A DNA stretch of 64,000 bases from Escherichia phage VEc33, in sequence record NC_048818.1. One strand, given 5' to 3'. The notes beneath the pieces were generated by a model, which did not search any database, was not told where the DNA came from, and saw nothing but the letters and a program-made list of their open reading frames with translations. The translations under genes were made by a program, and so were the position numbers. Numbering within the stretch: position 1 is the stretch's first letter; each line of letters opens with the position of its first letter. This document shows, in pieces, positions 1-64,000 of this stretch.

Positions 1-123
1 TGTCCACTGCCTCCGGCGAAAATACTTAGTCTGCTAACCGCCACCCCCGTTACTATTACCATGCTAACTGTTTCACCCTGCAACCATTTTAATTGCAAGG
101 TGAAACAATTTCAACTTTAATTA

Positions 124-858
124 TTACGCAACTTTTAATTTCTCAATATATTGTTGCGGGCTGCAACTATATTCTGCGCGTTCTTCTTCGGTCATACCTT
201 CCCAACATAATTGCAGGCGGTCGGCTAGGAACTGATAATCATTATCATCGTCGAGAGATTCATCGATAAAGGTTTCACCTATCAATGTCACGCCGATTGA
301 TAGAATATCGTTAACGGCTTGTGCGTCCAGCGTTTTAAATCCGTATGACGCTGCCGCTGATAGCACGCCTTTATGATCATCAATCATTGTAAAATCAGCG
401 TTCGGATATAATTGTTTGAATAGCCCAAAATAGTAACTTTTATAAACTGCGTCTTTGCTGTGGTATATCTCGCTAACTTTATCAGCCTCAAAATATTTGT
501 GTAGTGTATCGCGGGAAAATACACGGATATTACTATCACCACGACCGCGCAACCCTTGTTTACGCAAATAATAATAGTCCGACTTGCTCATTAGTCGAGC
601 GGTGCAAATAATGTTTAAAGTATTTACGTCATTCATGCACTGGCGCATATATGTAACAAGGGGTAATAGTGTATCTTGCATTATTAAATCATGTTTGCAG
701 GCTTCATTTTTATACTTATTTAAATCTAAATTGCCCTCGCTATCAAAGCAAGGCGCTACACGATGAAACGAATTAATGATAGTGCCGTCCAGATCCCAAA
801 TCATGACGCGGGAAATATGCGGGAAATTACGGGTAATATTCGTTTTAACTTGATTCAT
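124..858 (-). CDS. dmp: HAD-family 5'-deoxyribonucleotidase (T5 dmp-like); the six-frame ORF extends to 900 but the likely start is the internal Met at 858
   Basis: DxDGT motif (WDLDGTII) near the N-terminus typical of HAD phosphatases; 244 aa from the internal Met with a GGAG-type RBS upstream; position next to the A1-like gene. Confidence 0.6.
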   Translation of the reverse strand: MNQVKTNITRNFPHISRVMIWDLDGTIINSFHRVAPCFDSEGNLDLNKYKNEACKHDLIMQDTLLPLVTYMRQCMNDVNTLNIICTARLMSKSDYYYLRKQGLRGRGDSNIRVFSRDTLHKYFEADKVSEIYHSKDAVYKSYYFGLFKQLYPNADFTMIDDHKGVLSAAASYGFKTLDAQAVNDILSIGVTLIGETFIDESLDDDNDYQFLADRLQLCWEGMTEEERAEYSCSPQQYIEKLKVA

Positions 859-938
859 TTTGTTACGTTCTCCATTAAAGGGATTTAGTTTATCCAGCAT
901 TACCCGCTATTTATAAGCGGGTAATAATAAATCAACTA

Positions 939-1331
939 TTAAAGACCATAAGCCAACGCATCAGCGATAAAACTAATATCCTCGCCAGATACACCGGAAC
1001 GAATCCCCGCACAAGTATATACTTTTGCGCTGATCAATTGATCATCAAGACAAGCGGGGCAAGGCGCGACAACTGCAAAGGCTAGGCCGGATTTTACGGC
1101 GTCGATGATAATCGTTTCTTGTTTCACCGTGTCAACATAAACGCCTGCGGCCTTAATGTAACTACTTGCGCGGCCTTGCGTATAGGCAAAGGTAGTAACC
1201 TGCAAAGCGTCATTAAAGTCTAGTAGTTCATCAATAACGTGCCCTGCCTCAACGTGATACCGCTCACCATTAGAATAAACCAGAACAATTGAGGACTGAG
1301 CGCGATCGAATGGAATATTTTGCTTTTTCAT
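939..1331 (-). CDS. hypothetical pre-early protein (130 aa)
   Basis: Intact ORF co-oriented with and tightly spaced to neighbours; no recognisable motif. Confidence 0.45.
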   Translation of the reverse strand: MKKQNIPFDRAQSSIVLVYSNGERYHVEAGHVIDELLDFNDALQVTTFAYTQGRASSYIKAAGVYVDTVKQETIIIDAVKSGLAFAVVAPCPACLDDQLISAKVYTCAGIRSGVSGEDISFIADALAYGL

Positions 1332-1369
1332 ATTTATATAACTCCAATTAGTTTAATAAGGGGTTTAAT

Positions 1370-1627
1370 TTATTTGATAATAATCTGCATCTGGTACGGC
1401 GTTAATTCACCGTTTACGGGTAAATTATTATCGCTTAGCCACTCATAAAAAGCGCCATCATCATCAAAGGGGACAATATCGTTATCACGGGAATCGACGG
1501 AAATAATACCATCCGTATTAGTTTTGGCGGCTAGGATAGGCCCGAAGCTGTAAACTTTATCAGATTCCATTTCATCCGGTGAAATGAATACTTTTTCGTC
1601 CAATGTTTTGGGTAATGTAACTTTCAT
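1370..1627 (-). CDS. hypothetical pre-early protein (85 aa)
   Basis: Intact ORF, co-oriented, tight spacing. Confidence 0.4.
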   Translation of the reverse strand: MKVTLPKTLDEKVFISPDEMESDKVYSFGPILAAKTNTDGIISVDSRDNDIVPFDDDGAFYEWLSDNNLPVNGELTPYQMQIIIK

Positions 1628-1682
1628 TTTTGTGGCTCCTGTAATAGCGGCTATATTTCAAGCCGCTAGGGAAATAATTTAT

Positions 1683-3353
1683 TTACGCAAAGAATTTACC
1701 GTTTTTAAAGTCAATCAAAGTGCGCTGACCGTTTGCATAGGTAATTAAATGCGTTTGCGTCCAGCTTGACGCGCCAACGTTGTAACCCATATCCAGACTA
1801 CCAGCAACGCCAGCGGTATATACGCCGCCATAAATGCTGGCGGTATGGGTATGCCCCGTGTTTAACTTGCCCAATTTTTTAAATTGTTTAGGATTGCCAC
1901 GACTGCCGTTAATGCCATTGTGACCGTGTACGCCGCATTCAATGCCTGCAATCTTGAAAGATTGATCAGTGGTCAGGAAAATGGCGTTAAATTCACAACC
2001 TGCAACCTTGCGCAACGCATAATCTAGCACGTTAAACGTTTCGTCGTGTTCACCGATTGCCGCGTAAATTGCAGCATTCAGGCGGTGATATAACTCGGCG
2101 TTTGCTGGATCGTCTTTGATGTTAGCATTACGATCATCAAGCCAACGGGATAGCGCCAAATCGTGATTAGATTCAACAATGATTGTTTGACTAAAATCAC
2201 GTTCCATTGATTCCAGCACGCGCCCCGTATCGATAAGATCATCCAGAACTTTATCACGTCCGGCGGCGTATTGTTTAGCTAGGAATACACCGGATGCGCG
2301 GTTATGATGATTGCGGGATGTAAAATCGTGAACGTCATGCACAAACTGATATTTTGGTTTAAGAATATCTACTAGCCCATAAGTATCACCATGCCCCCAA
2401 GATGCGGCGGCGCACTCCTCATCTAATTTTTCGGCGTGAATATCGCCATACTGCAAGCCTAAAACATGCCCCGATGTCTCATAGCATCCGGCAGGAGTAG
2501 CGCAAACGTTCAGATCATAAAACACCCCGCTTTCGTCCATTGTTTCAAGCTGGCGAACAAAAAATTCCCCGTCCTCGTCGAACTCGACAATCAGCGCACC
2601 GAAGTTATGCAGCGCCTCGGCCTTTTGTCCTGCTTTCTGCTGAATGTAGTTTTTTAACGTTGCCGTTCCGGTTGAATACATACGGCGCACTACTTCACCT
2701 TTTAAAGCTGGCACGCTTTCAGCGGTAATTTTAGCGTGACCAATTGCCAGCCCCTCAATATTTAAAGCCGTTGCAGTCTCGGCGAATCCAGAAAGCGGAT
2801 AATCTGCGGTTGGCAAAACATTAATTTCAGCCATGAAAGCAAAGCGGCGGTTATTTAAAAACACGTTTTTGCTGCAAATATATTTATCGAACGCGGAATC
2901 ATATTTGATTCCATCCGCACCTTCCCCATTTTGAAAACCGTTTTTATTATAAATATACTTAGAAACAAGCAAATCAGCACCGATATATTTAGCAAATTGC
3001 TCCAGTGAGGCTAAAAAGTTTTTATGCGGGAAAGTATTATTCTGAATCGATGTAATAATAAAGCGTTTACCTTGTTTTACTTCCCATTGCTCCACCGTAC
3101 TAGAAACAATCCCAGCCGCTTCTGGGCGCTCATCATTTTTAATGGCTTTTGCTACTTTTGCCGCTTTTGGTTTCGCTGGTTTATTTGCTTCCAACCAATC
3201 ACAAATGGCGGTGGAGTGTTTAGTAGTATCGTATACCGCTTTCGAAATATCGTCACAAACTTCCAATTTAGTGGCGCGCAGGCGTTTACCGTAGAAGTTA
3301 AAGTCAGCGGCCATTTTCAGGATAACGGTTTGTTTTTCTGCGGAAATAATCAT
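1683..3353 (-). CDS. A1: A1-like pre-early protein, calcineurin-like metallophosphatase/nuclease fold (556 aa)
   Basis: 556 aa, the length I recall for T5 A1; metallophosphoesterase-type motifs (GDIHAEKLDE, GNHD-like, GHTHT); RBS before the ATG. Confidence 0.6.
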   Translation of the reverse strand: MIISAEKQTVILKMAADFNFYGKRLRATKLEVCDDISKAVYDTTKHSTAICDWLEANKPAKPKAAKVAKAIKNDERPEAAGIVSSTVEQWEVKQGKRFIITSIQNNTFPHKNFLASLEQFAKYIGADLLVSKYIYNKNGFQNGEGADGIKYDSAFDKYICSKNVFLNNRRFAFMAEINVLPTADYPLSGFAETATALNIEGLAIGHAKITAESVPALKGEVVRRMYSTGTATLKNYIQQKAGQKAEALHNFGALIVEFDEDGEFFVRQLETMDESGVFYDLNVCATPAGCYETSGHVLGLQYGDIHAEKLDEECAAASWGHGDTYGLVDILKPKYQFVHDVHDFTSRNHHNRASGVFLAKQYAAGRDKVLDDLIDTGRVLESMERDFSQTIIVESNHDLALSRWLDDRNANIKDDPANAELYHRLNAAIYAAIGEHDETFNVLDYALRKVAGCEFNAIFLTTDQSFKIAGIECGVHGHNGINGSRGNPKQFKKLGKLNTGHTHTASIYGGVYTAGVAGSLDMGYNVGASSWTQTHLITYANGQRTLIDFKNGKFFA

Positions 3354-3443
3354 AGTAATAAAACTCCATTAAAGGGATTAGGTTAATAACGGCAATATTG
3401 CCAAATATAACGCCTCGAACAATAGGCGTTATAATTTGCAACA

Positions 3444-3641
3444 TTAATTTAAAGGCACTAGGCTAGAACTAACACCACAAGCAACGGCAGCGATAAAACA
3501 AAGCAGACCTAAACGTTTTGCTAATTTAGATTTACGTTTAAAATAATATGAATCTAAATCATTTTGAAAATAAGCGAATAATAGGGAGGCCGCCATAATA
3601 AATAAGCCTAGAATTAAAGATTCAGTAGGGAAGAAAACCAT
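3444..3641 (-). CDS. small hydrophobic membrane protein (65 aa)
   Basis: Two hydrophobic segments; intact ORF between terminator-like hairpins. Confidence 0.35.
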   Translation of the reverse strand: MVFFPTESLILGLFIMAASLLFAYFQNDLDSYYFKRKSKLAKRLGLLCFIAAVACGVSSSLVPLN

Positions 3642-3731
3642 TTTTAAAACTCCTGATTTAAGGGAAGAAAATAACTATCGCTAAACAGTTATATTATTGC
3701 CCCCTCACTAAAAGGGGGCAAGATATAACTA

Positions 3732-4139
3732 TTATTCGCCTGCGGCCTGTTTTACTTCATCGGCAACGCCTAACAATTGCGCTACTGCGTCCAGCGTTTC
3801 AAGTTTTGCACTTTCAAGGCTTGCCAAATCATCGGCGTCTTTGATAATGCCGGAATCAATAGCATGTTTAGCGATAACGCGCACATAGTGAGCTTTACGC
3901 ACAGAGCTACCGCCGCCAACTTTACGCGGCTTATCGCTTTTTTGATAGGCTTTTGCACTGGTCAATTTTGAGCGAACGGATACGGGGGAGGCCGCGCCTA
4001 CTGCTTTTGCAATCTCTTTCAGGCCGTCGCTATTTGCAAAATCTAAACCGTTTTCGTTGATTAACTGCTGGTACATGGTAACAGCTTTCTGAGTGTTTTC
4101 TTCATTCCATGCGAATTTTGCGGTTTTTGCGTTAGTCAT
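3732..4139 (-). CDS. pre-early protein, possible A2-like DNA-binding protein (135 aa)
   Basis: Position immediately upstream (in transcript order) of the A1-like gene; basic central region; hairpin terminator downstream at about 3690-3720. Confidence 0.4.
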   Translation of the reverse strand: MTNAKTAKFAWNEENTQKAVTMYQQLINENGLDFANSDGLKEIAKAVGAASPVSVRSKLTSAKAYQKSDKPRKVGGGSSVRKAHYVRVIAKHAIDSGIIKDADDLASLESAKLETLDAVAQLLGVADEVKQAAGE

Positions 4140-4242
4140 GGTAAAAACTCCTATTAGTTTAATTTAAGGGATTAGATTAGATTAACTTAATGTTAATCGT
4201 TATATCCCCCTGAAATAAGAGGGATATAAAGTTAGCACTAAA

Positions 4243-4494
4243 TTATAAAACAGCTTCCCATTTTTCGTTGCGTTGAACAACCTTTACAACATCGCCGGAT
4301 TTAACGCGAACGCTAAAAACGGGCTTGCCGTTGTTACTGCGTTCATTTTCAGCGTATACCGCGTCGATTGTATCGAACGGCATAAGCGCCGCACCTTTAA
4401 TACGTTCGGCTTTTCCGGTTAATTCGTCCATTTTAGTAACGAAAGGAATAAAAACGGATTGACCAATTTTAGGCGCGGTAATAACGTTTTGCAT
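4243..4494 (-). CDS. hypothetical pre-early protein (83 aa)
   Basis: Intact ORF with RBS; hairpin at about 4205-4235 downstream. Confidence 0.4.
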   Translation of the reverse strand: MQNVITAPKIGQSVFIPFVTKMDELTGKAERIKGAALMPFDTIDAVYAENERSNNGKPVFSVRVKSGDVVKVVQRNEKWEAVL

Positions 4495-5371
4495 AATATA
4501 AACTCCTAGTTATTTGGGGATTGTTCCGCATTACCTGCTAGAAAGTAGCAGGTAATAAGTAACAATCCGCTCGCCAGTTTAATCAATTTAAAGAACTCCA
4601 CGTAGGCCGCTATATCCCGTTAGGGGGCGGGATGCATTATGGTAAGCACCGACCGTCAAATTTTATCAAGTTATCGCTCTTTTCGAACTGGGTACATCTT
4701 AAAACCTATCGGCTAGGCTGTCAAACAATTTTTTGAGATTTTTTATGATTTTCCTTCAGGTCAATCATAATGTTTCGCCAGATCATTTCTAAACCTTGCT
4801 GGCGACCTTGCAAATATTGCTTGAATCGCCATTTTACAGAATTTTGCGCTACTGTCAACAAGTTTTTTGTTTTGCTATCTAGTGCCTTGCTAGGCTTGCC
4901 AGTGATCAAAAGCGTTTGTTTCATATCGTCGATTCCTTATAATGAATAAGTTTACCGCCGATAGGCTTTAAGATATACCCAATTTTTAAAGAGCGCGGCG
5001 GTAAACTTCCCGCCGTGTAGTTCGTCATTGCCGCCCTACGAGATACATAATAGGGGATTCCCAAAAATGGCGCAACCTTATTTTTGTAAAGAAACGTAAA
5101 GACACGATTCACCGGACGGCGTGCGGCGACGGCCTAAAATTAAAAGAAACGGGCGCGCGAATACCACAAAACAGAACAAATAGGCAAGTAATTTTTTCAT
5201 TTATATTTGCTTTGCCCTACTTGACAAAATCTAAAAAGCTCGTGGCAGTGATAAACGGCGTGCCCCCTTATGATGGGATGGCTAAAAACTTCATCGCGTT
5301 CTAGGGCGTTTTAGGCGCATTCTAGCCTTGTTGATAACTTATCCCCAAAAGCAAAAATGAAATTTTCCTAG

Positions 5372-5797
5372 TTATCCACTTGACTTTTATTTTCCAGTGG
5401 ATAACTACTTATTTTATGAAATAAATTAATTGACTTTTATTTGTTAGTATGCATCGGAAAGATAGCAGACTAATAATTGCTAGAATGATAATCATGCTGG
5501 TGGATTGTAACGACCTGAATTATTAGCAGACTATTAATCACGGAAAATCTCATTAGCTAACTAACTATTTCCTGAGTTATAATATACATATAAATTAATG
5601 AGAAATAATAACTATAATAAATAATAACCGATAGGAATAATAACTATAAGAAACTATCGGCCTAAGTGAGAACCACTATCATTTAAGTTATCCACAAGTT
5701 TATTAACAGCACTTTTTGATTTGACACGATAGGCGGCGATATAAGCACTTATCCACAGACTTATCCACATGTTATCCTACTGTATAAATATACAAGA
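5372..5797. promoter_or_regulatory. divergent control region with at least five DnaA-box matches (TTATCCACA/T) and a LexA-box-like palindrome (CTGTATAAATATACAA at 5780-5795)
   Basis: TTATCCACT at 5372-5380 and reverse at 5396-5404; TTATCCACA at 5688-5696, 5749-5757, 5761-5769; CTGT-N8-ACAA adjacent. Confidence 0.6.
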
Positions 5798-6062
5798 CAA
5801 AAAGGTAGTGTTAACAACTGCAATCAATTTTAAGCGGCCTAAATCGCTTTCTAACGAGCAAAACGCTGTAGGGTAATACTAAAGTAAAGCCTCAACGCGT
5901 CGCCCTGGTGGCTTCGCCGTGTTTTGCTCTTTATTGCACCGCTGCGCGGTTAGCATAAAACTAGGCGTTAGGCAAGGAAAATAAAAAGGTAAAATAATAT
6001 TTGCCCCTAGAAAGAAAATACCTTTATCATTCACTCACCGATTAACGAGGGAGGCCGAACAA

Positions 6063-7073
6063 ATGAGGCTTTATAAACCAGATAACGCAACCGTCTTAAA
6101 AGGTGCGCTGCGTAACCTGCTGGACGGTAGCAAGTCAACCAGCATTAAACATTTTATTAACAAGGCTGAAACTATTCATCAAAACTTTTTTGATGACTAT
6201 GACGCCTATGATATGGATGGTTTTTTGCCATTATACAAGTATGGGGCAACGCTTGTTTTATATAATCGGGATTGCCATATCTTTACAGGCAGGGGAGCGG
6301 GGCCGGATACCGATTTTATTATTGCGCAGGGTAATAATATTGTTGCGTATCATAGCAATTCAGGCCGTCAATCATTTAATATAAATGGTTTTGAGCTTAT
6401 TGGGCTTGATCTGATAAACGGACTTTCTAGTATTGAGGGATTTTTAGATGTTATCTGGAAGTATTTACCAGCTGGATGGCATAAGCCGGATAACGACGGA
6501 TCTCAATATACTGGTATAATGGCTTTTGATGGCGACGGTAATTTTTTGTTACCCCGGGAGCTATACCCATATATTTATGATGGGGATATAGAAAGCGCTG
6601 GTTTTTCTTTCTGGAAAGATGAAGATCAGATTATTGACAGCGTAGAAAACCATGCTGTAAATTCTAACACTCAAAGCGTTAAAACTCAAACTACTGAAAA
6701 CAAAGGAAAAAACACCATGACCAAGATCGCTAATATTGTTGCCGCTAATAAATCCGCTGTTGTAAACGCTGCAAAACTGGAAGCGGGTAAAATTGCACTG
6801 ACTCAAATTACGAAAGTAGCGGCTAAAAAAGCACCGTTTATGATTAAAGGTTATATTGATACACCCATCGGTCGAGTAGTGATTGCCAACCTGCTGAGCG
6901 TAGCGGTTGACCAGTACGCCCCAAGTAACCAAAAGGCGAAAGCGGTGGCAGGTGCAGCTATGGAAGCGGCTATGTTAGAAATGGTACAAAGTTTTAATAT
7001 CGCTGAAATGATTGATGAAATGGTGAAAGGTATTGATATTTCTACTTTTACCACTAGCACCGAAAGCGAGTAA
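6063..7073 (+). CDS. hypothetical protein (336 aa), first gene of the rightward block
   Basis: Long ORF with GAGG RBS; Ala/Lys-rich C-terminal half; no recognisable catalytic motif. Confidence 0.55.
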   Translation: MRLYKPDNATVLKGALRNLLDGSKSTSIKHFINKAETIHQNFFDDYDAYDMDGFLPLYKYGATLVLYNRDCHIFTGRGAGPDTDFIIAQGNNIVAYHSNSGRQSFNINGFELIGLDLINGLSSIEGFLDVIWKYLPAGWHKPDNDGSQYTGIMAFDGDGNFLLPRELYPYIYDGDIESAGFSFWKDEDQIIDSVENHAVNSNTQSVKTQTTENKGKNTMTKIANIVAANKSAVVNAAKLEAGKIALTQITKVAAKKAPFMIKGYIDTPIGRVVIANLLSVAVDQYAPSNQKAKAVAGAAMEAAMLEMVQSFNIAEMIDEMVKGIDISTFTTSTESE

Positions 7074-7140
7074 TAACTAATTTAGCGGGGATTGTTTCCC
7101 CGCTTTATTATTCCCTTGTTAATTAATAGGAGGCTAATAA

Positions 7141-7635
7141 ATGGCTGCGGAAAAATATGGCTTCTCACTGGGAGAAGTGAGCACAGCTAAACACGATATG
7201 ATCATTTTGGTTGATTGTCATACGGGTTACTGCGGGGAAGGGAATACCGAGGAATATTTTGTTCCTGCTGGTACGGATCTGGACGCTTTAGCTCACGAAA
7301 TGGCTATTGATAATGCTTCTCGTTTTGGTAGCGATGGCTATGAAGACGAAGATACTGGCGAATGGTATGAAAATGAAAACGTATATGCAAGCCTTTATCA
7401 TTATCAATTAAGTAAATCCGGCACATATGTAAACGGCGGCGATCCTATTAATTCCGTCATGAAATTAATTATTAAATATGGTGGCGTCGAGATAATTGAT
7501 AACAAAGCGGTAATATATGCAAACCGATTAAAACAGCTTGTTTATATTCCTGATAGTACCCGATGGGAGGAATACGCTGTTTTGCATGACGAATTGAAAC
7601 GATGTTTCAATATTGAATCCTTACAAGTAGTCTAA
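7141..7635 (+). CDS. hypothetical protein (164 aa)
   Basis: ORF with AGGAGG RBS; followed by a hairpin terminator. Confidence 0.55.
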   Translation: MAAEKYGFSLGEVSTAKHDMIILVDCHTGYCGEGNTEEYFVPAGTDLDALAHEMAIDNASRFGSDGYEDEDTGEWYENENVYASLYHYQLSKSGTYVNGGDPINSVMKLIIKYGGVEIIDNKAVIYANRLKQLVYIPDSTRWEEYAVLHDELKRCFNIESLQVV

Positions 7636-7650
7636 TGTAAAGTTTTGTAA

Positions 7651-7678
7651 AGGCCGCCTCTTATGGTGGCCTTTTTTG
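7651..7678 (+). terminator. Rho-independent terminator
   Basis: GC hairpin AAAGGCCGCC...GGTGGCCTTTTTTGTT with T-run. Confidence 0.6.
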
Positions 7679-7741
7679 TTATAATGCCTTTACACCGTTT
7701 GAGGACGGTTGAAAATTTCCCAAAAAAATTGGAGGCTTAAA

Positions 7742-7972
7742 ATGGTTGCTTATTCTTCTGCTAGTCATCTGTTCACCGCTCAAGGCTGGGTGTCTAATCG
7801 CGTCATCATTCATGAAATGGTGCAGGAGTTCGGCATTGCTAAAACGTATAATACCATTCAGGAACTATATAACGCTGATAAAATCGATCAGCAAACGGCT
7901 GGCTTTTTGCTGGATACCCTGAAAGCGGAACACTGTACCAAAAAACAAGCGGCAAAAATTGTTTTAATGTAA
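7742..7972 (+). CDS. hypothetical small protein (76 aa from the RBS-supported ATG)
   Basis: GGAGG RBS 7 nt upstream of ATG 7742; the six-frame ORF begins further upstream at 7709. Confidence 0.45.
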   Translation: MVAYSSASHLFTAQGWVSNRVIIHEMVQEFGIAKTYNTIQELYNADKIDQQTAGFLLDTLKAEHCTKKQAAKIVLM

Positions 7973-8021
7973 TTAATAACGGGGCGTTACTTTCGCCCCA
8001 CTAACTAGGGGAGTAGTACAA

Positions 8022-8171
8022 ATGGTTATTTTTCGGGCTATTTTAGCTGGTATCTTGGGCGCCATTTTATCGTTGTTTGCAATAGCTTTCGGTGTTCACG
8101 CCGTTATTATCGGCGCGGGTATCGCCGCATTTTCTTATCTGCTGGGCTGCATGACTGGTAAAGGAGAATAA
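8022..8171 (+). CDS. small hydrophobic peptide (49 aa), absent from the ORF track
   Basis: ATG after GGGGAG RBS; translation MVIFRAILAGILGAILSLFAIAFGVHAVIIGAGIAAFSYLLGCMTGKGE; stop overlaps the RBS of the next gene. Confidence 0.4.
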   Translation: MVIFRAILAGILGAILSLFAIAFGVHAVIIGAGIAAFSYLLGCMTGKGE

Positions 8172-8173
8172 AA

Positions 8174-8386
8174 ATGATCCGCAACGTTTCTCTTGCTCGT
8201 TCGAAAGGCTTTAAGCTGGTGGATGTTAACACGTTCGAGCGGGAAGATTGTAAAATCGAATATGTAGCACGTAACAAAAATGCCTTTCGTGTTACCGAGA
8301 AAAAATTTGACAAGCGCGGCAACGTGATCGCTGAAACGGTTAAACACTTTGCCACCTTTTACGCTGCGTTTCGGGGAGTGTTATAA
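8174..8386 (+). CDS. hypothetical protein (70 aa)
   Basis: AAGGAG RBS; translationally coupled to neighbours. Confidence 0.5.
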   Translation: MIRNVSLARSKGFKLVDVNTFEREDCKIEYVARNKNAFRVTEKKFDKRGNVIAETVKHFATFYAAFRGVL

Positions 8387-8387
8387 A

Positions 8388-8732
8388 ATGGTTATTTATG
8401 AAGGCAATCGCTTTGTTGCTAATTGCCGTCCGGCATTATTAGCAAACTATTTAAATCAGCTTTCCCCAGCTTATAAGGGCGTTATTAATATTTATGAGGG
8501 CAAGGCGCATTATAAAATTAATGCGGTCGTTGCCCGTGAACTAGCGTTTCAATTTTTGACCTTTGCATCTTGTGACGTTCAGGTTATGGGTGAAGCATTA
8601 ATTGCAGAAAATGAAGATGATTTTATTAATATTTTCCGCAAGGTATGCACTGAGCGCCTAGTAATGAAAGGCGCGTATATTCAATCAACCGCTGACAGTA
8701 TTGAAACAGCGTTTCGAAAGGTGGCGCAATGA
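8388..8732 (+). CDS. hypothetical protein (114 aa from internal ATG with RBS)
   Basis: GGAG RBS before ATG 8388; the six-frame ORF begins at 8349. Confidence 0.5.
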   Translation: MVIYEGNRFVANCRPALLANYLNQLSPAYKGVINIYEGKAHYKINAVVARELAFQFLTFASCDVQVMGEALIAENEDDFINIFRKVCTERLVMKGAYIQSTADSIETAFRKVAQ

Positions 8733-8832
8733 GATTATATATTTTCGTTGGTAATGTTGAGGCAGCTAATGATTCCGCTGGTGGCGATAACGTTCGCCGC
8801 TATTGGCAAAAATATATTTACTAGGAGTTATT

Positions 8833-9027
8833 ATGAGCAATAAAATTGTTGTGACCAAAACTACTACGATGGTTGATGTTTTTTACGTGCCCGATACGCC
8901 GGAAAACCGACAAGCGGTCGAGCGTGGCGAATATGATAAAGTGATTTATGATCACGATGGTTATTATCAACATTTGGTAGATTCCTACGGGGAGGAGGAA
9001 AAAATCACGCACCGACTACCCGACTAA
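8833..9027 (+). CDS. hypothetical small protein (64 aa)
   Basis: AGGAG RBS before ATG 8833. Confidence 0.4.
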   Translation: MSNKIVVTKTTTMVDVFYVPDTPENRQAVERGEYDKVIYDHDGYYQHLVDSYGEEEKITHRLPD

Positions 9028-9283
9028 TAATCACGGGGCGCAACTATCAGGAAGTGCCCCCAATTTTCAAATGAGAATGATTATCATTTGACCGCGCCCG
9101 CGATAGTTAGCCTGCTAATGGTTAGGGTGTTACGTGTCGCCTTGTGTGATCGTTAGCGTGCTAACTAATTTTCAAGCCTCCTCCAATTTTGCCCTTGTTT
9201 TAGTATCCCCACCAAAATTAAACGCGTCAGAATGCGATCTAGGACGTTTTAGGCCTATATTAGAATTATTCACTGCATAGGAA

Positions 9284-9303
9284 TACTGTATAAATATACA
9301 GTA
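9284..9303. promoter_or_regulatory. LexA (SOS) box-like palindrome TACTGTATAAATATACAGTA
   Basis: Perfect CTGT-N8-ACAG with AT-rich spacer. Confidence 0.5.
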
Positions 9304-9313
9304 GAATAACCTG

Positions 9314-9394
9314 GGGATAAGTCTGTGGATAACGCTTCAAAATGGCTAGGATTCTGTCAAGTCAAATCGTGCTGTTGATAAGTCTGTGGATAAC
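9314..9394. promoter_or_regulatory. DnaA-box pair in reverse orientation (TGTGGATAA at 9324-9332 and 9386-9394), each preceded by GATAAGTC
   Basis: Reverse complements of TTATCCACA; inverted copy of the 5741-5769 module. Confidence 0.55.
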
Positions 9395-9627
9395 TTAAAT
9401 AGCAGTGTTTCTCACTTCCGTTTTTAAATGCGAATCATTATCATTCGCATTTCACTAGCTAACCGATAATCACTCCACGTTTTAAATGAGAATCATTTCA
9501 CTTCTTGAATAGTTCTCATTCCCTTTCTTAAATGCAAATCATTATCATTCGCATTTCACTTTTTAAATGAGATTGATTCTCATTATCATTCGCATTCAGG
9601 CGAGCAGGGCAATTGCCCTGCGCTTTT

Positions 9628-10228
9628 GTGCAAATCCGACATTTGCCCCCATGGGTTACGCGTGGGCATGTATGTGCAAATCCGACAATTTTTGGTAGTG
9701 TGCAAATCCGACCCGAAAAATTTTTATAGTGTGCAAATCCGACAACGAATTTTCCCAAAAACTCCAGCAATCACGAACTGCGTTCGAATCCTGTGGAATT
9801 AGCTAGAGTATGTGCAAATCCGACATGTGTTGAGCTATGCGAATCCGACAAGATTTTTGTGACTTCGATTGGAGGGTGTGTGATTGTATAAGTTTGAGGA
9901 GAAGATGAGAGAGCGAGAGAAATTTTGGGACTAGAAGGATGTGGGCGCAGGATTGGTGCGGAGCACCTGATTTGCGTGGATTTTGGGGAAGAGTTGAGAT
10001 AATTTGGGAAGATTTGAGATAGGCGCAGAAAAAGTAAAATTTTATTAGCAAAATGGCGCAAAATAGCTTGACAAGTGAAAATTCTTGTGGCTCTAAAAAC
10101 TCAGGCAATCATGGGCCTTCGGCCCGAAATAATGCTGCTATTTTCAGGAGAGTAAGAGTTCCTAAAAACTTAGGCGTTTGTGCAAATCCGACCATAAATT
10201 TCTAGAATATCAATGTGCAAATCCGACA
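9628..10228. repeat. about 8 dispersed direct repeats of GTGCAAATCCGACA
   Basis: Copies at 9628, 9674, 9699, 9731, 9812, 9837 (variant), 10180, 10215; irregular spacing. Confidence 0.6.
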
Positions 10229-10254
10229 GTAATTTCTAGAAATGTGTTTTCGAA

Positions 10255-10355
10255 AAATGTCTCCTAGAAATAACCGCCCTCCCTATAACCGCCCTATATT
10301 AACCGCCTAGTATATGCTCCTAGAAACTTAGGAGAACCGCCCTAGAAAGAGGGAG
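10255..10355. repeat. short tandem-like repeats of AACCGCCCT / CCTAGAAA
   Basis: AACCGCC(C)T four times and CTAGAAA four times within 100 bp. Confidence 0.45.
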
Positions 10356-10680
10356 TATTTCGTGAGAACTCTGGAGTTTCTAGGAAAGTGTTGTGTCATC
10401 CTAGCAGATGAGCGGCAACAGGTGTATCATCTTGAACACAGATATTGCCTTTAAATATTATAAGGTAAATTAAAAGTAAAGTAGCCCCCATTACATGTGT
10501 GCTTACTCGTGGGGCGCGTGATTAATTACGTAAGTCCTCGACTGTCATACCCCTGTTGCTCGGTCGCAAAGAGTTAACGAAGTCTCGTGTAATAATCATC
10601 GCCCCTAGAGTTCAAAACAAAAGTTGTTTTTAATCTATGTGATTATTATAACATGCAGATGGATGAACGTCAAGTAACGT

Positions 10681-11391
10681 TTATTCTTTTACTTTGGCTT
10701 TGAGTTTGATACCAAGAGATGCGAAGTAGATATAAGTTGCTAAATAGGACATAGCAGATCCTGTCTCTTCGTAAGAGAGAGTTCCTTTCACGTACCTCTT
10801 ATATTCTGGCTCTAGATTAATAATCGTAGTACTTGGCAATCCTAGCGAATTACATAATGATTTGAATGTTTCTTTATCTCTATGAATCGCATAGTGAATG
10901 GCTTTTTCTGTAGGAGTTAATTCTAGATCTTTGGTAATGGCTACGTGCAAACTCGCTATAGTCATGCCAATTCCACGATACGTTTCCTCCTTATTAAGAG
11001 AAGGTTTCTGTTTCTCTAACTCAGGAAGATGTGCAAATTCTCCCTTCTTTCTCGGAATCTTATCATCACTAAGTAATGCTGTTAAGAAATCTGTTTCTTC
11101 ATAGGCTGGGAGCACTTCATCAATCAATACTAGAATAGAACTAGCATTGATACCTTTCGCACTAGGATCTAAAGATTTTAATGCTTTATTAGTTTCAACG
11201 TAGGAGCCTGCTAATACTACCTTAGAGCTATTCCTATCATATTTAATTTTATTAGCTTCCCAACGTGCAGGACGATAATCAGATAGAAACATTACCGCAT
11301 ATTTTTGTTCATCTGTTAGCTCGGAGAAACATTTCTGGTTTGATTCTTTTGCTAGCGCAATAAGGTGCTTTAGTTTTTCTGCTTTATTCAT
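10681..11391 (-). CDS. hypothetical protein (236 aa)
   Basis: Long ORF; first of the AT-rich leftward early block. Confidence 0.55.
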   Translation of the reverse strand: MNKAEKLKHLIALAKESNQKCFSELTDEQKYAVMFLSDYRPARWEANKIKYDRNSSKVVLAGSYVETNKALKSLDPSAKGINASSILVLIDEVLPAYEETDFLTALLSDDKIPRKKGEFAHLPELEKQKPSLNKEETYRGIGMTIASLHVAITKDLELTPTEKAIHYAIHRDKETFKSLCNSLGLPSTTIINLEPEYKRYVKGTLSYEETGSAMSYLATYIYFASLGIKLKAKVKE

Positions 11392-11393
11392 TG

Positions 11394-11783
11394 TTAAACC
11401 TCCTGAGCTTTATCTTCTGTATAGAAATCTTCGGTAGCTTGATAATGTAATGTAAAGAATTCAAAAGACAGGCAATCTGATGCTGTCTTTTGAATGTATC
11501 TTAATTCATTAATAAAGGATTCCTTGAAGATCTTACGGTTAGGTTTTAGTTCTATCAGTTGGTTAATAAGCTCATCGATTAATTCTACTGCATCATCTAT
11601 ATAATCAACCTCAAAGACCGGGGATTCATAGATTATTTCCTCAACTCCGTTAGTAACTAAAGCGACTACAATTACCTCTCCAGTAGTTTCTTCAGGATAA
11701 AGATAACCTGCATCTACTTTACGAACAGTAACACGAGTTTGGCTAGTAATTTGACGATTTATAGCAATAATATAATGTAACAT
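11394..11783 (-). CDS. hypothetical protein (129 aa)
   Basis: ORF 3 nt from its neighbour (coupled). Confidence 0.5.
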   Translation of the reverse strand: MLHYIIAINRQITSQTRVTVRKVDAGYLYPEETTGEVIVVALVTNGVEEIIYESPVFEVDYIDDAVELIDELINQLIELKPNRKIFKESFINELRYIQKTASDCLSFEFFTLHYQATEDFYTEDKAQEV

Positions 11784-11854
11784 AAATTCTCCTAATATGC
11801 CTCTCCTATTAAAAGGTCTGGAGAGGCGTAGACCTATAAATTAGTTAACGATCT

Positions 11855-12469
11855 TTATTGATCTTTTTTACTCTCGTTAATAGCAGCTCCCAATGCCTCC
11901 ATAATAGCATCCTCTAAACTTCCATGTTTACCAGGATTATTAAAATGAATAGTACAAACAGAACTCCTAGAAACTCCAGAGTCCCCAGGTGCTACGCTTT
12001 TCATGTCAGATTCAAAAGCTTCTTGGGTATGTTGCAGCTGTACAGAAGGGCCGTAATCTTCACCAAACTTATATGACTTCGTACTACTTACCACACCACC
12101 ACAAGGAACATTGTGCATATCCGACATTAATCTTTTATCGGAGTTATTCAGCATTGAGATTGTCCCTGACTGCCACGGATCTCTAATAGTCACTGGGGTA
12201 CTGGGACGATTTACCTCAGTCTTCACAAGTTTGTACCCTGCATCGATCAGTGCATTAATCAGGTTATCCGCCGGGATGCGAGCCGTACCAAAAATCTTAC
12301 GAGCGTCCTCGAGCTTACCTTCAAGATCTTTACATGCTCTAAGGTCAGTGTGTGCAAATGTTAGCTTCATAGATTTGAATTGTACAGTAGCAGTCAAATC
12401 TTTAAAGCTATAATCCCATGTGTTCAGTTCATGGTCTGGTACTACTTGAATAGATTGTTGTGTAAACAT
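11855..12469 (-). CDS. hypothetical protein (204 aa)
   Basis: Long ORF with RBS. Confidence 0.55.
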   Translation of the reverse strand: MFTQQSIQVVPDHELNTWDYSFKDLTATVQFKSMKLTFAHTDLRACKDLEGKLEDARKIFGTARIPADNLINALIDAGYKLVKTEVNRPSTPVTIRDPWQSGTISMLNNSDKRLMSDMHNVPCGGVVSSTKSYKFGEDYGPSVQLQHTQEAFESDMKSVAPGDSGVSRSSVCTIHFNNPGKHGSLEDAIMEALGAAINESKKDQ

Positions 12470-12654
12470 TATTTATTCTCCAGTTTGTCTAACAGTTTAT
12501 GGGCTGCTAGGTTATATTGCTCAAGTTCACGATTAAGGATTTGGTTTTCACACTTTAGCTCTAGATTCTTATTATTAAGAATATTGCAGATCAGTAGAAG
12601 TGCTAATATAACTAGCAAGGAACCTACGAGCATTAAAATAAAAAGAGTTTCCAT
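12469..12654 (-). CDS. small membrane protein (61 aa)
   Basis: N-terminal TM helix then coiled coil; start/stop overlap with neighbours. Confidence 0.4.
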   Translation of the reverse strand: METLFILMLVGSLLVILALLLICNILNNKNLELKCENQILNRELEQYNLAAHKLLDKLENK

Positions 12655-12887
12655 TATTTAATTCCCATATAACGTTTGAGATATATGATGAAGTCTTCTG
12701 CTGTATGCTCTACGCTACCTTGAGCTACAAATAGCTTGAGGGCTTCACGTTGTAGTTTAAGAGCAGCCAACTCACCACGTAATTTTATTAGATCTTCTAC
12801 TAGTTCTCTAGCTCTACGCATAATAGCAAAAGATACAAGTACTACGATGAATAACATAACTACTAAAATAATTGCTATGATTTCCAT
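12654..12887 (-). CDS. small membrane protein (77 aa)
   Basis: N-terminal TM helix; coupled. Confidence 0.4.
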   Translation of the reverse strand: MEIIAIILVVMLFIVVLVSFAIMRRARELVEDLIKLRGELAALKLQREALKLFVAQGSVEHTAEDFIIYLKRYMGIK

Positions 12888-13165
12888 ATTAACATCCAGC
12901 TTTTATCGTATATTTGGGCATGTTCTACTAATTCGTTTATTGATGTAGAATTATCGTAGATACCCTCTAGTAAACGTTTTCTGTCAAATTTATCAACCAA
13001 ATACTCTGTGCCATTTATCACTACCCTATACAGCTCTGGAACTAAGGGGTGTTTGTTTGGTATTGGACGACTACCTAAGTCTATTTCGTTTTTACCCCAT
13101 TCTGTGTTAAATAGTTTGTTACTAAGTGCTGCTAGTGGGTTTGACCATACAATATAGCTACTCAC
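12875..13165 (-). CDS. hypothetical protein (96 aa)
   Basis: ORF with overlapping start/stop. Confidence 0.45.
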   Translation of the reverse strand: MSSYIVWSNPLAALSNKLFNTEWGKNEIDLGSRPIPNKHPLVPELYRVVINGTEYLVDKFDRKRLLEGIYDNSTSINELVEHAQIYDKSWMLIWKS

Positions 13166-13646
13166 TATTTATCTCCATTCTTAGCTTTGAAAACTTATTA
13201 TACCAAACTATATGATTATCGTCAATTACAAATTTATGGTAACATGCTGGTACGGTATAAGTTCCATAATCCGTGACACGCTGCACAACCTTGTGTGCAC
13301 ACAGTCGACAACCATGCCCTTCTAAATGAGATCTAGCAGTTTGCCAGTAATAACCATCATGGTCTGGGCAATAGATCTCGACTTGCTGTTGCATTGTCTT
13401 ATAATTTACACGCTCATACCCGAAGAAAGCTCCATGTGCTGATACTGCTTTCTTGATAAATATAAGGTTTAAGGCTTCTTGTTGAAAATCGGGATGTAGC
13501 TGTTTAATCTTAGTTCTATTAATAGACCCATCTGATTTGATGAACCTATTTATTGGAAAGTTGTTAGCTTCCTCTATTAATAATTCATTTACTTTTTCTC
13601 TCATACTAAATAGTCTCACAGCTAAGGTGGAAACATTCGTAAGCAT
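13158..13646 (-). CDS. hypothetical protein with Cys/His cluster (162 aa)
   Basis: CPDHDGYYWQTARSHLEGHGCRLCAH motif suggests a zinc-binding module. Confidence 0.5.
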   Translation of the reverse strand: MLTNVSTLAVRLFSMREKVNELLIEEANNFPINRFIKSDGSINRTKIKQLHPDFQQEALNLIFIKKAVSAHGAFFGYERVNYKTMQQQVEIYCPDHDGYYWQTARSHLEGHGCRLCAHKVVQRVTDYGTYTVPACYHKFVIDDNHIVWYNKFSKLRMEINSE

Positions 13647-13809
13647 CTCCAGTAAACTCTTTATCTTGTAGTAAACACTTAGCCTGGTCTTCCGGTACTC
13701 CAGTATCTAATAGTTGTTGTTTACTTGGCTTTTCAGCAAATACCTTTACAAAATACTCGCCATCCTGATTATACTCATTTATATCTCTAGTAAGGACATA
13801 TACTTGCAT
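13606..13809 (-). CDS. hypothetical protein (67 aa)
   Basis: ORF with RBS; hairpin terminator-like element at about 13825-13860 upstream. Confidence 0.4.
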   Translation of the reverse strand: MQVYVLTRDINEYNQDGEYFVKVFAEKPSKQQLLDTGVPEDQAKCLLQDKEFTGDAYECFHLSCETI

Positions 13810-13865
13810 TTGAAGTTCCTTGAAAACATAAAAGGCCAGAACAATTAAGTCCTGGCCTCCTAAAA

Positions 13866-14238
13866 TTAATGAAGTTGTTTACCACTTCTTAACATAGTGG
13901 CCGTTTCCATAAGACCTAGCGTAGCATCACGCTTATTGATCTGTTTACCAAGTTCATCAGTACGTTTACTGATGTAAGCATTAATAGCCATATTCATAGC
14001 TGTAGCGAGATCTTCTTTGGTTATCTCTTCATCGTCTAAAGCTAATTTAGCCAAAGAATCAAATGTGCTAGAGAGTCCTATAAGATCTGAGGTTTCTCCA
14101 GCCAAAATAGGATTAATATTATCTACTGTTACTTCTAGCATGGAGTTGACAATATCTTCACCGTCTATTAGACCAGTTTCAATATTACTCTCCCACTCCT
14201 TCATCTGCTCCAATAATGGATTTTTCTTTTCTGTCATG
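13866..14238 (-). CDS. hypothetical acidic protein (about 124 aa from the internal Met at 14238)
   Basis: The six-frame ORF runs to 14303, but the start at 14238 (MTEKKNPLL) reduces overlap with the upstream gene. Confidence 0.4.
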
Positions 14239-14646
14239 GTAGAGGTTTCCTGTATCTGTGGGTAAGAAGGATGATTGTGTCTTAGGAGGATGTTGCTTAG
14301 CAATCCAGTTAAGAATCAGCACGCGACTAGGAACAATATCGGTGTTATACCAAAAATCGTGAACCCATTGACGAGCATCTTCAAACTTACCAAATTTATA
14401 CGCTTTCTTAAATAATTCAAATCCAAAACAATCTGGTGTAAAGTCTACTTCGCGATATTGAACTACCTTAGAACCTGTTAAGTCTTGGATCGCTGCATTA
14501 ATTTCTGTATGCGAGAATTTTGTTTCATGAAACTTATTAAAGAATCGGTAGTTGAAGCGTCCGTTCGTTTCGACAAACAACTGGATGAAAAGATCGTTAA
14601 ATTGGCTATCAAACCAGTAATTCTGTAGTTGTTGTAGTGCTGTCAT
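14185..14646 (-). CDS. hypothetical protein (153 aa)
   Basis: Long ORF, aromatic-rich. Confidence 0.5.
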   Translation of the reverse strand: MTALQQLQNYWFDSQFNDLFIQLFVETNGRFNYRFFNKFHETKFSHTEINAAIQDLTGSKVVQYREVDFTPDCFGFELFKKAYKFGKFEDARQWVHDFWYNTDIVPSRVLILNWIAKQHPPKTQSSFLPTDTGNLYHDRKEKSIIGADEGVGE

Positions 14647-14843
14647 TTACGAACTCCGTTAATTGCCATAATGATGCCTTCGTACATAAAAGGAAGTAAC
14701 CCAGAAGTGTAAAATATATTTTCCGTTACTCCTAGATGTCGAAAAAGTATATTAAATAATGCTGTTAGAAATACAATCTGAGGCAGTAATACAAAATACT
14801 CAGTTACAATCTTTGGTGTCTGATAAACAAGACGTTTTATCAT
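14643..14843 (-). CDS. small membrane protein (66 aa)
   Basis: Hydrophobic core; overlapping start/stop. Confidence 0.4.
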   Translation of the reverse strand: MIKRLVYQTPKIVTEYFVLLPQIVFLTALFNILFRHLGVTENIFYTSGLLPFMYEGIIMAINGVRK

Positions 14844-14942
14844 TGTTTTTAAGTCTCCTTATTACTTTGGCCTGCTCCACAATAATGAAAACTGCTAGCA
14901 CTAACAATGCTATTAGCCCAGCAGTAATTGGTGCTAAATCAA

Positions 14943-15320
14943 TCATGGTAGACGCCATACATAATTAGCTGTCTGTAGAACTTCGGAAACACCATCATGT
15001 TGCATCACTACAGACGTTGGAGAGTAACTATTCGCCAGTTCTGTACGAACCATCTCACGTTCTTCTCCAGTTTCAATATTTTTAACAACTACCTTCATTT
15101 TGAGAGGTGTCAGTTCAGAGAGCGGTTTCCAAGAGTCCTCAATTGCAATTCCTACCTTTTTCTCGATTACCATGAGAACTTCTAGTGTGTCATCTGGAAT
15201 ACTAATATTATTATTTACAAACTGTAACAGCTCATGCAAAGTATTTAATTCGTTAAAATTAAGTTTCATCTTTAAGAATATCCTCAACCATATCACAGGA
15301 CTGTTGCAATTCGTCAGCAA
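14943..15320 (-). CDS. hypothetical protein (125 aa)
   Basis: ORF. Confidence 0.45.
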   Translation of the reverse strand: MLTNCNSPVIWLRIFLKMKLNFNELNTLHELLQFVNNNISIPDDTLEVLMVIEKKVGIAIEDSWKPLSELTPLKMKVVVKNIETGEEREMVRTELANSYSPTSVVMQHDGVSEVLQTANYVWRLP

Positions 15321-15501
15321 TGCGCTTAATATCGGTCTTTGTTACTTTACCGATTAACATCACCAGTAACATAGAAAGTATAATAAGTGGGACTGGAATA
15401 ACAAATAATGCTACCTTAGCTACATTCTTTGGTGCCCATGTGTGGTACTTAGTAACTAGAACCCCTACCACGATTAGATAAACCGCTAGAATAAACATCA
15501 T
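15259..15501 (-). CDS. small membrane protein (80 aa)
   Basis: Two TM segments. Confidence 0.4.
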   Translation of the reverse strand: MMFILAVYLIVVGVLVTKYHTWAPKNVAKVALFVIPVPLIILSMLLVMLIGKVTKTDIKRIADELQQSCDMVEDILKDET

Positions 15502-15779
15502 TTTTTAATCTCCGTGATTATCTGTGTACGCATTACTTTAGCAGGTAATTTATTATTTCCAATTATTGCTTCTATATTATTTAATTTTTCCTTAAGAATA
15601 TCCGAGCGTCTTTGTGCTAACTCAATATCTTGCTCTTGTTCTAGTAACCGGTGGTGTAGCCCATCATTAGTAATGAGCATACTTTCCATGTTTTTTCGTG
15701 CATTTACAATGCCAATAATTCCACCAATCGCTACTAGCGTAGTAAGAACCAGTAACCCAATAAGAATTTCTGTAATCAT
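15498..15779 (-). CDS. membrane-anchored coiled-coil protein (93 aa)
   Basis: N-terminal TM helix. Confidence 0.45.
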   Translation of the reverse strand: MITEILIGLLVLTTLVAIGGIIGIVNARKNMESMLITNDGLHHRLLEQEQDIELAQRRSDILKEKLNNIEAIIGNNKLPAKVMRTQIITEIKK

Positions 15780-16312
15780 TTATTTAATTCCTCTAAAGTA
15801 GGTAAGAGTTTTGTATGATCAAAAGTTTCTATAACAGCGTTAGACCCATGTAGTTCTAAACGTAGTTCATTAGCTCTTTGAACTGCCAACTCTAAATCTA
15901 AATACCTAAAGTAGCCTCCATGTACTGTAATACTTTCGGCGCTTCTGACCTGGACTCTCCATTGTTGTCGATCTTTTTTCCAGGTAACTCCTAAGTACCC
16001 CGAATTAGATTGAGCGATTTTGCTACGATTATTCTCTTGGGACGTACAATCTTTTAAATTACACCATCTATTATCTTTTCTTATATTATTTAAGTGGTGC
16101 ACTAGATTTGGAATATACCCCTCCATGTACAAAAAGGCTAATCTATGAGCTGCATATCTTTTTCTATTTATTCCAATAAATATATAACCATCCTTATCAG
16201 GACTACCAGCAATACTACCTGCTTTACCCCGTCCCCTACTGACTTTCCTTATAAACTCGCCCGTTTCCGGGCGGTATTCAAATAGCTCTTTTAATCTTTC
16301 TTGTGTTAGCAT
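15776..16312 (-). CDS. HNH homing endonuclease with AP2-like DNA-binding domain (178 aa)
   Basis: HHLNNIRKDNRWCNL...SQENNRSK HNH motif and YLGVTWKK...WRVQV AP2-like segment. Confidence 0.7.
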   Translation of the reverse strand: MLTQERLKELFEYRPETGEFIRKVSRGRGKAGSIAGSPDKDGYIFIGINRKRYAAHRLAFLYMEGYIPNLVHHLNNIRKDNRWCNLKDCTSQENNRSKIAQSNSGYLGVTWKKDRQQWRVQVRSAESITVHGGYFRYLDLELAVQRANELRLELHGSNAVIETFDHTKLLPTLEELNK

Positions 16313-16602
16313 TTTTTCTTTAATTGCTTAATTTCACGCTCAAAGCTAGCTGCTCGGCGTTCTGCCACTGCTTGGTGCTCCTTAGCAAAGCGTGCCTCTT
16401 GTTTTGCTAAGTTAAAGGCCATAGCGTTCTTGTTAAGAGAATCATACATCTTCTTCATCGCCGGAATAGACATTTTCATCAGTTGCCCCTCAAATCCTTG
16501 CATGTCGAGGAGAATTGCTAATACATTGGCCATTTCAGTCTTGGTAAGGTTAGAGGCGTCGAAGTCTTTAGTCATGTTTTCCATTAGAATTTCCTCTCTC
16601 AT
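16306..16602 (-). CDS. hypothetical protein (98 aa)
   Basis: ORF, coupled. Confidence 0.45.
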   Translation of the reverse strand: MREEILMENMTKDFDASNLTKTEMANVLAILLDMQGFEGQLMKMSIPAMKKMYDSLNKNAMAFNLAKQEARFAKEHQAVAERRAASFEREIKQLKKKC

Positions 16603-16662
16603 TAATTTATGGATTTATTATACAGAATTTTAAGGCTTAAAGCAACTGAATTTTTTAATTAC

Positions 16663-17094
16663 TTACCAATCGTTAACAACACCAGAGAACTCAGAAGCAA
16701 AAACTTTTTCAAATTTTTCTGCAATTTCAGGATGATCTTTACAGATCAACTCAATACATGCTTCTGGAGTCATTCCTTCATCTTCAGGATCGCCGTAATA
16801 TTTGTCCCAAAGATCATCAGGGATGATGTGCTCTGCCAAATCTTGGAAAGAGATTAGCTGATAACGTTCTGCTTCCTCGGGGATAAGGATTTCACAAAGA
16901 TCTTTATCTATATCACTACGGTAATCAGCAATTAGTAGGGTATTGCAAGCATGGCACTCCCAGACCATCAAGCGTTCAGAAATAGTATTAGACTTATCCT
17001 GAACGTAAGACTGGAACAAGGTTCGGAAAGTTGCCTTAACTTGTTCAAACTTATCTGCTGCTGCGAAAACTAGGGCTTTATCAACTTTGTTCAT
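16663..17094 (-). CDS. hypothetical acidic protein (143 aa)
   Basis: ORF with RBS and upstream promoter-like motif. Confidence 0.5.
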   Translation of the reverse strand: MNKVDKALVFAAADKFEQVKATFRTLFQSYVQDKSNTISERLMVWECHACNTLLIADYRSDIDKDLCEILIPEEAERYQLISFQDLAEHIIPDDLWDKYYGDPEDEGMTPEACIELICKDHPEIAEKFEKVFASEFSGVVNDW

Positions 17095-17261
17095 TTTTAT
17101 TCCTTCTCATCAATTTATAGAGTAATTATACAGAAACTTAGGCATTTTAGCAAATAAAACTTTTAATTAAAATGCCTAGTCCTGTACCAACAGCAATACA
17201 AATGATTATAAGTATTGCTACTGCTTGTATGATTCGTTTAATAATAGCCTCAGCTATATAC

Positions 17262-17783
17262 TTAGACATTTAACATCCAGCTAGTTTTATCATGAGAAGT
17301 GTACTTACCATTCATGATGTCTTCCAGGCGTACCGGTGATTTTGCATACTCTACACAAACGTTAATATAACGAGGGTCTCCCATTAACTCAAAGTGAGTA
17401 TGTCCGTGTAAGTTCTTCTTGCCTCTTAACTCTTCTGGATGTACTGGAGCATGGGAAAGCCAGAAGTTTTTATATTTAACTAGTGATTGTACGTTATCTA
17501 CAACTCCCACTAAGTCTTTGAAAGATAACCCTTCTCGTTCTAAGTCGTGGTTCCCCAAAACTAATGTAGTTCTAACATTGCTGAAGAGTTTCCCAAACTT
17601 CTCCAAACCATCTCTAGATACAAATGCATCCCCTAAAATATAGAATACTGTACGCTTATCCTTCATGGATGTAATGGTATCCATAATAAATTCATCATGC
17701 TCTTCCATAGTAGAGAAGATTGGTCTGAATTTAGTAATATTTGCATGTCCTAAATGGAGATCACTCCAAAAGCAAACTTTCAT
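17262..17783 (-). CDS. calcineurin-like metallophosphoesterase (173 aa)
   Basis: DLHLGH...GDAF...GNHD...GHTH motifs. Confidence 0.65.
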   Translation of the reverse strand: MKVCFWSDLHLGHANITKFRPIFSTMEEHDEFIMDTITSMKDKRTVFYILGDAFVSRDGLEKFGKLFSNVRTTLVLGNHDLEREGLSFKDLVGVVDNVQSLVKYKNFWLSHAPVHPEELRGKKNLHGHTHFELMGDPRYINVCVEYAKSPVRLEDIMNGKYTSHDKTSWMLNV

Positions 17784-18658
17784 TAAAGAATCCTCTGTAC
17801 ACCACAGCTATCTTCTCGAAGAGTGGTAAATGTTGTGATTTTTCCAGTTTCATCATTAACTTGCGCAACCGTCAACTGCCCGTTGAAAACACCGCCAGTA
17901 TCTAGGTAAACACGATTCTGGTATAAAATAGGGTAAGGTACTCCAGTATGTCCGTGAAACACGAAATCTACCCCACTAACTGGAGGTACTTCTACCATGT
18001 ATTTTTCTTTAAATCCTGCATAACGCTGGAAATACGAGTGTTCCTCGCCATTTTTGGACAAGTGGAAGCCTATTTCTTGGATTACATCTCGATCCCATAA
18101 GTATGGTTCAACATGGTATCCAGGATGGTCATGTGGGTCTTCCTTAGCTGCTTCTACTTGTGCAATAAGGTTATCCCATACTGGGGTTTCTACTTCGTTA
18201 CCACATTCTTTGTACGTAAAAGGTACACCACCATGAACAACACCATACTTCTTGCCACGATGTTTAACAGTTAGGAATACTGGCATTTTTTCAGCCATGT
18301 CTTCGGCAATATTTTTAATTGTATCTGCATCTAGTTCATTCATAGCCCACATACCACCGTTATACATCCAGTTAGCCCAATCTCCCACAATCATAAACTG
18401 GTCGTGGTTTCCACGAACGCTACAAAAACGTGGATTATATAAGAATTTAGCTAAAACTTGTAGGTTCTGCGTGCCTCGATCAATTAAATCTCCCACGCAT
18501 ACAACGCAATCTTTCTTGCCATTATAGCCAGCTAATTGTAGTGCATCTTCTAGTAAATCGTTACATCCATGAATATCACCAACAAAAAATAAGTTAACAT
18601 CATCAGGTACTACTAGTGTTTTATGCACATTAAATTCTTTTTTCATAATTATTCCCAA
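17783..18658 (-). CDS. Ser/Thr protein phosphatase (PPP family) (291 aa)
   Basis: GDIHGC, GDLIDRG, GNHD motifs. Confidence 0.7.
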   Translation of the reverse strand: MGIIMKKEFNVHKTLVVPDDVNLFFVGDIHGCNDLLEDALQLAGYNGKKDCVVCVGDLIDRGTQNLQVLAKFLYNPRFCSVRGNHDQFMIVGDWANWMYNGGMWAMNELDADTIKNIAEDMAEKMPVFLTVKHRGKKYGVVHGGVPFTYKECGNEVETPVWDNLIAQVEAAKEDPHDHPGYHVEPYLWDRDVIQEIGFHLSKNGEEHSYFQRYAGFKEKYMVEVPPVSGVDFVFHGHTGVPYPILYQNRVYLDTGGVFNGQLTVAQVNDETGKITTFTTLREDSCGVQRIL

Positions 18659-18894
18659 ATAACATTTAAAATAGTTGTACCATAGTTATTAGATAGTTTG
18701 AGAGTATAACCCTCTTTATAAATAGCTTTTATGGCCTCATAACTAATTTCATCACGGTTAAACTGCACATAAGAACCACCACATTCTACAGAAGATATAA
18801 TCCGTCTTTTAACGTATCTATACGGTTTCTTTCTGCTCTTGAGAAGAGCAGCTCTATTAACCCTAGCTAAATGTTTTGCTTGCTCTGCTAACAT
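18649..18894 (-). CDS. hypothetical protein (81 aa)
   Basis: ORF, overlapping coupling. Confidence 0.4.
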   Translation of the reverse strand: MLAEQAKHLARVNRAALLKSRKKPYRYVKRRIISSVECGGSYVQFNRDEISYEAIKAIYKEGYTLKLSNNYGTTILNVIWE

Positions 18895-18898
18895 TTAA

Positions 18899-19276
18899 TT
18901 ATCTCCAATGGTTGGTATGTTTTTCGGCCTCTTCATCATTAGGCTCAAATACTACGTGGCAATCTACAGCTTCCCAAAAGGCTTCACGGATTAAGGAGTT
19001 TTTAGCTGAGATATCTAACTCTTCCCACTCTTCCAAAGTCTCTAAGTCTGTATCAACTTCGGTATCACAGCCAACCAAACCCAGAGACACAACAAGAGTA
19101 AGACGATCTTCACGTTCTTCGGGATAAACCTCAGCATACTCCCAAGCAGCTTCTTCAACATAATATTGTTGTTCCTTTTCTGGAAGTGACTTATACTTTT
19201 CTTCTGTAATACCCATCTCAACAGCGCGAGTACCACAAACTACGTTATTATTAATAATTAGATATGCATAGTTCAT
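18899..19276 (-). CDS. hypothetical acidic protein (125 aa)
   Basis: ORF. Confidence 0.45.
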   Translation of the reverse strand: MNYAYLIINNNVVCGTRAVEMGITEEKYKSLPEKEQQYYVEEAAWEYAEVYPEEREDRLTLVVSLGLVGCDTEVDTDLETLEEWEELDISAKNSLIREAFWEAVDCHVVFEPNDEEAEKHTNHWR

Positions 19277-19403
19277 TGGAATACCCCTATTTCTTGTAGT
19301 GCGTAGATAGCCTTCTCATCAATTTATATAAGTATTATACCAAAATTTTTAGCAAAAAGCAAGTAAAATAAAAGCCTGATCCGCTAAGATCAGGCTTGGT
19401 TTA

Positions 19404-19694
19404 TTAATCCTCTGGATTATCATCCAGGAAATTTTTAATAGCTTCGTGCATAGTTTCTTTACGAAGCTGACGTCCAATCAAAATATGATTAGCTTCTACT
19501 CGACCATTAGGTAAGCGATCCGCCAGAACTACTACAGGAACTTGGCGCACACCAAATTTCTGCATTAATTCTGTATTATCAGTCTCTTTATGGATTTCCA
19601 AATTATAGTCACTGACTACTTTATCAAATACTGGCTCAAACATTTTGCAAGGGTTGCAAGTGGAACCTTTCAATAGATATACTAATTTACTCAT
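19404..19694 (-). CDS. thioredoxin/glutaredoxin-like protein (96 aa)
   Basis: CNPC (CxxC) active-site motif near the N-terminus. Confidence 0.6.
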   Translation of the reverse strand: MSKLVYLLKGSTCNPCKMFEPVFDKVVSDYNLEIHKETDNTELMQKFGVRQVPVVVLADRLPNGRVEANHILIGRQLRKETMHEAIKNFLDDNPED

Positions 19695-20118
19695 AGTTAT
19701 TAATGGCCTCTAAGAAGTTTTTCATAGTTTTTACGGTTGCGGTGCTCAGATCAAGATTTACACCCAAACACTCGGTTAGTGCTTTCTGATAAGGAGCCTT
19801 CAATCTGCCTTCTGGGACTTCTACCTTTTTATACTCTTTATTTTTGACCTTTTTAATCATAGTCTCTAGTACAAGAAGCGGTAATTTAGCACCTTCAATA
19901 TCAGTACCCAAAAGTTCAGTTAAAATTTTATTAAGATCAAGACGAGTTAACTTTTTGCCCTTAGACATAGATGCACCTACCTTTGTATCAATAGATTTTT
20001 CCGCTTTCTTTTCGAGCTTTTTGTACTCAGGAGAGTCATGATCGCGGAGTGCAATGTTTAGCTCGTAATGTGGTATACGAAAATGTTCCGCCATTTGAGT
20101 GTAGAAACGATCAGACAT
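19687..20118 (-). CDS. hypothetical protein (143 aa)
   Basis: ORF. Confidence 0.45.
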   Translation of the reverse strand: MSDRFYTQMAEHFRIPHYELNIALRDHDSPEYKKLEKKAEKSIDTKVGASMSKGKKLTRLDLNKILTELLGTDIEGAKLPLLVLETMIKKVKNKEYKKVEVPEGRLKAPYQKALTECLGVNLDLSTATVKTMKNFLEAINNYE

Positions 20119-20193
20119 AATATATACCTCTCTTAACTAATTTATGTATATATTATATAATAACTAGGGCTAAAAGTCAACTACTTTTTTATC

Positions 20194-20610
20194 TTAATCT
20201 ACTGCATGTATAAATCTTTTCCTAACTAGATACATAGTTATTGGGTAAATTGAGTACATAAGTATCGGGGAGAAAAGGGTGAAATACGCTGTAACTCCCC
20301 CAGCTAACATCAAAGGTATTAATGCTAGAGTAAGGGCCATAAGAATCATACCGAATGAAACAGCCAAAGCTATGGATATAGGATTCTCTAGTTCCATCCA
20401 TAACCAACAATATTTCGTATCTCTATGGCAATTGCATTTACAAACGCCGAATGAACCCATAATTATATACTCTAGTCCGTGAATAACCTTTATTAATAAG
20501 CTATTTCGGGTAGTTAATGCAATGATAGTAAAGACTATCATTAAAACGAATACTACTAGACTTATTTTCCAGATACCTAGCAGCATCATAGTGAATAGTT
20601 CTGCAAACAT
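20194..20610 (-). CDS. multi-pass membrane protein, candidate holin (138 aa)
   Basis: Three or more hydrophobic helices; adjacent to the endolysin. Confidence 0.45.
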   Translation of the reverse strand: MFAELFTMMLLGIWKISLVVFVLMIVFTIIALTTRNSLLIKVIHGLEYIIMGSFGVCKCNCHRDTKYCWLWMELENPISIALAVSFGMILMALTLALIPLMLAGGVTAYFTLFSPILMYSIYPITMYLVRKRFIHAVD

Positions 20611-20688
20611 GGCTTTCTCCTATCTTCAAAAAATTATTAAAGCCCCCTTTGCCTAAAAAGGCGGGAGTATTCCCGCCTAAGTTATTAA

Positions 20689-21102
20689 TTAAACTAGTTC
20701 GACATGACCGCCATCATAGGTACCACGTTTTATTTCATCGTGATAGTCTCCCGAAGCATTCCAATCAGCACCAAAACGAAGTTTAATGCCTAGCTCTTTA
20801 CCAGCTTGTTCAAAAGCCTTTTTAACTGCCCAAAATGCTTCTAAGTCATTCCAATCAATTTTGCCATTAATGTATGGAGCAAAATCAAGGGCATCCCCAG
20901 TAATATGCTTGCTTTTACTAGGATCTTTTAAAAATGAAGTACCATTAGCAATATTCTGGGCACTTTGTGCTACTGTACGAATACCCTGTACGATCGTGAA
21001 ATCATATGGAGATAATTCTAAAGCTCTACGAGCTACTTTTTGTAGCTCTGGCTTAACGGTAGCTAATTGTTTTTCGCTATTTTTACCAAATTTAAAACTC
21101 AT
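20689..21102 (-). CDS. lys: endolysin, M15-family L-alanyl-D-glutamate peptidase (137 aa)
   Basis: Peptidase M15 signature (HxxGxAxD...H) as in the T5 endolysin. Confidence 0.7.
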   Translation of the reverse strand: MSFKFGKNSEKQLATVKPELQKVARRALELSPYDFTIVQGIRTVAQSAQNIANGTSFLKDPSKSKHITGDALDFAPYINGKIDWNDLEAFWAVKKAFEQAGKELGIKLRFGADWNASGDYHDEIKRGTYDGGHVELV

Positions 21103-21755
21103 ATTGATCTACCTAAAGATCTCTGTTGCGGGGAACAGAGCTTTGTTAAATACTCGTTAAATTTCTCAGAATCGGCTGCATCTACAGGATTATCTTTCCA
21201 AGCAATACCAATATATCCAGCATAGATATTGTTTAGATTGAAGTACGGACAAGTGTATATGTAATTAAAAGTAACATTCTTAAACGCAGGTATATTTAAC
21301 CCCATGTATTTATTTACTTTTACACTTAAATCCGATGCGTAGTTAAAGCCGTCTAAGTGACGTCTATATAGCTCAGACGTCTTATTTACCGCTTTATCGG
21401 CCAAGTCAGCCCTATCTAATTGCGCATTGCTTTCCCATGCAATAATGTTAGAATAATCATTAATGGCATCGGGTTTATACTTGACTACAAAAACAGCATC
21501 CGCACCCGTTTGGGAAAAAAGCACCATGCTCTTTTCTCTAGCTACGTTAGGAAAATTACTTATCCTTTGAGTTTGAACATCCTGTAGAACCGCAGACGTG
21601 GAGAAAGTCTTTAAGAATGACATCACCTCACTAGTATTACTAACAAATAAGAAAATAATGACAGCAACTAAGATAGTTAGCAGACGTTTAAGAAGCGATG
21701 CTGGATCTTTCGCTTCTTGGAGCAGTACCGTTAATAATTGTAAGAACTTTTCCAA
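21099..21755 (-). CDS. membrane-anchored protein (218 aa)
   Basis: N-terminal TM helix; coupled to lys. Confidence 0.5.
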   Translation of the reverse strand: MEKFLQLLTVLLQEAKDPASLLKRLLTILVAVIIFLFVSNTSEVMSFLKTFSTSAVLQDVQTQRISNFPNVAREKSMVLFSQTGADAVFVVKYKPDAINDYSNIIAWESNAQLDRADLADKAVNKTSELYRRHLDGFNYASDLSVKVNKYMGLNIPAFKNVTFNYIYTCPYFNLNNIYAGYIGIAWKDNPVDAADSEKFNEYLTKLCSPQQRSLGRSI

Positions 21756-21867
21756 TTGTAACCTCCTCTAACCAGTACCATTATACTAATTTTGGAGGAA
21801 AATTACAATGTGTTTTTAAAGATCACTTCTGGAGCATAAAATTTTGTCGTTGTCAAGAAGAATTTTA

Positions 21868-21900
21868 GATAAAAGAAAAGCCAGGGTCGTTAAACCCTGG
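21868..21900 (-). terminator. Rho-independent terminator
   Basis: Hairpin GCCAGGGTCGTTAAACCCTGGC followed by T-run on the minus strand. Confidence 0.5.
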
Positions 21901-21911
21901 CTTAAAATTAC

Positions 21912-22511
21912 TTACTCTTCGTTATGCTCCTCGGATTGAGGTAACTGGGCTTTATTATATTGCTCAGATCGATATTTTGCCAAGATTTCAATACGCTTAT
22001 GGATTTCTTTGCTATCTAGATAGATATTTTTGTTGTCTTTTACCATCTCGTCGATTTCGTCTATTGAGAAGAATGGATAGTAGACATCTAGCATCATATC
22101 TTCTACGAACTTGTTGTAAGATTCATAGGCTTTCTTGATTTCTTGACCTTTCTCACAGAATCCGCCAGAGAACGTGTGTCCCATTAACGTAGCGTGTGGA
22201 TGTACTACCCACCCATGACAGGATAGGAAAATTGTGCAGTAAGCAGAAGCACTAGGACCAATCAGATGTCCTATAACTGTTCCACGGCAATTAGCAATTA
22301 AGTTAGATAACTGTGCAGCAGTATCAACATAACCACCCGGGCCATTAATCATCAGATTAATTTCGTCGTCCTCATTTGCCTGCATAAGTACCATTGATAA
22401 ATCACGGTATTCATCAGGTGGACCTAATTCTTCATCAAAGAAAAAGGTATACTCATTAGATTGGCGAATGGAGTGAAACAGGTTAGTCTTTTCTTCTTTT
22501 TTATTAGTCAT
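21912..22511 (-). CDS. ClpP-family serine protease-like protein (199 aa)
   Basis: INGPGGYV and GPSASAY motifs resemble the ClpP INSPGG / GxAAS signatures. Confidence 0.55.
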   Translation of the reverse strand: MTNKKEEKTNLFHSIRQSNEYTFFFDEELGPPDEYRDLSMVLMQANEDDEINLMINGPGGYVDTAAQLSNLIANCRGTVIGHLIGPSASAYCTIFLSCHGWVVHPHATLMGHTFSGGFCEKGQEIKKAYESYNKFVEDMMLDVYYPFFSIDEIDEMVKDNKNIYLDSKEIHKRIEILAKYRSEQYNKAQLPQSEEHNEE

Positions 22512-22523
22512 AGCGATCCTTGA

Positions 22524-23276
22524 TTATCCAACTAGTGGTTCTAGCTCTAAGTCACAGAAGTTATAAACTTCTAGTTTAAGGTTATTGATACCATCGAATT
22601 TATTAACTAATTCGTGAGTAATATATTTTGCAGGAATACCACTTTCAGATGGATGATCTGATTTAATAGTGAACTTCTGCTCAGCGGGTACTACATTTAC
22701 TATCAAAGAATCCATATCTAAATGGTTTGTTTCTCTGAGTAACTCTCCTTCATTGGGGAATCTAACATCTGTTATTACGGCGACGTCTGGGTCGTCTTTA
22801 GCGATGGATTGCTCCAGAATTATGAGCCAAATGCGTTCATGCACCAGCTGCCTTCCTAGCTCTGTTCCTACGAGCTGTAACATTTTTCTCGGAGAAATAA
22901 ATAAACTATAAAGACCATCTTCTTTACTCTCTGAGATAAGTTGTTGAGGATTAAGATATTTTTCCTCAAAAATAGGCCAAACGTACGAGAAGTCTTCAAA
23001 CTTATCGATACCATACTTAACCCACACATCTCTGGCTCGCTCCAATTGAGATTGTGTGACCGTAAACCATTGGTCAACCTCTTTTCCCCTGCGCTCTCCT
23101 AGAAACTCTGGAGTTACACCGAGGATTACGGATGCAAGTTCATAAACGGGCTTAGCAAAACTATAACGACGGGGTAAACACGTTGGATACGTGTCATTAC
23201 ACCAATCGATAATTAATTTTGCAACGGTATCTTTTCCCGAACCAGCTTCACCATGTAAACCGACTAATACTGACAT
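22524..23276 (-). CDS. deoxynucleoside monophosphate kinase (250 aa)
   Basis: P-loop GEAGSGKDT at the N-terminus; size matches phage dNMP kinases. Confidence 0.6.
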   Translation of the reverse strand: MSVLVGLHGEAGSGKDTVAKLIIDWCNDTYPTCLPRRYSFAKPVYELASVILGVTPEFLGERRGKEVDQWFTVTQSQLERARDVWVKYGIDKFEDFSYVWPIFEEKYLNPQQLISESKEDGLYSLFISPRKMLQLVGTELGRQLVHERIWLIILEQSIAKDDPDVAVITDVRFPNEGELLRETNHLDMDSLIVNVVPAEQKFTIKSDHPSESGIPAKYITHELVNKFDGINNLKLEVYNFCDLELEPLVG

Positions 23277-23629
23277 TAATCTTTCCTATTTGTAATGGGT
23301 GGATAGTAAACTAAGCAACGTTTTTCTTGTAAATCTTGGCGATAGAAGCAAACCATACTTGTCAGTCGTGAGATATATGAATATTCTGCCTCACGGCATT
23401 TTGCCAACATATTCCAATCTTTATATGGTACAACAACTACTACACCATCTTCTCCATTTGTAGCTAATTTCTTTTCAAACTTAAAATCAAAGCTACAAGG
23501 TTGAAGTCCTTTGGGCCAGTCTACATGAGCTGTTGGTAGCTCATGTGTAGATTCTGTCTTTATTTCTTGTGCACAGCCTGTGATTGTGATTGCGGCTGCG
23601 AGCAGTATTCCAAGTTTCCAGTTAAACAT
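23276..23629 (-). CDS. lipoprotein (117 aa)
   Basis: Signal peptide with lipobox ITGC. Confidence 0.55.
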   Translation of the reverse strand: MFNWKLGILLAAAITITGCAQEIKTESTHELPTAHVDWPKGLQPCSFDFKFEKKLATNGEDGVVVVVPYKDWNMLAKCREAEYSYISRLTSMVCFYRQDLQEKRCLVYYPPITNRKD

Positions 23630-24003
23630 GCTAATCTTTCCTCGAACTCCTTACTCTGCTTTTTAGCAATTAATGTTACCAATCCAGGCTTTGCAGCTAT
23701 AATGTCTTGACGACTAAGTGCTTTATCAAGCTGACTAATTTTCTTATCTAGATCTGCTTGGGAAACATTATTCATTGTGAAATACTGATTCATACGAGTC
23801 TCACGAAGTTCACTCTCAGCTTTCACCTTGTTAAGGGAAGTCTCTAGAGAAGAGATCTTTTTAGTAGCTACCGCAAGATCTCCCGCCAAAGTCTCCACTT
23901 TATTTATTAAGTGATAAGCACCGAACCCGATGCCTATCGCTAGACCTGCTCCCAGGATATACATCTTGTTATTCCAAACTAAGTCTACAAACCATTTCCG
24001 CAT
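23560..24003 (-). CDS. membrane-anchored coiled-coil protein (147 aa)
   Basis: N-terminal TM helix; ORF overlaps the downstream gene. Confidence 0.4.
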   Translation of the reverse strand: MRKWFVDLVWNNKMYILGAGLAIGIGFGAYHLINKVETLAGDLAVATKKISSLETSLNKVKAESELRETRMNQYFTMNNVSQADLDKKISQLDKALSRQDIIAAKPGLVTLIAKKQSKEFEERLACLTGNLEYCSQPQSQSQAVHKK

Positions 24004-24500
24004 TAGCCTGTACTCGCAAACTCACCGTGGAGTTCTTTGAGTTTGGTATCCCGCCATTTTATAGCCTCTTCCAAACTCTTAAGTGTTTTCGAAACTTGCT
24101 TACCATGTTTGGTAATTCTTACTTGGTAAGTCCCATTTGTTTTTCTATGGATATTTTTAACGCCTAAATGGTTATCGCTTCTTACTTTTTGGTTACAAGC
24201 ATTATCAGATCTTGTAGCAGGCCTTAGATTCTCAAATCTATCATTAGTTGAGTCTTTGTCCTTGTGATCAACTATTTCAGGCCATTCTCCAGTATGCCAT
24301 GCATAGATTAATCTATGTGCCCCTATAGCTATGGAACCATTATATAGTTCAACTACTCTATGTCCTGTACTTTGTCTAGATCCTGCTACTGTTCCGGCGA
24401 ATATCTTATTAAAATGTTCGTCCCCTTCCCTGGGTTTCCAGATAAGATTACCATCTTCTTGGTAATCGAACATTCTTCTTAGCTCTTCCTTACTGATCAT
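24003..24500 (-). CDS. HNH homing endonuclease with AP2-like domain (165 aa)
   Basis: HNH-type His/Asn motif (WHTGEWP...DHKDKDSTND...N) and AP2-like segment; same architecture as 15776..16312. Confidence 0.65.
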   Translation of the reverse strand: MISKEELRRMFDYQEDGNLIWKPREGDEHFNKIFAGTVAGSRQSTGHRVVELYNGSIAIGAHRLIYAWHTGEWPEIVDHKDKDSTNDRFENLRPATRSDNACNQKVRSDNHLGVKNIHRKTNGTYQVRITKHGKQVSKTLKSLEEAIKWRDTKLKELHGEFASTG

Positions 24501-25195
24501 CTTTTCATATTCCTAAAAGAAGTAACAGTATCAAATCCATGTGCAGCTAAGCGATCCTTATCGGAAATCGTAATAGTATTTGGTTCACCGGTTCCTAACA
24601 CGCCCCAGATATATTGCTCGATCATCTGGTGTAAACGGTATAAGTTACTTTCAATTTCCTGCCACGGAATACCGGACTGATGGAAACGAATGTTAGTCTG
24701 AATTACGAAGTTACGAACATCATCGTTATCGTTCTTTTTAATACCTTTCACATATGCAATCGGTACACGCAGTTCGGATAAGATACGTTCTGCTTTAGGT
24801 TTTGCTTCAGCTAGCAGATCACGCATTGTTTCACGAACATCTCCACGACTCTTATCCATTAAGTAAGAGCGAGCATGTAATCCCATCTCTTCCATTTTAT
24901 CGAACATAGTGTCGAGATTAAACGTTTTGAAGCTAAATGCTGGATGCCAGCAGTACAGCTCGTGTAACCAGTAAACTTCACCTGCAACAAATAGGGGGTT
25001 TACGAAGTATTCGAAATCACCACGGAAAGATAGCGAACCATCACGAAATACCTGGCGAGTATGCACAATGTTCTTTTCTGCATCATCGGTTACTTTAACC
25101 AGTAACTCCTCAGTTTTACGTTCCCACACACGATCTGGGTCGAACAAACTGTTCTGCAAATCATACACATCGGCGAACTTAGAAATAATCCTCAT
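24497..25195 (-). CDS. hypothetical protein (232 aa)
   Basis: Long ORF with promoter motif upstream at about 25200-25260. Confidence 0.55.
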   Translation of the reverse strand: MRIISKFADVYDLQNSLFDPDRVWERKTEELLVKVTDDAEKNIVHTRQVFRDGSLSFRGDFEYFVNPLFVAGEVYWLHELYCWHPAFSFKTFNLDTMFDKMEEMGLHARSYLMDKSRGDVRETMRDLLAEAKPKAERILSELRVPIAYVKGIKKNDNDDVRNFVIQTNIRFHQSGIPWQEIESNLYRLHQMIEQYIWGVLGTGEPNTITISDKDRLAAHGFDTVTSFRNMKR

Positions 25196-25349
25196 ATTTA
25201 ATCCTCTTGCCTCAATCTATAAACATATTATACAAAAGTTTGGGCATCTAAGCAACTAAAATTTTATTATAAAAATAGCCCAGTCGCAAAAGTGCAGGCT
25301 GGGCTTTGTCATTATTTGCTTTTGCTAGTAAGTTGATTTAGTATCAATC

Positions 25350-25730
25350 TTATGTAATATTAGTTTCTCTAGCTTTACGCAGTACCCCTGCATTTCTCCA
25401 CAATTTGATGTCAGCAACTGTTTCTTTATACGGAGCAATGGTAGAACCAATTGGGCCAGCAACTAATAGTCCAAAGAACCCTACAATACGCATGTAGAAC
25501 AAGCATTCTTTGGCTGTCATATTATTTACTGCTTTTTTCTGGCTTTCATCTTTAAACTCATGTTCTTGACCATCAATACGTAGATACTTAACAAACCATT
25601 CAGCAGAATGTTCGTCCAAATGTCTAATAATAGCTATCGCGTATCCAGCACCGATTAAAAACCAAGTTGTAACAAGAATTAGTAATATAGTCATATTATC
25701 TCCAGTTAGGGCTAGCAGCCACCTCACCAC
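25350..25730 (-). CDS. membrane protein (126 aa)
   Basis: Multiple hydrophobic helices. Confidence 0.45.
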   Translation of the reverse strand: MVRWLLALTGDNMTILLILVTTWFLIGAGYAIAIIRHLDEHSAEWFVKYLRIDGQEHEFKDESQKKAVNNMTAKECLFYMRIVGFFGLLVAGPIGSTIAPYKETVADIKLWRNAGVLRKARETNIT

Positions 25731-25804
25731 TTACCGCACTAAGGGGCACGACTCCCTTATCCGTAACAGTTGCAGGTGACGCAACTCGGTCCTACGCGAG
25801 TTCT

Positions 25805-26089
25805 TTAATTATTCTGCATTTCTGCTTTAAATTTTTTCATATTACGAGTTTTTCGGTAATAGAAAAATACAGATGTTGGGCCTAGAAGAATATCCATAAT
25901 AAATATCACAGATCTAGCACATCTGAGTAATGTTTTATCATCAAGAGGTGGTAGGTCTAACGGTCGGGTTTTATGTATAACATATAATATTACATCTTTG
26001 TTCTTAGAAATATACAGATCATCAACCAAGCTATAAATAGCTACTATGGATCCAATGACGAACCAAAGAGCAAAGGGAGAGATAATCAT
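25805..26089 (-). CDS. small membrane protein (94 aa)
   Basis: Hydrophobic N-terminus. Confidence 0.4.
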   Translation of the reverse strand: MIISPFALWFVIGSIVAIYSLVDDLYISKNKDVILYVIHKTRPLDLPPLDDKTLLRCARSVIFIMDILLGPTSVFFYYRKTRNMKKFKAEMQNN

Positions 26090-26382
26090 TTCAGATCCTT
26101 TTCATTAATTAGAATATTTGTAAACAGCGGAGTAAATCCTAGACTCATAGTAGGTCCAAACGTATTCATGGCTACCCACAATTGCATAGTGATCATCCCA
26201 TCTTTAATCTCTGGATCTTTATATTCTTCGATACGTTTTTTGGCAAAGGCAACTACATCTGGGTTATTTTTATTTTTCTGGATATAGTCATGCCAAAACT
26301 GGGCATTCTCACTACGTAGGAATGTTAAAATATCCTTAGTTGCTGGGATCTGCACTGTGCTATTAATATTTAGTCTTTTCAC
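26086..26382 (-). CDS. hypothetical protein (98 aa)
   Basis: ORF, coupled. Confidence 0.45.
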   Translation of the reverse strand: MKRLNINSTVQIPATKDILTFLRSENAQFWHDYIQKNKNNPDVVAFAKKRIEEYKDPEIKDGMITMQLWVAMNTFGPTMSLGFTPLFTNILINEKDLK

Positions 26383-26779
26383 GTTCTTCTCTCCGACGTT
26401 TGCATTCTTTCATCATATGAGCTGCTACAACTTCATGGTAGTAGCCATTAATGTTATCTTCTGGCAAGAAATGCTTAATAGTCTCTAGCTGACAAATAAC
26501 TCGATGAAGATGGTTATTTGGTAGACACAATTTTATACCTGCAACAAATCCAGAGAAGCCTGGAACACTGAACATGGGTTGGGCTTCTACTCTACCTTCA
26601 GAGTTGATATTAAGCTCAATTGAGATACCCATTTTCATGCTATAAAGCTGGCAATATTCTCCATTACCAGACCTTGACCAAACGGTGAAGTCCTCATCAA
26701 TTTGATCTTGGATTTCTGTAATTGCAAATTTAATTCTAGGATCTAAATTATTCATCTTCACCTTCAAAGTCGCAATCAT
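26363..26779 (-). CDS. hypothetical protein (138 aa)
   Basis: ORF. Confidence 0.45.
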   Translation of the reverse strand: MIATLKVKMNNLDPRIKFAITEIQDQIDEDFTVWSRSGNGEYCQLYSMKMGISIELNINSEGRVEAQPMFSVPGFSGFVAGIKLCLPNNHLHRVICQLETIKHFLPEDNINGYYHEVVAAHMMKECKRRREEREKTKY

Positions 26780-27053
26780 AACGACAAGTAAAAGAACTAG
26801 AGCTATTAGTACGTTGAGTAGTTATCTCACCACGTTTGCTAACAGTAACAGCCGGAGTAGAGAAGTTTTTATTAGTATATATTTCTACTTTGCCGTTACG
26901 TTCCTTAACATCACGCACTTTACCATATTCAGTAATGATGCCGTTTTGTTGGACTTTAACATTACCGTTTTTCATAGAAACTTTGGTAGATGCCAGAGAA
27001 CCGAAACTAACTGCGGAGATCATCAGTGCAATAATAAACTTATTCATCTTCAT
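26748..27053 (-). CDS. secreted protein with signal peptide (about 101 aa from the internal Met)
   Basis: MKMNKFIIALMISAVSFGSLAS signal-like N-terminus; the six-frame ORF extends to 27113. Confidence 0.45.
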   Translation of the reverse strand: MKMNKFIIALMISAVSFGSLASTKVSMKNGNVKVQQNGIITEYGKVRDVKERNGKVEIYTNKNFSTPAVTVSKRGEITTQRTNSSSSFTCRYDCDFEGEDE

Positions 27054-27321
27054 CCTCCCCACTACAATCACGACATACATCATAATCGTTGAAAGAACGT
27101 TCGTGAGCTTCACACCACCAAGAACAAGAATCGCAGAGGAACATTTCGGTTTTTTCCAGTGCTTGACCTAAAAGATCATCAGCTTCCTCAGCAGTAATCT
27201 TCAATCCACACACATCTGCCACACGTTCTTTAATTAAAGGACCTGCTTCGTGGTAAGACATACAGGTTCCCACAACATCATGTTCAAGAACATGAATGGC
27301 ACAGTCTAGGCGATTTTTCAT
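27040..27321 (-). CDS. Cys-rich zinc-ribbon-like protein (93 aa)
   Basis: C-x2-C ... C-x2-C pairs; promoter-type motif immediately upstream. Confidence 0.5.
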   Translation of the reverse strand: MKNRLDCAIHVLEHDVVGTCMSYHEAGPLIKERVADVCGLKITAEEADDLLGQALEKTEMFLCDSCSWWCEAHERSFNDYDVCRDCSGEDEDE

Positions 27322-27351
27322 TTCAAACCTCTCTCATCAATTTATAAATAT

Positions 27352-27380
27352 ATTATAGCAAGAAAAGAGAGGTTTAGCAA
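27352..27380 (-). promoter_or_regulatory. sigma70-type early promoter (TTGCTA -35, 17-nt spacer, TATAAT -10), representative of about 20 copies
   Basis: Reverse-complement reading: TTGCTA-N17-TATAAT followed by AAATTGATGAGAGAGG leader and the ATG. Confidence 0.6.
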
Positions 27381-27397
27381 ATGAATTATTTCAGAAT

Positions 27398-27745
27398 TTA
27401 GTCATAGCACCACCATAATCCACGCTTACGCATGTCATGATCGCGATTATAGTCGTAATTTTCTGGATCTTTCATCACGCGGTGGAGTTCTTGACGATTC
27501 CCTTGACGAACCATTTTATTAGAATGCCACTTAACATTCTTACTAATAGAATTCCAGTTATAACCATCCTTTTTCTCGTTACGAATGGTTGCTTCCTTCA
27601 TTTCCTGTTCTACATCATCCCAGGATTTGGCATAAATAACACGAATCCAGTAGCCATTTTCTTTGATGAAAGAATATTCTTGAGAGAATTGTTCTTTAGA
27701 CTTCCACCACTGATCACCAGATTGTCTACGATAAGTACGGCTCAT
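27398..27745 (-). CDS. hypothetical protein (115 aa)
   Basis: ORF. Confidence 0.45.
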   Translation of the reverse strand: MSRTYRRQSGDQWWKSKEQFSQEYSFIKENGYWIRVIYAKSWDDVEQEMKEATIRNEKKDGYNWNSISKNVKWHSNKMVRQGNRQELHRVMKDPENYDYNRDHDMRKRGLWWCYD

Positions 27746-27866
27746 ATTACCTCCATTAAGTCTTTTAAATTAACCTAATGTGGATGAATTTTGTTATACA
27801 TATATTATGTACCTTTATACAGAAAAACCCCAGACTACTTATTCAATAGCTGGGGTTTGTTATTAA

Positions 27867-28199
27867 TTACAGATCGGGGCGTTCATCTTCGAAACAGCCT
27901 GAGCTGATTCCTTCTCCGAATCCTACAAAGCCATCAAATTCATCATTTGAAGTACCACCAGTATAGGTGATGTCCGCAATCATCGCTTCCATTTTCCTGA
28001 TCTCCGAGGTTTTCATACCTGCTTTACTATTCTTATAATATTTGCGAGGGTTCCCACACATCCAGCAAGAACAGATGCAAGGAGTAGTAGTGATAATACC
28101 TAACCGCTTAGGGCTTTCTTCATGTGGAAAGACTGTCCAATACTTCTTGCGGTTGTTCTTCACACGTTGCCGGTGATGGCGTCTTAATGCTCGATCCAC
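27867..28199 (-). CDS. hypothetical Cys-containing protein (110 aa)
   Basis: ORF; CICSCWMC cluster. Confidence 0.45.
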   Translation of the reverse strand: MDRALRRHHRQRVKNNRKKYWTVFPHEESPKRLGIITTTPCICSCWMCGNPRKYYKNSKAGMKTSEIRKMEAMIADITYTGGTSNDEFDGFVGFGEGISSGCFEDERPDL

Positions 28200-28280
28200 A
28201 CATTTCTCCTAAAACTTGGGAGATAAACGGAGTTTGCTCGACTACCTTGCGTAGCTGGGAGAAATCGTATCCAAACCCCA

Positions 28281-28649
28281 TTACATCGCCTGAGTAAATG
28301 TACGACTAATAACGTCGTTCTGTTGTTCACGAGTCAGTGCGTTAAATCGAACAGCGTAGCCAGAGACACGGATGGTCAACTGAGGATATTTTTCAGGATG
28401 TTTCTGTGCATCCAAAAGCTGATCACGGCTTAACACATTGACATTTAGGTGCTGACCACCTTCGATTTGAGGGGCGACTTCCACTTTGACTTCACGGAAG
28501 GCTTCGGGATCGAATTGTGGTGTGATACCTTCTAGATCTTCAACTAGAACTTTCTGTTTAAGTTCACCATTGTCGGAGTATAGCTGAATAATCTGATTTT
28601 CATGAACAAGGTTAATTACGCCAGATTTAAGATTTTGATATGCTTTCAT
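28281..28649 (-). CDS. autonomous glycyl-radical cofactor (GrcA/YfiD-like) (122 aa)
   Basis: C-terminal [17 protein letters not shown] glycyl-radical signature. Confidence 0.65.
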
Positions 28650-28691
28650 TAGATCTCCCCGATGTTAGAAGTTGGCTCAGCTATTTATTCT

Positions 28692-28886
28692 TTATACTTT
28701 TCCATAGTATACGGAAACTGTCTTACCAGTTTGGTTCATGACATATGCTACTTCATCTTCTTTTAAAAAGATGGCTTGGTCTACTCCAACTATAGCCAAT
28801 CTTTTATTTCTAGGATTAAAGCTTACACTTTTGCCTGTATGAATCTGTTCCCCATTCTTGGCTGACATTATTTTAATTGTTAACAT
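28692..28886 (-). CDS. hypothetical small protein (64 aa)
   Basis: ORF. Confidence 0.35.
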   Translation of the reverse strand: MLTIKIMSAKNGEQIHTGKSVSFNPRNKRLAIVGVDQAIFLKEDEVAYVMNQTGKTVSVYYGKV

Positions 28887-28923
28887 AGCTGCTCCTAAAG
28901 TTAGCTATCTCTAGCTCTTTTAA

Positions 28924-28999
28924 TGGTAGTTAGTAGTGGATTTGAACCACTGTAGTCGCTCCGTATGAAGGAGGTGCATAACCTCTCTGCCAACTAACT
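28924..28999 (-). tRNA. tRNA-Met/Ile2 (anticodon CAT)
   Basis: Hand-folded: acceptor AGTTAGT/ACTAACT, T-arm GTGG-TTCAAAT-CCAC, anticodon loop TTCATAC, CCA encoded. Confidence 0.55.
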
Positions 29000-29166
29000 A
29001 GTTAATTCTTTATAGGTTAGATCTAGAAGATCTTTCTTACTGATAAGTCCTTCTCTATATTGGTCAATAAACATATCTATTCTAGAGTTCTCTGAGACTT
29101 CTATATCAGAAAGTTCAGCAAATATTTTTGCAAGTTTATCAATATCTTCCATACATAACCTTAATT

Positions 29167-29243
29167 TGGTACTCCGGGAGGGATTTAAACCCCCGATCTC
29201 TCGGTTATCAGCCGAGTGCTTTAGATCGCTAAGCTACCGAAGC
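29167..29243 (-). tRNA. tRNA-Ile (anticodon GAT)
   Basis: Anticodon stem CTCGG/CCGAG, loop CTGATAA; discriminator A; CCA encoded. Confidence 0.6.
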
Positions 29244-29244
29244 A

Positions 29245-29451
29245 TTAACATTTCACAGCAGAACGTTTGCCATTTCTAGGTGCACCGGGAAGTCGGGCAC
29301 ATTCCGCCATTTTTCTTTTTATTTTGCGGATGTTTTCAGGTGTTTGATCTTCTGGTTTTAGGCCAGATACATTACACCATAGTTTACCCTCCCATGCTGT
29401 AATGATCATTACGCCGTTACATATAATCTTTTCTGTAAAAGAAATTCTCAT
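29245..29451 (-). CDS. hypothetical small protein (68 aa)
   Basis: ORF between tRNAs. Confidence 0.35.
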   Translation of the reverse strand: MRISFTEKIICNGVMIITAWEGKLWCNVSGLKPEDQTPENIRKIKRKMAECARLPGAPRNGKRSAVKC

Positions 29452-29744
29452 TATCGTATCTCGTTTAGGTAAGAAGTATAATGGAATTTAGCTTCTCCAG
29501 TCTTATCTATTTCTACCTCAGTTCGTGGTACTTGACGAACCACGCCATGAATCATCTTATAGCGAATGCCTTTAGCTGGTTCATGATCTTTTGGAAATAC
29601 CTGTTTAACCGTTACTACTTTATACTCTTCACGCGGTGTTAACACAACTACTTGATCACCTTCTTTGATTTTCCAAGAAGATGGAAATTCATAGGTATAT
29701 CTTTGGCCACCAGTTTGGAATACTACAGAAAGATAACGCTTCAT
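29451..29744 (-). CDS. hypothetical protein (97 aa)
   Basis: ORF with promoter motif upstream. Confidence 0.45.
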   Translation of the reverse strand: MKRYLSVVFQTGGQRYTYEFPSSWKIKEGDQVVVLTPREEYKVVTVKQVFPKDHEPAKGIRYKMIHGVVRQVPRTEVEIDKTGEAKFHYTSYLNEIR

Positions 29745-29818
29745 TTGGTTTCCCTCTCATTAATTTATATAAATATTATAACAAGAAATAAGAGAGAAGG
29801 CAAATGAATTTTTAAATT

Positions 29819-29893
29819 TGGTGCTCCCACCAGGAATCGAACCCGGTTCAGATGCTTACAAGGCAACTGCATCGCCAGCAATGCTTTAGGAGC
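29819..29893 (-). tRNA. tRNA-Thr (anticodon TGT)
   Basis: T-arm CCGGG-TTCGATT-CCTGG; anticodon loop CTTGTAA; one mismatch in anticodon stem. Confidence 0.5.
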
Positions 29894-30060
29894 GATAATC
29901 CCATTATTTCAATGGGATTTCTTTTTCAAATACAGGGGATTTATCTGACATTACTGTCATTGCCAACTGCTGAAGAAACTCGAAAGTTAGCTTTAAACGT
30001 TCTTCGCCTAATTCAATCTCAACGTATTTCTTTTGTTTGTCAACCTTTAATTTTAGGTTA

Positions 30061-30282
30061 TCAGCCATCTTCGGATTCTCGTTGCTTGGCTACTGCTAGC
30101 CAGTCTGGTAAAAGAAACTTAGTACGAAACTCTTCATACGTTTCTTCTGGGTAAAAGCTAAAACCTCCTTTCTCATCATTCAAGATAACAGAGCCGTCAG
30201 TTTGTTCATAAGCTCGGTATGTTTCCCCAATAATGATAACTCGTTTATCGGTACTTTTATTACGAAACTCAAAAACGTGCAT
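30061..30282 (-). CDS. hypothetical small protein (73 aa)
   Basis: ORF. Confidence 0.4.
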   Translation of the reverse strand: MHVFEFRNKSTDKRVIIIGETYRAYEQTDGSVILNDEKGGFSFYPEETYEEFRTKFLLPDWLAVAKQRESEDG

Positions 30283-30298
30283 AATGTTTCCTTAAAGT

Positions 30299-30374
30299 TG
30301 GAGCGGCTAGAGGGAATCGAACCCTACTCAGCGAGGCTTGGAAGGCCTGCGACACAACCCGTGTGCTTAACCGC
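30299..30374 (-). tRNA. tRNA-Gly (anticodon TCC)
   Basis: Anticodon loop CTTCCAA; discriminator U; T-arm GGG-TTCGATT-CCC. Confidence 0.55.
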
Positions 30375-30382
30375 TTATTATT

Positions 30383-30458
30383 TGGCTGGAGAAGGAGGAA
30401 TCGAACCTACCATTAACGGGGTCAAAGTCCGTTGTGCTAACCGTTACACTACTCTCCA
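30383..30458 (-). tRNA. tRNA-Gln (anticodon TTG)
   Basis: Anticodon loop CTTTGAC; U1-A72; discriminator G. Confidence 0.55.
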
Positions 30459-30464
30459 ATTGTT

Positions 30465-30540
30465 TGGCTGGAGTGCCTGGGATCGAACCAGGAACCTTCG
30501 GAGTCAGAGGCCGACGATCTGCCAATTGATCTACACTCCA
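30465..30540 (-). tRNA. tRNA-Gln (anticodon CTG)
   Basis: Anticodon loop CTCTGAC; T-arm CCTGG-TTCGATC-CCAGG; discriminator G. Confidence 0.55.
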
Positions 30541-30548
30541 ATAATTCT

Positions 30549-30749
30549 TTACTCTACAGGAACCGTAGCTATTGGTTCTGGTTCTTCTAGACGTTTGCCT
30601 TCATGATCTACACGAATAACTCCGCATCCCTCGCAAAGCACAACAGCACCGTAACCTTCTTTAACTTCGGCTTCTGTAATCAAACCAGAAAGATCACCAG
30701 TATCTTTACCCCACATATCAATGGAGCATTGTTTGCAGAAATCAGCCAT
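30549..30749 (-). CDS. Cys-rich zinc-ribbon-like small protein (66 aa)
   Basis: CKQC ... CEGC pairs. Confidence 0.4.
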   Translation of the reverse strand: MADFCKQCSIDMWGKDTGDLSGLITEAEVKEGYGAVVLCEGCGVIRVDHEGKRLEEPEPIATVPVE

Positions 30750-30774
30750 ATTTTATTTCCTATTTAAGTTAATT

Positions 30775-30851
30775 TGGGGTGGCTAGTGGAATTCGAATCC
30801 ACATAGGCCTGATTCACAAGCAGGATCATTAACCAATTATGATATAGCCAC
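30775..30851 (-). tRNA. tRNA-His (anticodon GTG)
   Basis: Anticodon loop TTGTGAA; discriminator C as expected for His; T-arm GTGGA-TTCGAAT-TCCAC. Confidence 0.6.
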
Positions 30852-31405
30852 AATTGAAAACTCGCAGGGTTAGCGAAACCTTCCTCAATTAGCATGTTCT
30901 AGAATACTAATCAAGTTATCTCCTATTGCATGCAGCTCAAGACGAGTACGAATTTTCAATTGTGGCGGCTCTCAGAAACTCTTCTATTCTAGCCTCAGAA
31001 GCTTACCCCCGAACGCATGTCGGGAAAGTCTTTCCAGGAGCATCAAATAGCACCGTTACACTTTGAGCCATTGATGTATCAAGGAATAGAAGGGCTTGAA
31101 CCTTCACGAGATAGACCATTTATCTCAACCGCTTTTAAGGTATATTTCTAGGAGTGGATGTTCCTAGTAAACCTATTCGGCAGTCCCGTCTACCAATTCC
31201 GGCATATTCCAAGAATTTTTTATAAACCAGCAGAAGCCTCATTTAAAGCATCAATAATAGCTTCACGCTGGGTCATTCCATACCCGGTGGAGTCTAGGTG
31301 AGGCAAATAGGCTTCCCATCCATTATCTGTTTCATGAAGGCATGCTTTAAATTTTTTACCGTCCTTCATTGTTACAGTAACTGTTTTGCTCATAAGGATT
31401 CCTTA

Positions 31406-31495
31406 TATTTAATTGGAGGAAGGTAATGGAGTCGAACCATCACCGTATCACTACAGCGGGCTAGTTTTCAAGACTAGTTGCGTACCACTACGCCC
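31406..31495 (-). tRNA. tRNA-Ser (anticodon TGA), class II
   Basis: 90 nt with long variable arm; anticodon stem CTAGT/ACTAG, loop CTTGAAA. Confidence 0.6.
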
Positions 31496-31502
31496 TACCT
31501 TC

Positions 31503-31593
31503 CATTTGTTTGGCGGAAGAGGAGAGATTTGAACTCTCAAGCCGTTTTACCAGTCAGCCACTTTCCAAGCGGTTTTCGTCGCCAATTCGATTT
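31503..31593 (-). tRNA. tRNA-Ser (anticodon GGA), class II, tentative
   Basis: 91 nt; ...CTCTTCC-G-CCA 3' end; anticodon loop TTGGAAA resembles E. coli Ser(GGA). Confidence 0.45.
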
Positions 31594-31705
31594 GCTCTTC
31601 CAATAATAAGATGATGCCTCTATCACACCAGGCAGTTACGCCTCGCTGGGATTCGAACCCATTAAAACAGCTCAACCGAGATAGTAGGTTTAATTTACTC
31701 TGACC

Positions 31706-31782
31706 ATCAAATTTGGTGCGTGACAAGGGATTCGAACCCTCAAAACCCGACTTCTAAGGACGGTATGTATGCCAATTCCATC
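31706..31782 (-). tRNA. tRNA with anticodon TAG (Leu-type anticodon on a short class-I body)
   Basis: Acceptor GCGTGAT/GTCACGC, discriminator A, T-arm GAGGG-TTCGAAT-CCCTT; anticodon loop CTTAGAA; one U-U in the anticodon stem. Confidence 0.45.
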
Positions 31783-31787
31783 AATCA

Positions 31788-31866
31788 CGCATATTTGGTG
31801 GAGAATAACGGAATCGAACCGTTCTGATGTCCTCGGTGCAAGCGAGGTGTCCACTCCATGCAGACC
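31788..31866 (-). tRNA. tRNA-Ala (anticodon TGC)
   Basis: Anticodon stem CCTCG/CGAGG, loop CTTGCAC; G3-U70 wobble in acceptor; discriminator A. Confidence 0.6.
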
Positions 31867-32247
31867 CATTCCCCAAATTCTTTAGTTTACTAAGGCTATT
31901 AGCTCGGCGTAACTACAGCACCTTCGCTTCGAGCGGAAGGAACTGCGTCATCTCGCAAACCCAATACACTACTCAGTTGCCGCTGAATCTAGTGGACTAA
32001 TCTAGAACCTCTCCCAAATCGTAGGGATCGTGCTTTTTGGCAGCCAGTCCTAGGTCGAGCTAATACCTTAGTGAACTAAGATGAGGATTTCTCCTCATCA
32101 ATTTATATAAATATTATAACAAGAAATTAAGCATTAAGCAACTGCGTTTTTGAAATTTCTTGGACTTGGTACTCGGTGATAGAATCTAACTATCGCTACC
32201 GCCGTGTAAAGACGGGGTTCTCTCATTAAACTAACCGAGCAAAAATT

Positions 32248-32325
32248 TGGTGGATTGCCTGGGATTCGAACCCAGAACTGACGGATTAAAGGTCCGCTAC
32301 TCTTATCCAGTTGAGCTAGCAATCC
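32248..32325 (-). tRNA. tRNA-Lys (anticodon TTT)
   Basis: Anticodon loop CCTTTAA; D stem GCTC/GAGT; discriminator A. Confidence 0.6.
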
Positions 32326-32789
32326 AAATTCTCTACTAATAGTTTAAAAGCGTCTAACAGAGGTACTTCAAACCATTCTCCTGATACTTTGTAGTCTTTC
32401 AGAAGATTATGTAATGCTTTTTCAGTTCTTCTCTTGTCCGAGGAGAATCTAAAATGGTATAACTTGTAATCACGATAGGGCGAATATGTTTGATAACTAG
32501 ACAGTCTTTCATTTACGTCTACTGTCATACCTATCTTATAGAGTCCAGGCCACGCTGGGTTACCTATTACATATACAAACCCTTCTGTTATAGGGATTTT
32601 ATGCTCCCTTTTATACTTCAGTAAGTTTAACGCTGCCATTCTATAACAGAACTTAAACTCTGAGGATTTTAGTTTACCTTCTTTACCGGATATTTCGTTA
32701 TACTTCTCCATATACCTACGTATTAAGGAGTCAGTAATAGTAAAGTGCTTTGGAAGATCCAGGGCTTGAAGTACACGGTTAATAAGCAT
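32316..32789 (-). CDS. T5orf172-domain (GIY-YIG-like) endonuclease (157 aa)
   Basis: GFVYVIGNPAWPGLYKIGMT ... YKVSGEWF core; paralog of 34543..35061. Confidence 0.65.
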   Translation of the reverse strand: MLINRVLQALDLPKHFTITDSLIRRYMEKYNEISGKEGKLKSSEFKFCYRMAALNLLKYKREHKIPITEGFVYVIGNPAWPGLYKIGMTVDVNERLSSYQTYSPYRDYKLYHFRFSSDKRRTEKALHNLLKDYKVSGEWFEVPLLDAFKLLVENLDC

Positions 32790-32963
32790 AAACTTCCTTA
32801 ATAGAATGGACTTTTAAGTAAGAATGATTAATCCCAAACTCCGCCATTACTTCTTTTTCATCTTTTCCATAATGTGCAAGTAAGGATCTTGAGGTATTAT
32901 TACCTAAACGTTTGTCGCTTACTACTAATCGAAATACTTTCATTTCGAAATCCTCTATTAAAA

Positions 32964-33041
32964 TGGAAGCGGGTGCAGGAATCGAACCTACCTCTTTCTA
33001 GCTTATGAGACTAGCGATCTCTACCAGAGATCTAACCCGCA
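32964..33041 (-). tRNA. tRNA-Met/Ile2 (anticodon CAT)
   Basis: Anticodon stem CTAGT/GCTAG, loop CTCATAA; D stem GATC/GATC. Confidence 0.5.
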
Positions 33042-33047
33042 ATTGTT

Positions 33048-33125
33048 TGGTCTCCGTGGGAGGATTTGAACCCCCGACCCTATCGCCCCAAACGAAACGC
33101 TCTGGCCAAACTGAGCTACACGGAG
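33048..33125 (-). tRNA. tRNA-Pro (anticodon TGG)
   Basis: Anticodon loop TTTGGGG; D stem GCTC/GAGC; discriminator A. Confidence 0.55.
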
Positions 33126-33498
33126 AATATTATCTTTTTAACCACAGTAAAGATAAGCCTAGCATAGTGAATCCAGTACCTAATCCAATACATTTCTCTA
33201 TAAGAGTAAATGTATCTATGTTGAATGCTGTTATAACAATTGGGATACACCACAATAGCATAAAGACTTCGGCTATCTTATACTTCATTTAGCTTTCCTT
33301 CTCTTCACTTTATAAGATATATTATACAGAGAATTAAGTAAAATAGCAAATGAATTTTTAATAAATTTACTTATTGTGTAGGCCACCTGGAGGCTACCAA
33401 CCCCACGGCTGACAAAGAAGTTTGCGAGACCTCTCTTAAAAGCCAGAATAGACCCGCCGGTCTATCGGAACCTACATAATAAGTAAACTTTATAGTGT

Positions 33499-33619
33499 CA
33501 TTCTAGGCAGGATTCGAACCTGCTATCACTTGTGCGGACTTACGAGAACCATTCTTTCACTCGAATCGAACGAGCTTCTGCCCTAGCCAAGCTGGTTTCC
33601 CCATCAACCACGCTAGAAT
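33499..33619 (-). ncRNA. tRNA-like element with an approximately 45-nt insertion (unresolved)
   Basis: Acceptor-like ATTCTAG/CTAGAAT flanking a perfect T-arm GCAGG-TTCGAAT-CCTGC and D-arm TGGT...ACCA, but about 121 nt long with a second T-arm-like hairpin. Confidence 0.25.
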
Positions 33620-33741
33620 GTTAGATTGTTTTCAGTGCAAGAGTCCGAGTCTTGGACACGACCGCTTCGCAAGTACATAGGCAGCTTATCATGAGTCAGC
33701 ACTTCCGAATTGCTAGCTCCGTGTTCTGCACTGAAATTTTA

Positions 33742-34089
33742 TTAGTTTAACCGTAAAGTATTATCTACTTCACCATTAATTGTTCGGCATTCCTCTGGGA
33801 ATGCCGGGGTGGCTTTGTATTCCCACCACTCAGCACCATCATATTCCCCACGTTCTAGCCAAGTTCCATCGGCAAACCATACATTACCATAAAGTAATTG
33901 TCCACCGTATCCAGAATCATATTCAAAGTCTAGGTTATTAAGAAAATCCTCAATATCTTCTTCTGTATAACCTAAAGGTAATACCCAAACTTTTTTATCC
34001 CCATAATACCCAAATTCTATTTTAATACACTTAACTTCAGAATTAGTATTTTTTAAGGCAAGTAACAACTCTTCTTTGGCATTACGCAT
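33742..34089 (-). CDS. hypothetical protein (115 aa)
   Basis: ORF; Trp/Tyr/Gly-rich. Confidence 0.45.
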   Translation of the reverse strand: MRNAKEELLLALKNTNSEVKCIKIEFGYYGDKKVWVLPLGYTEEDIEDFLNNLDFEYDSGYGGQLLYGNVWFADGTWLERGEYDGAEWWEYKATPAFPEECRTINGEVDNTLRLN

Positions 34090-34114
34090 AGTATATTCTC
34101 ATACTGAATTAATT

Positions 34115-34191
34115 TGGCGCGACCGATGGGATTTGAACCCACATTCTCTCCCGTGACAGGGGAGTACCATTACCAAGCCAGCCCCGGTCGC
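34115..34191 (-). tRNA. tRNA-Asp (anticodon GTC)
   Basis: Anticodon stem CTCCC/GGGAG, loop CTGTCAC; discriminator G. Confidence 0.6.
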
Positions 34192-34200
34192 ATAATTTAT

Positions 34201-34386
34201 TTACTCAGCTTTGAGTTTTTCAATAGCTGCATTAAGTTCTTTAAGAAACTCTTTTCGTACATTAAGACGATTGAGACTTACTAGTATATCATGTTTAAGT
34301 TCTTCGATATATTTCTTCTCAACTTCAATATTGTTGATAGTGCTATCACGATGAACTTCTAGCTGCGCAATCACATTCTTGGACAT
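34201..34386 (-). CDS. hypothetical small protein (61 aa)
   Basis: ORF. Confidence 0.35.
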   Translation of the reverse strand: MSKNVIAQLEVHRDSTINNIEVEKKYIEELKHDILVSLNRLNVRKEFLKELNAAIEKLKAE

Positions 34387-34488
34387 ACTTATTTCCTCAG
34401 TTATTAATGAAAATGGTATCTGTGGCTGAATTCGATGTCAGCAATGATAGCTGGTTGGCTACCGGTTTACTTAACTCTACACAGAATT

Positions 34489-34566
34489 TGGCGGTTCCTG
34501 CTGGATTCGAACCAGCAACCCTCAACTTAACAAGATGCCGCTCTAACCAATTAGAGCTAAGGAACC
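34489..34566 (-). tRNA. tRNA-Asn (anticodon GTT), tentative
   Basis: Acceptor GGTTCCT/AGGAACC, T-arm GCTGG-TTCGAAT-CCAGC, loop TTGTTAA; anticodon stem poorly paired. Confidence 0.4.
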
Positions 34567-35061
34567 ATATAAGTCAGAACTAGAGTTAATACGTTCTAGA
34601 TATTTACTAAGATCTCTAGAATTTATACTAAACCACTCATGCTCTTTTAAATCTTTGAAATACCGGTGAATTAGTTTTTCACCTTTTCGTTTGTCAAACC
34701 AAAAAGACCAGTGCTCTAACTTATAATCCCTATAAGGGGAATAAGTCTGATATTGAGCTAATCTCTCTTTTGGATTTTGACTCATACCTATTTTATACTG
34801 ATTTTTCCATGCAGGATTACTAATACAGTATACAAAACCTTCAGAAATAGGAAGTTTATTTTCCTGCTTAAACTTTATAAAGGAAAGTGCAGCAAGTTTT
34901 CTCGAATACATAGTATTCGTATTCTTTTTGGTATTACCATTGGTTCCTGAAAGATTTATATATTCTTCCATAAATCTTTGGATTAGTTCTGCGGTTATAT
35001 AGAAGGGCTCATTAGTAACAACGCCTTTCTTTACCAAACTATCAAAAACTTTTGTATGCAC
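34543..35061 (-). CDS. T5orf172-domain (GIY-YIG-like) endonuclease (172 aa)
   Basis: GFVYCISNPAWKNQYKIGMS ... EHEWF core; 172 aa, the namesake size of the T5orf172 domain; 3' end overlaps the tRNA. Confidence 0.65.
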   Translation of the reverse strand: MHTKVFDSLVKKGVVTNEPFYITAELIQRFMEEYINLSGTNGNTKKNTNTMYSRKLAALSFIKFKQENKLPISEGFVYCISNPAWKNQYKIGMSQNPKERLAQYQTYSPYRDYKLEHWSFWFDKRKGEKLIHRYFKDLKEHEWFSINSRDLSKYLERINSSSDLYGSLALIG

Positions 35062-35082
35062 TACTTCTTTCCTTTAGCAAAT

Positions 35083-35158
35083 TGGACGACCGCATGAGAT
35101 TTGAACTCACATAAAAAGGATTTGCAATCCTTCGCCTAAGCCATTCAGCCAACGGTCG
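35083..35158 (-). tRNA. tRNA-Cys (anticodon GCA)
   Basis: Anticodon stem AAGGA/TCCTT, loop TTGCAAA; discriminator U. Confidence 0.6.
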
Positions 35159-35235
35159 GTTTATCTTGTTCTGTCATGTTGCTTCTCCAGTTCAATTTAT
35201 GTAATTATTATACAGAACTTTTGGAAACTAAGCAA

Positions 35236-35514
35236 CTACATTTTTAAGAATTTGATGCCTTTCTTTTTCTTCTTATATTTCCACGTTAATGGATTCTGCC
35301 GATTGTGAACGCTTGAGATCTTCGTCTCGTCAAAGTTCTTCAATATCATGTAATCACAAGATAATTGTTCTAATGGAATGTGATCACCGTCAAAAGCATA
35401 TACATAAGGTTGTTGACTAGCACGATAATGATAGACTTTGTTAATTCTACGTTTTAGCGACTTATCAGCGCAGTAAATAAAGAAGTTTTCAGGATGCATC
35501 AGCATCTCCTTCAA
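35236..35514 (-). CDS. hypothetical protein (92 aa)
   Basis: ORF. Confidence 0.4.
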   Translation of the reverse strand: MKEMLMHPENFFIYCADKSLKRRINKVYHYRASQQPYVYAFDGDHIPLEQLSCDYMILKNFDETKISSVHNRQNPLTWKYKKKKKGIKFLKM

Positions 35515-35516
35515 TT

Positions 35517-35591
35517 TGGTGCACCCTGTTCGTATCGAACGAACCTCTCAAGCTCTTCAGGCAAGCGCTAATCCATCTCAGCTAAAGGTGC
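35517..35591 (-). tRNA. tRNA-Phe (anticodon GAA), tentative
   Basis: T-arm GTTCG-TTCGATA-CGAAC; anticodon loop CTGAAGA; weak anticodon stem. Confidence 0.45.
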
Positions 35592-35597
35592 AAATTT

Positions 35598-35674
35598 TGG
35601 CAAACCTACTAGGACTCGAACCTAGACCGTACGGTTTTAGAGACCGACATGCTGTCCAGTAACACTCTAGGAAT
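35598..35674 (-). tRNA. Trp-like tRNA with anticodon CTA (reads UAG), candidate amber suppressor
   Basis: T-arm CTAGG-TTCGAGT-CCTAG and discriminator G as in E. coli tRNA-Trp; anticodon arm TCGGT-CTCTAAA-ACCGT differs from the Trp loop CTCCAAA by one base; acceptor stem has two U-U mismatches. Confidence 0.4.
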
Positions 35675-35682
35675 GCAGAAAT

Positions 35683-35759
35683 TGGCGTCCTGTGCGGGGA
35701 TCGAACCCGCAAATCCTACCTTGAAAGGGTAGTGACTTTACCAGTTTGTCTAACAGGAC
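35683..35759 (-). tRNA. tRNA-Glu (anticodon TTC)
   Basis: Acceptor GTCCTGT/ACAGGAC perfect; anticodon stem CTACC/GGTAG, loop CTTTCAA. Confidence 0.65.
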
Positions 35760-35766
35760 TTAAATT

Positions 35767-35857
35767 TGGTGTTGGATGATGGAGTCGAACCACCCGAGAC
35801 CCTTCCGAGTCGGCAGATTTACAGTCTGCTTCGCTACCTCTACGATACTAATCCAAC
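35767..35857 (-). tRNA. tRNA-Tyr (anticodon GTA), class II
   Basis: 91 nt; acceptor GTTGGAT/ATCCAAC; anticodon stem GCAGA/TCTGC, loop CTGTAAA. Confidence 0.6.
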
Positions 35858-35985
35858 ATATTTAAAAGTATTCAAATACTAGTTTAAACACTTTTAAATA
35901 TGTTTCCGAATTAGATAACTATTATATCAAGTTTTAAGGCACTGAGCAAGTCAAATTTTAAAGAACTTGCTCAGTGCTGTATTAG

Positions 35986-36261
35986 TTAGTCGAACTTAGG
36001 AGTGACAGTTAAGGAGAACGGAAGTTCGAAAACTTCTTCGCCCTCATTACTAACGGTAACTACACGACCTTTAAGTTCAGACATTAAAATATCAATATCA
36101 GCTTTTGCATCTGGAGCCATGCCAGCTTCAATACATTTAGCTTTAACTTCCGGTAAAAGCTCTACGTTATAGAGATAGAGCCACTCAATCTCACCTTCCC
36201 AGTCTTCCCAGGATTTGCAGATTGCACTTTCAATACCAGTTGCTACAACACGATTTTGCAT
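35986..36261 (-). CDS. hypothetical acidic protein (91 aa)
   Basis: ORF with promoter motif upstream. Confidence 0.45.
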   Translation of the reverse strand: MQNRVVATGIESAICKSWEDWEGEIEWLYLYNVELLPEVKAKCIEAGMAPDAKADIDILMSELKGRVVTVSNEGEEVFELPFSLTVTPKFD

Positions 36262-36351
36262 TAATTAACTCCTCCATCAATTTATATAATTATTATATCA
36301 GAAATTTAAGGCAAAAGGCAAGTACATTTTTAAAAATTCTGTTTGGAGGAG

Positions 36352-36558
36352 CTAAACTCCAGATTCTTCAGCTAAGTCTAGGCTAATAAGAGTTATAGCC
36401 ATAATTGCTGCACCGTGTTCTTTTTCTCCGGTGTTTTTAGCAGAGTCTATAATAGTCTTAATCTGTTCGTAATAGCCCTTTACTTCTTGTTCAATACCTG
36501 CCTCGGCTATCATGCCTTTAGTCATGATTCGTTGCATAGTAATTTCACGGTTAGCCAT
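36352..36558 (-). CDS. hypothetical small protein (68 aa)
   Basis: ORF. Confidence 0.35.
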   Translation of the reverse strand: MANREITMQRIMTKGMIAEAGIEQEVKGYYEQIKTIIDSAKNTGEKEHGAAIMAITLISLDLAEESGV

Positions 36559-36733
36559 GATGTTTCTCCAATTTCATCTTTAATAGTCTACAAATAAAAT
36601 CAATGTCTTCATCCGTGCCTAGATCTCTATCTTCAAGAGTTGCCTTGAAGTTTTTAGTCAATTCCATGAGGATAACTTCTCTAGAACGACGTGTTGGCGG
36701 AGGTGGATGTCTATACATCTTATTTCCTTAATT

Positions 36734-36810
36734 TGGTAGGGGTGGTGGGATTCGAACCCACAAAACCTGAATTTTAAGTCCAGTACCTATGCCAATTCGA
36801 TTACACCCCC
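36734..36810 (-). tRNA. tRNA with anticodon TAA (Leu-type anticodon on a class-I body)
   Basis: T-arm GTGGG-TTCGAAT-CCCAC; anticodon stem CTGGA/TTCAG, loop CTTAAAA; discriminator A; 5-nt variable loop. Confidence 0.5.
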
Positions 36811-36817
36811 GTGTAGT

Positions 36818-37006
36818 TTAGTCAATTACTTTTGAGGCTTCAAGGTAGTCGATATAGTGTATGTTTTCTACCGTAATCATATAATCTGCCACTTTATCCA
36901 TAGCTTGGGCTTCAGAGGTAGCTCTGGCTAACCTATATCCTTTTTTATATTCATCCTGGTATTCTCTATCTTGGATAAACACAACATAAACTATATATAG
37001 ATCCAT
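36818..37006 (-). CDS. hypothetical small protein (62 aa)
   Basis: ORF. Confidence 0.35.
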   Translation of the reverse strand: MDLYIVYVVFIQDREYQDEYKKGYRLARATSEAQAMDKVADYMITVENIHYIDYLEASKVID

Positions 37007-37025
37007 TTGTTACCTCTATTTAATT

Positions 37026-37103
37026 TGGTGGCTCCCCGAGGATTCGAACCTACGTACCTTCCGGTTATGAGCCGGGTGCTCATACCATATGAGCTTGAGA
37101 ACC
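37026..37103 (-). tRNA. tRNA-Met/fMet (anticodon CAT)
   Basis: Anticodon loop CTCATAA with a G-C-rich stem; third CAT tRNA in the cluster. Confidence 0.45.
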
Positions 37104-37109
37104 AAAATC

Positions 37110-37198
37110 TGGCGGAAGAAGTGGGAATCGAATCCACAAGGCTATATTTCAAACCGACAGATTAGCAATCTGCTGCAATACCGTTATGCTATTCTTCC
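37110..37198 (-). tRNA. tRNA-Ser (anticodon GCT), class II
   Basis: 89 nt; acceptor GGAAGAA/TTCTTCC; anticodon stem GCAGA/TCTGT, loop TTGCTAA; discriminator G. Confidence 0.55.
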
Positions 37199-37219
37199 GA
37201 ATTTATAAGATATATTATA

Positions 37220-37738
37220 TTAGAAATTTAGCTTCATAGCAAGAAAATTTTTCAAGTTTTCGGTAGACATCTCATCTACGTCTACAGGAGAAACAAAGCC
37301 GTTTAATTTTCTAGCAAATTTTTCACCCGCAGGATCATTATCCCCGACAGCTACCAATTTAAAAGGTAATAATTTCAGTTGCTTTAATAACGCTTTTCCT
37401 GGAGAAGAACCCAACATTGCTAGGGCTGGATAACCAGCGTTATGTAACGCAACTGCCTTAAATACAGATTCAGCGATCAATACTACTTTTTCATCTCCAT
37501 TGAGAGTTTCTAGTCCCCATACACACTGGGTAGTAGAATAAGTAAAGTATTTAGCTTCAAAAGGGCACTTACCATGACCTTTTGGAGCAGAAGGATTATA
37601 AGTTTGGTAGCCCCTCAACATCCCAGAGAAATCATATAACGGGACTGTTAGCCATCCTTCCGGACTTAACCAGCAATGATATTTTTCTGTATCAAATCCT
37701 CTAGATAAGAGGTGCTGTGTTAGCTCATCAACATTCAT
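37220..37738 (-). CDS. Toprim-domain-like protein (172 aa)
   Basis: VVLIAESVFKAV ... LVAVGDNDPAGEKFA resembles the Toprim E...DxD signature. Confidence 0.45.
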   Translation of the reverse strand: MNVDELTQHLLSRGFDTEKYHCWLSPEGWLTVPLYDFSGMLRGYQTYNPSAPKGHGKCPFEAKYFTYSTTQCVWGLETLNGDEKVVLIAESVFKAVALHNAGYPALAMLGSSPGKALLKQLKLLPFKLVAVGDNDPAGEKFARKLNGFVSPVDVDEMSTENLKNFLAMKLNF

Positions 37739-37915
37739 ACCTGGTTCCTCTCTCTCAAATTTATAGATATATTATACAGAGAATTTAGCATTCAAGCAAT
37801 CAAATTTTTTAACTTTTTAGAGGAAAATCATAGGGCACTTAAGGGTAGCAGATAAGTGGTGAGGACCAAAATTTGTGACCCCACTAAAAATCCGGGGGCA
37901 ATTTTTAAAGACCCC

Positions 37916-37944
37916 TTGACATTTTCGCTGGGGTAGTGTAAAGT
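37916..37944 (+). promoter_or_regulatory. sigma70-type promoter (TTGACA-N17-TAAAGT) for the rightward three-gene module
   Basis: Consensus -35 TTGACA at 37916-37921. Confidence 0.5.
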
Positions 37945-38006
37945 ATATGTTATGGATGAGTGATCAAAGAGACACACATTTTCTATATACTAGGAGGTGT
38001 CAAAAA

Positions 38007-38978
38007 ATGACAGAAGAAGTAGCTAAGAGTCCTGAAACCGTCGCTAGCGTAGCAGCAGAACTGCATCGTCACGAGGAATCAGATAAGAAAAAGTGGGAGA
38101 AGGTCAGAGCCTACGAAGAAAAACATCGTGTTCACGATGAAGAAGATGATGATGAACATTGTCATAAATATGGAAAACATAAAATGCAAGAACCAGTAAA
38201 CGTATTCACTAGTGGCTTCCCTGGCCTACTGGGTGGTTACCCAGCAAACGCAAGTGCTTTCGGTGGTGAAGGTATGGGACTATTCGGAGCTATCCTAATC
38301 GGTGCTCTATTAACAGGCGGATTTGGTGGTTTTGGTGGTTTTGGCCGTGGTGCTGGCGTTGCCGCTGAAGGGACTGCTGTGGACGCGATCCTTTCTAACC
38401 AAGATACTGCAAGTATTCTAGCTGCAATCAATACTACTCGTACAGAAGCTAACCAGGGCACTGGGGCTGTTCTAAGCGCAGTAAACGGTGTGGGAGCTGC
38501 TCAAGCTGCTAGCACTCAGCAAGTTCTGACTACTATCTACGGTACAGGTGCTAATCTGTCAAACCAGATCTGTGCTGAAACTCGTAACGTTATTCAGGGT
38601 CAGTTCGATCTTTCTCGTCAGATGGATCAATCTTTCGCTGCTAACCAGATCGCACGTGCTCAAGATAAATTTGACTCTGCTCAGATTGCTTTCCAGCAGT
38701 CTATTCAGACCAATAACCAGTTTGCCGCTGTTCAGGCTCAGATGTGTGCTAACCAGAATGCTATCGAACGTCAGCTTGCCGAATGTTGCTGTGAGCTTCA
38801 GACTGCAATCGCTGGTGTAACTACTGCACGTATCCAGGACGAACTGAATGAATGCCGTCTGCGTGAAGCAATCGCTGCAGGTAGCGGTGCTAACGGTCAG
38901 GTAATTAATCAAATCGCTGTAAGTCTTGGTGCTATCACTCAGACTCTGGCTGGTCTGCAGGCTAAACTGCCGGCTTAA
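38007..38978 (+). CDS. Gly-zipper membrane protein with acidic His-rich N-terminus and Ala/Gln-rich C-terminal domain (about 323 aa from the RBS-supported ATG)
   Basis: AGGAGG RBS before ATG 38007; hydrophobic GLFGAILIGALLTGGFGGFGGFG segment; CCCE and other Cys near the C-terminus; no recognisable enzymatic motif. Confidence 0.55.
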   Translation: MTEEVAKSPETVASVAAELHRHEESDKKKWEKVRAYEEKHRVHDEEDDDEHCHKYGKHKMQEPVNVFTSGFPGLLGGYPANASAFGGEGMGLFGAILIGALLTGGFGGFGGFGRGAGVAAEGTAVDAILSNQDTASILAAINTTRTEANQGTGAVLSAVNGVGAAQAASTQQVLTTIYGTGANLSNQICAETRNVIQGQFDLSRQMDQSFAANQIARAQDKFDSAQIAFQQSIQTNNQFAAVQAQMCANQNAIERQLAECCCELQTAIAGVTTARIQDELNECRLREAIAAGSGANGQVINQIAVSLGAITQTLAGLQAKLPA

Positions 38979-38999
38979 TATTAAGGGGAGGAGCCCATT

Positions 39000-39416
39000 A
39001 TGAGTAAATATGGTTTTGTAAATAACGGACTTAATCAAAGTATGGGCTCCCAGCAGCCCGTTCCGGGACTGGATAACCCTTACCTACAACAGTTGCAACA
39101 GCGTTTAGCAGAAGCGCAACAGATGCAGCAACAACTCCAGCAAAACCCTGGAAGTGTGAGTCCTATGCAAATGATGCAGCAAATGAGCGGGCAGTCGCAA
39201 ATGCCTCAACAAATGCAGCAACAGGTGCCTCAGCAGCAAGTTCAGCAGCAAACCCAACAACCGCAGGTTTCTGCGGAAGGACAGGCAGTACTAGCCCTTT
39301 TCGAAGACTTCGCAAAGACAGAGGATGGGAAGCAGCTTGTATCACTTATGGGTAAGTTTAATAGCTTCTGCCAAAGCCAAGTTGCAAAAGCTCAAAATGG
39401 TGGTAATAACTCCTAA
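39000..39416 (+). CDS. Gln-rich low-complexity protein (138 aa)
   Basis: GGAGGAG RBS; poly-Q/M stretches. Confidence 0.5.
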   Translation: MSKYGFVNNGLNQSMGSQQPVPGLDNPYLQQLQQRLAEAQQMQQQLQQNPGSVSPMQMMQQMSGQSQMPQQMQQQVPQQQVQQQTQQPQVSAEGQAVLALFEDFAKTEDGKQLVSLMGKFNSFCQSQVAKAQNGGNNS

Positions 39417-39425
39417 GGAGGAATT

Positions 39426-39620
39426 ATGTGTTGCAGAAAATCTGTTTCGTGCTGCCCAATGCCTGTAGCACGTTGTTGCTCTCCAGCAATGTTTACGCAA
39501 ATACCGGCGTTCAATCCGTTTGCCTTTAAGCCTACTCTTATCCTGCCCCCTAGAGTAGATTTTCAGTCAAGATTGGCCTCCCGTATGGGTGGTTGCTGTA
39601 ACAAGAGTATATGGTTCTAA
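39426..39620 (+). CDS. Cys-rich small protein with four CC doublets (64 aa)
   Basis: AGGAGG RBS; MCC..SCC..RCC..GCC pattern. Confidence 0.45.
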   Translation: MCCRKSVSCCPMPVARCCSPAMFTQIPAFNPFAFKPTLILPPRVDFQSRLASRMGGCCNKSIWF

Positions 39621-39633
39621 AGAACCAAACAAT

Positions 39634-39668
39634 AAAGCCCCTAGTCGAAAGACTTAGGGGCTTTTTCT
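39634..39668 (+). terminator. Rho-independent terminator, one of two back-to-back hairpins
   Basis: AAAGCCCCTAGTCGAAAGACTTAGGGGCTTTTTC. Confidence 0.6.
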
Positions 39669-39684
39669 TTTGCCTTAAATACAG

Positions 39685-39721
39685 AAAAGCCCGCGCTCTC
39701 GGAGGAAACGCGGGCTTGGTT
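39685..39721 (-). terminator. Rho-independent terminator for the convergent leftward gene
   Basis: AAAAGCCCGCGCTCTCGGAGGAAACGCGGGCTTGGTT hairpin. Confidence 0.5.
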
Positions 39722-39740
39722 CGAAGATTACGTGTAACTA

Positions 39741-40688
39741 TTACTTGTTACGCATATCCATGATCATTTGACCATCGTAACCAGTACCTACTACAGTCTG
39801 AGGCACACCACCTTGATATTTCTGAGCACGAATCATATCAACTTCCAGTTGTTTCCAACGAATCATCTCAGGAGTAATGGTACGTTGCAGTGCGGCGTTA
39901 GCTTCAGCTTCTTTCTTAGCTGCGTACAGTTTAGCATCTGCGTCACGTTCATTAGCGATAGCTTGGTTGTTGCGAGCTTCACGATCTGCTTCTGCTTGTT
40001 TAACTTTTTGCTGTGCTTCCTGTTCAACACGAGCTAATTCAGCTTTAGCAGCATTAGCCTGTTCTTCACGAACTTTGGTATTCTGTACCTGTTCCATGAT
40101 TACCGGTGGCAAAGTAATATCCTGAAGGAATACCTGCTTAACTGTGTAACCATATGGGCGTGCGTACTCTTCAACTTCCTGTTGAATTGCAGTTTGCAAT
40201 TGAGCCTGAATTTTAGCATCAAACAAATCTTGTGCTTTAGGTACAGACTTACCAAACTCACGAATAGTAGACAGTAATTTTTCAGTTACATATTTGTCTA
40301 ACGCTTGATCCTGAGTACCTGCATTAATACGGTTAATCGGTGCCTTAGAACCATCAAACTGCAACATAACAGTCAGATCAACAGTGGATTTAAACTTATC
40401 CTGACTAGGAACCTGAAGTTTATCTAATTTTACAGCAATATCTTTAGTACTAAAAGTATCGAAAGAAGCAAAAGGATTTACAATATGAAAGCCGGGTAAT
40501 ACTGGATTAGGGTCTACTTTACCCAGGAATGTTTGAGTTTTAACCGTACCATCAGAAACAATAGTATATGAATTAAAAGCTAGAATTAAACCTGCTAAAC
40601 CAACTACAGCACCAATCCCCCAACGTTTAATAGTACGAATTACTTTCTGCTCAGAAGTTAGTTCTTTCATATTTTTAGTATTAAACAT
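39741..40688 (-). CDS. SPFH/band-7 (prohibitin/HflC-like) membrane protein (315 aa)
   Basis: N-terminal TM helix, SPFH-like core, Ala/Glu/Gln-rich coiled coil. Confidence 0.6.
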   Translation of the reverse strand: MFNTKNMKELTSEQKVIRTIKRWGIGAVVGLAGLILAFNSYTIVSDGTVKTQTFLGKVDPNPVLPGFHIVNPFASFDTFSTKDIAVKLDKLQVPSQDKFKSTVDLTVMLQFDGSKAPINRINAGTQDQALDKYVTEKLLSTIREFGKSVPKAQDLFDAKIQAQLQTAIQQEVEEYARPYGYTVKQVFLQDITLPPVIMEQVQNTKVREEQANAAKAELARVEQEAQQKVKQAEADREARNNQAIANERDADAKLYAAKKEAEANAALQRTITPEMIRWKQLEVDMIRAQKYQGGVPQTVVGTGYDGQMIMDMRNK

Positions 40689-40722
40689 ATATTTCCTTTG
40701 TTTTAGTTACAGTTAATAAAAT

Positions 40723-40797
40723 TGGCCGAGGTGACAGGATTCGAACCTGCATAAAGGAATTTAGAAGACTCCTGCCTATCCCTTAGACTACACCCCG
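40723..40797 (-). tRNA. tRNA-Arg (anticodon TCT)
   Basis: T-arm GCAGG-TTCGAAT-CCTGT; anticodon stem GGAGT/ATTCC, loop CTTCTAA. Confidence 0.55.
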
Positions 40798-41299
40798 TTT
40801 AAGTATTTTTAAGAACTCTCGTAAAAACTCTTAAAAATACAGACGATACCGGGAGAGTCATAAGTCTCACTCATTAAGTATTTCAAGACAAAATACGGTA
40901 ACGTCTATTATTTTCCAGTTTAAGTCAGGGTGACTTAGTGGTTATGTCCTGCGGTATATTGAGGACTCGGTTAGGCTTGGGGTCATGACTTCCCGCCTTT
41001 TGCTGCTACTCAACAGGAGTTATCGCGAATTACCTGTGCTATTGTGCACCATTAGTGACATCTCTCATGTCAGCATTTCCCACTTTGTGGATAGCTTGAA
41101 AAACTACTCCGATATGGAGAAAGAACTTCACTACCCTAGAATACCTTCTAAAGTTCTTCTTTAGCCTGGACATAGTTAAATCGTAATAAAACTATTCAGC
41201 AGACTGGTTGGTTAGTCTGGAACCAACTACCGCGTGGTTTAGGCAGTGCGCAACTAACCTCGGAAGCTTTTACGTTAAAAGCATCAGTTATCCAGTTCT

Positions 41300-41371
41300 T
41301 ACCGACCGTAGGATTCGAACCTACATCTTCCACCAGTTACGGCTTGATAATACCAATTATACTAGGACGGC
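41300..41371 (-). ncRNA. tRNA-like element (acceptor and T-arm present, anticodon arm not foldable)
   Basis: Perfect T-arm GTAGG-TTCGAAT-CCTAC and acceptor-like GCCGTCC/GGTCGGT; no CCA; sits in an 840-bp ORF-free region. Confidence 0.25.
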
Positions 41372-41647
41372 AGTGTTACTACATAAGTGATTTCCACACC
41401 CCACTATTTATAAATTAGAGAAGAGTTTAGGGGAGAGGTTTCAGACGCCTCATTTTACACGTTCTAGCCACTAACCGGGATTGCCGCCCCCCTGTGTACT
41501 AGTTTTACAACTAACCCACCGACTCTATTCAACGAATCTTAGTGCTCGACGCATCTTACATTAAGACAAGTTCAGCGTAATCGGCTCGCTGTTCCCTAAT
41601 TTATGAATATATTATACAGAATTTAAAGGCATTTAGCAAATAAATTT

Positions 41648-42091
41648 TTAATTAAATTCGCCAGCAATCTGAGCAGCAGTACCACCATCATAACGCCCAG
41701 AAAATTCTTCCTTAATCGCTTTCATCAGCATACCTTTTGTAATTCCAGGGTTTAGCTTAACTAATTCTGCAAAGTATTTACGAATCTCAGTATCAGATAA
41801 CTGAGGAGGCAGATACTCCTGCAACCACTTAGTTAGAATGTATTCATACTGAGCGGACTGCAAGCTATAACTATCAAGATCTTGACCATGAAGTTTAGCT
41901 TTCATCTGGTTAATGCTTTTTAGTTGAGCTTTGAGATAAGACACAAATTGTTCAGAAGTGATGAAATCTTTATCAATACGCTGAAGATCCCCGATTATGG
42001 TCTGATAGCTTTTAGCGACTTCTTTATCAGAACCATTAAACTTAGAATCCTGCAAAGCTCTACGCAAAACATCTAAAATATTCTCTTCCAT
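41648..42091 (-). CDS. GatB/YqeY-domain-like protein (147 aa)
   Basis: Overall similarity to YqeY-family helical proteins (recognised by eye). Confidence 0.45.
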   Translation of the reverse strand: MEENILDVLRRALQDSKFNGSDKEVAKSYQTIIGDLQRIDKDFITSEQFVSYLKAQLKSINQMKAKLHGQDLDSYSLQSAQYEYILTKWLQEYLPPQLSDTEIRKYFAELVKLNPGITKGMLMKAIKEEFSGRYDGGTAAQIAGEFN

Positions 42092-42329
42092 TATTTCATT
42101 CCTAACGCTTGGTTAAAAGATTGTTCTGTCATAACTGCTGAGACTTTGGCGAAATCAAACTTTTTAGGGTTCGTAGTGATCTCAGCAACGTTAGAAGTTT
42201 TAACAGTTTTCGTAGTACGAATACCGCGAGTGTTAACGCCAATAATTACAACTGATTTCATATTTCGCTTCCTCTCATTAATTTATGAAAGTATTATACA
42301 GAAATTTAAGTACTTAAGCAAGTAAATTT

Positions 42330-42797
42330 TTAAGTTTTAGTGACAACAGGTTTATAAAACGTATGTCCCTTAATCTTAGTTGTTTTCTTAAACTTCTTTG
42401 TCCAGTAAGGTTTATCTTTACCACTATGGAAGTACAATGCTCCATGCGTAGGATCTTGTGGTAAATCAACGTAGTATATCACTCTAGCTAAATTCTTAGC
42501 GGTTTGCCAAGCCTCATCAGTTTTATCAACTTTTGGTCTCTTAGACACCCAAGAGAACTGGTTAGACTGATATACTACTTTACAGTAGGAATCTGGGAAT
42601 TTACCAGAGTTTACACGGTTTTTAGTAACGTGTGCAATCGCCGTCATTCCCTTTATGCCCTCACCACGACTTTCGAAATAGATATTTTTAGCAATGCAAT
42701 CTATTTCTTTTGCATCGTGCGATGCCTGACTACTAAAGCTGAAGGTAAGGGCAGCTACTAAAAGCAAAGCTGCCTTCATTCTTTTTACTCCTGCCAA
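42330..42797 (-). CDS. secreted cell-wall hydrolase (SleB/CwlJ-like) (155 aa)
   Basis: Signal peptide then CIAKNIYFESRGEG...AIAHVTKNR...QFSW hydrolase-2 motifs. Confidence 0.6.
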   Translation of the reverse strand: MAGVKRMKAALLLVAALTFSFSSQASHDAKEIDCIAKNIYFESRGEGIKGMTAIAHVTKNRVNSGKFPDSYCKVVYQSNQFSWVSKRPKVDKTDEAWQTAKNLARVIYYVDLPQDPTHGALYFHSGKDKPYWTKKFKKTTKIKGHTFYKPVVTKT

Positions 42798-43102
42798 TCA
42801 TATTCAACACGATTGGGGTTTTCTTTGTACCCTAAGTCAAGCAAATCATTACGCATATGTTGCTTAGCTACTGGGTTCGAGGTTACTAGTACCACTTTCT
42901 TTGGTCTCTGCCCAAATTCTAAGAGTAAACGAAGAATTTGATAACCTTCCATACCATCTACAGCCAAGTCATTATCCATATAAACGAAGTGGCCTGTGGT
43001 ATCAGTTTTATTCAGAAACTCTACAGCGGCTTCTGGGGTTCGAATGATAATGTCCATTCCGTGAAGATTACGCACATCATCAATCAAAATATGAAAAGTC
43101 AT
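42785..43102 (-). CDS. CheY-like receiver-domain protein (105 aa)
   Basis: ILIDD acidic pair, YMDNDL..DGMEG phospho-acceptor-like Asp region, VVLVTSN and downstream Lys, in receiver-domain order. Confidence 0.45.
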   Translation of the reverse strand: MTFHILIDDVRNLHGMDIIIRTPEAAVEFLNKTDTTGHFVYMDNDLAVDGMEGYQILRLLLEFGQRPKKVVLVTSNPVAKQHMRNDLLDLGYKENPNRVEYDWQE

Positions 43103-43544
43103 AATAGCCTCGTTTCATCAATTTAAAAATATATTATACAGATAACTTAATAAATTAGCAAATACATTTTTAAATTGTGAAACTAGTAAACCGATAAACA
43201 GCCTAGAGGCGCCACAGGCCATATCTTATGAGCCATGTACCTTTGATCTAGGGTTTGAATCATCAACGAATACTTTGCATCTTTTAGCTTTAGAAGTTTA
43301 GAAGTTTGAGTTCTTTAAACTTTTCAGCTTTCATACTTAAATGTTGATCTTTGAAGTTGTGTCGGTAATATCAACGACGCTTTGTTTTTACGTGTCAGAT
43401 TAAGTGTCTGATGTAATAAACATAATCTCCAATAGATTATACTTTATAGTATGGTCAGCGGTCTTATTTAACCTCGTATTTCAACCGCTGCTGCGAGGTA
43501 AGATGCTTGGGCTTTCGTCTACCGATTTACTAGCTTTTAAATTA

Positions 43545-44183
43545 TTACTCTACTTCAATGAAGGTAGAGGCGTTAGACTCGGACAGAACAAAGTCAACAT
43601 TTGTTGCAAAGTCCTGATATTCCTCGTCATGCTGCTTAATCAGCTTCTCCAGTTCCAGCGGATCAATCAAGAATGGAGTATTCTTGAGTTCCAGCAGGTT
43701 GAGCTGCATTTTAACTTCATCTTCGGAAGTTTTCTTATCGCGGGTAGCCATGCTATCCTGCAAACGCTCATATTTAGCATCAAACTGTGCTTTCTGCGTA
43801 TTAAACTTAACCGTAGCGGCATGGAACTGCTTACGCATGTTAGCCAGTAGCTGAGCTTTAAGCTCCATAGAACGCTTAGCTTCAATTGCTTCCGCAACAG
43901 TCATCTTACGAGAGCCAATCTCAACGATTGTTTCCGCATTGCTCTTAATCAGAGCAGCTTTGATACAATCACGCTGGGACATCATATCTAGGAGAGATTG
44001 GAAATCTGCCTTAATACGAGCAGATAGATCGTCTACTTCGATTGCAGCGCCAACTACAACCTTATTTTTATCCTTACCTTCACCAACAGCGATCAGAAGC
44101 TGTTGTTCAGTAGCTTTACGGATTTTAGCTTCCAGAGATTTGATAGTTGCCAGAGCGCGAGTTTTAGAAATACGAGTAGTCAT
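43545..44183 (-). CDS. coiled-coil protein (212 aa)
   Basis: Long ORF; heptad-like Ala/Lys/Glu pattern. Confidence 0.5.
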   Translation of the reverse strand: MTTRISKTRALATIKSLEAKIRKATEQQLLIAVGEGKDKNKVVVGAAIEVDDLSARIKADFQSLLDMMSQRDCIKAALIKSNAETIVEIGSRKMTVAEAIEAKRSMELKAQLLANMRKQFHAATVKFNTQKAQFDAKYERLQDSMATRDKKTSEDEVKMQLNLLELKNTPFLIDPLELEKLIKQHDEEYQDFATNVDFVLSESNASTFIEVE

Positions 44184-44236
44184 TATTTGCTTCCTTATAT
44201 GAAGTTTGAGATTTGAATTTGTTTAAATTTGATCTA

Positions 44237-44419
44237 TTACAGACCAATTGCCAGCAGAGTGCGCAGAACAGTATCATTACTGTTATCAATTTTAGGATTA
44301 GCACGATTTAACAGATCAAAGATTTTCTGGATACCTGATTGACGTTCAGCCATACGACGGATACCAAGATTACGAGTAGCTTTCTTACCATTTTTACGAA
44401 CATTTTTAGATACTGGCAT
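44237..44419 (-). CDS. small basic protein (60 aa)
   Basis: ORF; Lys/Arg-rich N-terminus. Confidence 0.35.
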   Translation of the reverse strand: MPVSKNVRKNGKKATRNLGIRRMAERQSGIQKIFDLLNRANPKIDNSNDTVLRTLLAIGL

Positions 44420-44489
44420 ATTTGTTTTCCTTTTATTGTTTTATCAAATTTATGAATATATTATACAGAATTTTGGGGACGGAAGCAAA

Positions 44490-45191
44490 TCAAATTTTCA
44501 TTTTTTCGATCATAGCTGCAACACAATAGCTTTCAACTAAGGCATCAAATGCAGGATCATGCTTAACCGGATAGATCCCATAACGAATAGTGTCCATCTT
44601 CTCCATTTTAGCTATTGCCCAGCTAATACCTTCGGTCTCTAGAGCCTTATAACTGTATCCAGCTTGCATCCAGAGATTACGAAGAGATCGAACATTACCC
44701 AAATTCCAGAATTTCCACGGAACTACCTCTTCATTGGTTCCAGCATGGAACGTGTTTGCAGAGTAGATAGTCATATCAAACTCTGGGCCATTGCCATAAT
44801 ACAAAGCATTTTCGCCTAGAGCCAACTCCATAATATTTTGAGCCATAGAGAAGGCAGCATAGTTTGAGCCTAATTTATTAGTGCAATGATGTTTACCATT
44901 TTGGAAGGCAATCAGTTTTGGATTACGTTCCTTCATAGCTTCCATAATGTGGATAGCAGACGGGCTATTTTTAGCTTGATCCATCCAGAATGCTAGAGTA
45001 GATGCTGTAACTTTGGCACCAGAATTAAGCTGATCCTGCACATCCAAAGTAACAAATACTAGATCAGGGTCTTTATCAACCCCATGCATAGCCACAAAAG
45101 CGAAAGAAGGCATTACGATATGAGTAGTACCACAATCTCCTGGAGTTCCTAGAGATTCAATATCTAGCATACCAAATGGTTTTACTTTCAT
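44490..45191 (-). CDS. DEDDh-family 3'-5' exonuclease (233 aa)
   Basis: LDIESLG (Exo I) and HDPAFDA (Exo III) motifs. Confidence 0.6.
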   Translation of the reverse strand: MKVKPFGMLDIESLGTPGDCGTTHIVMPSFAFVAMHGVDKDPDLVFVTLDVQDQLNSGAKVTASTLAFWMDQAKNSPSAIHIMEAMKERNPKLIAFQNGKHHCTNKLGSNYAAFSMAQNIMELALGENALYYGNGPEFDMTIYSANTFHAGTNEEVVPWKFWNLGNVRSLRNLWMQAGYSYKALETEGISWAIAKMEKMDTIRYGIYPVKHDPAFDALVESYCVAAMIEKMKI

Positions 45192-45219
45192 AACTTATCC
45201 TTTATTGTGTAGAAAACTA

Positions 45220-45456
45220 TTAAAGAGCTGTCTCTTTAATAGACTCCCACTTCTTGGGGTCTTTAAAACCAGGAAGCATATCCTCACTGACATCCCAGTT
45301 CTCCTCCATAGAGAGGTCGGGCCATTCATTCCAGCTACCTTCCAGCTCTTCATAACAGGTATCCATTACCTCATGACTAGAAAGTCGTGTATAATCCCTA
45401 GCTGACTTATGGGTGCTAGCACGGTTAAAATCATTCTTTGCTACAAAATTACGCAT
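45220..45456 (-). CDS. hypothetical protein (78 aa)
   Basis: ORF. Confidence 0.4.
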   Translation of the reverse strand: MRNFVAKNDFNRASTHKSARDYTRLSSHEVMDTCYEELEGSWNEWPDLSMEENWDVSEDMLPGFKDPKKWESIKETAL

Positions 45457-45497
45457 AGTTTCTCCAAATAAGAGGGGCTTTCGCCCCCTGATTTAAA

Positions 45498-45713
45498 TCA
45501 CTTGCCCAGCAGTTTAAGGATATTTTCCATAATAGTTTGGGCAGATTTTTCACTCTTGTTGGTTTCAGCCAACTTTAAAGCGAGTTCTTCCTGCTGTTTC
45601 TGAATATCCGCAGCAATTTTTTGATCAGCCTCAATACGAGCTTGAAGCTCATCAGTGATAGTGGTAAAGGAAGCAACGATTTCAGTAACAGAACGTGGTT
45701 TCTTAGAGAACAT
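45498..45713 (-). CDS. hypothetical coiled-coil protein (71 aa)
   Basis: ORF flanked by hairpins. Confidence 0.4.
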   Translation of the reverse strand: MFSKKPRSVTEIVASFTTITDELQARIEADQKIAADIQKQQEELALKLAETNKSEKSAQTIMENILKLLGK

Positions 45714-45776
45714 AAAAATATCCTTGATTAGTTAGAGAATTAGTAGATTGTAGGGGCAGAAGCCCCTATTTATCTA

Positions 45777-46292
45777 TTACTTCGCTTTACGCTTGCGAGC
45801 TGGTTTAGCAGATTTACGAGCAGAATCACCAGTGAACTTAATGCCTACACCGTAACACAGAGCACGAACATTATCTTTACTATACTCTACGCCAAAGATA
45901 TTTGGCTTAACAGAACCAAACTGTCCACGAGTATCACGCAATACATCTGCTGTTGGTTTACGCTTCTGGTTAACTGCTTTCTCGTAATCTTTCATGGCCA
46001 TGCCATTACGAGGGAACAATTCTGCTCCAGCATTGAAACTCAGTACTACTGGAACAGATTTGTGACCGTAACCCTGTACATAGGTCACAAGGTGGGCTAC
46101 AGAACGAGTAGCGTTCTTAGCCTTCGGCTTTTGACGAATCGGAGCCGGATTATTTAGTGCTTGCGCAGCCTGAGTATCGGTAGGATGCTTACGCAGGTGG
46201 CGTTCCAGACGAGCTTTACGGTTAGCCTCAGTCTGAGGGAAAGTTTTAACTGTAGTAGCTGCTTGAGTTTTTGCGTTTTTCTGCTTAGCCAT
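45777..46292 (-). CDS. basic, likely nucleic-acid-binding protein (171 aa)
   Basis: Lys/Arg-rich termini. Confidence 0.5.
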   Translation of the reverse strand: MAKQKNAKTQAATTVKTFPQTEANRKARLERHLRKHPTDTQAAQALNNPAPIRQKPKAKNATRSVAHLVTYVQGYGHKSVPVVLSFNAGAELFPRNGMAMKDYEKAVNQKRKPTADVLRDTRGQFGSVKPNIFGVEYSKDNVRALCYGVGIKFTGDSARKSAKPARKRKAK

Positions 46293-46375
46293 TATTTGTT
46301 TTCCTTTTTGTTTATCAATTTATGAAGTATATTATACGGTAATTTGAAGCGTTTAGCAAATGAATTTTTTAAAAA

Positions 46376-46654
46376 TTATCTACCAACCATCTTGGCTTGT
46401 TCTGCATCGGAAACATATTGATACGCTCCTTTATTATACGCTGGAGCAGTACACATTTTCTTACGCTCAATCTCTTCTTGGGCTTTTCTTTCGCGTTCAG
46501 CTAATTCTTCATCCAGATAAACTAAACGTTGTTCTGGAGGAGGTGGAAGACGTGTTTCTGGCTCACCAATATTAGCCTTTCTTATTTGACGAGGTGATTG
46601 TGCACGTTTTCTCAACGGTTTAAATCCTAATGAATTTGAGTTATAAATTCGCAT
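46376..46654 (-). CDS. hypothetical protein (92 aa)
   Basis: ORF. Confidence 0.4.
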   Translation of the reverse strand: MRIYNSNSLGFKPLRKRAQSPRQIRKANIGEPETRLPPPPEQRLVYLDEELAERERKAQEEIERKKMCTAPAYNKGAYQYVSDAEQAKMVGR

Positions 46655-46730
46655 AAAGCCCTCCTCACTTTCAATACGAATATTATACTAAATTAGAGGG
46701 CTTTAAGCAAGAAGATTTTTAATTTATTTA

Positions 46731-47219
46731 TTACATCTCAGCCATTTCAGCTTCAGTAATAACTGTGTTACACAATGCATCTACAGCTTCATTACCACTA
46801 ATACCAGAATGTCCTTTAACCTTAATAAAGGTAGGATTAGTATTGTGAAAGTTGATATACTGCTGTGTTAATTTAAATGCTTCCTGCCAAAGTTCTAGAT
46901 TAAGAGGGACTTCACCATCTGCTTTCTTCCAGCCTTTCCTTTGCCAAGAAAACATCCAACTTTCCATACCATTTTTGCAATAAGCAGAGTCAGTATAGAT
47001 AGCAATTGGTCTATTATCTTTTTTAACAGACCAACGTAGGGCTTCTACGATAGCTGTGAGTTCCATCTCATTATTTGTAGTTTTAGGATTATAACCAGAT
47101 TTAGAACCTAAACGATCGTCGTTATCATCATAGACAATAAAACCCCAAGCACCTGGACCTGGATTAGACTTACAAGCACCATCTGTGTAAATGTGGAAAA
47201 CCGACATTATACCTCCCAA
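46731..47219 (-). CDS. rnhA: ribonuclease H (162 aa)
   Basis: IYTDGACKSNPGPGAWG ... TNNEMEL ... YTDS RNase H motifs. Confidence 0.7.
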   Translation of the reverse strand: MGGIMSVFHIYTDGACKSNPGPGAWGFIVYDDNDDRLGSKSGYNPKTTNNEMELTAIVEALRWSVKKDNRPIAIYTDSAYCKNGMESWMFSWQRKGWKKADGEVPLNLELWQEAFKLTQQYINFHNTNPTFIKVKGHSGISGNEAVDALCNTVITEAEMAEM

Positions 47220-47488
47220 CTAATTTTAAGACCCATGTCTACAAAGGTGGCTTCTCGGTAGTATTGTGAGAGATGATACCCCTTATCCGATAAGGTTTTT
47301 AGTACCGATTTAGCTGCTCCTGGCATTTCTCTAGGATTATATAGCCACCTAGCGTAAGGATTATCTCGAATAATTACTTCTGTATTTCCAGACTTAGCAG
47401 CTTCTACAATCTTTTCTTCTATAAACTTTAGAAATGCGGGTACTTCTGTTAATCCTGCAAGTTCTTGGGCTTCTTTGGCTGAAATCAT
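47207..47488 (-). CDS. hypothetical protein (93 aa)
   Basis: ORF, coupled. Confidence 0.4.
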   Translation of the reverse strand: MISAKEAQELAGLTEVPAFLKFIEEKIVEAAKSGNTEVIIRDNPYARWLYNPREMPGAAKSVLKTLSDKGYHLSQYYREATFVDMGLKISWEV

Positions 47489-47581
47489 TGTATACCTCCA
47501 ATTTATAAAATATATTATATTTAAATTTCACTAAATAAGCAAATGAAATTTAAATATAATAGCCCCGAAGGGCTATTTAAG

Positions 47582-48421
47582 TTAAGAGGACATTTTAGCT
47601 TTAAGAGCCGGATGCGGATCATATCCTTCAAGCTGGAAAGACCAAGCTGCCGTATTATTTTCTAATAAATCGTAAAGATCTACAAACTCTGGCATTACTA
47701 GAGTAGGTAAAGCACGAGGTTTACGTTTTACCTGTTCTTCTACCTGTTCCATGTGGTCATTATAGATATGAGTATCACCACCACTAAAGATAAGATAACG
47801 AGGTTTTAATCCTGTCAGTTTTGCTAATATATGCGTTAATAAAGCATAGCTAGCAATATTGAAAGGTAAACCGAGGAAACAATCCACCGAGCGTTGTGTC
47901 CATTTAAGATCTAGGTATCCATCGTTACTTACATAGCACTGGAAGCCATAGTGACAGGGTGGTAATGCCATTTTATCAAGTTCAGCTACATTCCATGCAG
48001 ATACTAGGTGTCTACGACCATGTGGATTATTCTTGAGACCCTCAATGAGTTCTAGGATCTGATCTCGTCCACCAAAGTTGCGCCATTGTTTACCATATAC
48101 TGGCCCTAGATTACCATTGTCATATCCCATACTTATGGCTTGGTCTTCATAATTTGGAGTCCAGATGGTCCACTGTCCTTCGTCACGCCCAAATGTGAAT
48201 ACTCGCAGATCATGGAGATTTGTAGATCCAGATAAAAACCATAAGAGTTCTCCAACTACCGACTTCCAAGCTAGACGTTTAGTGGTTACAGCTGGGAATC
48301 CCTCACGTAGATCGAACTTAGCATAGGAATCAAAAATTGAAACTGTGCCTGTTCCTGTACGATCGTTACGTGGTTCACCTAGTAGAATTACATCTGTTAG
48401 AATTTTTAAATATTGTTGCAT
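47582..48421 (-). CDS. thyA: thymidylate synthase (279 aa)
   Basis: Active-site region PPCH and LGLPFNIASYALLTH motifs. Confidence 0.8.
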   Translation of the reverse strand: MQQYLKILTDVILLGEPRNDRTGTGTVSIFDSYAKFDLREGFPAVTTKRLAWKSVVGELLWFLSGSTNLHDLRVFTFGRDEGQWTIWTPNYEDQAISMGYDNGNLGPVYGKQWRNFGGRDQILELIEGLKNNPHGRRHLVSAWNVAELDKMALPPCHYGFQCYVSNDGYLDLKWTQRSVDCFLGLPFNIASYALLTHILAKLTGLKPRYLIFSGGDTHIYNDHMEQVEEQVKRKPRALPTLVMPEFVDLYDLLENNTAAWSFQLEGYDPHPALKAKMSS

Positions 48422-48954
48422 TAATAAGTAACCAATTCCTGTACAAATCGCAGGCTGTTATCACTGTTTGCGCCAACTGCATAGACTAATCGAGTGGATT
48501 CATAGTTATAATCCAGTATCATACTATCTAGGTGTATATCTGCCTCTAGCTTCTGCTCGCTAAAGATTGTAGATACAAAAGCACTTTCAATATGCCCATG
48601 TTGGTACATTTCTAGAAGAAGATTAGCTCCACCTAGAACTACTGTTTGCTGATCTTTTAGAAAAGTAGGTAATGTATCACCTATCATTGATATGGGAGTG
48701 TAAATATCGTGTGTAATATCATCTGGCAGTGGACGATCAGCACGAATAAATAGGTCAGAAGCTCCAATCATACGTTCCCTAACGGCGTATGGAAGAGCTA
48801 AATAAGTACCTGCCCCAATAATAATATTATCAGGATTTAGTACATCTAATTGTGAATAAAAAGCATCTAGTTCTTCTTTAAAAGAACCCCAGGGAAGCTT
48901 ACCTCGGAGGCCGAACTCCCCATTCGGCCCAACTGCATACATTGCTGTAATCAT
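48421..48954 (-). CDS. dihydrofolate reductase (177 aa)
   Basis: Size and MITAMYAVGPNGEFG...LPW N-terminal DHFR pattern; coupled to thymidylate synthase. Confidence 0.65.
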   Translation of the reverse strand: MITAMYAVGPNGEFGLRGKLPWGSFKEELDAFYSQLDVLNPDNIIIGAGTYLALPYAVRERMIGASDLFIRADRPLPDDITHDIYTPISMIGDTLPTFLKDQQTVVLGGANLLLEMYQHGHIESAFVSTIFSEQKLEADIHLDSMILDYNYESTRLVYAVGANSDNSLRFVQELVTY

Positions 48955-50096
48955 AGGAAATCTCCAAATTCATTGCCCAGATCTTTCAGAGTATCAGTAG
49001 AGGTCTCAGTTACCTGACCTACACGGTAAGCTGCACCAATCTGGATTTCTTGTGGAGCAGGCTGTAGAGAAGTAGTATCCAACCAGTTCATGATCCACGG
49101 AATAGGGTTTTTGGTGATTACTGGTAAGTGACTAGGCCATTCTACACCAATGTGTATAAATGCGTTACGTCCCACAAAGTACAAGTATTCTTCTAGAAGT
49201 TCTGCATTCAAACCAATCAGACTACGACCTTTGAAGATGAAATGACCCCATTCAATTTCAGTTTTCAGAGTTTTCAGGAGCTGTGCTGGTGCTTTAGCCA
49301 CTGCTTCATCTACCAGATCTTTGTCAAACTGCTGGAACATAATCTGGATGATTGTTTTAGACATCTGAGTATGTAGGGCTTCATCTTTAGCAATCAATTG
49401 CAGATTTTTAGCAATACCTTGCAGAATATCGTTCTCTGCTAACGCAAAGGTACATGCAAAGGATGCGTAGAACTGCATTGCTTCCAGACCGTAGATTGCA
49501 AAATAAGCATCTAACAGTTTAGCCTGAGTTTCACGCTTAACTTCAGGGAACTCAGTTTCTGGATATGTATTGTCACCACGATGATCACGTACTGCAATGA
49601 AATACTGACCTAACTGGTACAGTTCATCAAACAGTTCAACAGAATCTGCGATACGTGCAAATGCTTCTTGGTTTTTAGTTACAGAATCAATAAATTCTGC
49701 CGGATCAGTCAGCACATTACGGATAATGTTGCTATACGCACGGCTATGCAGGTCTTCGAAGTAGCTCCACTGTTTTAGCATTCCTTCCAGTTCAGGGCGG
49801 CTTACAAGTGGCATAATAGCTGCTTCAGGCGCTCGACTGATAAAGGAATCAGTTTGGGTCTGCCATGCTAAGTTCAGGAGTGTAATTTCCTGAATTTCAC
49901 GTGGGAGGTTGGGCCATTGTTTCTTATCTGCTTCCAGACTGATTTCAGTTTCAGTCCAAAATTGAGAGCGTTGCAGAAGTGCCAGACGCTCTAATTCTGG
50001 ATGGGCTACACGCACATAGTCTGCGATACCAAGAGAGTCTCCCAGGAAAAGATCAGCGTTAGTATGATCCCAGTTCAGGTTTAGTAAAGTAGTCAT
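48951..50096 (-). CDS. nrdB: ribonucleotide reductase class Ia beta subunit (381 aa)
   Basis: Di-iron/tyrosyl-radical helices (EALHTQ, FACTFALAE motifs). Confidence 0.8.
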   Translation of the reverse strand: MTTLLNLNWDHTNADLFLGDSLGIADYVRVAHPELERLALLQRSQFWTETEISLEADKKQWPNLPREIQEITLLNLAWQTQTDSFISRAPEAAIMPLVSRPELEGMLKQWSYFEDLHSRAYSNIIRNVLTDPAEFIDSVTKNQEAFARIADSVELFDELYQLGQYFIAVRDHRGDNTYPETEFPEVKRETQAKLLDAYFAIYGLEAMQFYASFACTFALAENDILQGIAKNLQLIAKDEALHTQMSKTIIQIMFQQFDKDLVDEAVAKAPAQLLKTLKTEIEWGHFIFKGRSLIGLNAELLEEYLYFVGRNAFIHIGVEWPSHLPVITKNPIPWIMNWLDTTSLQPAPQEIQIGAAYRVGQVTETSTDTLKDLGNEFGDFL

Positions 50097-50202
50097 TGAT
50101 TTTCCTCTTTCTCACTATTTCAGGAATATTATAGCAAATCAGGTAGCGATTAGCAAGTAAAATTTCAAAGAAAAAGGAGACCCGAAGATCTCCTTGTTTT
50201 TA

Positions 50203-52533
50203 TTATAACTGGCAACCACCAGAAGCACAACCCGCTGCTTCTTCTCCAGCCCCACCACCATTTGCAGTGTTGAAGTTTGCGTAGTACCAAGTTTTTATAC
50301 CGTACTTAACAGCAGTCATGAAATCACGAACTACTACTGGGCCAGGGATGATTTCATTCTCGAATTTAGAGTAATCATAATACATCTGGAAACTTGATGA
50401 CTGATTCAAGAATTTTTGGTAAACGGCGTTCCACTTGATCCACTCAGTGCGATCAATATCATAGGCCAGTTTATAGCTCATGAGAGTATCCCAATCGGTT
50501 GCACCTGGAGCAATTGCAATTACTTTATTCACTGCACTACCTTTGATAGATACAATCTTACGAGGTGGCTCAATTGAGTTGGTAACACCCAATAGTACAG
50601 AAGAGCTTTCTCCCGGCATCTGCGCAGTCAGAACAGAGTTACGCATACCGTATTTCAGAATATCTGCACGCAGAGATTCCCAGTCCATTTCTAGACCTAC
50701 GGATACCAGTTCATCAACAGTTTTCTTGTACGTGTCGATTACCAGAGTTCCTTTAGATGGTTTAGTACGATCGAACCATTCACATGCACCTTGCTCTTTG
50801 GCTAGACGTACAGAGGCTTTATGCAGGAAGTAAGACAGTTTTTCAGCCTCACGATGAATCCAGTTACGTGCTTCAACACCTTCGTAGGCCAAACCTTCCG
50901 CCGCCATTGCACCTGCTGCGTTCATCAGACCAATACCAACATTACGACGTTTCTTAGCCGTATATTCCATAGTTGGGAACGGATAATCCTGAATTTCAAT
51001 GATGGTATCAACGAATTTCAGAAGAATATAGCAAGTCTTTTCCCACTCAGCCAGAGATTCCATGCGTCCTAGTACAACACCACCTAAGTTACACAGAGAT
51101 ACTTCCCCAATATCCTCCGGCTTCATTTGATCAAGTTGTTCTTTTGTTTTATACAGTTCCGTGATATGATGGAACGGGCGTGTAGGCTGAGTAATTTCAA
51201 CACAAAGGTTTGTCATACGGATTGGATCAAGGAAGTTACCGTGACGATTAGATTCCCCGATGTGGTGTGCATACATACGTCCTGTTTCCATTCGGATACG
51301 TAGCCAAGTATCTAGGATTTCTTTTGCTGAGACTTTAGGAGCTGCTGGAACTGTTTTTCCTTCGTGGTCGATCTTTGTAAGAGATGCCACACGTTTCTCC
51401 GCTGCCACATAGATTTCTTCAAATTTAGCCTCGTCATCACTATAAAACGCTTCATGAACTTCTGGAGCATAGAAGTATGACATTAGCGTAATATCTTCAT
51501 TTTTCAGATAACGTTTTAACAAAAGATTGTTGAAGCTCAGAGAATAATCCATCTTATCGATTTTATTCTCATCTGTAGCACGTTGTTGCTTAACCTGCAT
51601 CAATTGAATGATTTCAGGGTCAAAGTATGGATAAGACACTGTAGCAGAACCACCACGAGTTTGCTGAGTATTGGCCTTTACTGAGCGGTCAATGTGTCGA
51701 TAATATGGCAGTTTTCCGGAATGCGGGAATGCCCCATTTCGCACCGGATCAGCAATTGATCGGCTTTCAAGATGATACCCGATTCCAGCTCTGGCTGCGA
51801 CCATTTTGAAGACGATGTGCTCGGCTGTGTCGATTGAATCCAACGTGTCAGTGGAATCCACGAGGCAGCAACTAGCAAATCCACGGTCACTAGAACGCAA
51901 ACCAACCAGTGGCGGCGTAGGAACGTTGATTTTGTGGAGCGACATTGCATTGTAGAGATCGATTGCATCTAGAATTGTCCAGTTGGGTTGAGATAACATC
52001 GCCATTGCCATGCCCATATAGGCAAATTGCGGGGTTTCGTAAATTTCGCCAGTTGCGATATTACGACGAGAATACTTATCAAAGAATTGTTTCAATCCTC
52101 CGCTAGTGAAAAGACGGTCGCGATCATGGTCGATAACCTGATTCAGAGCTTCAAATTGCTCATCGGTAATCCATGCACTCATGTCTTCCCATGCACCTAC
52201 ACTAACCATATGATCGTGGAAAAAGCGCAGAGAAGGTGGTTCGAAGGAATCATAAAGGCGTTTACGCATTTGCGCAAGACGTAATTCCTTTGCTGGCACG
52301 TCGTATGCTGGATTATCTTTGATAAGACTTTCAGCAGCCTTAATTAAAGCATCCATCAGAGTGTCGGAATCTACAATCCCCTTAGGTAGAGTTTTTTGAG
52401 CAGCCATAGTAATGGCTGACCAACTTACATCAACTGTTTTGCAACCATACTCTGCCCAACCATTGAGTTTTTCAGGAGCAAAGTCTTCTACAGTACCGTC
52501 ACGTTTAATTACTTTTTCGATGCGATGGCTCAT
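50203..52533 (-). CDS. nrdA: ribonucleotide reductase class Ia alpha subunit (about 776 aa from the RBS-supported ATG; the six-frame ORF extends to 52638)
   Basis: ATP-cone VIKRDGT near the N-terminus, catalytic core, C-terminal CxxC tail. Confidence 0.8.
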   Translation of the reverse strand: MSHRIEKVIKRDGTVEDFAPEKLNGWAEYGCKTVDVSWSAITMAAQKTLPKGIVDSDTLMDALIKAAESLIKDNPAYDVPAKELRLAQMRKRLYDSFEPPSLRFFHDHMVSVGAWEDMSAWITDEQFEALNQVIDHDRDRLFTSGGLKQFFDKYSRRNIATGEIYETPQFAYMGMAMAMLSQPNWTILDAIDLYNAMSLHKINVPTPPLVGLRSSDRGFASCCLVDSTDTLDSIDTAEHIVFKMVAARAGIGYHLESRSIADPVRNGAFPHSGKLPYYRHIDRSVKANTQQTRGGSATVSYPYFDPEIIQLMQVKQQRATDENKIDKMDYSLSFNNLLLKRYLKNEDITLMSYFYAPEVHEAFYSDDEAKFEEIYVAAEKRVASLTKIDHEGKTVPAAPKVSAKEILDTWLRIRMETGRMYAHHIGESNRHGNFLDPIRMTNLCVEITQPTRPFHHITELYKTKEQLDQMKPEDIGEVSLCNLGGVVLGRMESLAEWEKTCYILLKFVDTIIEIQDYPFPTMEYTAKKRRNVGIGLMNAAGAMAAEGLAYEGVEARNWIHREAEKLSYFLHKASVRLAKEQGACEWFDRTKPSKGTLVIDTYKKTVDELVSVGLEMDWESLRADILKYGMRNSVLTAQMPGESSSVLLGVTNSIEPPRKIVSIKGSAVNKVIAIAPGATDWDTLMSYKLAYDIDRTEWIKWNAVYQKFLNQSSSFQMYYDYSKFENEIIPGPVVVRDFMTAVKYGIKTWYYANFNTANGGGAGEEAAGCASGGCQL

Positions 52534-52677
52534 TTGGTTTTCCTTTTTATAGTTATCAGGATTTAGGAAATAGTTTACTTTATTCTCAGTCATTTGGCAA
52601 ATAAAATTTTCTGATAGAAAAGGCCCGAGTATTTTCATACCCAGGCCTTCTGTGTTGTCAGTCTAGTTTTTGGCCAC

Positions 52678-52875
52678 TTAAGTTCTCAGCAGAATATCTA
52701 TTGAGGTACTTAGTTCATTATAATTGAAGGGCCGATTTGGATTTGAGGTTACAATTTTCCACGCTAGGGTAGTCTTAGGACTATCTTCCCCTTCCTTACG
52801 TGTAATCATATTAGCAGCACTCAGTGAAGTACGATGTATTTTTGTTTTACGGTGTAGATGTACGACGTTTCCCAT
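52678..52875 (-). CDS. hypothetical small protein (65 aa from the internal Met)
   Basis: ATG 2 nt after the PhoH stop; the six-frame ORF extends into phoH. Confidence 0.35.
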   Translation of the reverse strand: MGNVVHLHRKTKIHRTSLSAANMITRKEGEDSPKTTLAWKIVTSNPNRPFNYNELSTSIDILLRT

Positions 52876-52876
52876 A

Positions 52877-53638
52877 TTACACCTTCCCCATGTCTTTAAA
52901 AATATCGTAGAATGCTTTAGACTCAGCAGAACGAACGTTATCAATCAATTCGATCATTGAGAATGGAGCATTTTCATATTTCTCATAAACTTCCATAAGA
53001 AGAGCTAGACCTGAGTCACCTTTAATATCTTTCTGAGCTATATCTCCGCAGATAATTAAACGGCAGTCTTGTCCTACACGAGTTAGGAGACAAACCATTG
53101 CCTCAACGGAAATATTCTGAGCTTCATCGACAATTACATAGGAGTTGTTGAAAGTTCTGCCACGAGCATGTTCTATAGCCAAAAATTTAATTTTCTGACG
53201 TTCGACATATCCCTTATAGGCATGATCACCGATGGCCCATTTCATACCATCAGCTATTGGCTCCAACCAAGGCTCTAGCTTTTCTGCTAGATCACCAGGA
53301 AGCATACCAAGAGACTTACCTAGAGGTTCATTAGGACGTACGAGGATCACTTGCTCAATATCTGAGTGAATGTCTACGAGTTCCTGAGCTGCAAGAACAG
53401 ACGGGATAAAGGTTTTACCTGTACCTGGCTCACCGATACCCACAGTCACTGTGTTGTTCTTGATCATATTGATATATGATTTTTGCTCTCGGTTTTTACC
53501 TACTAGGGATTTAGCAACTGGGTTAGCGTAATCATTAGAAAAATCAGCCTGAATTACGTTATTCTCATATTTGTTGCCACGCTTTCTTGAACCATTGCGG
53601 TTCTCTCTTTTTTGACGTGCTTTTCCCATAAATAACAC
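52877..53638 (-). CDS. phoH: PhoH-family ATPase (253 aa)
   Basis: Walker A GEPGTGKTF and PhoH-type Walker B. Confidence 0.75.
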   Translation of the reverse strand: MLFMGKARQKRENRNGSRKRGNKYENNVIQADFSNDYANPVAKSLVGKNREQKSYINMIKNNTVTVGIGEPGTGKTFIPSVLAAQELVDIHSDIEQVILVRPNEPLGKSLGMLPGDLAEKLEPWLEPIADGMKWAIGDHAYKGYVERQKIKFLAIEHARGRTFNNSYVIVDEAQNISVEAMVCLLTRVGQDCRLIICGDIAQKDIKGDSGLALLMEVYEKYENAPFSMIELIDNVRSAESKAFYDIFKDMGKV

Positions 53639-53942
53639 TCCTATAGTGTACTTCGCTAACAGAGGATCAACAAAAAGATCTTGTTTATCAACTTACAAAT
53701 ATATTATACCAGTATATGCAGTAAAAAGCAACTACAATTTTAAATAAGCCTATGATATTGCATTTAAATAAAAAATTTGCTTGCTTTTAACTGGAAATGT
53801 ATGGTATTAGATAATCATTTTATACCGCGTACATAGGCGCGTGATTATACTATTTTAAGTACAAAATAGCAAATAAATTTTTTAACAATTTGCTAACTTT
53901 TTAGCACAGATCAAAATACAATATCTAAGAGAAAAATTATAT

Positions 53943-53970
53943 TGACATTTGCCCTTGAATAAGCTATAAT
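53943..53970 (+). promoter_or_regulatory. sigma70-type promoter (TTGACA-N16-TATAAT) upstream of nrdD
   Basis: Consensus hexamers followed by AAAGGAGGG RBS. Confidence 0.6.
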
Positions 53971-53999
53971 AGTAGTCTTAGTTAGAAAAGGAGGGTATA

Positions 54000-55874
54000 A
54001 TGAATCGCAATGATGAACTAAAATACAAGGAAATGCAGTCCTTGATTAGAAACTGCAAAGAAATTATTGAGGGTTCTGCTGATGAAGAGCTTCTCTTTAA
54101 TAATGCGAATAAACCCTCTGAGCGTTTCCCTACACAAAGGGATATGCTCGCAGGGGAATTGAGTAAATATCTGATTCTAGAAGAAATGCCAGTTCAGATT
54201 CGAAATGCTCATATGATTGGAGATATTCATTTCCATGATGCTGATTACGCTGCTTTAGGCATGACTAACTGTTGCCTAGTAGCCCTGGAAGATATGTTGA
54301 AAAATGGTATGAAAGTTGGTAATGCTGAAATTAGCACTCCAAACTCTATCACTACTGCGGCTGCTATTACAGCTCAGATTATCACACAGGTTAGCTCCCA
54401 TCAGTATGGGGGTACTTCTGTAGACCGATTAGATGAAGTATTGGCTCCTTATGTTCGTAAGTCTTATGATAAGAATCATGCGTTTGCAAAACGTTGGACT
54501 AAGGATGAAGCCAAAGCATCAGTAATGGCTACGGAGATGACTGAAAAAGAAGTCTATGATGCTTGTCAGGGTCTAGAGTATGAAATCAATACGATGTTCA
54601 ACTCTAATGGTCAGAGTCCATTTATTACCTTTGGTTTTGGTCTAGGAACTTCTTGGGAAGCACGTCTAGTACAGAAAGCAATACTGAAAGTACGTATGGA
54701 TGGCTTAGGTATCAATAAACGTACAGCTATCTTTCCGAAACTGGTGTTTGTTCTGCGTGATGGCGTAAATATGAAGCCAGGGGATGTTAATTATGACATC
54801 AAGAAGTTAGCTATGAAATGTACTGCTGAACGTATGTATCCAGACTATATCAGCTATGATAAGGTTGTGGAAGTTACTGGTGACTATAAAGTTTCTATGG
54901 GCTGCCGTTCATTCCTAGCTGCTGCAGAAGATGGTGAAACTGCCGGTCGTAATAACTTAGGTGTTGTTTCTGTAAACTTGCCTAGAATTGCTATCGAAGC
55001 TGAAGGGAATATTGATCTATTCTTTGATTTGCTTGAGCTACGTGTTGATACAGCGTTAAAAGCGTTGGAGTGGAGAGTTGATCGCTTAAAATACATTCAA
55101 GCTAAAGCCGCGCCCATCCTCTATATGTCAGGAGCCTTTGGGTTACGCTTAGGGCCTGATGAATATGTATTCGATCATTTCTATAACCGTGCTTCTGTAT
55201 CTCTGGGGTATATTGGTTGCCATGAAATGCTACAGTTCATGTTTGGCAAAGATGTAGACACAATGTCCGAGACTTGCATCAAGTTTGTTCAGCGTGTATT
55301 GCAGTACATGCGAGATAGAGTCGATCAGAAGAAGGAAGAGACTAAGTTAGGTTATAGCCTGTATGCTACACCGTCAGAGTCCCTATGCGATCGGTTTTGT
55401 CGTCTAGACCGTGAATATTTCCCGGAGCATGAAGATATTCTGTCTAAAGGATACTACACTAACTCGCACCACCTTGATGTAGAACGCAAAGTTGCTCCCA
55501 ATGTGAAATTTGATTATGAATCTAATTTTACTCCGATTGCTTCTGGTGGGTGCATTTCCTATGTAGAACTACCAGATATGAAACGATTCCCAGATGCACT
55601 GGAATGGGTTATTAATTATGCTGCTAGTAAAGTTCATTACTTCGGTATTAATACTCCAGTGGATTCTTGTAGTAAATGTGGATTCTTAGGTGAAACAATA
55701 GCATCTGAAGATGGATTTAAGTGCCCTATCTGTGGTAATCATGACCCCGAAACTCTTGAAGTAACTCGTCGAGTTTGTGGGTATCTTGGAAATCCGGGTG
55801 CTCGTCCATTTAACCCCGGCAAACAGCACGAGGTGATGGGCAGAGTGAAACATCAGGATATTCGAGCTAAATAA
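54000..55874 (+). CDS. nrdD: anaerobic ribonucleoside-triphosphate reductase (class III) (624 aa)
   Basis: C-terminal CxxC Zn site and glycyl-radical motif RRVCGYLG. Confidence 0.8.
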   Translation: MNRNDELKYKEMQSLIRNCKEIIEGSADEELLFNNANKPSERFPTQRDMLAGELSKYLILEEMPVQIRNAHMIGDIHFHDADYAALGMTNCCLVALEDMLKNGMKVGNAEISTPNSITTAAAITAQIITQVSSHQYGGTSVDRLDEVLAPYVRKSYDKNHAFAKRWTKDEAKASVMATEMTEKEVYDACQGLEYEINTMFNSNGQSPFITFGFGLGTSWEARLVQKAILKVRMDGLGINKRTAIFPKLVFVLRDGVNMKPGDVNYDIKKLAMKCTAERMYPDYISYDKVVEVTGDYKVSMGCRSFLAAAEDGETAGRNNLGVVSVNLPRIAIEAEGNIDLFFDLLELRVDTALKALEWRVDRLKYIQAKAAPILYMSGAFGLRLGPDEYVFDHFYNRASVSLGYIGCHEMLQFMFGKDVDTMSETCIKFVQRVLQYMRDRVDQKKEETKLGYSLYATPSESLCDRFCRLDREYFPEHEDILSKGYYTNSHHLDVERKVAPNVKFDYESNFTPIASGGCISYVELPDMKRFPDALEWVINYAASKVHYFGINTPVDSCSKCGFLGETIASEDGFKCPICGNHDPETLEVTRRVCGYLGNPGARPFNPGKQHEVMGRVKHQDIRAK

Positions 55875-55916
55875 GCTAATCAGCCGGGTTGCTAGTCGAC
55901 CTGGCTTTTATTTTAT

Positions 55917-55945
55917 TTGCTTTCAGCCAAAAATTTATATATAAT
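55917..55945 (+). promoter_or_regulatory. sigma70-type early promoter (TTGCTT-N17-TATAAT), paralogous to the 62606 promoter
   Basis: TTTATTTGCTTTCAGCC...TATAATAGATTTATAAATTTGAGAGGAG leader. Confidence 0.6.
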
Positions 55946-55973
55946 AGATTTATAAATTTGAGAGGAGAAAGCT

Positions 55974-56264
55974 ATGAGCGAGTTGCTTCCTAAAGTAGAT
56001 GTCTCCCATCTTGGGGAGCCTAGTGAAGAACGTAAGGCTCTAGATTGGTTGGGTGGATTTGATTATCGTCGTGTTGTTGCAACATGGAATGATAAGAATG
56101 ATAAGAAAGTTAAGAAGTTTCGGGTACATTATGTAGGTAAAGACAAGTGGCTCTGGATTGATTATGAAGAATCAAAGGGGTCTACTAAGGCTGTGAAAAT
56201 TTATTGTATGTATGGGTATTATTATGCTCACTGTGATAAGAATGAATTTACAGTACAGAACTAA
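55974..56264 (+). CDS. hypothetical protein (96 aa)
   Basis: ORF with RBS. Confidence 0.5.
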   Translation: MSELLPKVDVSHLGEPSEERKALDWLGGFDYRRVVATWNDKNDKKVKKFRVHYVGKDKWLWIDYEESKGSTKAVKIYCMYGYYYAHCDKNEFTVQN

Positions 56265-56273
56265 GGAACAAGA

Positions 56274-56477
56274 ATGAAAAACGTAAAACATCTTAAATAT
56301 CGCTTAATTTACAACGGACGTATGGAAACAGAAGATCTGGCCCAATTAGCTATTACTTCTAATGAGGTTACGGTGCGTGCTCTGGCAATTGAAAAGTTGC
56401 GTGCCTCTTATGAAAATCGTGTTATGGAACTGGAGGAGAAACTTTATGGACTTCTTGAATCAGAATCTAAAAAGTAA
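56274..56477 (+). CDS. hypothetical protein (67 aa)
   Basis: ORF. Confidence 0.4.
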   Translation: MKNVKHLKYRLIYNGRMETEDLAQLAITSNEVTVRALAIEKLRASYENRVMELEEKLYGLLESESKK

Positions 56478-56640
56478 TCCAGAAAACATGCTTATTGAGC
56501 AATGGAACTTTGGTTATAATGCTGGTGTAGCTACTTGTATTGCTAGATTGGATACGCTTATTAAGCAAGAAAAGGTACGCCCTGAGGAAGCAATTTTACT
56601 CCGAAATATTATCGAAGGATTTAAGCAAGGAATCGTATAG
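56446..56640 (+). CDS. hypothetical protein (about 64 aa from the internal Met)
   Basis: GGAGGAG RBS before ATG 56446. Confidence 0.4.
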   Translation: MDFLNQNLKSNPENMLIEQWNFGYNAGVATCIARLDTLIKQEKVRPEEAILLRNIIEGFKQGIV

Positions 56641-57476
56641 TGCGTAGATTAATTATTATTAGCGGTGCAGGTTTGAGTGTTGAAAGTGGTGTACGAGCTT
56701 TTCGTACTGATACTGCTAGTGGTAAAGCATTGTGGGATGATTATGATCTAGAAGAAGTATGTAATATTCATGCCTTTCGTGGTAATTTTTATCATAAAAC
56801 CCATATGTTTTACAACAAACGTCGTGAAGAGCTAAAAACTGTTGAACCCAATCTTGCACATTTGCGTATTGGTGAATGGTATAAACAATATCCAGGTCAA
56901 GTAGTAAACTTGACTACCAACGTTGATGACCTTATTGAGCGTGCTGGCGTTCCACATAGTGACATTCTGCACATTCACGGATATTTAAAAGAGGTTGTTG
57001 TAGCTGATAGCTACAATAGTAGCAATAAACGGATTATTGATGTAGGGTATAATTCTATTGATCCAGATGATTATAAATGGGTTAAACCTAATGTAATCTT
57101 CTTTGGAGAACATGCTCCTGCATACGCAGAAATGTATAATGTTTTTGATGGTATTACCAGTCAAGATATGATCATTGTGGTTGGTTGCTCTAATCAAGTA
57201 ATTAACTTCTACTGGGAATTATTTCCTGTTCTTAATTTGACTGCTGCCAAACTAATGGTAGTTAACTACTATGATAGTGCCATAGCAGCAGAGCCAGGCT
57301 ATCAAGGTATGACTCGTAGTGAGATGTACCAACTGGAAGATCGTGGTATTCCTTACTGGAGTAATGGTGCGGTAGATGCTTTTAGTGACCCTGATTTTAT
57401 TGCTCGTGTGGAAGCCCATTTAGAGGGTAGACCTTATGTGCCGGAGAGAAGGGGAAACAGATATGTCCATAGTTAA
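56640..57476 (+). CDS. Sir2-family (sirtuin-like) NAD-dependent protein (278 aa, GTG start)
   Basis: GAGLSVESGVRAFR N-terminal nucleotide-binding motif typical of sirtuins. Confidence 0.6.
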   Translation: MRRLIIISGAGLSVESGVRAFRTDTASGKALWDDYDLEEVCNIHAFRGNFYHKTHMFYNKRREELKTVEPNLAHLRIGEWYKQYPGQVVNLTTNVDDLIERAGVPHSDILHIHGYLKEVVVADSYNSSNKRIIDVGYNSIDPDDYKWVKPNVIFFGEHAPAYAEMYNVFDGITSQDMIIVVGCSNQVINFYWELFPVLNLTAAKLMVVNYYDSAIAAEPGYQGMTRSEMYQLEDRGIPYWSNGAVDAFSDPDFIARVEAHLEGRPYVPERRGNRYVHS

Positions 57477-57645
57477 ATCTGTTTATACACATCCCGATGA
57501 TATATTTGTATGGGCGGACGGTAGTTGGTGCTATCGCTGTGAGCTATGGGAAATGGACTATAAATCCGATGATTATGGTGTCATATATGTTGATACGGTT
57601 GAGTATGATACGTTCTTAGAAAGGGACAAAAATGGAAATAAGTAA
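57463..57645 (+). CDS. hypothetical small protein (60 aa)
   Basis: Internal Met with RBS; overlaps neighbours. Confidence 0.35.
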   Translation: MSIVKSVYTHPDDIFVWADGSWCYRCELWEMDYKSDDYGVIYVDTVEYDTFLERDKNGNK

Positions 57646-58138
57646 TACTCCAATTATTTTTCTAGATATTGATGGGGTGCTCAACTCGAGCATCTCCCAT
57701 CACCATGCACCTGATGATGAAAAGATTTTCTTTGGAAGTGACTGGGTTTTTAAACCGCTTCTCAAGGCTTTTCAGGATTTTATTCGTCCTTCTCCAATAA
57801 TGATTGTTGGGGTATCTTCATGGTTCTCTGTCAGGAATGAGATGGAGAACGTTCAGATTATGACCGGATTAGATCTTATCGATCGTTTTCTTGGTACAAC
57901 GGATTTTACTGGTGGTGGATTATCTAGGGGTAATTCTGTTCTTCGCTTCGTTGAAAAGCATAAGCTCAAACATTGGTGTGTGCTGGATGATGCTGGTGCT
58001 ATGATGTATCAGTATCCAACGGTTATAGTCAATGGTAGAACTGGAATAAATCTTCAAGATTTAAGAGCTGTTAGCTATATGTTAGAATTTAGTCCAGATC
58101 TTGAAATGTGTAAAGCCCTGCAACAATTTAAGGTGTAA
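57632..58138 (+). CDS. HAD-like hydrolase (168 aa)
   Basis: N-terminal FLDIDGVLN (DxDGxL) motif and downstream VLDDAG. Confidence 0.5.
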   Translation: MEISNTPIIFLDIDGVLNSSISHHHAPDDEKIFFGSDWVFKPLLKAFQDFIRPSPIMIVGVSSWFSVRNEMENVQIMTGLDLIDRFLGTTDFTGGGLSRGNSVLRFVEKHKLKHWCVLDDAGAMMYQYPTVIVNGRTGINLQDLRAVSYMLEFSPDLEMCKALQQFKV

Positions 58139-58140
58139 AT

Positions 58141-58569
58141 ATGTTCAATAATGTATTCTCTAAAGAGGCTAACCCGATATTGGTTAATTTTTGGCGTACT
58201 CTTCCAGCCAACCTGTACAATGAGGCTATTAATGCTTTGAAAATATGGTGTGAGAATAATGAAATCTCCTTTGCTTTTAAAGGTGAGATTGAAGAGGCTC
58301 CCTGTATTGGTTTAATTGTGCAGGTGGAGGATGGTCTTGAAGAGATTGTCGGCTGGAAAGAGTTGGATGAAATGGGCTTGGTTTTTGCGTTAAACTATAA
58401 GCTGTTTATGCCCAATAAACACCGTATTGTTGTTAACTATAAAACCAATGAATCTCCTGGTTTTCAAGTTAATGAACGGTATGGTTGGTCTTACTCACCA
58501 GAAGAAGTAAATGATGGTATCCAAAAACTTCGTCGTTTTGGTTATCAAATTCCGGGTTTAACCGCCTAA
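58141..58569 (+). CDS. hypothetical protein, paralog A (142 aa)
   Basis: Shares PCIG(L/V), MGL(V/I)(F/V)ALN(Y/F)(K/S)LF and G(Y/I)(Q/Y)(I/V)PGL blocks with the next gene. Confidence 0.5.
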   Translation: MFNNVFSKEANPILVNFWRTLPANLYNEAINALKIWCENNEISFAFKGEIEEAPCIGLIVQVEDGLEEIVGWKELDEMGLVFALNYKLFMPNKHRIVVNYKTNESPGFQVNERYGWSYSPEEVNDGIQKLRRFGYQIPGLTA

Positions 58570-58578
58570 GGGGGCACA

Positions 58579-58971
58579 ATGGAACAAGTATATTGGCGTC
58601 AGATCGACCCTAGTTTGGTGAAGCGTGCAGAGAAGCTGCTACAACGTTGGTTGGGGGTAAGACAAGCCTCCTTCACTTTTCCGGAGCAGCAAATAGACGA
58701 TCCCTGTATTGGTGTTTTCCTATCAGGCTACGCTAGGGAATGGGAATTGGATTGGAATGAGTTGTCTGCTATGGGTTTAATTGTTGCCCTAAATTTCTCT
58801 TTGTTCCATACACGTGGTTTGGCTATATGTCGTGTGCCTGATGACGGTTGTTCGCCCCATCTTTTACAGGTGGAAGATGATATTTGGGAGTACACTCCAG
58901 ATATTCTCAAAGAAGCTAAAGAACAATTAAATCGTGCTGGGATTTATGTTCCAGGCCTGAACGATGAATGA
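58579..58971 (+). CDS. hypothetical protein, paralog B (130 aa)
   Basis: Tandem paralog of 58141..58569. Confidence 0.5.
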   Translation: MEQVYWRQIDPSLVKRAEKLLQRWLGVRQASFTFPEQQIDDPCIGVFLSGYAREWELDWNELSAMGLIVALNFSLFHTRGLAICRVPDDGCSPHLLQVEDDIWEYTPDILKEAKEQLNRAGIYVPGLNDE

Positions 58972-59063
58972 GTTTTATTAGCTGAACTCTGATTACCGAG
59001 CCATTTTGACTCGGTTTTCTCTATGTTCAAAGACACTGGTAGCAGCTCCTGGAAAAATCTACT

Positions 59064-59091
59064 TGCAGGATGCCCAAAATCTTGATATAAT
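59064..59091 (+). promoter_or_regulatory. sigma70 promoter with extended -10 (TTGCAG-N16-TGATATAAT)
   Basis: Hexamers with TG extension; followed by an about 500-nt ORF-poor leader. Confidence 0.5.
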
Positions 59092-59590
59092 ATTTATATT
59101 GAATTGAGAGACATTAGTAAAAATTGATTTTGCTAATTTTTCTTGTTTACAATCCGCGATACGGAACAGTTAGGCTGCCCCATTAAGGGTTGTTTTAACT
59201 GTTACGTGTTAGTTTTTAAACAAATAGTTAATAGAATACTTAGCGATCTGCGTCCCGTAGGAACCCTGGTAAGGCCTCGAAGCAACCTAGATAGAGGTGG
59301 TTGTGAAGTGAGACGGGAGGAGTGAAAAACTCCGAGACGTGATTCTGTAAGTTATATTGCATCTAGTATGAGCTAGTATATGAAGCATTAGGTGAGCAAA
59401 TCTGGCTTAGCGGCCATCCTCAAGGATTTGTGCGGTATAGCAAAGCAGCAGCGCAGCGTGAAAGTGGAAGTTGCCACCCCACTTCAGTATTTGCGATTAA
59501 TTTGTTGAGAAATTGACAGTAACAGTTGTTCTATTCTTTCTGAATAGTCCTAAAGAAAACTTATTTCATTTCCAACACAGGAGTATTGTT

Positions 59591-62380
59591 GTGTTTTCAA
59601 TCCTACAAGGTCATGCAGGATTTCATCGCGATTTAGCCACAGGCAATTGGCGAGAAGTTAAAGCAGAAGATTATCTTTTTGCTAAAAGATTTTCCTCAAA
59701 GCATCCTGAAGGTAAACCAGCTTCAATGCCCTTCAAGTTTGATGTAATTGACGAAGTTGATCCTCAAACCCTAGTAGAAATGCTTCCCATTATGAGACGT
59801 TTAACGTCTGACCCTCATATCGTTGCGGTACGAGGTCGATGTCTTGCACCTAAAAATAATGTGCGGCGTAAGAAGGGCAACTTTAATGTATCTAACCCAA
59901 GTCATATAATCGCAATGGATGTGGATGGTATTGTAGATACAGGTGGTTGTAACAAGTTTGATCTTGTTGGCATGGCTCGACATATTATTAGAATGTTAAA
60001 TAGTATTAGTGAGGATATGTTCCCTCTTGATGCAGGGTTTATCGCTCATGCATCATCTTCGGCTGGGCTAAAACCAGGTATCCGAATGCACTTAATACTA
60101 GAATCTAATGTTAAAGTAACTCAGGGTCAAATCAAATTCTTATTTACATCTATCAACGAAAGTAGTAGACAAAAGTATGGCTTTGATATTGCCGACCTAG
60201 CTTATTACTCTTCCGTACAGCTTCATTATTTTGCAGATCCGTTATTTATCGATGGTATAGTAGATCCGTTTAAAGCGGAGGGTGCTTCACGTCTGGTATT
60301 TGTTAAGGGTTCTAAAGTAAATTTACCCAATAATCTGGTTGACTATGAAACAACTAGAGGAGAGTTTAAAGAGGAGTTCTACTCCTTACTCGATCAAATT
60401 AAAGGTAAAAAGGCTGCCTCTGATAAAGTAGAAGAAACCATCAGCGAGTTAGAAGAAGCCGAGGATGGAGTGTATCTACGTATTATTCCTAAACTCTATC
60501 ACAGAGCTTTAGAGGATGGTGTTGATTTTGCATGGCTAGAAAAAGAAATCCGCCCAGCCTTATCAGAATATATTGCAACTAAAGATAATAGTCGTAATAT
60601 TCAAGACTACTTTAATAACGGTCGTAAACAGGCTCTGAAAGCGTTTGTTAATAATTCTAAACGCGATATACCTGATGTTTTAAAAGGTATTCCACTTAAA
60701 AAGCTAGAAACTAATTCTCTAGAAACTGATAACTTCTTGAAATTAAACACTGTACCACCAGAAGGTTATATGACTTTTGTAAAAGCAAGTCTAGGTACAG
60801 GTAAAACCACGGCAGTTGTGCGTTGGTTAGATTCAGGGGTTATTAAAGGTAATTTCTTAGCAATTACCAATACTAGAGCACTGGTATCTTCAAATGCTAA
60901 GAAATTTAGTGCAGGACAGTATGATAAGTCTGTAGATATGCTTAATTTTAAGCGTGGTGCTATTGACCGTATGTCCACAACTATTCACTCTTTGCATAAA
61001 TTCAAGAGTTTTATTGGTCAAATTGACGCAATCTTTATCGATGAATGTGATGCAGTAATGAATGACCTATTATTCGCCCCGGTTGTTAAGCAACGTCGAG
61101 AGTGTATTCAGGTTCTTCGGGATATTCTTGCAACTGCAAAAATCATTATATTATCTGATGGGGATATTAGTGCAGAAACAATTGAAGCATATGGTTCTTT
61201 GATTGAGTTTGATAAACCGGTTGCATTTTATAATCATCACCGTAAAATGCTATCAAAAGCTCATGCTTATGAGTTTCCTGATGAATCCAGTATTTGGGTT
61301 GCACTTCAGACTTCCCTGGAGATGGGTGAGAAATCTATCCTAGTATCTGACTGTGGGCCAGATGAACTGAATGAGAAGGGCATGGCGTTGCGTCGTAATA
61401 CGGGTGCGTTAGTTAAGGAAATCCATTCAAATTCTACGTCTGATGTGGATATTAGACGTATCCTGGATTACACAACTAATGAGTTAATTGACCAACAAAT
61501 TGATTGCTTATTATGTAGTCCATCCGTAACGAGTGGTGTTGACTTCAACTATTTTGATAACGTATTCGTTATTACTAGAACCTCAAACCAAGCGCCAAAC
61601 ATGCGTTTCCAAGCAATCAGGCGCGACCGTGGTGCTCAGAATATCTATTATTTTATTGATAAATCCACTAGTGGATTCTCCGCAGGTTCTGAACAATATA
61701 ATATTGATGAAGGTTGGCTGGAGTTAGCACAGCAATTATATGCACGTCGCAGAGAGCTGGAATCTAGGAACTATACTAGTACTTTACGTTATTACTTGCT
61801 TGATCAGGGTGCAACTATTGATATTTTCAGCGAAAGCTGGGGAACTATTGAAGGTGCTGGTAAAGAGTACACAGAAGAGCGAATCAAAGCTATACTGTAT
61901 TCAACTCCTGATTATTGTGCTCCACGCCATGCAGATGCGTATGAAGCTAAACTACTTCTTGTTCGCTATTATCATCTTGAGTCTATTAAAGATGTAACAG
62001 TTGAGCATGTTGAACAATATATCAAGGATAAACCTAATGATCGAGCGGCATTCTTCCATAAAATGCACGAGATGTTTTGGGAAGATATTAAGAAGTGTTC
62101 AAATGTCACTATCAAACCATTCATAGAAGCTCTGAAAGGTAAGAAGAAAGATTTCTTCCTTAAAACAGGTCAGAGTGCTAACCCAAAATATGCGAGAATG
62201 TATCTTGGTATGATGGGTATTGGTAAGGATATGAACACTGAAAATATTGTAGACTGGTACAGAACCTATTGTAAAATCGAGTGTATGCCAATCCCGTATA
62301 AGTTTATGACTGATGAGGAGAAACATATGCATGATGAAGCAATGGCAGAGCTAGGTGCTAGAAATGACAGTGAAGAATAA
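59591..62380 (+). CDS. P-loop NTPase/helicase-like replication protein (about 930 aa from the RBS-supported GTG; the six-frame ORF begins at 59513)
   Basis: Walker A ASLGTGKTT and Walker B IFIDECD; AGGAG RBS 8 nt before GTG 59591. Confidence 0.6.
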   Translation: MFSILQGHAGFHRDLATGNWREVKAEDYLFAKRFSSKHPEGKPASMPFKFDVIDEVDPQTLVEMLPIMRRLTSDPHIVAVRGRCLAPKNNVRRKKGNFNVSNPSHIIAMDVDGIVDTGGCNKFDLVGMARHIIRMLNSISEDMFPLDAGFIAHASSSAGLKPGIRMHLILESNVKVTQGQIKFLFTSINESSRQKYGFDIADLAYYSSVQLHYFADPLFIDGIVDPFKAEGASRLVFVKGSKVNLPNNLVDYETTRGEFKEEFYSLLDQIKGKKAASDKVEETISELEEAEDGVYLRIIPKLYHRALEDGVDFAWLEKEIRPALSEYIATKDNSRNIQDYFNNGRKQALKAFVNNSKRDIPDVLKGIPLKKLETNSLETDNFLKLNTVPPEGYMTFVKASLGTGKTTAVVRWLDSGVIKGNFLAITNTRALVSSNAKKFSAGQYDKSVDMLNFKRGAIDRMSTTIHSLHKFKSFIGQIDAIFIDECDAVMNDLLFAPVVKQRRECIQVLRDILATAKIIILSDGDISAETIEAYGSLIEFDKPVAFYNHHRKMLSKAHAYEFPDESSIWVALQTSLEMGEKSILVSDCGPDELNEKGMALRRNTGALVKEIHSNSTSDVDIRRILDYTTNELIDQQIDCLLCSPSVTSGVDFNYFDNVFVITRTSNQAPNMRFQAIRRDRGAQNIYYFIDKSTSGFSAGSEQYNIDEGWLELAQQLYARRRELESRNYTSTLRYYLLDQGATIDIFSESWGTIEGAGKEYTEERIKAILYSTPDYCAPRHADAYEAKLLLVRYYHLESIKDVTVEHVEQYIKDKPNDRAAFFHKMHEMFWEDIKKCSNVTIKPFIEALKGKKKDFFLKTGQSANPKYARMYLGMMGIGKDMNTENIVDWYRTYCKIECMPIPYKFMTDEEKHMHDEAMAELGARNDSEE

Positions 62381-62605
62381 AAAATGGGAAACAAGGAAGT
62401 TCCCAGTAAAAGAGCGTAAAGTTCCTGTTTACGATACTTCGGAAAAGCTATGTAGGGTGGTACCGCACAGACTAGCTGGCATCCCTAACATATCCGAGTG
62501 GTTACTTAAACAACGGAGGACTAACGTATCTCTTCGCATAGGGTTTGAATTAGATAAAGTATATGCTGAACTTTCTTCTTTGCTCAAGGAATCGTAAAAA
62601 TTTAT

Positions 62606-62634
62606 TTGCTTTCAGGAAAATTTTTCTGTATAAT
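62606..62634 (+). promoter_or_regulatory. T5 PN25-type early promoter
   Basis: AAAAATTTATTTGCTTTCAGGAAAATTTTTCTGTATAATAGATTCATAAATTTGAGAGAG matches my recollection of the canonical PN25 sequence. Confidence 0.7.
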
Positions 62635-62667
62635 AGATTCATAAATTTGAGAGAGAGGAGTTTAAAT

Positions 62668-63372
62668 ATGGCTGGTTCTCGCAGAAAGAAACATATCCAT
62701 GAAATCCCGGATGAAGTCTTTAAAAAAGTTATAGAGCATCTGGAGAACGGTGGTACTAAGAAAGCAGCATGTGAAATGCTTGGCGTATCATCCAACCCAA
62801 CTATGGAAAGGATGATAGAAGAGTGGCAAGATCGCCAAATTCAAGTTGCCGAGATGAAGAAAAAGAAACGTGGCACACTCATTGAAGGCATTGAGTTAGC
62901 TAACGTTATTGAGCAGTATTTATCTGGTGATTCTTTTGAAGAAATTGCCGATCGTAATTACCGCTCTGTAGCAATGGTTAAATCTGTTCTGGAACGATAT
63001 GGTGCTCTACTTCGTTTGAACGATATTGTAGATCCATTGAATCCTCCAATTATTCCTGATGATGCTGTAGCAGAAGAATTTGCAGTTGGTGAGCTTGTTT
63101 GGGTTCCTGGGTACCAGTGTATCGGTGAAATCAAAAAAGCAATGGATAACCCTGTTGGTTGTTACCGTGTATGGCTTCTATCAGAAGGCAAACAACAGAA
63201 CGTTCATTATATGAATTATGAGTTGGCTTCTGTAAAGCATTTGGAAAAGCTAGGAGTAGACGTAAAATCTCTGGGGTATAAATGGACTCGGGAAGAAGTC
63301 ATTACGTTGATTAACGAAGCTGTTAAGGCCGCCTTGAAACTTGATAAAGAAAAAGGAAAACGCCGTGAGTAG
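62668..63372 (+). CDS. helix-turn-helix DNA-binding protein (234 aa); ends with a TAG stop
   Basis: GGAG RBS before ATG 62668; N-terminal HTH-like segment GGTKKAACEMLGVS; the six-frame ORF begins at 62563. Confidence 0.55.
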   Translation: MAGSRRKKHIHEIPDEVFKKVIEHLENGGTKKAACEMLGVSSNPTMERMIEEWQDRQIQVAEMKKKKRGTLIEGIELANVIEQYLSGDSFEEIADRNYRSVAMVKSVLERYGALLRLNDIVDPLNPPIIPDDAVAEEFAVGELVWVPGYQCIGEIKKAMDNPVGCYRVWLLSEGKQQNVHYMNYELASVKHLEKLGVDVKSLGYKWTREEVITLINEAVKAALKLDKEKGKRRE

Positions 63373-63616
63373 ACTAACTGATTTACTTAAAGATGGGGAA
63401 GTAAAAACACTATATCGTAGAAGCTGGGATAACGATAATAACGGCTTAGTGTTACTAACTTTAGATGCTGACTCGGATGTAGCTACTCAGCATACCTGGG
63501 TAGCCGGTAACTATCCATACAGCGAGGTTGTTTCATTAACGGTATGCGAAGCTATTGCTGATGATTGGGAGATTGCCAGCATTGATGATATGCTCGCTGT
63601 TGGCCTGGTGGAGTAA
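63364..63616 (+). CDS. hypothetical protein (about 84 aa, GTG start overlapping the upstream TAG)
   Basis: GTG at 63364 in the frame of the listed ORF 63341..63616; coupled. Confidence 0.4.
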
Positions 63617-63633
63617 CTACTTAAAAATTTCAG

Positions 63634-63662
63634 TTGCTTAATCCTACAATTCTTGATATAAT
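63634..63662 (+). promoter_or_regulatory. sigma70-type promoter (TTGCTT-N17-TATAAT)
   Basis: Same architecture as the 55917 and 62606 promoters. Confidence 0.55.
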
Positions 63663-63719
63663 ATTCTCATAGTTTGAAAGAACTATTCTGTTTAATTCTT
63701 AATTAAGGAAATATAAAAT

Positions 63720-64000
63720 ATGACTACTCCAACTCAGTGGACTGATGAACTGTTTGAAAAAATGTCTTCCGAATATGTTGCTCGTATGGAGCAATTCCCA
63801 GAGGATGAACGTCCGGGCGTTAGCATGGAAATTGTTAGTGAAATTGCCCAGGAAAATGGTGTAACTCCGAACGGTTTTCGTATGAAGCTGACTAAAGCAG
63901 GTTTGTATATCAAGAAAGCTGCTGGTTCTACTTCTAAATCTAGTGCATCTACTGGAGAAAAAGCTTCCGGTGGTTCTCGTACCTCCAAAGCCCAAGCTCA
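63720..64000 (+). CDS. partial CDS running off the window end (at least 93 aa), absent from the ORF track
   Basis: ATG at 63720 after AAGGAAA RBS and the 63634 promoter; open to position 64000. Confidence 0.5.
   Translation, partial: MTTPTQWTDELFEKMSSEYVARMEQFPEDERPGVSMEIVSEIAQENGVTPNGFRMKLTKAGLYIKKAAGSTSKSSASTGEKASGGSRTSKAQA

What the first reader, a model, noticed from the sequence alone, without database searches (positions are those of the whole stretch)
9628..10355. Two further repeat families: dispersed GTGCAAATCCGACA repeats and AACCGCCCT/CTAGAAA repeats
About eight copies of GTGCAAATCCGACA at irregular spacing over 600 bp, then four copies each of AACCGCCCT and CTAGAAA within 100 bp, all in an ORF-free region just before the first early gene (stop at 10681). 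The pattern looks like iterons or binding sites for a phage DNA-binding protein, or signals linked to the terminal-repeat boundary or DNA-injection pausing. It is not CRISPR-like.
Basis: seen in the sequence. Interest (0 to 1): 0.45.

Follow-up and report, generated by a model that had tools for sequence, protein, structure and literature searches.

The report
Known T5 terminal-repeat boundary repeats
These are the already-catalogued "direct repeat D" and neighbouring short repeats that sit around the inner end of the long terminal repeat of T5-like phages; they are real, strongly conserved and almost certainly protein-binding sites, but nobody has yet shown what binds them.

Summary
The window is the left end of a T5-like phage, and base 1 is the T5 left terminus. 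GTGCAAATCCGAC occurs 7 times exactly plus once with 2 mismatches, all on the + strand, between 9628 and 10227; about 0.9 such matches are expected in the whole 64 kb. These are T5's annotated "direct repeat D" (DRD) copies 1-8 in "Repeat Region 3". RefSeq T5 labels most of that region "injection stop signal". The feature is therefore already known, but no function has been assigned.

New detail from this work:
- By homology with five phages whose termini are annotated (BF23's by PhageTerm), the terminal repeat ends at window 10093|10094.
- Six DRDs lie inside the repeat and two outside it, at near-invariant distances.
- A Klebsiella T5-like phage has 5 + 5 copies around the same cut.
- A Vibrio T5-like phage has 8-10 copies beside its recorded repeat end.
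- DRD columns are better conserved than the surrounding non-coding DNA.
- No such arrays exist in host genomes.
- AACCGCCCT (+179, +194) and CTAGAAA also sit at conserved offsets.

My best guess (about 0.35-0.4) is that these are terminase small-subunit recognition sites that define the terminus cut and the start of packaging. The main rival (about 0.25) is binding of the A2 protein to restart DNA transfer. Replication iterons are unlikely.

The parts
9616..9623 (+). CCCTGCGC, homologue of the T5 major nick-1 (7.9%) site; overlaps the palindrome/hairpin GCAGGGCAATTGCCCTGC (9604-9621) and lies immediately before DRD copy 1
   Evidence: T5 annotation 'major single-stranded nick 1, 7.9%' at AY587007 9661-9668, aligned to the window. 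The same 8-mer occurs at T5 nicks 1, 2, 3 and 5. The hairpin is reported.
9628..9640 (+). DRD copy 1 (GTGCAAATCCGAC), -465 from the terminal-repeat end
9674..9686 (+). DRD copy 2, -419
9700..9712 (+). DRD copy 3, -393
9731..9743 (+). DRD copy 4, -362
9812..9824 (+). DRD copy 5, -281 (relatives have it at about -281 or about -291, one helical turn apart)
9837..9849 (+). DRD copy 6, degenerate (ATGCGAATCCGAC), -256
9983..10021 (+). G-rich block holding T5 'direct repeat A' copies 2 and 3 (TTGGGGAAGAGTTGAGATA / TTTGGGAAGATTTGAGATA)
   Evidence: AY587007 10026-10064
10060..10139 (+). DRD-free terminus core. It contains TTGACA (10068-10073), the inferred terminal-repeat end ...CTTGTGGCTC|TAAAAACTCAGG between 10093 and 10094, and the GC hairpin GGGCCTTCGGCCC (10113-10125). 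This is the most conserved stretch of the region.
   Evidence: The terminal-repeat ends of T5, MM-1, EscoHU1, SIA3lw and BF23 map to this junction. Eight contig right ends stop at or within 20 bp of it. In the Klebsiella-type genome, identity between the two repeat copies stops after TGTGGCTC. Conservation is 0.94-0.99. It is the only segment that still aligns by blastn to Klebsiella phages.
10180..10192 (+). DRD copy 7, +87 (outside the terminal repeat)
10215..10227 (+). DRD copy 8, +122 (outside the terminal repeat)
10151..10174 (+). 24-nt repeat copy 1 (AGTAAGAGTTCCTAAAAACTTAGG) containing the small palindrome CCTAA-N4-TTAGG; copy 2 is at 10309-10332
   Evidence: family D10
10199..10383 (.). 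CTAGAAA / TTTCTAGAAA / CCTAGAAA cluster: + strand copies at 10236, 10264, 10320, 10342 and - strand copies at 10199, 10233, 10377
   Evidence: The offsets +106, +171, +227 and about +284/+314 recur across 26 relatives.
10272..10343 (+). AACCGCCCT copies at 10272, 10287 and 10335, plus the truncated AACCGCC at 10301
   Evidence: Copies at +179 and +194 are present in 25 of 26 relatives. The Klebsiella type has two copies at +510/+539, and PM135 has TATAACCGCCCTGT once.
35..42 (+). TAACCGCC, 35 bp inside the left genome terminus; possibly related to the AACCGCCCT family (TAACCGCCACCCC against TAACCGCCCTCCC)
   Evidence: TAACCGCC occurs only 6 times in the window on both strands: 35, 10271, 10286, 10300 and two others. 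Bennett's left end begins ATTACCGCCCCCC. This is a post-hoc observation and not conclusive.
12113..12125 (+). Isolated DRD-like copy GTGCATATCCGAC (1 mismatch) inside an early gene, about +2020; also present in MM-1 and Kenya-K16

Best explanation
Shown. The two repeat families are part of the conserved, non-coding 'Repeat Region 3' of T5-like phages. GTGCAAATCCGAC is T5's annotated 'direct repeat D' (DRD). The arrays surround the inner end of the ~10-kb left terminal repeat, which falls at window 10093|10094. Six DRD copies lie 256-465 bp inside the repeat and are therefore also present near the right genome end. Two lie 87 and 122 bp outside it, followed by the AACCGCCCT/CTAGAAA cluster.

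Inferred. The DRDs are sequence-specific binding sites for a conserved phage-encoded DNA-binding protein, which assembles a multi-site nucleoprotein complex on both sides of a DRD-free, highly conserved ~340-bp core containing the cut site.

The mechanism I think most likely. That protein is the terminase small subunit (T5 SciB, PHROG 'terminase small subunit'), and the complex positions the terminase nuclease to make the cut ...GTGGCTC|TAAAAA in concatemeric DNA. That cut creates the right genome end, which is the first DNA packaged because the left end leaves the capsid first. On this reading the site works like the repeat-flanked pac sites of P1 or SPP1 and like lambda cosB. The AACCGCCCT/CTAGAAA cluster would be an accessory part of the same site or the target of a second factor.

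Confidence. Identity with T5 DRD/Repeat Region 3 is near certain (about 0.97). The confidence value given for this explanation refers to the terminase mechanism.
For: Identity. The region aligns collinearly with T5 Repeat Region 3 and with DRD copies 1-8 annotated in AY587007. The features are described in the literature.

Terminus position. The terminal-repeat ends of T5, MM-1, EscoHU1, SIA3lw and BF23 (the last determined with PhageTerm) all map to ...TGTGG(A/C)TC|TAAAAACTCAGG, which is window 10093|10094. Seven contig right ends stop exactly there and an eighth within 20 bp. In a Klebsiella-type genome, identity between the two repeat copies stops exactly after TGTGGCTC.

Bracketing. DRD offsets are near-invariant in about 30 T5-like loci: -465, -419, -393, -362, -281/-291, -256 on one side and +87, +122 (and +259 in some) on the other. 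The Klebsiella type has 5 + 5 copies around the same cut, although only the 78-bp core still aligns by blastn.

Constraint. DRD columns score 0.964 against 0.864 for other columns, permutation p = 0.003, and the terminus core scores 0.94-0.99. DRD5 occurs at two offsets 10 bp apart, which keeps its helical phase.

Depth of conservation. The same motif is present 8-10 times beside the recorded repeat end of Vibrio phage Bennett, whose A1 protein is only 32% identical.

Specificity. Paired motifs occur only in contigs of T5-like size in IMG/VR. No such arrays occur in Enterobacterales or Vibrionales genomes.

A candidate binder exists. SciB matches PHROG 3802 'terminase small subunit' and is 46-53% identical across genera.

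Precedent. T7, the textbook exact-DTR phage, also has short same-orientation repeats inside and just beyond its terminal repeat.
Against: No binding or genetic data exist, and I found no literature on the T5 terminase recognition site.

In Vibrio phage Bennett all DRD-like copies lie on the unique side of the recorded repeat end, 45-570 bp away, so they abut the cut rather than bracket it. That is only partly compatible with the model and depends on how that record's ends were determined.

Proteus phage PM135 keeps a TerS that is 53% identical to T5's, yet it has only one degenerate DRD plus a few inverted core copies.

In four lineages DRD copy 1 always directly follows the iss-type modules and the nick motif, and the classical first-step-transfer shear point (~7.9%) falls within ~60 bp of it. 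This fits an injection role equally well.

No DRD copies lie near the other cut, at the left terminus.

Conserved extra copies exist inside exo2 and an early gene, which a pure packaging signal does not predict.
Confidence: 0.38

Rival explanations
1. The DRDs are binding sites for the pre-early protein A2, a known DNA-binding dimer that acts together with A1. Once made from first-step-transfer DNA, A2 would grip the array located at and just beyond the arrest point. It would then restart or ratchet second-step transfer, or, as in Davison's model, direct A1/A2 cleavage to the right of the stop signal.
For: A2 and A1 are required for second-step transfer, and A2 is a DNA-binding dimer. A2 is conserved in all the lineages examined, at 43-44% identity, and matches PHROG 1725 'DNA binding protein'. 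In T5, the Klebsiella type, Bennett and PM135 the order is always LexA-like box, DnaA boxes, further repeats, nick motif, then DRD1, wherever the recorded repeat end lies. The ~7.9% shear point lies at the start of the array. Copies 1-6 fall within the RefSeq 'iss' feature.
Against: This model does not explain the invariant distances of both sub-arrays to the genome terminus, or the conserved DRD-free core containing the cut. PM135 keeps A2 but has almost no DRD array. No sequence specificity of A2 is reported in the literature I could read.
Confidence: 0.25
2. The DRDs are part of the injection stop signal itself. They would bind a host or virion protein, or impose a DNA structure, that physically arrests DNA entry after ~8% of the genome.
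For: The repeats overlap the annotated iss and lie at the FST boundary. The region also carries near-consensus sites for host proteins: a LexA box matching 19 of 20 positions, DnaA boxes, and Fur-like boxes. The motif is unchanged in phages of Escherichia, Salmonella, Klebsiella and Vibrio, as would be expected for a conserved host factor.
Against: [quoted passage not shown] Copies 7-8, and all copies in Bennett, lie well to the right of the arrest point. No DRD arrays exist in host chromosomes. I could not match the motif to any host-factor consensus from memory, and that was not a formal test.
Confidence: 0.12
3. The DRDs are replication iterons, that is, origin-type initiator-binding repeats.
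For: They are direct repeats in one orientation with DnaA boxes about 300 bp away. There is a loose resemblance to the plasmid F iteron start TGTGACAAAT, recalled from memory only.
Against: There is no initiator gene adjacent and the spacing is irregular (25-81 bp) rather than a ~22-bp iteron phasing. The T5 literature places origins near the genome centre, and replication functions are not expressed from FST DNA.
Confidence: 0.04
4. The repeats are transcription-related or have no specific function, for example terminator or promoter debris in a convergent intergenic region, or a drifting selfish repeat.
For: The region lies between convergent pre-early (+) and early (-) genes. It contains a terminator-like hairpin at 9604-9621 and a strong leftward promoter at 10673-10645.
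Against: The motif columns are more conserved than their surroundings, and the motif survives where the flanks no longer align. The DRDs do not resemble sigma-70 promoter elements or hairpins. There is no Rfam hit.
Confidence: 0.04

Closest known systems
Bacteriophage T5 'direct repeat D' (DRD) copies 1-9 in 'Repeat Region 3' of the left terminal repeat (annotation of AY587007; Davison 2020 bioRxiv 10.1101/866236)
   Same: The motif, order, spacing and flanking features (palindrome J, nick 1, direct repeat A, repeat end) are the same, and the region aligns collinearly.
   Different: The window lacks T5's copy 9, which sits in a 45-bp T5-type insertion, and has a third AACCGCCCT and CTAGAAAG there instead. 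The AACCGCCCT/CTAGAAA family is not itself annotated in the T5 record.
T5 injection stop signal (iss) as annotated in RefSeq NC_005859 (9140-10149)
   Same: DRD copies 1-6 and the G-rich block fall within the homologous interval.
   Different: The annotation is positional, not functional. Published reasoning puts the actual stop at the DnaA-box and DRE modules to the left. DRD 7-8 and the second repeat family lie outside both the annotated iss and the terminal repeat.
Repeat-flanked terminase recognition sites: P1 pac (hexamer clusters on both sides of the cut), SPP1 pacL/pacR, lambda cosB R sites (from established knowledge; lambda cosB also)
   Same: Several short same-orientation repeats lie on one or both sides of a defined cleavage site that starts packaging.
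   Different: The sequences are unrelated. The T5 arrays are spread over ~700 bp with the cut 87-256 bp from the nearest copy. T5 makes exact long terminal repeats rather than headful or cohesive ends. TerS binding has not been tested.
T7 CCTAAAG heptamer arrays in and next to the 160-bp terminal repeat
   Same: An exact-DTR phage has a short same-orientation repeat 3 times inside the repeat and about 12 times just beyond its inner end.
   Different: The T7 unit is a 7-mer with a regular 13-bp period and an unrelated sequence, against a 13-16-mer at irregular spacing here. The function of the T7 arrays is also not firmly established, as far as I recall.
Plasmid/phage replication iterons
   Same: Direct repeats of a 13-16-bp motif near DnaA boxes.
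   Different: No adjacent initiator gene, no regular phasing, and no evidence for an origin here.

Membership tests
T5 direct repeat D / Repeat Region 3 | Motif (T)GTGCAAATCCGAC(A) repeated in one orientation | tested here: met
   7 exact copies plus 1 degenerate copy, all on the + strand. The motif is identical to that of T5 copies 1-8.
T5 direct repeat D / Repeat Region 3 | Position: begins right after palindrome J and major nick 1, in the untranslated right end of the left terminal repeat, and runs ~270 bp into unique DNA | tested here: met
   Collinear alignment with AY587007. The window's array spans -465 to +122 around the repeat end.
T5 direct repeat D / Repeat Region 3 | Conserved order of neighbouring elements (DnaA-box inverted repeats, DRC/DRE repeats, DRA copies 2 and 3) | tested here: met
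T5 injection stop signal (iss) | Lies in the non-coding LTR segment at about 7.9-8.3% of the genome | tested here: met
   Homologous to the NC_005859 'iss' feature at 9140-10149 for DRD 1-6. DRD 7-8 and the AACCGCCCT/CTAGAAA cluster lie outside it.
T5 injection stop signal (iss) | [quoted passage not shown] | not testable with these tools
   This needs infection experiments. The literature has not dissected which element is responsible.
Terminase recognition site (pac/cos-type) | Located at or next to the terminase cleavage site that forms a genome end | tested here: met
   The terminus maps to 10093|10094, between the two DRD sub-arrays.
Terminase recognition site (pac/cos-type) | Repeated elements bound by the small terminase subunit | not testable with these tools
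   A TerS homologue exists (SciB, PHROG 3802), but binding cannot be computed here.
Terminase recognition site (pac/cos-type) | Same relationship between repeats and cut site in all relatives | tested here: inconclusive
   The arrays bracket the cut in Tequintavirus, Epseptimavirus and the Klebsiella type. They lie on one side only in Bennett according to its record. The array is nearly absent in PM135.
Replication iterons | Adjacent initiator (Rep) gene and origin features with regularly phased repeats | tested here: not met
   No ORF of >=60 aa is supported in 9030-10680, and the spacings are 25-81 and 343 bp. Origins are reported elsewhere in the genome.
CRISPR array | Regular repeat-spacer periodicity with repeats of 23-50 bp | tested here: not met
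   A 13-16-bp motif at irregular spacing.
Known structured RNA (Rfam) | Match to a curated covariance model | tested here: not met
   No match with E <= 1 in 8800-11000.

The most novel reading that the evidence does not exclude
The DRD arrays, the conserved core (TTGACA...GTGGCTC|TAAAAA plus hairpin) and the AACCGCC elements, one of which also sits 35 bp inside the left terminus, would together form the long-sought terminus-generation and packaging site of T5-like phages. The site would be read by the SciB/TerS-TerL terminase. This would link the old 'sci' (nick-deficient) genetics, the nick-1 site that abuts DRD1 in every lineage, and the exact 10-kb terminal repeat in a single mechanism. 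The same array in the left repeat might also take part in arrest or restart of DNA entry.
Probability: 0.3. Interest if true: 0.6.

Novelty: already known. Interest (0 to 1): 0.3.

Why it matters
T5's two-step DNA injection and the way it generates exact 10-kb terminal repeats have been unexplained for about 60 years. The DRD array is the most conserved short motif at the exact place where the first-step-transfer boundary, a major nick and the genome terminus all coincide. The repeats themselves are not new. The comparative facts assembled here turn a catalogue entry into a specific experiment: do TerS (SciB) or A2 bind these sites, and what happens to termini, packaging and second-step transfer when the sites are mutated? 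Those facts are:
- fixed distances of the repeats to an independently determined terminus;
- 5 + 5 copies around the same cut in a Klebsiella phage;
- survival of the motif in Vibrio phages;
- absence of such arrays from host genomes.

The terminus mapping is also of practical use. GenBank records of T5-like phages annotate the terminal-repeat end inconsistently, and the ...TGTGGnTC|TAAAAACTCAGG junction is a usable landmark.

Tried and rejected
1. Fetching relatives through the neighbouring early protein found nothing in IMG/VR. I replaced it with DNA-pattern scans.

2. Davison's 2015 review could not be retrieved. I found no paper on a T5 terminase recognition site or on A2 sequence specificity.

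3. I tried to use PM135, which has almost lost the array, against Bennett, which kept it, to separate TerS from A2 by protein similarity. Both proteins are about equally conserved (TerS 53%/46%, A2 44%/43%), so the comparison does not discriminate. Pfam gave nothing for A1, A2 or SciB.

4. I tested whether the DRD is a general part of nick sites and rejected the idea. T5 nicks 2 and 3 have none within ±700 bp.

5. I tested for host-chromosome arrays. The 34 genome hits are unrelated tandem or REP-like repeats in Bacteroidales, Chloroflexota, archaea and similar taxa, with none in Enterobacterales or Vibrionales. Single host sites could not be tested.

6. Rfam and the promoter/terminator scans gave no explanation for the repeats themselves.

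7. The DRD pair inside T5 exo2 is conserved in Epseptimavirus, but it lies in a coding stretch that is 98% identical, so this is uninformative.

8. The Kenya-K16 and K36 DTR annotations disagree with each other and with five other genomes. I treated them as unreliable.

9. I compared the motif from memory with consensus sites of common E. coli DNA-binding proteins (IHF, Fis, CRP, PurR/CytR, FadR, NtrC, MarA, XerCD, matS, KOPS, Chi) and saw no convincing match. This was not a formal test.

10. I did not predict the structures of A2 or TerS, because a fold would not tell which of them binds the DRD.
Full report
**What the window is.** The sequence around the finding matches hundreds of T5-like phages (Demerecviridae; Tequintavirus/Epseptimavirus) at 80-95% identity. 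Window base 1 (TGTCCACTGCC...) is the first base of the T5 terminal repeat. The window is therefore the left 64 kb of a T5-like genome and starts at the physical left end. The pre-early genes dmp, A1 (1683-3353, minus strand) and A2 (3732-4139, minus strand) are present.

**Checking the observation.**
- GTGCAAATCCGAC occurs exactly at 9628, 9674, 9700, 9731, 9812, 10180 and 10215, and with two mismatches at 9837. All copies are on the + strand. At <=2 mismatches the whole window has 10 matches against 0.92 expected, and no shuffle reaches 10.
- AACCGCCCT occurs exactly three times (10272, 10287, 10335) and nowhere else in 64 kb. A truncated AACCGCC lies at 10301.
- CTAGAAA occurs four times on the + strand and three times on the - strand between 10199 and 10383, which is 7 of the window's 27 copies.
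- The interval 9030-10680 has no supported gene. The only long ORFs are two TTG-start minus-strand ORFs in a G-rich block. Curated T5 and BF23 records annotate nothing there, and relatives differ by indels that are not multiples of three.

**What it is.**
- T5's GenBank record AY587007 annotates 'direct repeat D' copies 1-9 at 9672-10409. It also annotates palindrome J, 'major single-stranded nick 1, 7.9%', direct repeat A copies 2 and 3, and the end of the left terminal repeat at 10139.
- The window aligns collinearly with this stretch. Its eight copies are T5 DRD 1-8. T5's copy 9 lies in a 45-bp insertion that the window lacks.
- Davison (bioRxiv 10.1101/866236) describes this 'Repeat Region 3' (T5 9194-10409), notes that it overruns the repeat by ~270 bp, lists 'nine DRD repeats', and stresses its conservation. 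He assigns no function to the DRDs. His candidate stop signal is the DnaA-box inverted repeat plus the DRE repeats to the left.
- RefSeq T5 labels 9140-10149 'injection stop signal (iss)', which covers DRD 1-6.
- A 2026 paper still calls the stop signal poorly understood.
- The finding is therefore a rediscovery of a catalogued feature whose function remains unknown.

**Where the terminal repeat ends.**
- The annotated repeat ends of T5 (10139), MM-1 (10407), EscoHU1 (9914) and SIA3lw all map to ...CTTGTGG(A/C)TC|TAAAAACTCAGG. So does BF23 (9743), whose ends were determined with PhageTerm.
- Seven loci that are the right ends of their contigs stop exactly at this junction, and an eighth within 20 bp.
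- In a Klebsiella-type genome that carries both repeats, identity between the right repeat and the left junction stops exactly after TGTGGCTC.
- Two Kenya-phage records place the end elsewhere and disagree with each other, so I regard them as unreliable.

**Anatomy relative to the terminus.**
- In about 30 T5-like loci the DRD offsets are almost fixed: -465, -419, -393, -362, -281 or -291, and -256 on one side; +87, +122 and sometimes +259 on the other.
- DRD5 occurs in two positions 10 bp apart, one helical turn.
- Between the sub-arrays lies a DRD-free core of ~340 bp. It contains a G-rich block (direct repeat A), a TTGACA, the cut and a GC hairpin. Positions 10060-10139 are the best-conserved part of the whole region, at 0.94-0.99.
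- DRD columns score 0.964 against 0.864 for the other non-coding columns (permutation p = 0.003).
- AACCGCCCT sits at +179 and +194 in 25 of 26 loci. CTAGAAA recurs at +106, +171, +227 and about +284/+314.

**Deep conservation.**
- Klebsiella T5-like phages align by blastn only over the 78 bp just left of the cut. Even so, they keep the whole layout: DnaA boxes, AAATGCGAATCATT repeats, CCTGCGC, five DRDs, a G-rich block, TTGACA...CCTGTGGCTC|TAAAAAA, a different hairpin, five more DRD-like copies, then AACCGCCCT twice with TAGAAAGA.
- Vibrio phage Bennett (Thalassavirus; A1 32% identical) has 8-10 copies of AGGTGCAAATCCGAY in one orientation, next to its recorded repeat end. These include the composite CTGCGC-N4-GTGCAAATCCGACA that matches T5's nick-1/DRD1 arrangement. 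All copies lie on the unique side.
- Proteus phage PM135 keeps the LexA-like box, the DnaA boxes, CCTGCGC plus one degenerate DRD, a few inverted cores (GGATTTGCA) and one TATAACCGCCCTGT, but has no real array.
- Paired DRDs occur in IMG/VR only in contigs of 96-123 kb, the size of T5-like genomes. A looser three-copy pattern finds no array in Enterobacterales or Vibrionales genomes.

**How it most likely works.** The data point to an array of sites for a sequence-specific DNA-binding protein that is conserved across Demerecviridae. Two phage proteins qualify.
- **Terminase small subunit.** T5 SciB matches PHROG 3802 'terminase small subunit'. An exact-DTR phage must recognise its cut site. 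The arrays bracket that cut at fixed distances in two divergent lineages. Because the left end leaves the capsid first, the right end, made by this cut, should be packaged first. The layout resembles the repeat-flanked P1 and SPP1 pac sites and lambda cosB (from established knowledge). T7 shows an analogous arrangement of short repeats in and beyond its terminal repeat. I rate this reading about 0.35-0.4.
- **A2.** This is the DNA-binding dimer required with A1 for second-step transfer. In favour, DRD1 always directly follows the stop-signal modules and the nick motif, and the 7.9% shear point lies at the start of the array. Against, the model does not explain the fixed geometry around the terminus. 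I rate it about 0.25.
- Protein similarity across lineages does not separate the two candidates.
- A role in the arrest itself, through a host or virion factor, is less likely (about 0.12). Replication iterons are unlikely (about 0.04) because there is no initiator gene, the spacing is irregular, and origins are reported elsewhere.
- All mechanistic statements here are inference. Nothing has been shown to bind.

**The second repeat family.** AACCGCCCT and CTAGAAA are real and conserved, but their role is less clear. Two observations may connect them to the ends and the nicks.
- TAACCGCC also lies 35 bp inside the left terminus (TAACCGCCACCCC against TAACCGCCCTCCC). The window has only six copies in all, and Bennett's left end starts ATTACCGCCCCCC.
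- The T5 nick-2 site (window 23087) is followed by CCTAGAAACTCTGGAGTT. The same element is present in inverted form at 10368-10384 and again at 11966-11982.
- Both observations are post hoc and were only partly followed.

**Verdict.** The feature is already known, its function is open, and interest is modest (0.3). The added value is the precise terminus mapping, the bracketing geometry, the depth of conservation, and a clear experiment to decide between TerS and A2.

Noticed in passing
window 9284-9303: TACTGTATAAATATACAGTA matches the LexA (SOS-box) consensus at 19 of 20 positions, directly upstream of the paired DnaA boxes (9312-9332, 9373-9393). CTGT-N8-ACAG palindromes sit in the same place in Vibrio phage Bennett (ACTGTATATTTATACAGTG, 3 copies) and in Proteus phage PM135. 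T5 annotates it only as 'palindrome D'.
   Followed up: partly
window 9067-9091, 9424-9448, 9528-9552, 9569-9593: The AAATGAGAATCATT.../GAATCATTATCATTC repeats (T5 direct repeat C/E, palindromes E-I) match the 19-bp Fur-box consensus at 14-16 of 19 positions. Such matches are concentrated in the terminal repeat: about 9 loci in the first 10 kb against 3 in the other 54 kb. This may matter because T5-like phages use Fur-regulated receptors. The motif is AT-rich, however, so the resemblance may be due to base composition.
   Followed up: partly
window 10673-10645 (minus strand): A near-consensus sigma-70 promoter (TTGACG, 17-nt spacer, TG-TATAAT) lies immediately downstream of the last early gene and points leftward into the non-coding repeat region. 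The -10 area (TTATTATAACATG) is conserved in T5, the Klebsiella type and PM135. Its transcript is unknown, and there is no Rfam hit.
   Followed up: partly
window 10400-10439: The block ...CCTAGCAGATGAGCGGCAACAGGTGTATCATCTTGAA... is almost invariant (0.93-0.96) among 24 relatives, while the DNA to its right (10460-10660) is poorly conserved. Its function is unknown.
   Followed up: no
window 9616 and 23087; T5 loci L003, L052, L053, L054: T5 major nick sites share CCCTGCGC (CCCGCGC at nick 4) and a second element (A/G)TTACG(C/G)(G/A)TG about 38-45 nt downstream. The window has homologues of nick 1 (9616) and nick 2 (23087). Nick 2 is followed by CCTAGAAACTCTGGAGTT, an element also found at 10368-10384 (inverted) and 11966-11982.
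   Followed up: partly
window 12113-12125; T5 AY587007 79019-79048 (L054 1020-1049): DRD copies also occur outside the array. A single copy (GTGCATATCCGAC) lies inside an early gene about 2 kb right of the repeat end and is shared with MM-1 and Kenya-K16. A tandem pair (T5 'copies 11 and 12') lies inside exo2/D13, about 370 bp from nick 4, and is conserved in Epseptimavirus. There the pair encodes a VQILQ-VQIRQ peptide repeat, so coding constraint cannot be excluded.
   Followed up: partly
window 35-42: TAACCGCC, the core of the AACCGCCCT family, lies 35 bp inside the left genome terminus. The window has only six copies, three of them in the cluster right of the repeat end. Vibrio phage Bennett's left end begins ATTACCGCCCCCC. 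The motif is not clearly present at the Klebsiella-type left end.
   Followed up: partly
L002 (Kenya-K16) 2901; L048 (Kenya-K36) 1993: The GenBank DTR annotations of these Kenya phages end at non-homologous places: just after the DnaA boxes in K16, and at the first early gene in K36. This disagrees with the junction shared by T5, BF23, MM-1, EscoHU1 and SIA3lw, so these are probably annotation errors.
   Followed up: yes
L047 9040-9130 (Vibrio phage Bennett): Bennett's recorded terminal-repeat boundary falls in the middle of a run of six 15-bp tandem units. Three are identical CTATATTAGTGATCC units inside the repeat and three are degenerate units outside it. The sequence is unrelated to the T5-type junction, so either the terminus has moved in this lineage or the recorded end is imprecise.
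   Followed up: no
panel of 26 loci, DRD copy 5 (window 9812): DRD5 occupies one of two positions (about -281 or about -291 from the terminus) that differ by 10 bp. The shift is produced by compensating 10-bp indels on either side (seen in MM-1), which suggests that helical phase relative to DRD6 is maintained.
   Followed up: partly

What the first reader, a model, noticed from the sequence alone, without database searches (positions are those of the whole stretch)
28281..28649. Stand-alone glycyl-radical protein (GrcA/YfiD-like) alongside an NrdD that has its own glycyl-radical motif
The 122-aa ORF ends in [17 protein letters not shown], the signature of the spare-part glycyl-radical cofactor. 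NrdD at 54000-55874 carries its own RRVCGY motif. No NrdG-like radical-SAM activase (CxxxCxxC) is visible in this window, so activation presumably depends on the host or a gene elsewhere. The phage copy could repair oxygen-cleaved host PFL or phage NrdD.
Basis: partly seen in the sequence, partly recalled or inferred. Interest (0 to 1): 0.5.

Follow-up and report, generated by a model that had tools for sequence, protein, structure and literature searches.

The report
Phage T5-type GrcA spare-part protein
This small gene of a T5-like phage is a copy of the bacterial "spare part" protein GrcA, which most likely lets the infected cell repair its oxygen-damaged pyruvate formate-lyase; the same kind of phage gene was proven to do this in phage T4 in 2001, so the finding is correct but ordinary.

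Summary
A 122-aa ORF lies at 28281..28649, on the minus strand. Its C-terminal 62 residues are a PFL-type glycyl-radical domain (Pfam Gly_radical 3.7e-18; E. coli GrcA structure 6OWR 1.4e-30). The radical glycine is Gly97 in RVSGYAV. The window is the left 64 kb of a T5-like phage (Tequintavirus), and the gene is the ortholog of T5.056. An identical protein is encoded by Salmonella phage Th1 and Escherichia phage BB1, and 1583 phage records carry a homolog. One of them is T4 vs.6 (Y06I), which Wagner et al. (2001) showed is activated by host PflA and restores oxygen-cleaved PFL. NrdD at 54000..55874 is real. No NrdG or PflA homolog is found in the window or in the whole genome of the closest relative checked, and nrdD-only phages are already described. 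The C-terminus matches PflB, TdcE and GrcA (48-51 of 62) but not NrdD, so repairing NrdD is unlikely. The one unusual feature is the N-terminal ~45 residues, which cannot be shown to resemble those of the validated GrcA proteins. Verdict: already known, low interest. Side observation: a tRNA-Trp whose anticodon has changed to CUA (amber-suppressor type), unique among 277 related records.

The parts
28281..28649 (-). grcA-like gene (ortholog of T5.056): 122-aa autonomous glycyl-radical cofactor; stop codon at 28281-28283
   Evidence: ORF list. Pfam PF01228 3.7e-18. NCBIfam TIGR04365 GrcA 3.5e-35. phrog_1209 matches the full length at 8e-48. An identical protein is encoded in phages Th1 and BB1. 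The T5.056 annotation is.
28284..28469 (-). C-terminal glycyl-radical domain, residues 61-122, equivalent to PflB 698-759 and GrcA 66-127
   Evidence: phmmer alignments to 6OWR, 1CM5 and 1H16. Identity is 48-51 of 62 to E. coli GrcA, PflB and TdcE. 41 columns are invariant across 22 phage and bacterial homologs. All 14 codon differences from T5 in this half are synonymous. This part of the AF2 model matches the YfiD NMR structure and PFL.
28359..28361 (-). Codon GGC for Gly97, the predicted radical-bearing glycine (aligned with GrcA Gly102 and PflB Gly734)
   Evidence: The sequence was read directly (28359-28361 'gcc', reverse complement GGC). The position comes, and the column is invariant.
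28470..28649 (-). N-terminal half, residues 1-60. It is lineage-specific: only residues ~43-60 ([15 protein letters not shown]) resemble GrcA or Y06I
   Evidence: BLASTP of the N-terminal halves finds no hit to T4 Y06I and only a 10-residue hit to E. coli GrcA. hhalign aligns residues 43-61 locally with probability 52%. AF2 predicts four beta-strands with pLDDT 55-76. 6 of the 18 codons that differ from T5 in this half are non-synonymous.
28655..28660 (-). Shine-Dalgarno sequence GGGGAG, 5 nt upstream of the ATG
   Evidence: The upstream sequence was read directly.
29775..29803 (-). Candidate sigma-70 promoter (TTGCCT-17-TATAAT with an extended TG), the counterpart of T5 early promoter P11. 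It may drive the unit made of tRNA-Ile, tRNA-Met, small ORFs and grcA
   Evidence: Consensus scan, 10 of 12 matches. Promoter P11 is annotated at the equivalent place in T5, between tRNA-Thr and T5.058. The assignment is an inference and the promoter was not shown to be used.
54000..55874 (+). nrdD (class III anaerobic ribonucleotide reductase, 624 aa, with its own glycyl-radical loop TRRVCGYLG). This is context, not part of the GrcA system

Best explanation
The gene encodes a phage version of the autonomous glycyl-radical cofactor GrcA (YfiD), made early in infection by a T5-like phage. When traces of oxygen reach an anaerobically growing host, the glycyl radical of pyruvate formate-lyase (PflB Gly734) reacts with O2. 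The chain is cut at that glycine and the C-terminal 26 residues are lost. The phage protein carries a near-copy of the PflB C-terminal domain (beta-strand, glycyl loop RVSGYAV, C-terminal helix). It docks into the cleaved enzyme in place of the lost piece. The host's own activase PflA, a radical-SAM enzyme, then abstracts a hydrogen from Gly97, and the new radical is passed to PflB Cys419, so that pyruvate is again split into acetyl-CoA and formate. This keeps fermentative ATP and acetyl-CoA supply running in the infected cell. T5 degrades host DNA and shuts off host transcription (established knowledge), so the host could no longer induce its own grcA and the phage brings a copy. What is shown here: sequence, fold, conservation and synteny; the absence of any phage activase in the window and in a close relative's whole genome; and the closeness of the C-terminus to PflB and TdcE rather than to NrdD. 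What is inferred by homology to T4 Y06I and E. coli YfiD: activation by host PflA, binding to cleaved PflB (or its paralog TdcE), and the benefit to the phage.
For: Domain and family matches: Pfam Gly_radical 3.7e-18. The top NCBIfam hit is GrcA TIGR04365 at 3.5e-35. The top PDB hits are E. coli GrcA 6OWR at 1.4e-30 and PflB 698-759 at 5e-27.
Identity over the C-terminal 62 aa: 49/62 to PflB, 51/62 to TdcE, 48/62 to GrcA and 49/62 to T4 vs.6.
Conservation: Gly97 and 40 other columns are invariant in 22 diverse phage and bacterial homologs. Against T5, 26 codons differ synonymously and 6 non-synonymously, with none of the non-synonymous changes in the C-terminal half.
Fold: the predicted C-terminal half matches the YfiD NMR structure (E = 1e-5, 80% identity) and PFL.
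Distribution: homologs occur in 1583 phage records, of which 434 are at least 80% identical. The gene sits at the same place next to the tRNA cluster in T5, T5_ev212 and Th1.
Experimental precedent: T4 Y06I and E. coli YfiD receive the radical from PFL-AE and restore oxygen-cleaved PFL (Wagner et al. 2001, as described in PMC8683613; see also PMC12338860).
No phage activase.
Against: No experiment exists for the T5-type protein. No paper in the searched library pairs T5-like phages with glycyl-radical or PFL terms.
The N-terminal ~45 residues cannot be shown to be homologous to those of YfiD or Y06I. In YfiD that half is needed for measurable binding to cleaved PFL and for efficient radical installation (PMC8683613).
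The score on the curated GrcA model is 121 bits, below the 170-bit cut-off. The validated T4 protein also falls below it at 153 bits.
The benefit to the phage is untested. The in-frame deletion in the nrdD of the reference (laboratory) T5 sequence hints that the anaerobic functions are dispensable in aerobic culture.
Confidence: 0.8

Rival explanations
1. The protein is a spare part for the phage's own anaerobic ribonucleotide reductase NrdD. It would replace the NrdD C-terminal piece lost after oxygen cleavage, with activation by host NrdG.
For: NrdD is encoded in the same genome without an NrdG. Like all glycyl-radical enzymes, it is cut by oxygen at its glycine (established knowledge). PMC8683613 speculates that spare parts may exist for other glycyl-radical enzymes.
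Against: The C-terminal domain is 79-82% identical to PflB and TdcE, but aligns to the NrdD C-terminus only around R-V-x-G-Y. NrdD has a CxxC...CxxC zinc ribbon just before its glycyl loop and the loop sequence RVCGYLGNPGA, and neither is present here. NCBIfam and PDB hits rank GrcA and PFL first and give no NrdD hit. T4 has the same pair of genes, and its GrcA homolog works on PFL.
Confidence: 0.03
2. The protein targets the PflB paralog TdcE (2-ketobutyrate/pyruvate formate-lyase), or both enzymes, rather than PflB specifically.
For: Over the C-terminal 62 residues TdcE is marginally the closest match at 51/62, against 49/62 for PflB. Ala104, Arg107, Ser115 and Ala121 match TdcE. Some GenBank records name the gene 2-ketobutyrate formate-lyase.
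Against: A difference of two residues is within noise. PflB is the abundant enzyme in fermenting cells, whereas TdcE is conditionally expressed (established knowledge). This is a variant of the best explanation rather than a real alternative.
Confidence: 0.1
3. The protein is a modulator or decoy. It would soak up host PflA, or occupy PflB, and so change host fermentation (for example by lowering formate production or redirecting pyruvate) instead of repairing PFL.
For: The N-terminal half is lineage-specific and is predicted to be beta-structured rather than disordered. In YfiD the N-terminal half governs binding and activation, so the partner or the outcome could differ.
Against: Every residue of the glycyl loop and the flanking elements needed for radical chemistry is invariant, and this half is under strict purifying selection. 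A mere binder would not need that. The validated T4 homolog restores activity.
Confidence: 0.05
4. The gene is a decaying fragment of a captured host pflB, tdcE or grcA gene with no function.
For: Many records annotate it as 'pyruvate formate-lyase', although it covers only the last 8% of that enzyme.
Against: The gene is intact in 434 records at 80% identity or more, always about 122 aa, with a good ribosome-binding site. Synonymous changes greatly outnumber non-synonymous ones. Homologs are kept in T4-like, T5-like, jumbo and Vibrio phages.
Confidence: 0.02

Closest known systems
Bacteriophage T4 Y06I (gene vs.6), autonomous glycyl-radical cofactor (Wagner et al. 2001, BBRC 285:456)
   Same: It is a stand-alone phage protein of ~120 aa that begins MKAYQ and has the same C-terminal PFL-type glycyl-radical domain (49/62 identical, 52.7% overall). 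It is encoded in a phage that also carries nrdD. It is the experimentally validated precedent for a phage spare part for host PFL activated by host PflA.
   Different: The T4 C-terminal half is almost identical to E. coli GrcA (60/62), whereas the T5-type half is about equally distant from GrcA, PflB and TdcE. The N-terminal halves show no pairwise similarity. T4 also encodes its own NrdG, while the T5-like relative checked (Th1) does not.
E. coli GrcA / YfiD (PDB 6OWR; NCBIfam TIGR04365; InterPro IPR011140)
   Same: Size, architecture, radical glycine, glycyl loop and C-terminal helix all agree. It is the best sequence and fold match.
   Different: Residues 1-45 are not recognisably similar. 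The T5-type N-terminus is predicted to form beta-strands, whereas the YfiD N-terminus is disordered in NMR. The score of 121 bits is below the 170-bit equivalog cut-off. The gene is expressed from a phage early region instead of the host's stress- and anaerobiosis-regulated promoter.
C-terminal domain of E. coli PflB (residues 698-759) and of TdcE
   Same: Identity is 49/62 and 51/62, with no gaps in the alignment, including the [10 protein letters not shown] motif and the C-terminal TRTFTQ(A/S)(M/L).
   Different: The phage protein lacks the whole 10-stranded barrel and the catalytic Cys418/Cys419, so it cannot be a formate-lyase by itself. GenBank names such as 'pyruvate formate-lyase' or '2-ketobutyrate formate-lyase' are misnomers.

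Membership tests
Autonomous glycyl-radical cofactor (GrcA/YfiD/Y06I functional class; PHROG 1209) | Small stand-alone protein (~115-130 aa) without the catalytic barrel of a glycyl-radical enzyme | tested here: met
   The ORF is 122 aa and bounded by stops. The only Pfam domain is Gly_radical, at residues 62-103. phrog_1209 matches the full length, 1-122, at 8e-48.
Autonomous glycyl-radical cofactor (GrcA/YfiD/Y06I functional class; PHROG 1209) | C-terminal ~62 residues that duplicate the PFL C-terminus, with the radical glycine in RVSGYAV | tested here: met
   Gly97 aligns with GrcA Gly102 and PflB Gly734. Identity is 48-51 of 62, and the loop is invariant in 22 homologs.
Autonomous glycyl-radical cofactor (GrcA/YfiD/Y06I functional class; PHROG 1209) | N-terminal ~60-residue region related to that of YfiD, which mediates binding to cleaved PFL and efficient activation | tested here: inconclusive
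   Only residues ~43-60 align (BLASTP E = 0.004 to GrcA; hhalign local probability 52%). Residues 1-42 give no significant match, although a global alignment is collinear and the K-A/G-x-Q start is shared.
Autonomous glycyl-radical cofactor (GrcA/YfiD/Y06I functional class; PHROG 1209) | Fold of the C-terminal half like the YfiD NMR structure and the PFL glycyl-radical domain | tested here: met
   The AF2 model has mean pLDDT 67.6 overall and block means of 73-87 over residues 71-120. Foldseek finds 6OWR at E = 1e-5 and 2PFL at 7e-4.
Autonomous glycyl-radical cofactor (GrcA/YfiD/Y06I functional class; PHROG 1209) | Glycyl radical installed by the PFL activase PflA | not testable with these tools
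   This is inferred from Y06I and YfiD (PMC8683613). No phage activase was found.
Autonomous glycyl-radical cofactor (GrcA/YfiD/Y06I functional class; PHROG 1209) | Restores activity to oxygen-cleaved PFL | not testable with these tools
   This has been shown only for E. coli YfiD and T4 Y06I.
NCBIfam TIGR04365 'spare_glycyl' equivalog (bacterial GrcA as defined by NCBI's classifier) | Whole-protein score at or above the curated cut-off of 170 bits | tested here: not met
   The score is 121 bits, with only residues 50-122 matched. As a control, E. coli GrcA scores 234 bits, and the experimentally validated T4 Y06I scores 153 bits and also fails. The cut-off therefore separates bacterial from phage versions, not function.
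Pyruvate formate-lyase / 2-ketobutyrate formate-lyase (the name many GenBank records give this gene) | A ~760-aa enzyme with a 10-stranded barrel and catalytic Cys418/Cys419 | tested here: not met
   Only profile positions 683-744 of the 744-position TIGR01255 model are matched, at 85.9 bits against a cut-off of 994. The protein is 122 aa.
   The alignment with the window's own NrdD C-terminus needs many gaps, and the protein has no cysteines in that region.
Glycyl-radical activase (NrdG / PflA radical-SAM) encoded by the phage | A CxxxCxxC cluster in a protein of ~150-250 aa that is homologous to NrdG or PflA | tested here: not met
   tblastn with E. coli NrdG, T4-like NrdG and E. coli PflA against the window and the whole Th1 genome gives a best E-value of 0.5. 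The motif occurs only in non-homologous short ORFs, and the one tested against Pfam (27867..28199) has no radical-SAM hit.

The most novel reading that the evidence does not exclude
The T5-type proteins could be a functionally distinct branch of the spare-part family. Their first ~45 residues are unrelated in sequence to those of the two validated members and are predicted to form a small beta-sheet instead of a disordered tail. In YfiD that half decides which damaged enzyme is recognised and how well the radical is installed. The T5-type protein could therefore recognise a different state or partner, such as TdcE, intact inactive PflB, or another host glycyl-radical enzyme. It could also be tuned to work in a cell whose DNA has been destroyed and whose only activases, PflA and NrdG, are those made before infection.
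Probability: 0.1. Interest if true: 0.4.

Novelty: already known. Interest (0 to 1): 0.12.

Why it matters
It matters little as a discovery. The phage-encoded PFL spare part has been known since 2001 for T4, and the T5 ortholog (T5.056) has been in GenBank since the T5 genome was sequenced. Several records already name it GrcA. The useful points are practical. First, many T5-like phage records mislabel the gene: 'pyruvate formate-lyase', '2-ketobutyrate formate-lyase', 'acetyltransferase-related', 'ribonucleotide reductase subunit' and 'hypothetical' all occur. Second, the T5-like genome checked carries two oxygen-sensitive glycyl-radical proteins (GrcA and NrdD) but no activase. Their anaerobic functions therefore seem to depend entirely on host PflA and NrdG that are present before host shut-off. 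That is a testable dependency, relevant to phage performance in the gut or in food matrices, where these Salmonella and E. coli phages are used.

Tried and rejected
1. Looked for a phage activase. I scanned all six-frame ORFs of the window and of the whole Th1 genome for CxxxCxxC, and ran tblastn with E. coli NrdG, T4-like NrdG and E. coli PflA. Nothing was found.
2. Checked the 110-aa ORF just downstream (27867..28199), which carries CICSCWMC, as a possible mini-activase. It has no Pfam hit, belongs to phrog_4499 of unknown function, and is too short for a radical-SAM enzyme. Rejected.
3. Considered GrcA as a spare part for NrdD. Rejected on the alignment.
4. Tried to establish homology of the N-terminal half with YfiD and Y06I by BLASTP and by profile-profile comparison. 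Only residues 43-61 align, so the result is inconclusive.
5. Searched the literature for any study of the T5-type protein, or for T5-like papers that mention nrdG. Found none in the library. [quoted passage not shown]
6. Counted phage records: 2923 with NrdD and 2273 with NrdG. The gap is compatible with T5-like phages lacking nrdG, but the comparison was not resolved per genome.
7. For the CUA-anticodon tRNA, screened for in-frame TAG codons in window genes relative to Th1. The internal stops seen appear to lie in antisense or 5'-untranslated parts of stop-to-stop ORFs, as judged against the Th1 gene table. I saw no convincing amber-interrupted gene.

Full report
WHAT IS THERE. The ORF list shows a 122-aa ORF at 28281..28649 on the minus strand, starting with ATG. 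A GGGGAG Shine-Dalgarno sequence lies 5 nt upstream of the start. The product is [122 protein letters not shown]. The coordinates are right; the strand was not stated.

IDENTITY OF THE PROTEIN. Pfam finds a single domain, Gly_radical, at residues 62-103 (E = 3.7e-18, 66 bits against a cut-off of 22). In NCBIfam the best model is TIGR04365, autonomous glycyl radical cofactor GrcA (3.5e-35), followed by GrcA3, GrcA2 and then the C-terminal end of formate C-acetyltransferase. Among solved structures the best match is E. coli GrcA/YfiD (6OWR, 1.4e-30), followed by PflB residues 698-759 (5e-27).

An ungapped comparison of the last 62 residues gives 49/62 identities to PflB, 51/62 to TdcE, 48/62 to E. 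coli GrcA and 49/62 to T4 vs.6. From that alignment the radical glycine is Gly97, codon GGC at 28359-28361. It aligns with GrcA Gly102 and PflB Gly734. In an alignment of 22 diverse phage and bacterial homologs, 41 columns of the C-terminal half are invariant, including the whole stretch [16 protein letters not shown].

An AlphaFold2 model built on 26 homologs is of moderate quality (mean pLDDT 67.6). Its C-terminal half nevertheless retrieves the YfiD NMR structure (E = 1e-5) and PFL (7e-4).

WHERE THE WINDOW COMES FROM. The region is 93-96% identical to many T5-like phages (Tequintavirus, Demerecviridae) of E. coli and Salmonella. The window is collinear with Salmonella phage Th1 from Th1 position 27 onwards, so it is the left 64 kb of such a genome. 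The gene is the ortholog of T5.056 (116/122 identical). In the T5 reference it is annotated 'putative acetyltransferase-related protein, match to IPR001150', and it sits just downstream of tRNA-Met at the edge of the tRNA cluster.

An identical protein is encoded in phages Th1 and BB1. tblastn finds homologs in 1583 phage records. Of these, 434 are at least 80% identical (the T5-like group). The rest include T4-like phages, jumbo phages of about 350 kb, and Vibrio and Aeromonas phages. Names in GenBank are inconsistent: 'pyruvate formate-lyase', '2-ketobutyrate formate-lyase', 'acetyltransferase-related', 'ribonucleotide reductase subunit', 'hypothetical' and, correctly, 'autonomous glycyl radical cofactor GrcA'.

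IS THE GENE FUNCTIONAL? Compared with T5, 26 codons differ synonymously and 6 non-synonymously. All 14 changed codons in the C-terminal half are synonymous. Compared with Th1, all 8 changed codons are synonymous. With its ribosome-binding site and its conservation in hundreds of genomes, this rules out a decaying fragment.

A sigma-70-type promoter with an extended -10 lies at 29803..29775 on the same strand. It corresponds in position to the annotated T5 early promoter P11. I infer that the gene is transcribed with the adjacent tRNAs and small ORFs as part of the early region, but this was not shown.

HOW IT MOST LIKELY WORKS. The closest experimentally studied relative in a phage is T4 Y06I (gene vs.6), which is 52.7% identical overall. 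According to PMC8683613, Wagner et al. (2001) showed that both E. coli YfiD and T4 Y06I restore function to oxygen-cleaved PFL. The PFL activase installs the glycyl radical on the small protein, which forms a complex with the cleaved enzyme. The radical on the small protein then abstracts hydrogen from PflB Cys419 (PMC12338860).

The T5-type protein keeps every element of that C-terminal module, so the same mechanism is the best-supported explanation. The activase must be the host's PflA, because none is encoded by the phage (see below). My own inference concerns why the phage carries the gene. It is established that T5 destroys host DNA early in infection, so the host's own inducible grcA could not be switched on afterwards. 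A phage copy would keep fermentative acetyl-CoA and ATP production going when oxygen fluctuates.

THE NrdD / NrdG PART OF THE FINDING. NrdD is real: 54000..55874 (+), 624 aa, Pfam NRDD 2e-172, NCBIfam NF006732 844 bits against a cut-off of 657, with the glycyl loop TRRVCGYLG. Like T4 NrdD, it lacks the N-terminal ~85 residues present in E. coli NrdD.

No activase is present in the window. CxxxCxxC occurs only in a 66-codon ORF and in the 110-aa ORF at 27867..28199. tblastn with E. coli NrdG, a T4-like NrdG and E. coli PflA finds nothing (best E = 0.5) in the window or in the complete 110-kb Th1 genome. The motif scan of the whole Th1 genome is equally negative, and Th1 has no such annotation.

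In the phage collection, 2923 records have an NrdD match and 2273 an NrdG match. Dwivedi et al. 2013 already noted that many phages carry nrdD with nrdAB but no nrdG. They also described T5, SPC35 and EPS7 as having phoH between their class III and class I genes, exactly as in this window (PMC3653736).

The window NrdD C-terminal ~70 residues are closer to E. coli NrdD (44/70) than T4's are (33/70). This is compatible with use of host NrdG but does not prove it.

WHY NOT A SPARE PART FOR NrdD. The phage's own NrdD C-terminus aligns with the small protein only around R-V-x-G-Y, and the alignment needs many gaps. NrdD has a four-cysteine zinc ribbon immediately before the loop and a different loop continuation (CGYLGNPGA against SGYAVRFNA). 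No NrdD model or structure appears among the hits of the small protein.

WHAT IS DIFFERENT FROM THE VALIDATED MEMBERS. The N-terminal half is lineage-specific. BLASTP of residues 1-60 finds nothing in the T4 Y06I N-terminal half and only a 10-residue match ([10 protein letters not shown] / YREVPVEVKP) in E. coli GrcA. By contrast, the T4 and E. coli N-terminal halves do align with each other. A profile-profile comparison of the T5-type N-termini with all others aligns residues 43-61 locally (probability 52%). A forced global alignment is collinear but weak, at 28%.

The TIGR04365 model matches only residues 50-122 and scores 121 bits, below its 170-bit cut-off. As a control, E. coli GrcA scores 234 bits, while the validated T4 protein scores 153 and also fails. 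The cut-off is therefore not a test of function.

AlphaFold predicts four beta-strands in residues 2-36 at pLDDT 55-76. The YfiD N-terminal half, in contrast, is disordered in solution, yet it is needed for detectable binding to cleaved PFL and for fourfold better radical installation (PMC8683613). This is the only part of the protein where a real functional difference could hide.

A second small difference concerns the C-terminal half. In T4 it is nearly identical to E. coli GrcA (60/62). In the T5 type it is equidistant from GrcA, PflB and TdcE, with several TdcE-like residues in the last helix.

COMPARISON WITH WHAT IS KNOWN, AND NOVELTY. The protein works like, and by its defining C-terminal features belongs to, the autonomous glycyl-radical cofactor class (GrcA/YfiD/Y06I). 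It is not a formate-lyase. The phage occurrence of this class, its mechanism and its dependence on host PflA were published in 2001. The T5 gene itself has long been in the databases, an identical sequence is deposited, and several records already call it GrcA. I found no paper in the library that discusses the T5-type protein specifically, so biochemical confirmation for this lineage is missing. As a finding it is already known. Interest is low (0.12).

SIDE OBSERVATIONS. (a) The tRNA at 35598..35674 (-) has the anticodon CTA. It differs from the tRNA-Trp (CCA) at the same position in Th1 by that single base. None of the 277 phage records with this tRNA is identical to the window's version; the best are 76/77. 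This looks like a tRNA-Trp turned amber suppressor, or else a sequencing error. A crude screen found no amber-interrupted gene in the window.

(b) The reference T5 NrdD (574 aa) lacks 50 residues that are present in the window, T4-like and E. coli NrdD, including the conserved SLGYIG block. The deletion is in frame.

(c) Two overlapping ORFs lie downstream of grcA: 28120..28281 and 27867..28199, in different frames with an 80-nt overlap. Each matches its own PHROG family.

Noticed in passing
window 35598..35674 (-): A tRNA with anticodon CTA (reads UAG; ARAGORN calls it 'tRNA-Pyl') sits between tRNA-Phe and tRNA-Glu. It is identical to the tRNA-Trp (CCA) at the same place in phage Th1 except for the middle anticodon base. 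None of the 277 phage records carrying this tRNA is identical to it; the best are 76/77. It is either a natural or selected amber-suppressor tRNA-Trp, or a sequencing error. A crude screen found no convincing in-frame TAG in window genes.
   Followed up: partly
L003 9962..11686 (T5 reference nrdD, T5.099) versus window 54000..55874: The reference T5 NrdD is 574 aa. It has an in-frame 50-aa deletion relative to the window NrdD (window residues ~403-452, DHFYNRASVSLGYIGCHEMLQ...RDRV). The deletion removes a block that is conserved in E. coli and T4-like NrdD, so the T5 reference sequence may encode an inactive anaerobic reductase.
   Followed up: partly
window 27867..28199 (-) and 28120..28281 (-): Two ORFs immediately downstream of grcA overlap by 80 nt in different frames, and each matches its own PHROG family (phrog_4499/6828 and phrog_31464). 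Different GenBank records annotate one or the other. The longer ORF (the T5.055 homolog) has a cysteine cluster, TPCICSCWMCGNPRK, which is the only CxxxCxxC near grcA, but it has no Pfam hit and is too short for a radical-SAM enzyme.
   Followed up: partly
window 28924..40797 (-): A cluster of 23 tRNA genes, all on the minus strand, is interspersed with small ORFs, as in T5. grcA lies at its downstream (low-coordinate) edge, separated from tRNA-Met by one 64-aa ORF (28692..28886, phrog_3909). That ORF is absent at this position in the T5 reference.
   Followed up: no
window 56640..57476 (+) and 57632..58138 (+): Downstream of nrdD lie a Sir2-family ORF (so annotated in T5 and Th1) and a HAD_SAK_2 domain protein (Pfam 1.8e-20, 'HAD domain in Swiss Army Knife RNA repair proteins'). 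The T5 reference labels the second one Sir2 as well, which looks like an annotation error.
   Followed up: no
L009 3001..3363 (T4-type vs.6) versus E. coli grcA (L010 4067..4450): The C-terminal 62 residues of T4 vs.6/Y06I are 60/62 identical to E. coli GrcA, while its N-terminal half is only about 34% identical over a 38-residue local alignment. This suggests a recent exchange of the C-terminal half with the host gene. The T5-type gene shows no such host-like half.
   Followed up: no
GenBank records of T5-like phages (hits H1-H36): The product names given to this one gene are inconsistent: pyruvate formate-lyase, 2-ketobutyrate formate-lyase, acetyltransferase-related protein, ribonucleotide reductase subunit, hypothetical protein and GrcA. 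Th1 also annotates a start 48 nt further upstream (417 nt), which is impossible in the window because a stop codon intervenes.
   Followed up: yes

Follow-up and report, generated by a model that had tools for sequence, protein, structure and literature searches.

The long extra arm is held in textbooks to be near-universal for tRNA-Leu. Animal mitochondrial tRNAs are structurally degenerate, and their tRNA-Leu is charged by a dedicated mitochondrial LeuRS. Both tRNA-Leu(UUR) and tRNA-Leu(CUN) of animal mitochondria are class I and have no long arm, with identity conferred by A73 and A14 (PMC9976931). In E. coli the determinants read by LeuRS are A73, U8:A14, A15:U48, G18G19 with A20a, and U54:A58/U55/C56; the long arm, which is dispensable, and the anticodon both lie outside this set (PMC9976931). 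Work on engineered E. coli tRNA-Leu without a variable arm (Asahara, Tocchini-Valentini, Larkin), as summarised in PMC9976931, shows that E. coli LeuRS tolerates the loss provided that the D/T-loop contacts are preserved along with A73, A15:U48 and G18G19/A20a. Our literature search turned up a single bacterial exception, the type I tRNA-Leu(CAA) of Streptomyces coelicolor, which has a 5-nt variable loop and occurs alongside class II tRNA-Leu in an organism with only one LeuRS (PMC6614811). It is the one studied bacterial tRNA of its type: good charging required a loop of at least 5 nt that includes nucleotide 48, A73 was not critical, charging depended on the Streptomyces-type LSD of LeuRS, and the E. 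coli enzyme did not charge it (PMC6614811). No report of class I tRNA-Leu in phages was found in the literature searched, a body that leaves subscription journals and older Russian work on T5 outside.

The window analysed here is a stretch of 64,000 nt from Escherichia phage VEc33 (NC_048818.1; 39% GC), and the setting is the tRNA array of a T5-like phage (Tequintavirus). Two real Leu tRNA genes without the long extra arm are confirmed in it:

31714..31790, minus strand: tRNA-Leu(UAG), class I body, 77 nt including encoded CCA (ARAGORN and Rfam)
31754..31756, minus strand: anticodon of tRNA-Leu(UAG), CTA on the plus strand (sequence; ARAGORN anticodon at position 35)
31742..31746, minus strand: variable loop GUUUU of tRNA-Leu(UAG), 5 nt, positions 44-48 (ARAGORN brackets "vvvvv", Rfam alignment)
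36734..36810, minus strand: tRNA-Leu(UAA), class I body, 77 nt including encoded CCA (ARAGORN and Rfam)
36774..36776, minus strand: anticodon of tRNA-Leu(UAA), TTA on the plus strand (sequence, ARAGORN)
36762..36766, minus strand: variable loop GUUUU of tRNA-Leu(UAA), 5 nt, positions 44-48 (ARAGORN bracket string, Rfam alignment)

The sequence of tRNA-Leu(UAG) is GCGUGAU UG AUGG AAUUGGCAU ACAU A CCGUC CUUAGAA GUCGG GUUUU GAGGG UUCGAAU CCCUU GUCACGC A CCA, and that of tRNA-Leu(UAA) is GGGGGUG UA AUCG AAUUGGCAU AGGU A CUGGA CUUAAAA UUCAG GUUUU GUGGG UUCGAAU CCCAC CACCCCU A CCA. In each, the ARAGORN bracket fold has a D stem of 3 bp, a D loop of 11 nt and a variable loop of 5 nt. Full-model matches to Rfam RF00005 scored 47.5 bits (E 1e-7) for the UAG tRNA and 57.4 bits (E 2e-10) for the UAA tRNA, the E-values being computed within 14 kb, and in both alignments the variable region reads GUUuU at high posterior probability. 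The first-pass annotation had placed the second gene exactly, but its position for the first, 31706-31782, was 8 nt off, and folding of that misplaced stretch gives nothing tRNA-like (z = +0.83). The other features it had described, namely a length of 77 nt, variable loops of 5 nt, anticodons TAG and TAA (identical to the ARAGORN calls) and a discriminator A73, are present in both tRNAs, and its concern that the hand-made fold might be wrong proved unfounded, with two predictors returning the same fold. MFE folding of the correct sequences gave no cloverleaf (z about -1.3). The MFE fold of a single tRNA commonly misses the cloverleaf, and for this reason we relied on ARAGORN and Rfam. A remnant is also seen in the tRNA region of the window, at 31640-31661.

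The anomaly lies in the variable region. Neither tRNA has the variable arm of at least 10 nt with a stem that characterises class II, and the 5-nt loops fall within the 4-5 nt of canonical class I tRNAs. A hidden or misplaced long arm, or an intron, was rejected as the T stem follows the anticodon stem after only 5 nt. The D arm is not that of a canonical class I tRNA, where a 4-bp stem with a Watson-Crick 13:22 pair is expected. Here there are 3 bp plus G13/A22, and both molecules have the D arm typical of class II (3-bp stem, unpaired N13/A22, D loop AAUUGGYAN).

The host's class II leuW shares with the phage tRNA the 3-bp D stem, G13/A22 and the AAUUGGNAN loop; it also has U8, A15 with U48, the T loop, A73 and the anticodon UAG in common with the phage UAG tRNA. 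It differs in a variable region that is 8 nt longer and forms a stem-loop absent from the phage tRNA, and in position 37, which is G in leuW and A in the phage UAG tRNA. Closest in genomic position is tRNA-Leu1(UAG) of the T5 type strain (T5t10, NC_005859 31624-31708), which has the same anticodon and occupies the same slot in the same tRNA operon of a phage of the same genus, directly downstream of tRNA-Ala, and which shares the D-arm geometry, A73, A14/A15, G18G19, A37 and the encoded CCA. By contrast, it is 85 nt long, carries a 13-nt variable arm (class II), is only about 70% similar elsewhere, and sits in a different cassette, Ala-Leu-hegC (HNH endonuclease). In the T5 type strain an HNH gene also takes the place of Leu(UAA). 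Aligned with leuW and with T5 tRNA-Leu1, the window tRNAs match over their whole length, interrupted by a single 8-nt gap that falls in the variable region. In our phage collection 52 records have the class II allele of the UAG tRNA (at least 95% identity) and 160 the class I allele. Among T5-like phages the armless tRNA-Leu, with its entire E. coli-type identity set, is the more frequent of the two.

That identity set is found in full. Both tRNAs carry A73, U8, A14, A15, G18, G19, A20a, U48, U54, U55, C56 and A58, and in the UAG tRNA U48 is able to form the Levitt pair with A15. None of these nucleotides varies among 102 different viral homologues of 77 nt, and the search pattern had left U48, A73 and A20a free. 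In "bystander" class I Leu tRNAs that match no search pattern, A73 is present in 73/73 and U48 in 72/73. Both anticodons are of the Leu type (NAG or NAA), which defines decoding. The phage tRNAs thus differ from the S. coelicolor tRNA-Leu(CAA), whose loop is ACAGC with C48; loop length agrees with that of the Streptomyces type, but nucleotide 48 is U, and the phage-encoded molecules hold the full E. coli-type set where the Streptomyces tRNA lacks U48. They differ also from mitochondrial tRNA-Leu: their elbow (G18G19, UUCGAAU) is canonical throughout, and their partner is presumably a bacterial LeuRS. What they retain is exactly what the engineered armless E. coli tRNA-Leu needed, except that those were laboratory constructs, whereas the phage version is natural, repeated and of high frequency.

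Pairwise identity under a gap-cheap scheme was discarded as a way to identify which class II tRNA is closest to the window tRNAs, the values being fragmented and inflated (88% to tRNA-Thr). Because such alignments were meaningless, structure-parsed isotype HMMs were used instead; these were home-made, with the anticodon masked, the variable region removed and only class II sequences used to train the Leu model. Leu ranked first for both window tRNAs (36.6 versus 24.6 and 41.9 versus 33.7 bits). The models called Leu for 164/224 viral class I tRNAs with Leu anticodons, against 10/1636 non-Leu tRNAs, with a hold-out accuracy of 14/14 for Leu and 75% over all isotypes.

Conservation is strong. 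Phage records at 100% identity number 129 for tRNA-Leu(UAG) and 291 for tRNA-Leu(UAA), while the flanks of the two genes in those phages are only 92-96% identical. Across the viral homologues 94% of stem cells hold canonical pairs, compared with 40-48% when the partners are slid, and double changes occur at 20 of the 21 modelled stem positions. Only 13:22 departs from this, with no Watson-Crick pair in any of the 102 homologues (GA 61, CA 25, AA 6, others). The window tRNA and the SpoonbillGilly allele differ by compensatory changes.

Codon demand follows the two anticodons. Compared with a 50-kb sample of E. coli K-12, CUA makes up 19.5% rather than 2.9% of Leu codons in the window and UUA 26.9% rather than 11.4%, with frequency ratios of 5.8x and 2.0x, respectively. 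Apart from its AT bias, the Leu codon usage of the phage looks ordinary. The UAG tRNA would read CUA and, by wobble, CUG; the UAA tRNA would likewise read UUA and UUG.

We consider it probable (about 0.8) that both genes encode functional Leu tRNAs that descend from a class II ancestor by deletion of the arm, can be charged by the host LeuRS, and decode CUA(/CUG) and UUA(/UUG). An ordinary class II tRNA-Leu would have lost its variable stem-loop while keeping the class-II-type D arm and all known recognition elements of bacterial LeuRS. Since both the arm and the anticodon are dispensable for bacterial LeuRS, the host enzyme is predicted to charge both tRNAs with leucine. Presumably transcribed, processed and modified at the wobble position, the charged tRNAs would then serve the Leu codon groups most over-used relative to the host. 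The first-pass annotation had proposed compact Leu tRNAs, identified by A73, for the A/U-ending Leu codons of an AT-rich genome; all in-silico tests run here support that proposal, including the comparison of codon usage. Two observations run counter to simple charging. E. coli LeuRS fails on the S. coelicolor type I tRNA, yet that molecule has C48 and the phage tRNAs U48. In the E. coli LeuRS-tRNA crystal structure, as quoted second-hand, the C-terminal domain touches arm nucleotides 47f-47i, so charging of an armless tRNA may be less efficient. The UAG tRNA in addition has one mismatch, U30.U40, in its anticodon stem, and A37 where leuW has G37. Such molecules are natural, ready-made substrates for asking what the arm does in bacteria and how LeuRS handles class I tRNAs, and the design of compact or orthogonal tRNAs may benefit from them.

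A wider survey shows that armless tRNA-Leu is common in phages and uncommon in bacterial genomes. Class I makes up about half or more of the sampled IMG/VR phage tRNA-Leu. The ratios that follow come from pattern-selected samples and not from a census: at viral loci, class I and class II counts are 224:101 for Leu, whereas class II and class I counts are 165:2 for Ser and 70:1-2 for Tyr. With a pattern indifferent to the variable arm, the class I to class II ratio, again in a selected sample, is 52:29 on viral contigs and 8:42 on bacterial contigs (Fisher p = 4.5e-8), and 5 of the 8 bacterial class I cases lie within dense tRNA arrays. The phage class I Leu(UAA) gene had no match in the 5,426 complete E. 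coli genomes searched. Viral class I and class II tRNAs form pairs with up to 96% identity outside the variable region; here the top pairs from the gap-cheap scheme were kept, since the printed sequences are visibly collinear. These near-identical pairs point to repeated, independent deletions of the arm. Of the class II isotypes, arm loss is confined to the one whose synthetase can do without the arm.

Frequent arm loss in phages would reflect either relaxed constraint or a selective advantage. Relaxed constraint would follow because, among class II tRNAs, only tRNA-Leu can lose the arm and stay chargeable. The selective alternative concerns the same molecules and adds to the explanation preferred above: host effectors for which the arm is the docking site, for example MenT/AbiEii-like nucleotidyltransferase toxins or nucleases specific for class II, would fail to act on armless Leu tRNAs, and decoding of CUA/UUA could continue once the host class II tRNAs had been inactivated. 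Phages would thereby gain a leucine-decoding supply unseen by arm-dependent effectors, and alleles might be shuffled among T5-like phages by the adjoining HNH homing endonucleases. The viral enrichment of class I, the location of most bacterial cases in tRNA arrays and the repeated deletions are all in keeping with such an advantage. Arm-dependent effectors have precedent, and evasion of tRNA-targeting defences by phage tRNAs is an established idea (PMC10264068). However, no defence system known from E. coli or Salmonella was found to act on tRNA-Leu via its arm; phage Ser and Tyr tRNAs are still armed, so that such effectors would cripple translation anyway; and about half of phage tRNA-Leu, including that of the T5 type strain, is still class II. 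The same data are also explained by relaxed constraint plus deletion bias. We regard an adaptive origin of the armless form, whether or not it spreads with the endonucleases, as unlikely. These tRNAs offer natural material for asking whether host tRNA-directed defences shape phage tRNAs.

It is far less probable that the two tRNAs bear Leu anticodons without accepting leucine, being charged instead with a different amino acid, which would amount to sense-codon recoding, or serving in uncharged form as decoys or regulators. Class I tRNA-Thr(UAG) and tRNA-Ala(UAG) of yeast mitochondria do reassign CUN (PMC7609411), and the failure of E. coli LeuRS on the S. coelicolor tRNA would fit as well. Homologues are labelled "tRNA-OTHER" in some GenBank records, and the annotation of such genes is affected generally, as some pipelines use that label or miss them. 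But the body is Leu-type in every test, the anticodon, on which most other synthetases rely, is itself of the Leu type, and a Mooglevirus homologue is annotated as tRNA-Leu by tRNAscan-SE. Non-cognate identity elements of a recoding tRNA were not found: the UAG tRNA has G3-C70, and so lacks the G3:U70 pair of AlaRS, and its anticodon loop has 7 nt, against 8 nt in yeast mt-tRNA-Thr(UAG). The ordinary Leu codon usage of the phage is a further argument against recoding.

That the genes are decaying pseudogenes, or artefacts of a wrong fold, is hardly credible: T5-like tRNA regions do hold remnants (as at 31640-31661) and T5 "tRNA-like stable RNAs", and the UAG tRNA has its one stem mismatch, but two independent predictors give the same fold, identity is complete across hundreds of phages with more divergent flanks, compensatory changes are abundant in the family, and the encoded CCA and conserved tertiary nucleotides are intact. 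The triplets UAG and UAA in the title of the first-pass annotation are open to misreading; they are anticodons for the sense Leu codons CUA and UUA, not stop codons, and a suppressor or stop-codon-related tRNA was rejected on this ground.

Between 28.9 and 40.8 kb of the window, ARAGORN places 23 minus-strand tRNA genes. Two of these have leucine anticodons on class I bodies:

31714-31790, minus strand, tRNA-Leu(UAG) (anticodon tag), 77 nt, CCA encoded (ARAGORN)
36734-36810, minus strand, tRNA-Leu(UAA) (anticodon taa), 77 nt, CCA encoded (ARAGORN)

The UAA gene lies exactly where the first-pass annotation had it according to ARAGORN, but the UAG gene had been set 8 nt too low, and the stretch given there does not fold. 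The Rfam tRNA model spans both genes end to end (47.5 bits for UAG, 57.4 bits for UAA). The ARAGORN brackets of both consist of an acceptor stem of 7 bp, a D stem of 3 bp, a D loop of 11 nt, an anticodon stem of 5 bp, a variable loop of 5 nt and a T stem of 5 bp. In the Rfam alignment exactly 5 nt, GUUuU, lead from the anticodon stem to the T stem in both tRNAs, and the two programs thus agree with the earlier proposal of 77-nt genes with 5-nt variable loops. The sole structural flaw, in tRNA-Leu(UAG), is a U30.U40 mismatch of its anticodon stem. Long arms are kept in the tRNA-Ser (89-90 nt) and tRNA-Tyr (91 nt) of the window.

We consider it likely (probability about 0.8) that this pair are working leucine tRNAs, which host LeuRS would charge, arm-less as they are, through A73 and nucleotides of the core and elbow. 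The determinants of E. coli LeuRS listed by Giege and Eriani (PMC9976931) are A73, the Levitt pair A15:U48, and G18G19 and A20a of the D loop, together with the D/T-loop contacts G18:U55, G19:C56 and U54:A58; the anticodon and the long arm are both dispensable, and a truncated tRNA-Leu without the arm is still active (PMC9976931). This full nucleotide set is found in both window tRNAs, including the discriminator A73 already read in each by the first-pass annotation. In both D arms the 3-bp stem leaves G13 and A22 unpaired, and the D loop is AAUUGGCAU. Compared with E. coli leuW, the class II host tRNA-Leu(UAG) (from NC_000913), and with tRNA-Leu1, the class II UAG gene of T5, the window tRNAs are collinear apart from a single 8-nt gap, which falls in the variable region. 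The main caveat to host charging is the type I tRNA-Leu(CAA) of S. coelicolor, which is not charged by E. coli LeuRS (PMC6614811). That tRNA carries C48 in place of the U48 of the phage tRNAs, and its charging by Streptomyces LeuRS does not depend critically on A73 (PMC6614811).

Comparable class I tRNA-Leu genes are present in Felix O1-like phages (Ounavirinae) and in large enterobacterial phages of other kinds (about 147 kb), as well as in phages of Vibrio, Aeromonas, Pseudomonas and Streptomyces. A class-I-specific pattern matched at least 120 loci in IMG/VR, where ARAGORN called at least 183 distinct Leu-anticodon tRNAs no longer than 80 nt. Both architectures can coexist in one phage genome, since a single four-gene tRNA cluster of Pseudomonas phage ZC03 (L350) holds a class II tRNA-Leu of 84 nt (37-120) and a class I tRNA-Leu of 77 nt (299-375). 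With a pattern that left the variable region free (CUUAGAA together with a Leu-type D loop), viral contigs gave 52 class I and 29 class II genes, against 8 and 42 in bacterial and archaeal genome contigs (Fisher p = 4.5e-8); these ratios, and the further ones below, are those of pattern-selected samples. Five of the 8 bacterial class I genes are in loci with 12-25 tRNAs per 8 kb, i.e. tRNA arrays. The Leu tRNAs of viral loci that lie outside both patterns comprise 73 class I and 72 class II, and these class I tRNAs have A73 in 73/73 and U48 in 72/73 cases. At the same viral loci tRNA-Ser is almost always class II (165, with 2 class I), as is tRNA-Tyr (70, with 1-2 class I). If the variable region is left aside, some viral Leu tRNAs of class I share 94-96% identity with class II ones; among close relatives the arm has therefore repeatedly been deleted, or less probably gained. 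Of 5,426 complete genomes of E. coli, none was found to carry the window's tRNA-Leu(UAA) gene.

SerRS accepts class II tRNAs only and reads their long arm (PMC7609411). The arm can be lost in Leu alone, because LeuRS does without it. Bacterial TyrRS also uses the long arm, and this asymmetry between synthetases matches the counts, with the arm lost in Leu and kept in Ser and Tyr. The simplest reading of its far more frequent loss in phages than in bacteria is relaxed selection for charging efficiency combined with a deletion bias. Alternatively, armless phage tRNAs might evade host effectors that use the long arm as an anchor, for which MenT3 and probably AbiEii offer precedents. We regard such an adaptive benefit as improbable: direct support was looked for and none was found, and phage tRNA-Ser and tRNA-Tyr would stay exposed.

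Charging with an amino acid other than Leu is unlikely, since the bodies have Leu-type features and alternative identity elements are absent. Isotype HMMs were built from ARAGORN-parsed tRNAs of viral and bacterial loci, in which anticodons were masked and variable regions cut out; the Leu training set consisted of class II tRNAs only, none of them picked by the search patterns. On held-out tRNAs these models were correct in 301/403 cases overall and in 14/14 for Leu. The Leu identity suggested by the first-pass annotation is borne out by these home-built models, in which Leu ranks first for both tRNA-Leu(UAG) (36.6 vs 24.6 bits) and tRNA-Leu(UAA) (41.9 vs 33.7 bits). Leu was called for 164 of 224 viral class I tRNAs with Leu anticodons, but for only 10 of 1636 class I tRNAs of other isotypes. 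A 75-nt homologue in Mooglevirus is annotated as tRNA-Leu by tRNAscan-SE.

That the window genes are pseudogenes is contradicted by conservation and covariation. Among 102 distinct 77-nt viral sequences, all 20 modelled pairs are formed in 81; U8, A14, A15, G18, G19, A20a, U48, U55, C56, A58 and A73 are invariant, and position 54 is T in 101. Canonical stem pairs reach 94%, compared with 40-48% for slid partners. Compensatory changes are seen at 20 of 21 positions, and 13:22 is never Watson-Crick.

Codon usage is consistent with the classical supplementation role that had been proposed for leucine tRNAs of this phage. Across 60 long ORFs of this 39% GC window, CUA has a frequency of 16.8 per 1000 codons, or 19.5% of all Leu codons, and UUA one of 23.1 (26.9%), versus 2.9 (2.9%) and 11.6 (11.4%) in 50 kb of E. 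coli K-12 analyzed with the same ORF caller. The phage isoacceptors thus fit the pair of Leu codons whose excess over host usage is greatest. At position 37 (window 31753), tRNA-Leu(UAG) and T5 tRNA-Leu1 have A where leuW has G (alignment A3); the 102 viral class I homologues include 91 with A37 and 11 with G37. In CUN-reading bacterial tRNA-Leu, G37 is methylated by TrmD, a modification that phage tRNAs with A37 may bypass.

Since these phage genes are routinely annotated as tRNA-Leu (at times as 'tRNA-OTHER', at times not at all), their existence is on record. No paper noting or analyzing phage class I tRNA-Leu was found in a search of the more recent, freely accessible literature, and a recent review describes the long arm as universal outside animal mitochondria (PMC9976931).

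The window belongs to a T5-like phage (Tequintavirus), and its tRNA region is 96% identical to that of Escherichia phage T5_ev219 and matches more than 600 phage records. The T5 type strain (L002, NC_005859) differs at both Leu loci, where it has HNH endonuclease genes:

9380-10063 of L002, hegA, counterpart region window 36734-36810
4023-4607 of L002, hegC, counterpart region window 31602-31874

At the UAA locus hegA takes the place of tRNA-Leu(UAA), of which just the 3' end, CCTACCA, is left at the junction. At the UAG locus, T5 has an 85-nt class II tRNA-Leu1(UAG) with a 13-nt variable arm directly downstream of tRNA-Ala, followed by hegC; in alignment this Ala-Leu-hegC segment is a different cassette from that of the window, with homology returning only in tRNA-Ser. 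Turnover of tRNA alleles in this T5-like region appears to be driven by homing endonucleases. In the phage collection, at 95% identity or more, the class I UAA gene has 324 records, the class I UAG allele 160 and the T5 class II UAG allele 52, which makes the type strain the minority form.

In phage SpoonbillGilly, another HNH gene is flanked by tRNA-Ala and by a class I tRNA-Leu that lacks annotation. The window's tRNA-Ala(UGC) (31796-31874, minus strand, 79 nt) keeps G3:U70; it is called by ARAGORN, scores below the Rfam gathering threshold, and is quite unlike the 75-nt tRNA-Ala of T5 in alignment. A class II tRNA-Ser(GGA) of 91 nt (31511-31601, minus strand), missed in the window by ARAGORN and by Rfam at gathering threshold, is the same in alignment as the tRNA-Ser annotated in T5_ev219. 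In the spacer that separates tRNA-Leu(UAG) from tRNA-Ser(GGA) lies a T-arm and acceptor-like fragment, GGGTTCGAATCCCAGCGAGGC (31640-31661, minus strand), which is not part of any complete tRNA; it is also present in T5_ev219 and is probably what is left of a tRNA gene since lost. Two further tRNA-like Rfam matches on the minus strand were missed by ARAGORN: 37029-37103 (40.3 bits), the counterpart of T5 tRNA-Ile2(CAU), and 41300-41371 (35.5 bits), in the region annotated in T5 as the stable 'RNAX'.

The gene at 35598-35674 (minus strand), 'tRNA-Pyl(cta)' according to ARAGORN, is the phage tRNA-Trp in which, relative to T5_ev219, one C-to-T change at the central anticodon base has turned CCA into CUA. 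Its body scores as Trp in the isotype HMMs (41.2 vs 28.2 bits); with the CUA anticodon the gene therefore represents an amber-suppressor allele. Comparison with 50,697 phage genomes gave no record at 100% identity and 277 at 95-99%; the 12 matches listed are all at 98.7%, with one mismatch, which in T5_ev219 is the CCA anticodon. This allele may have arisen as a natural suppressor, through selection of a mutant in the laboratory, or by an error in sequencing. TAG stops end only 4 of the 60 long ORFs in the window.
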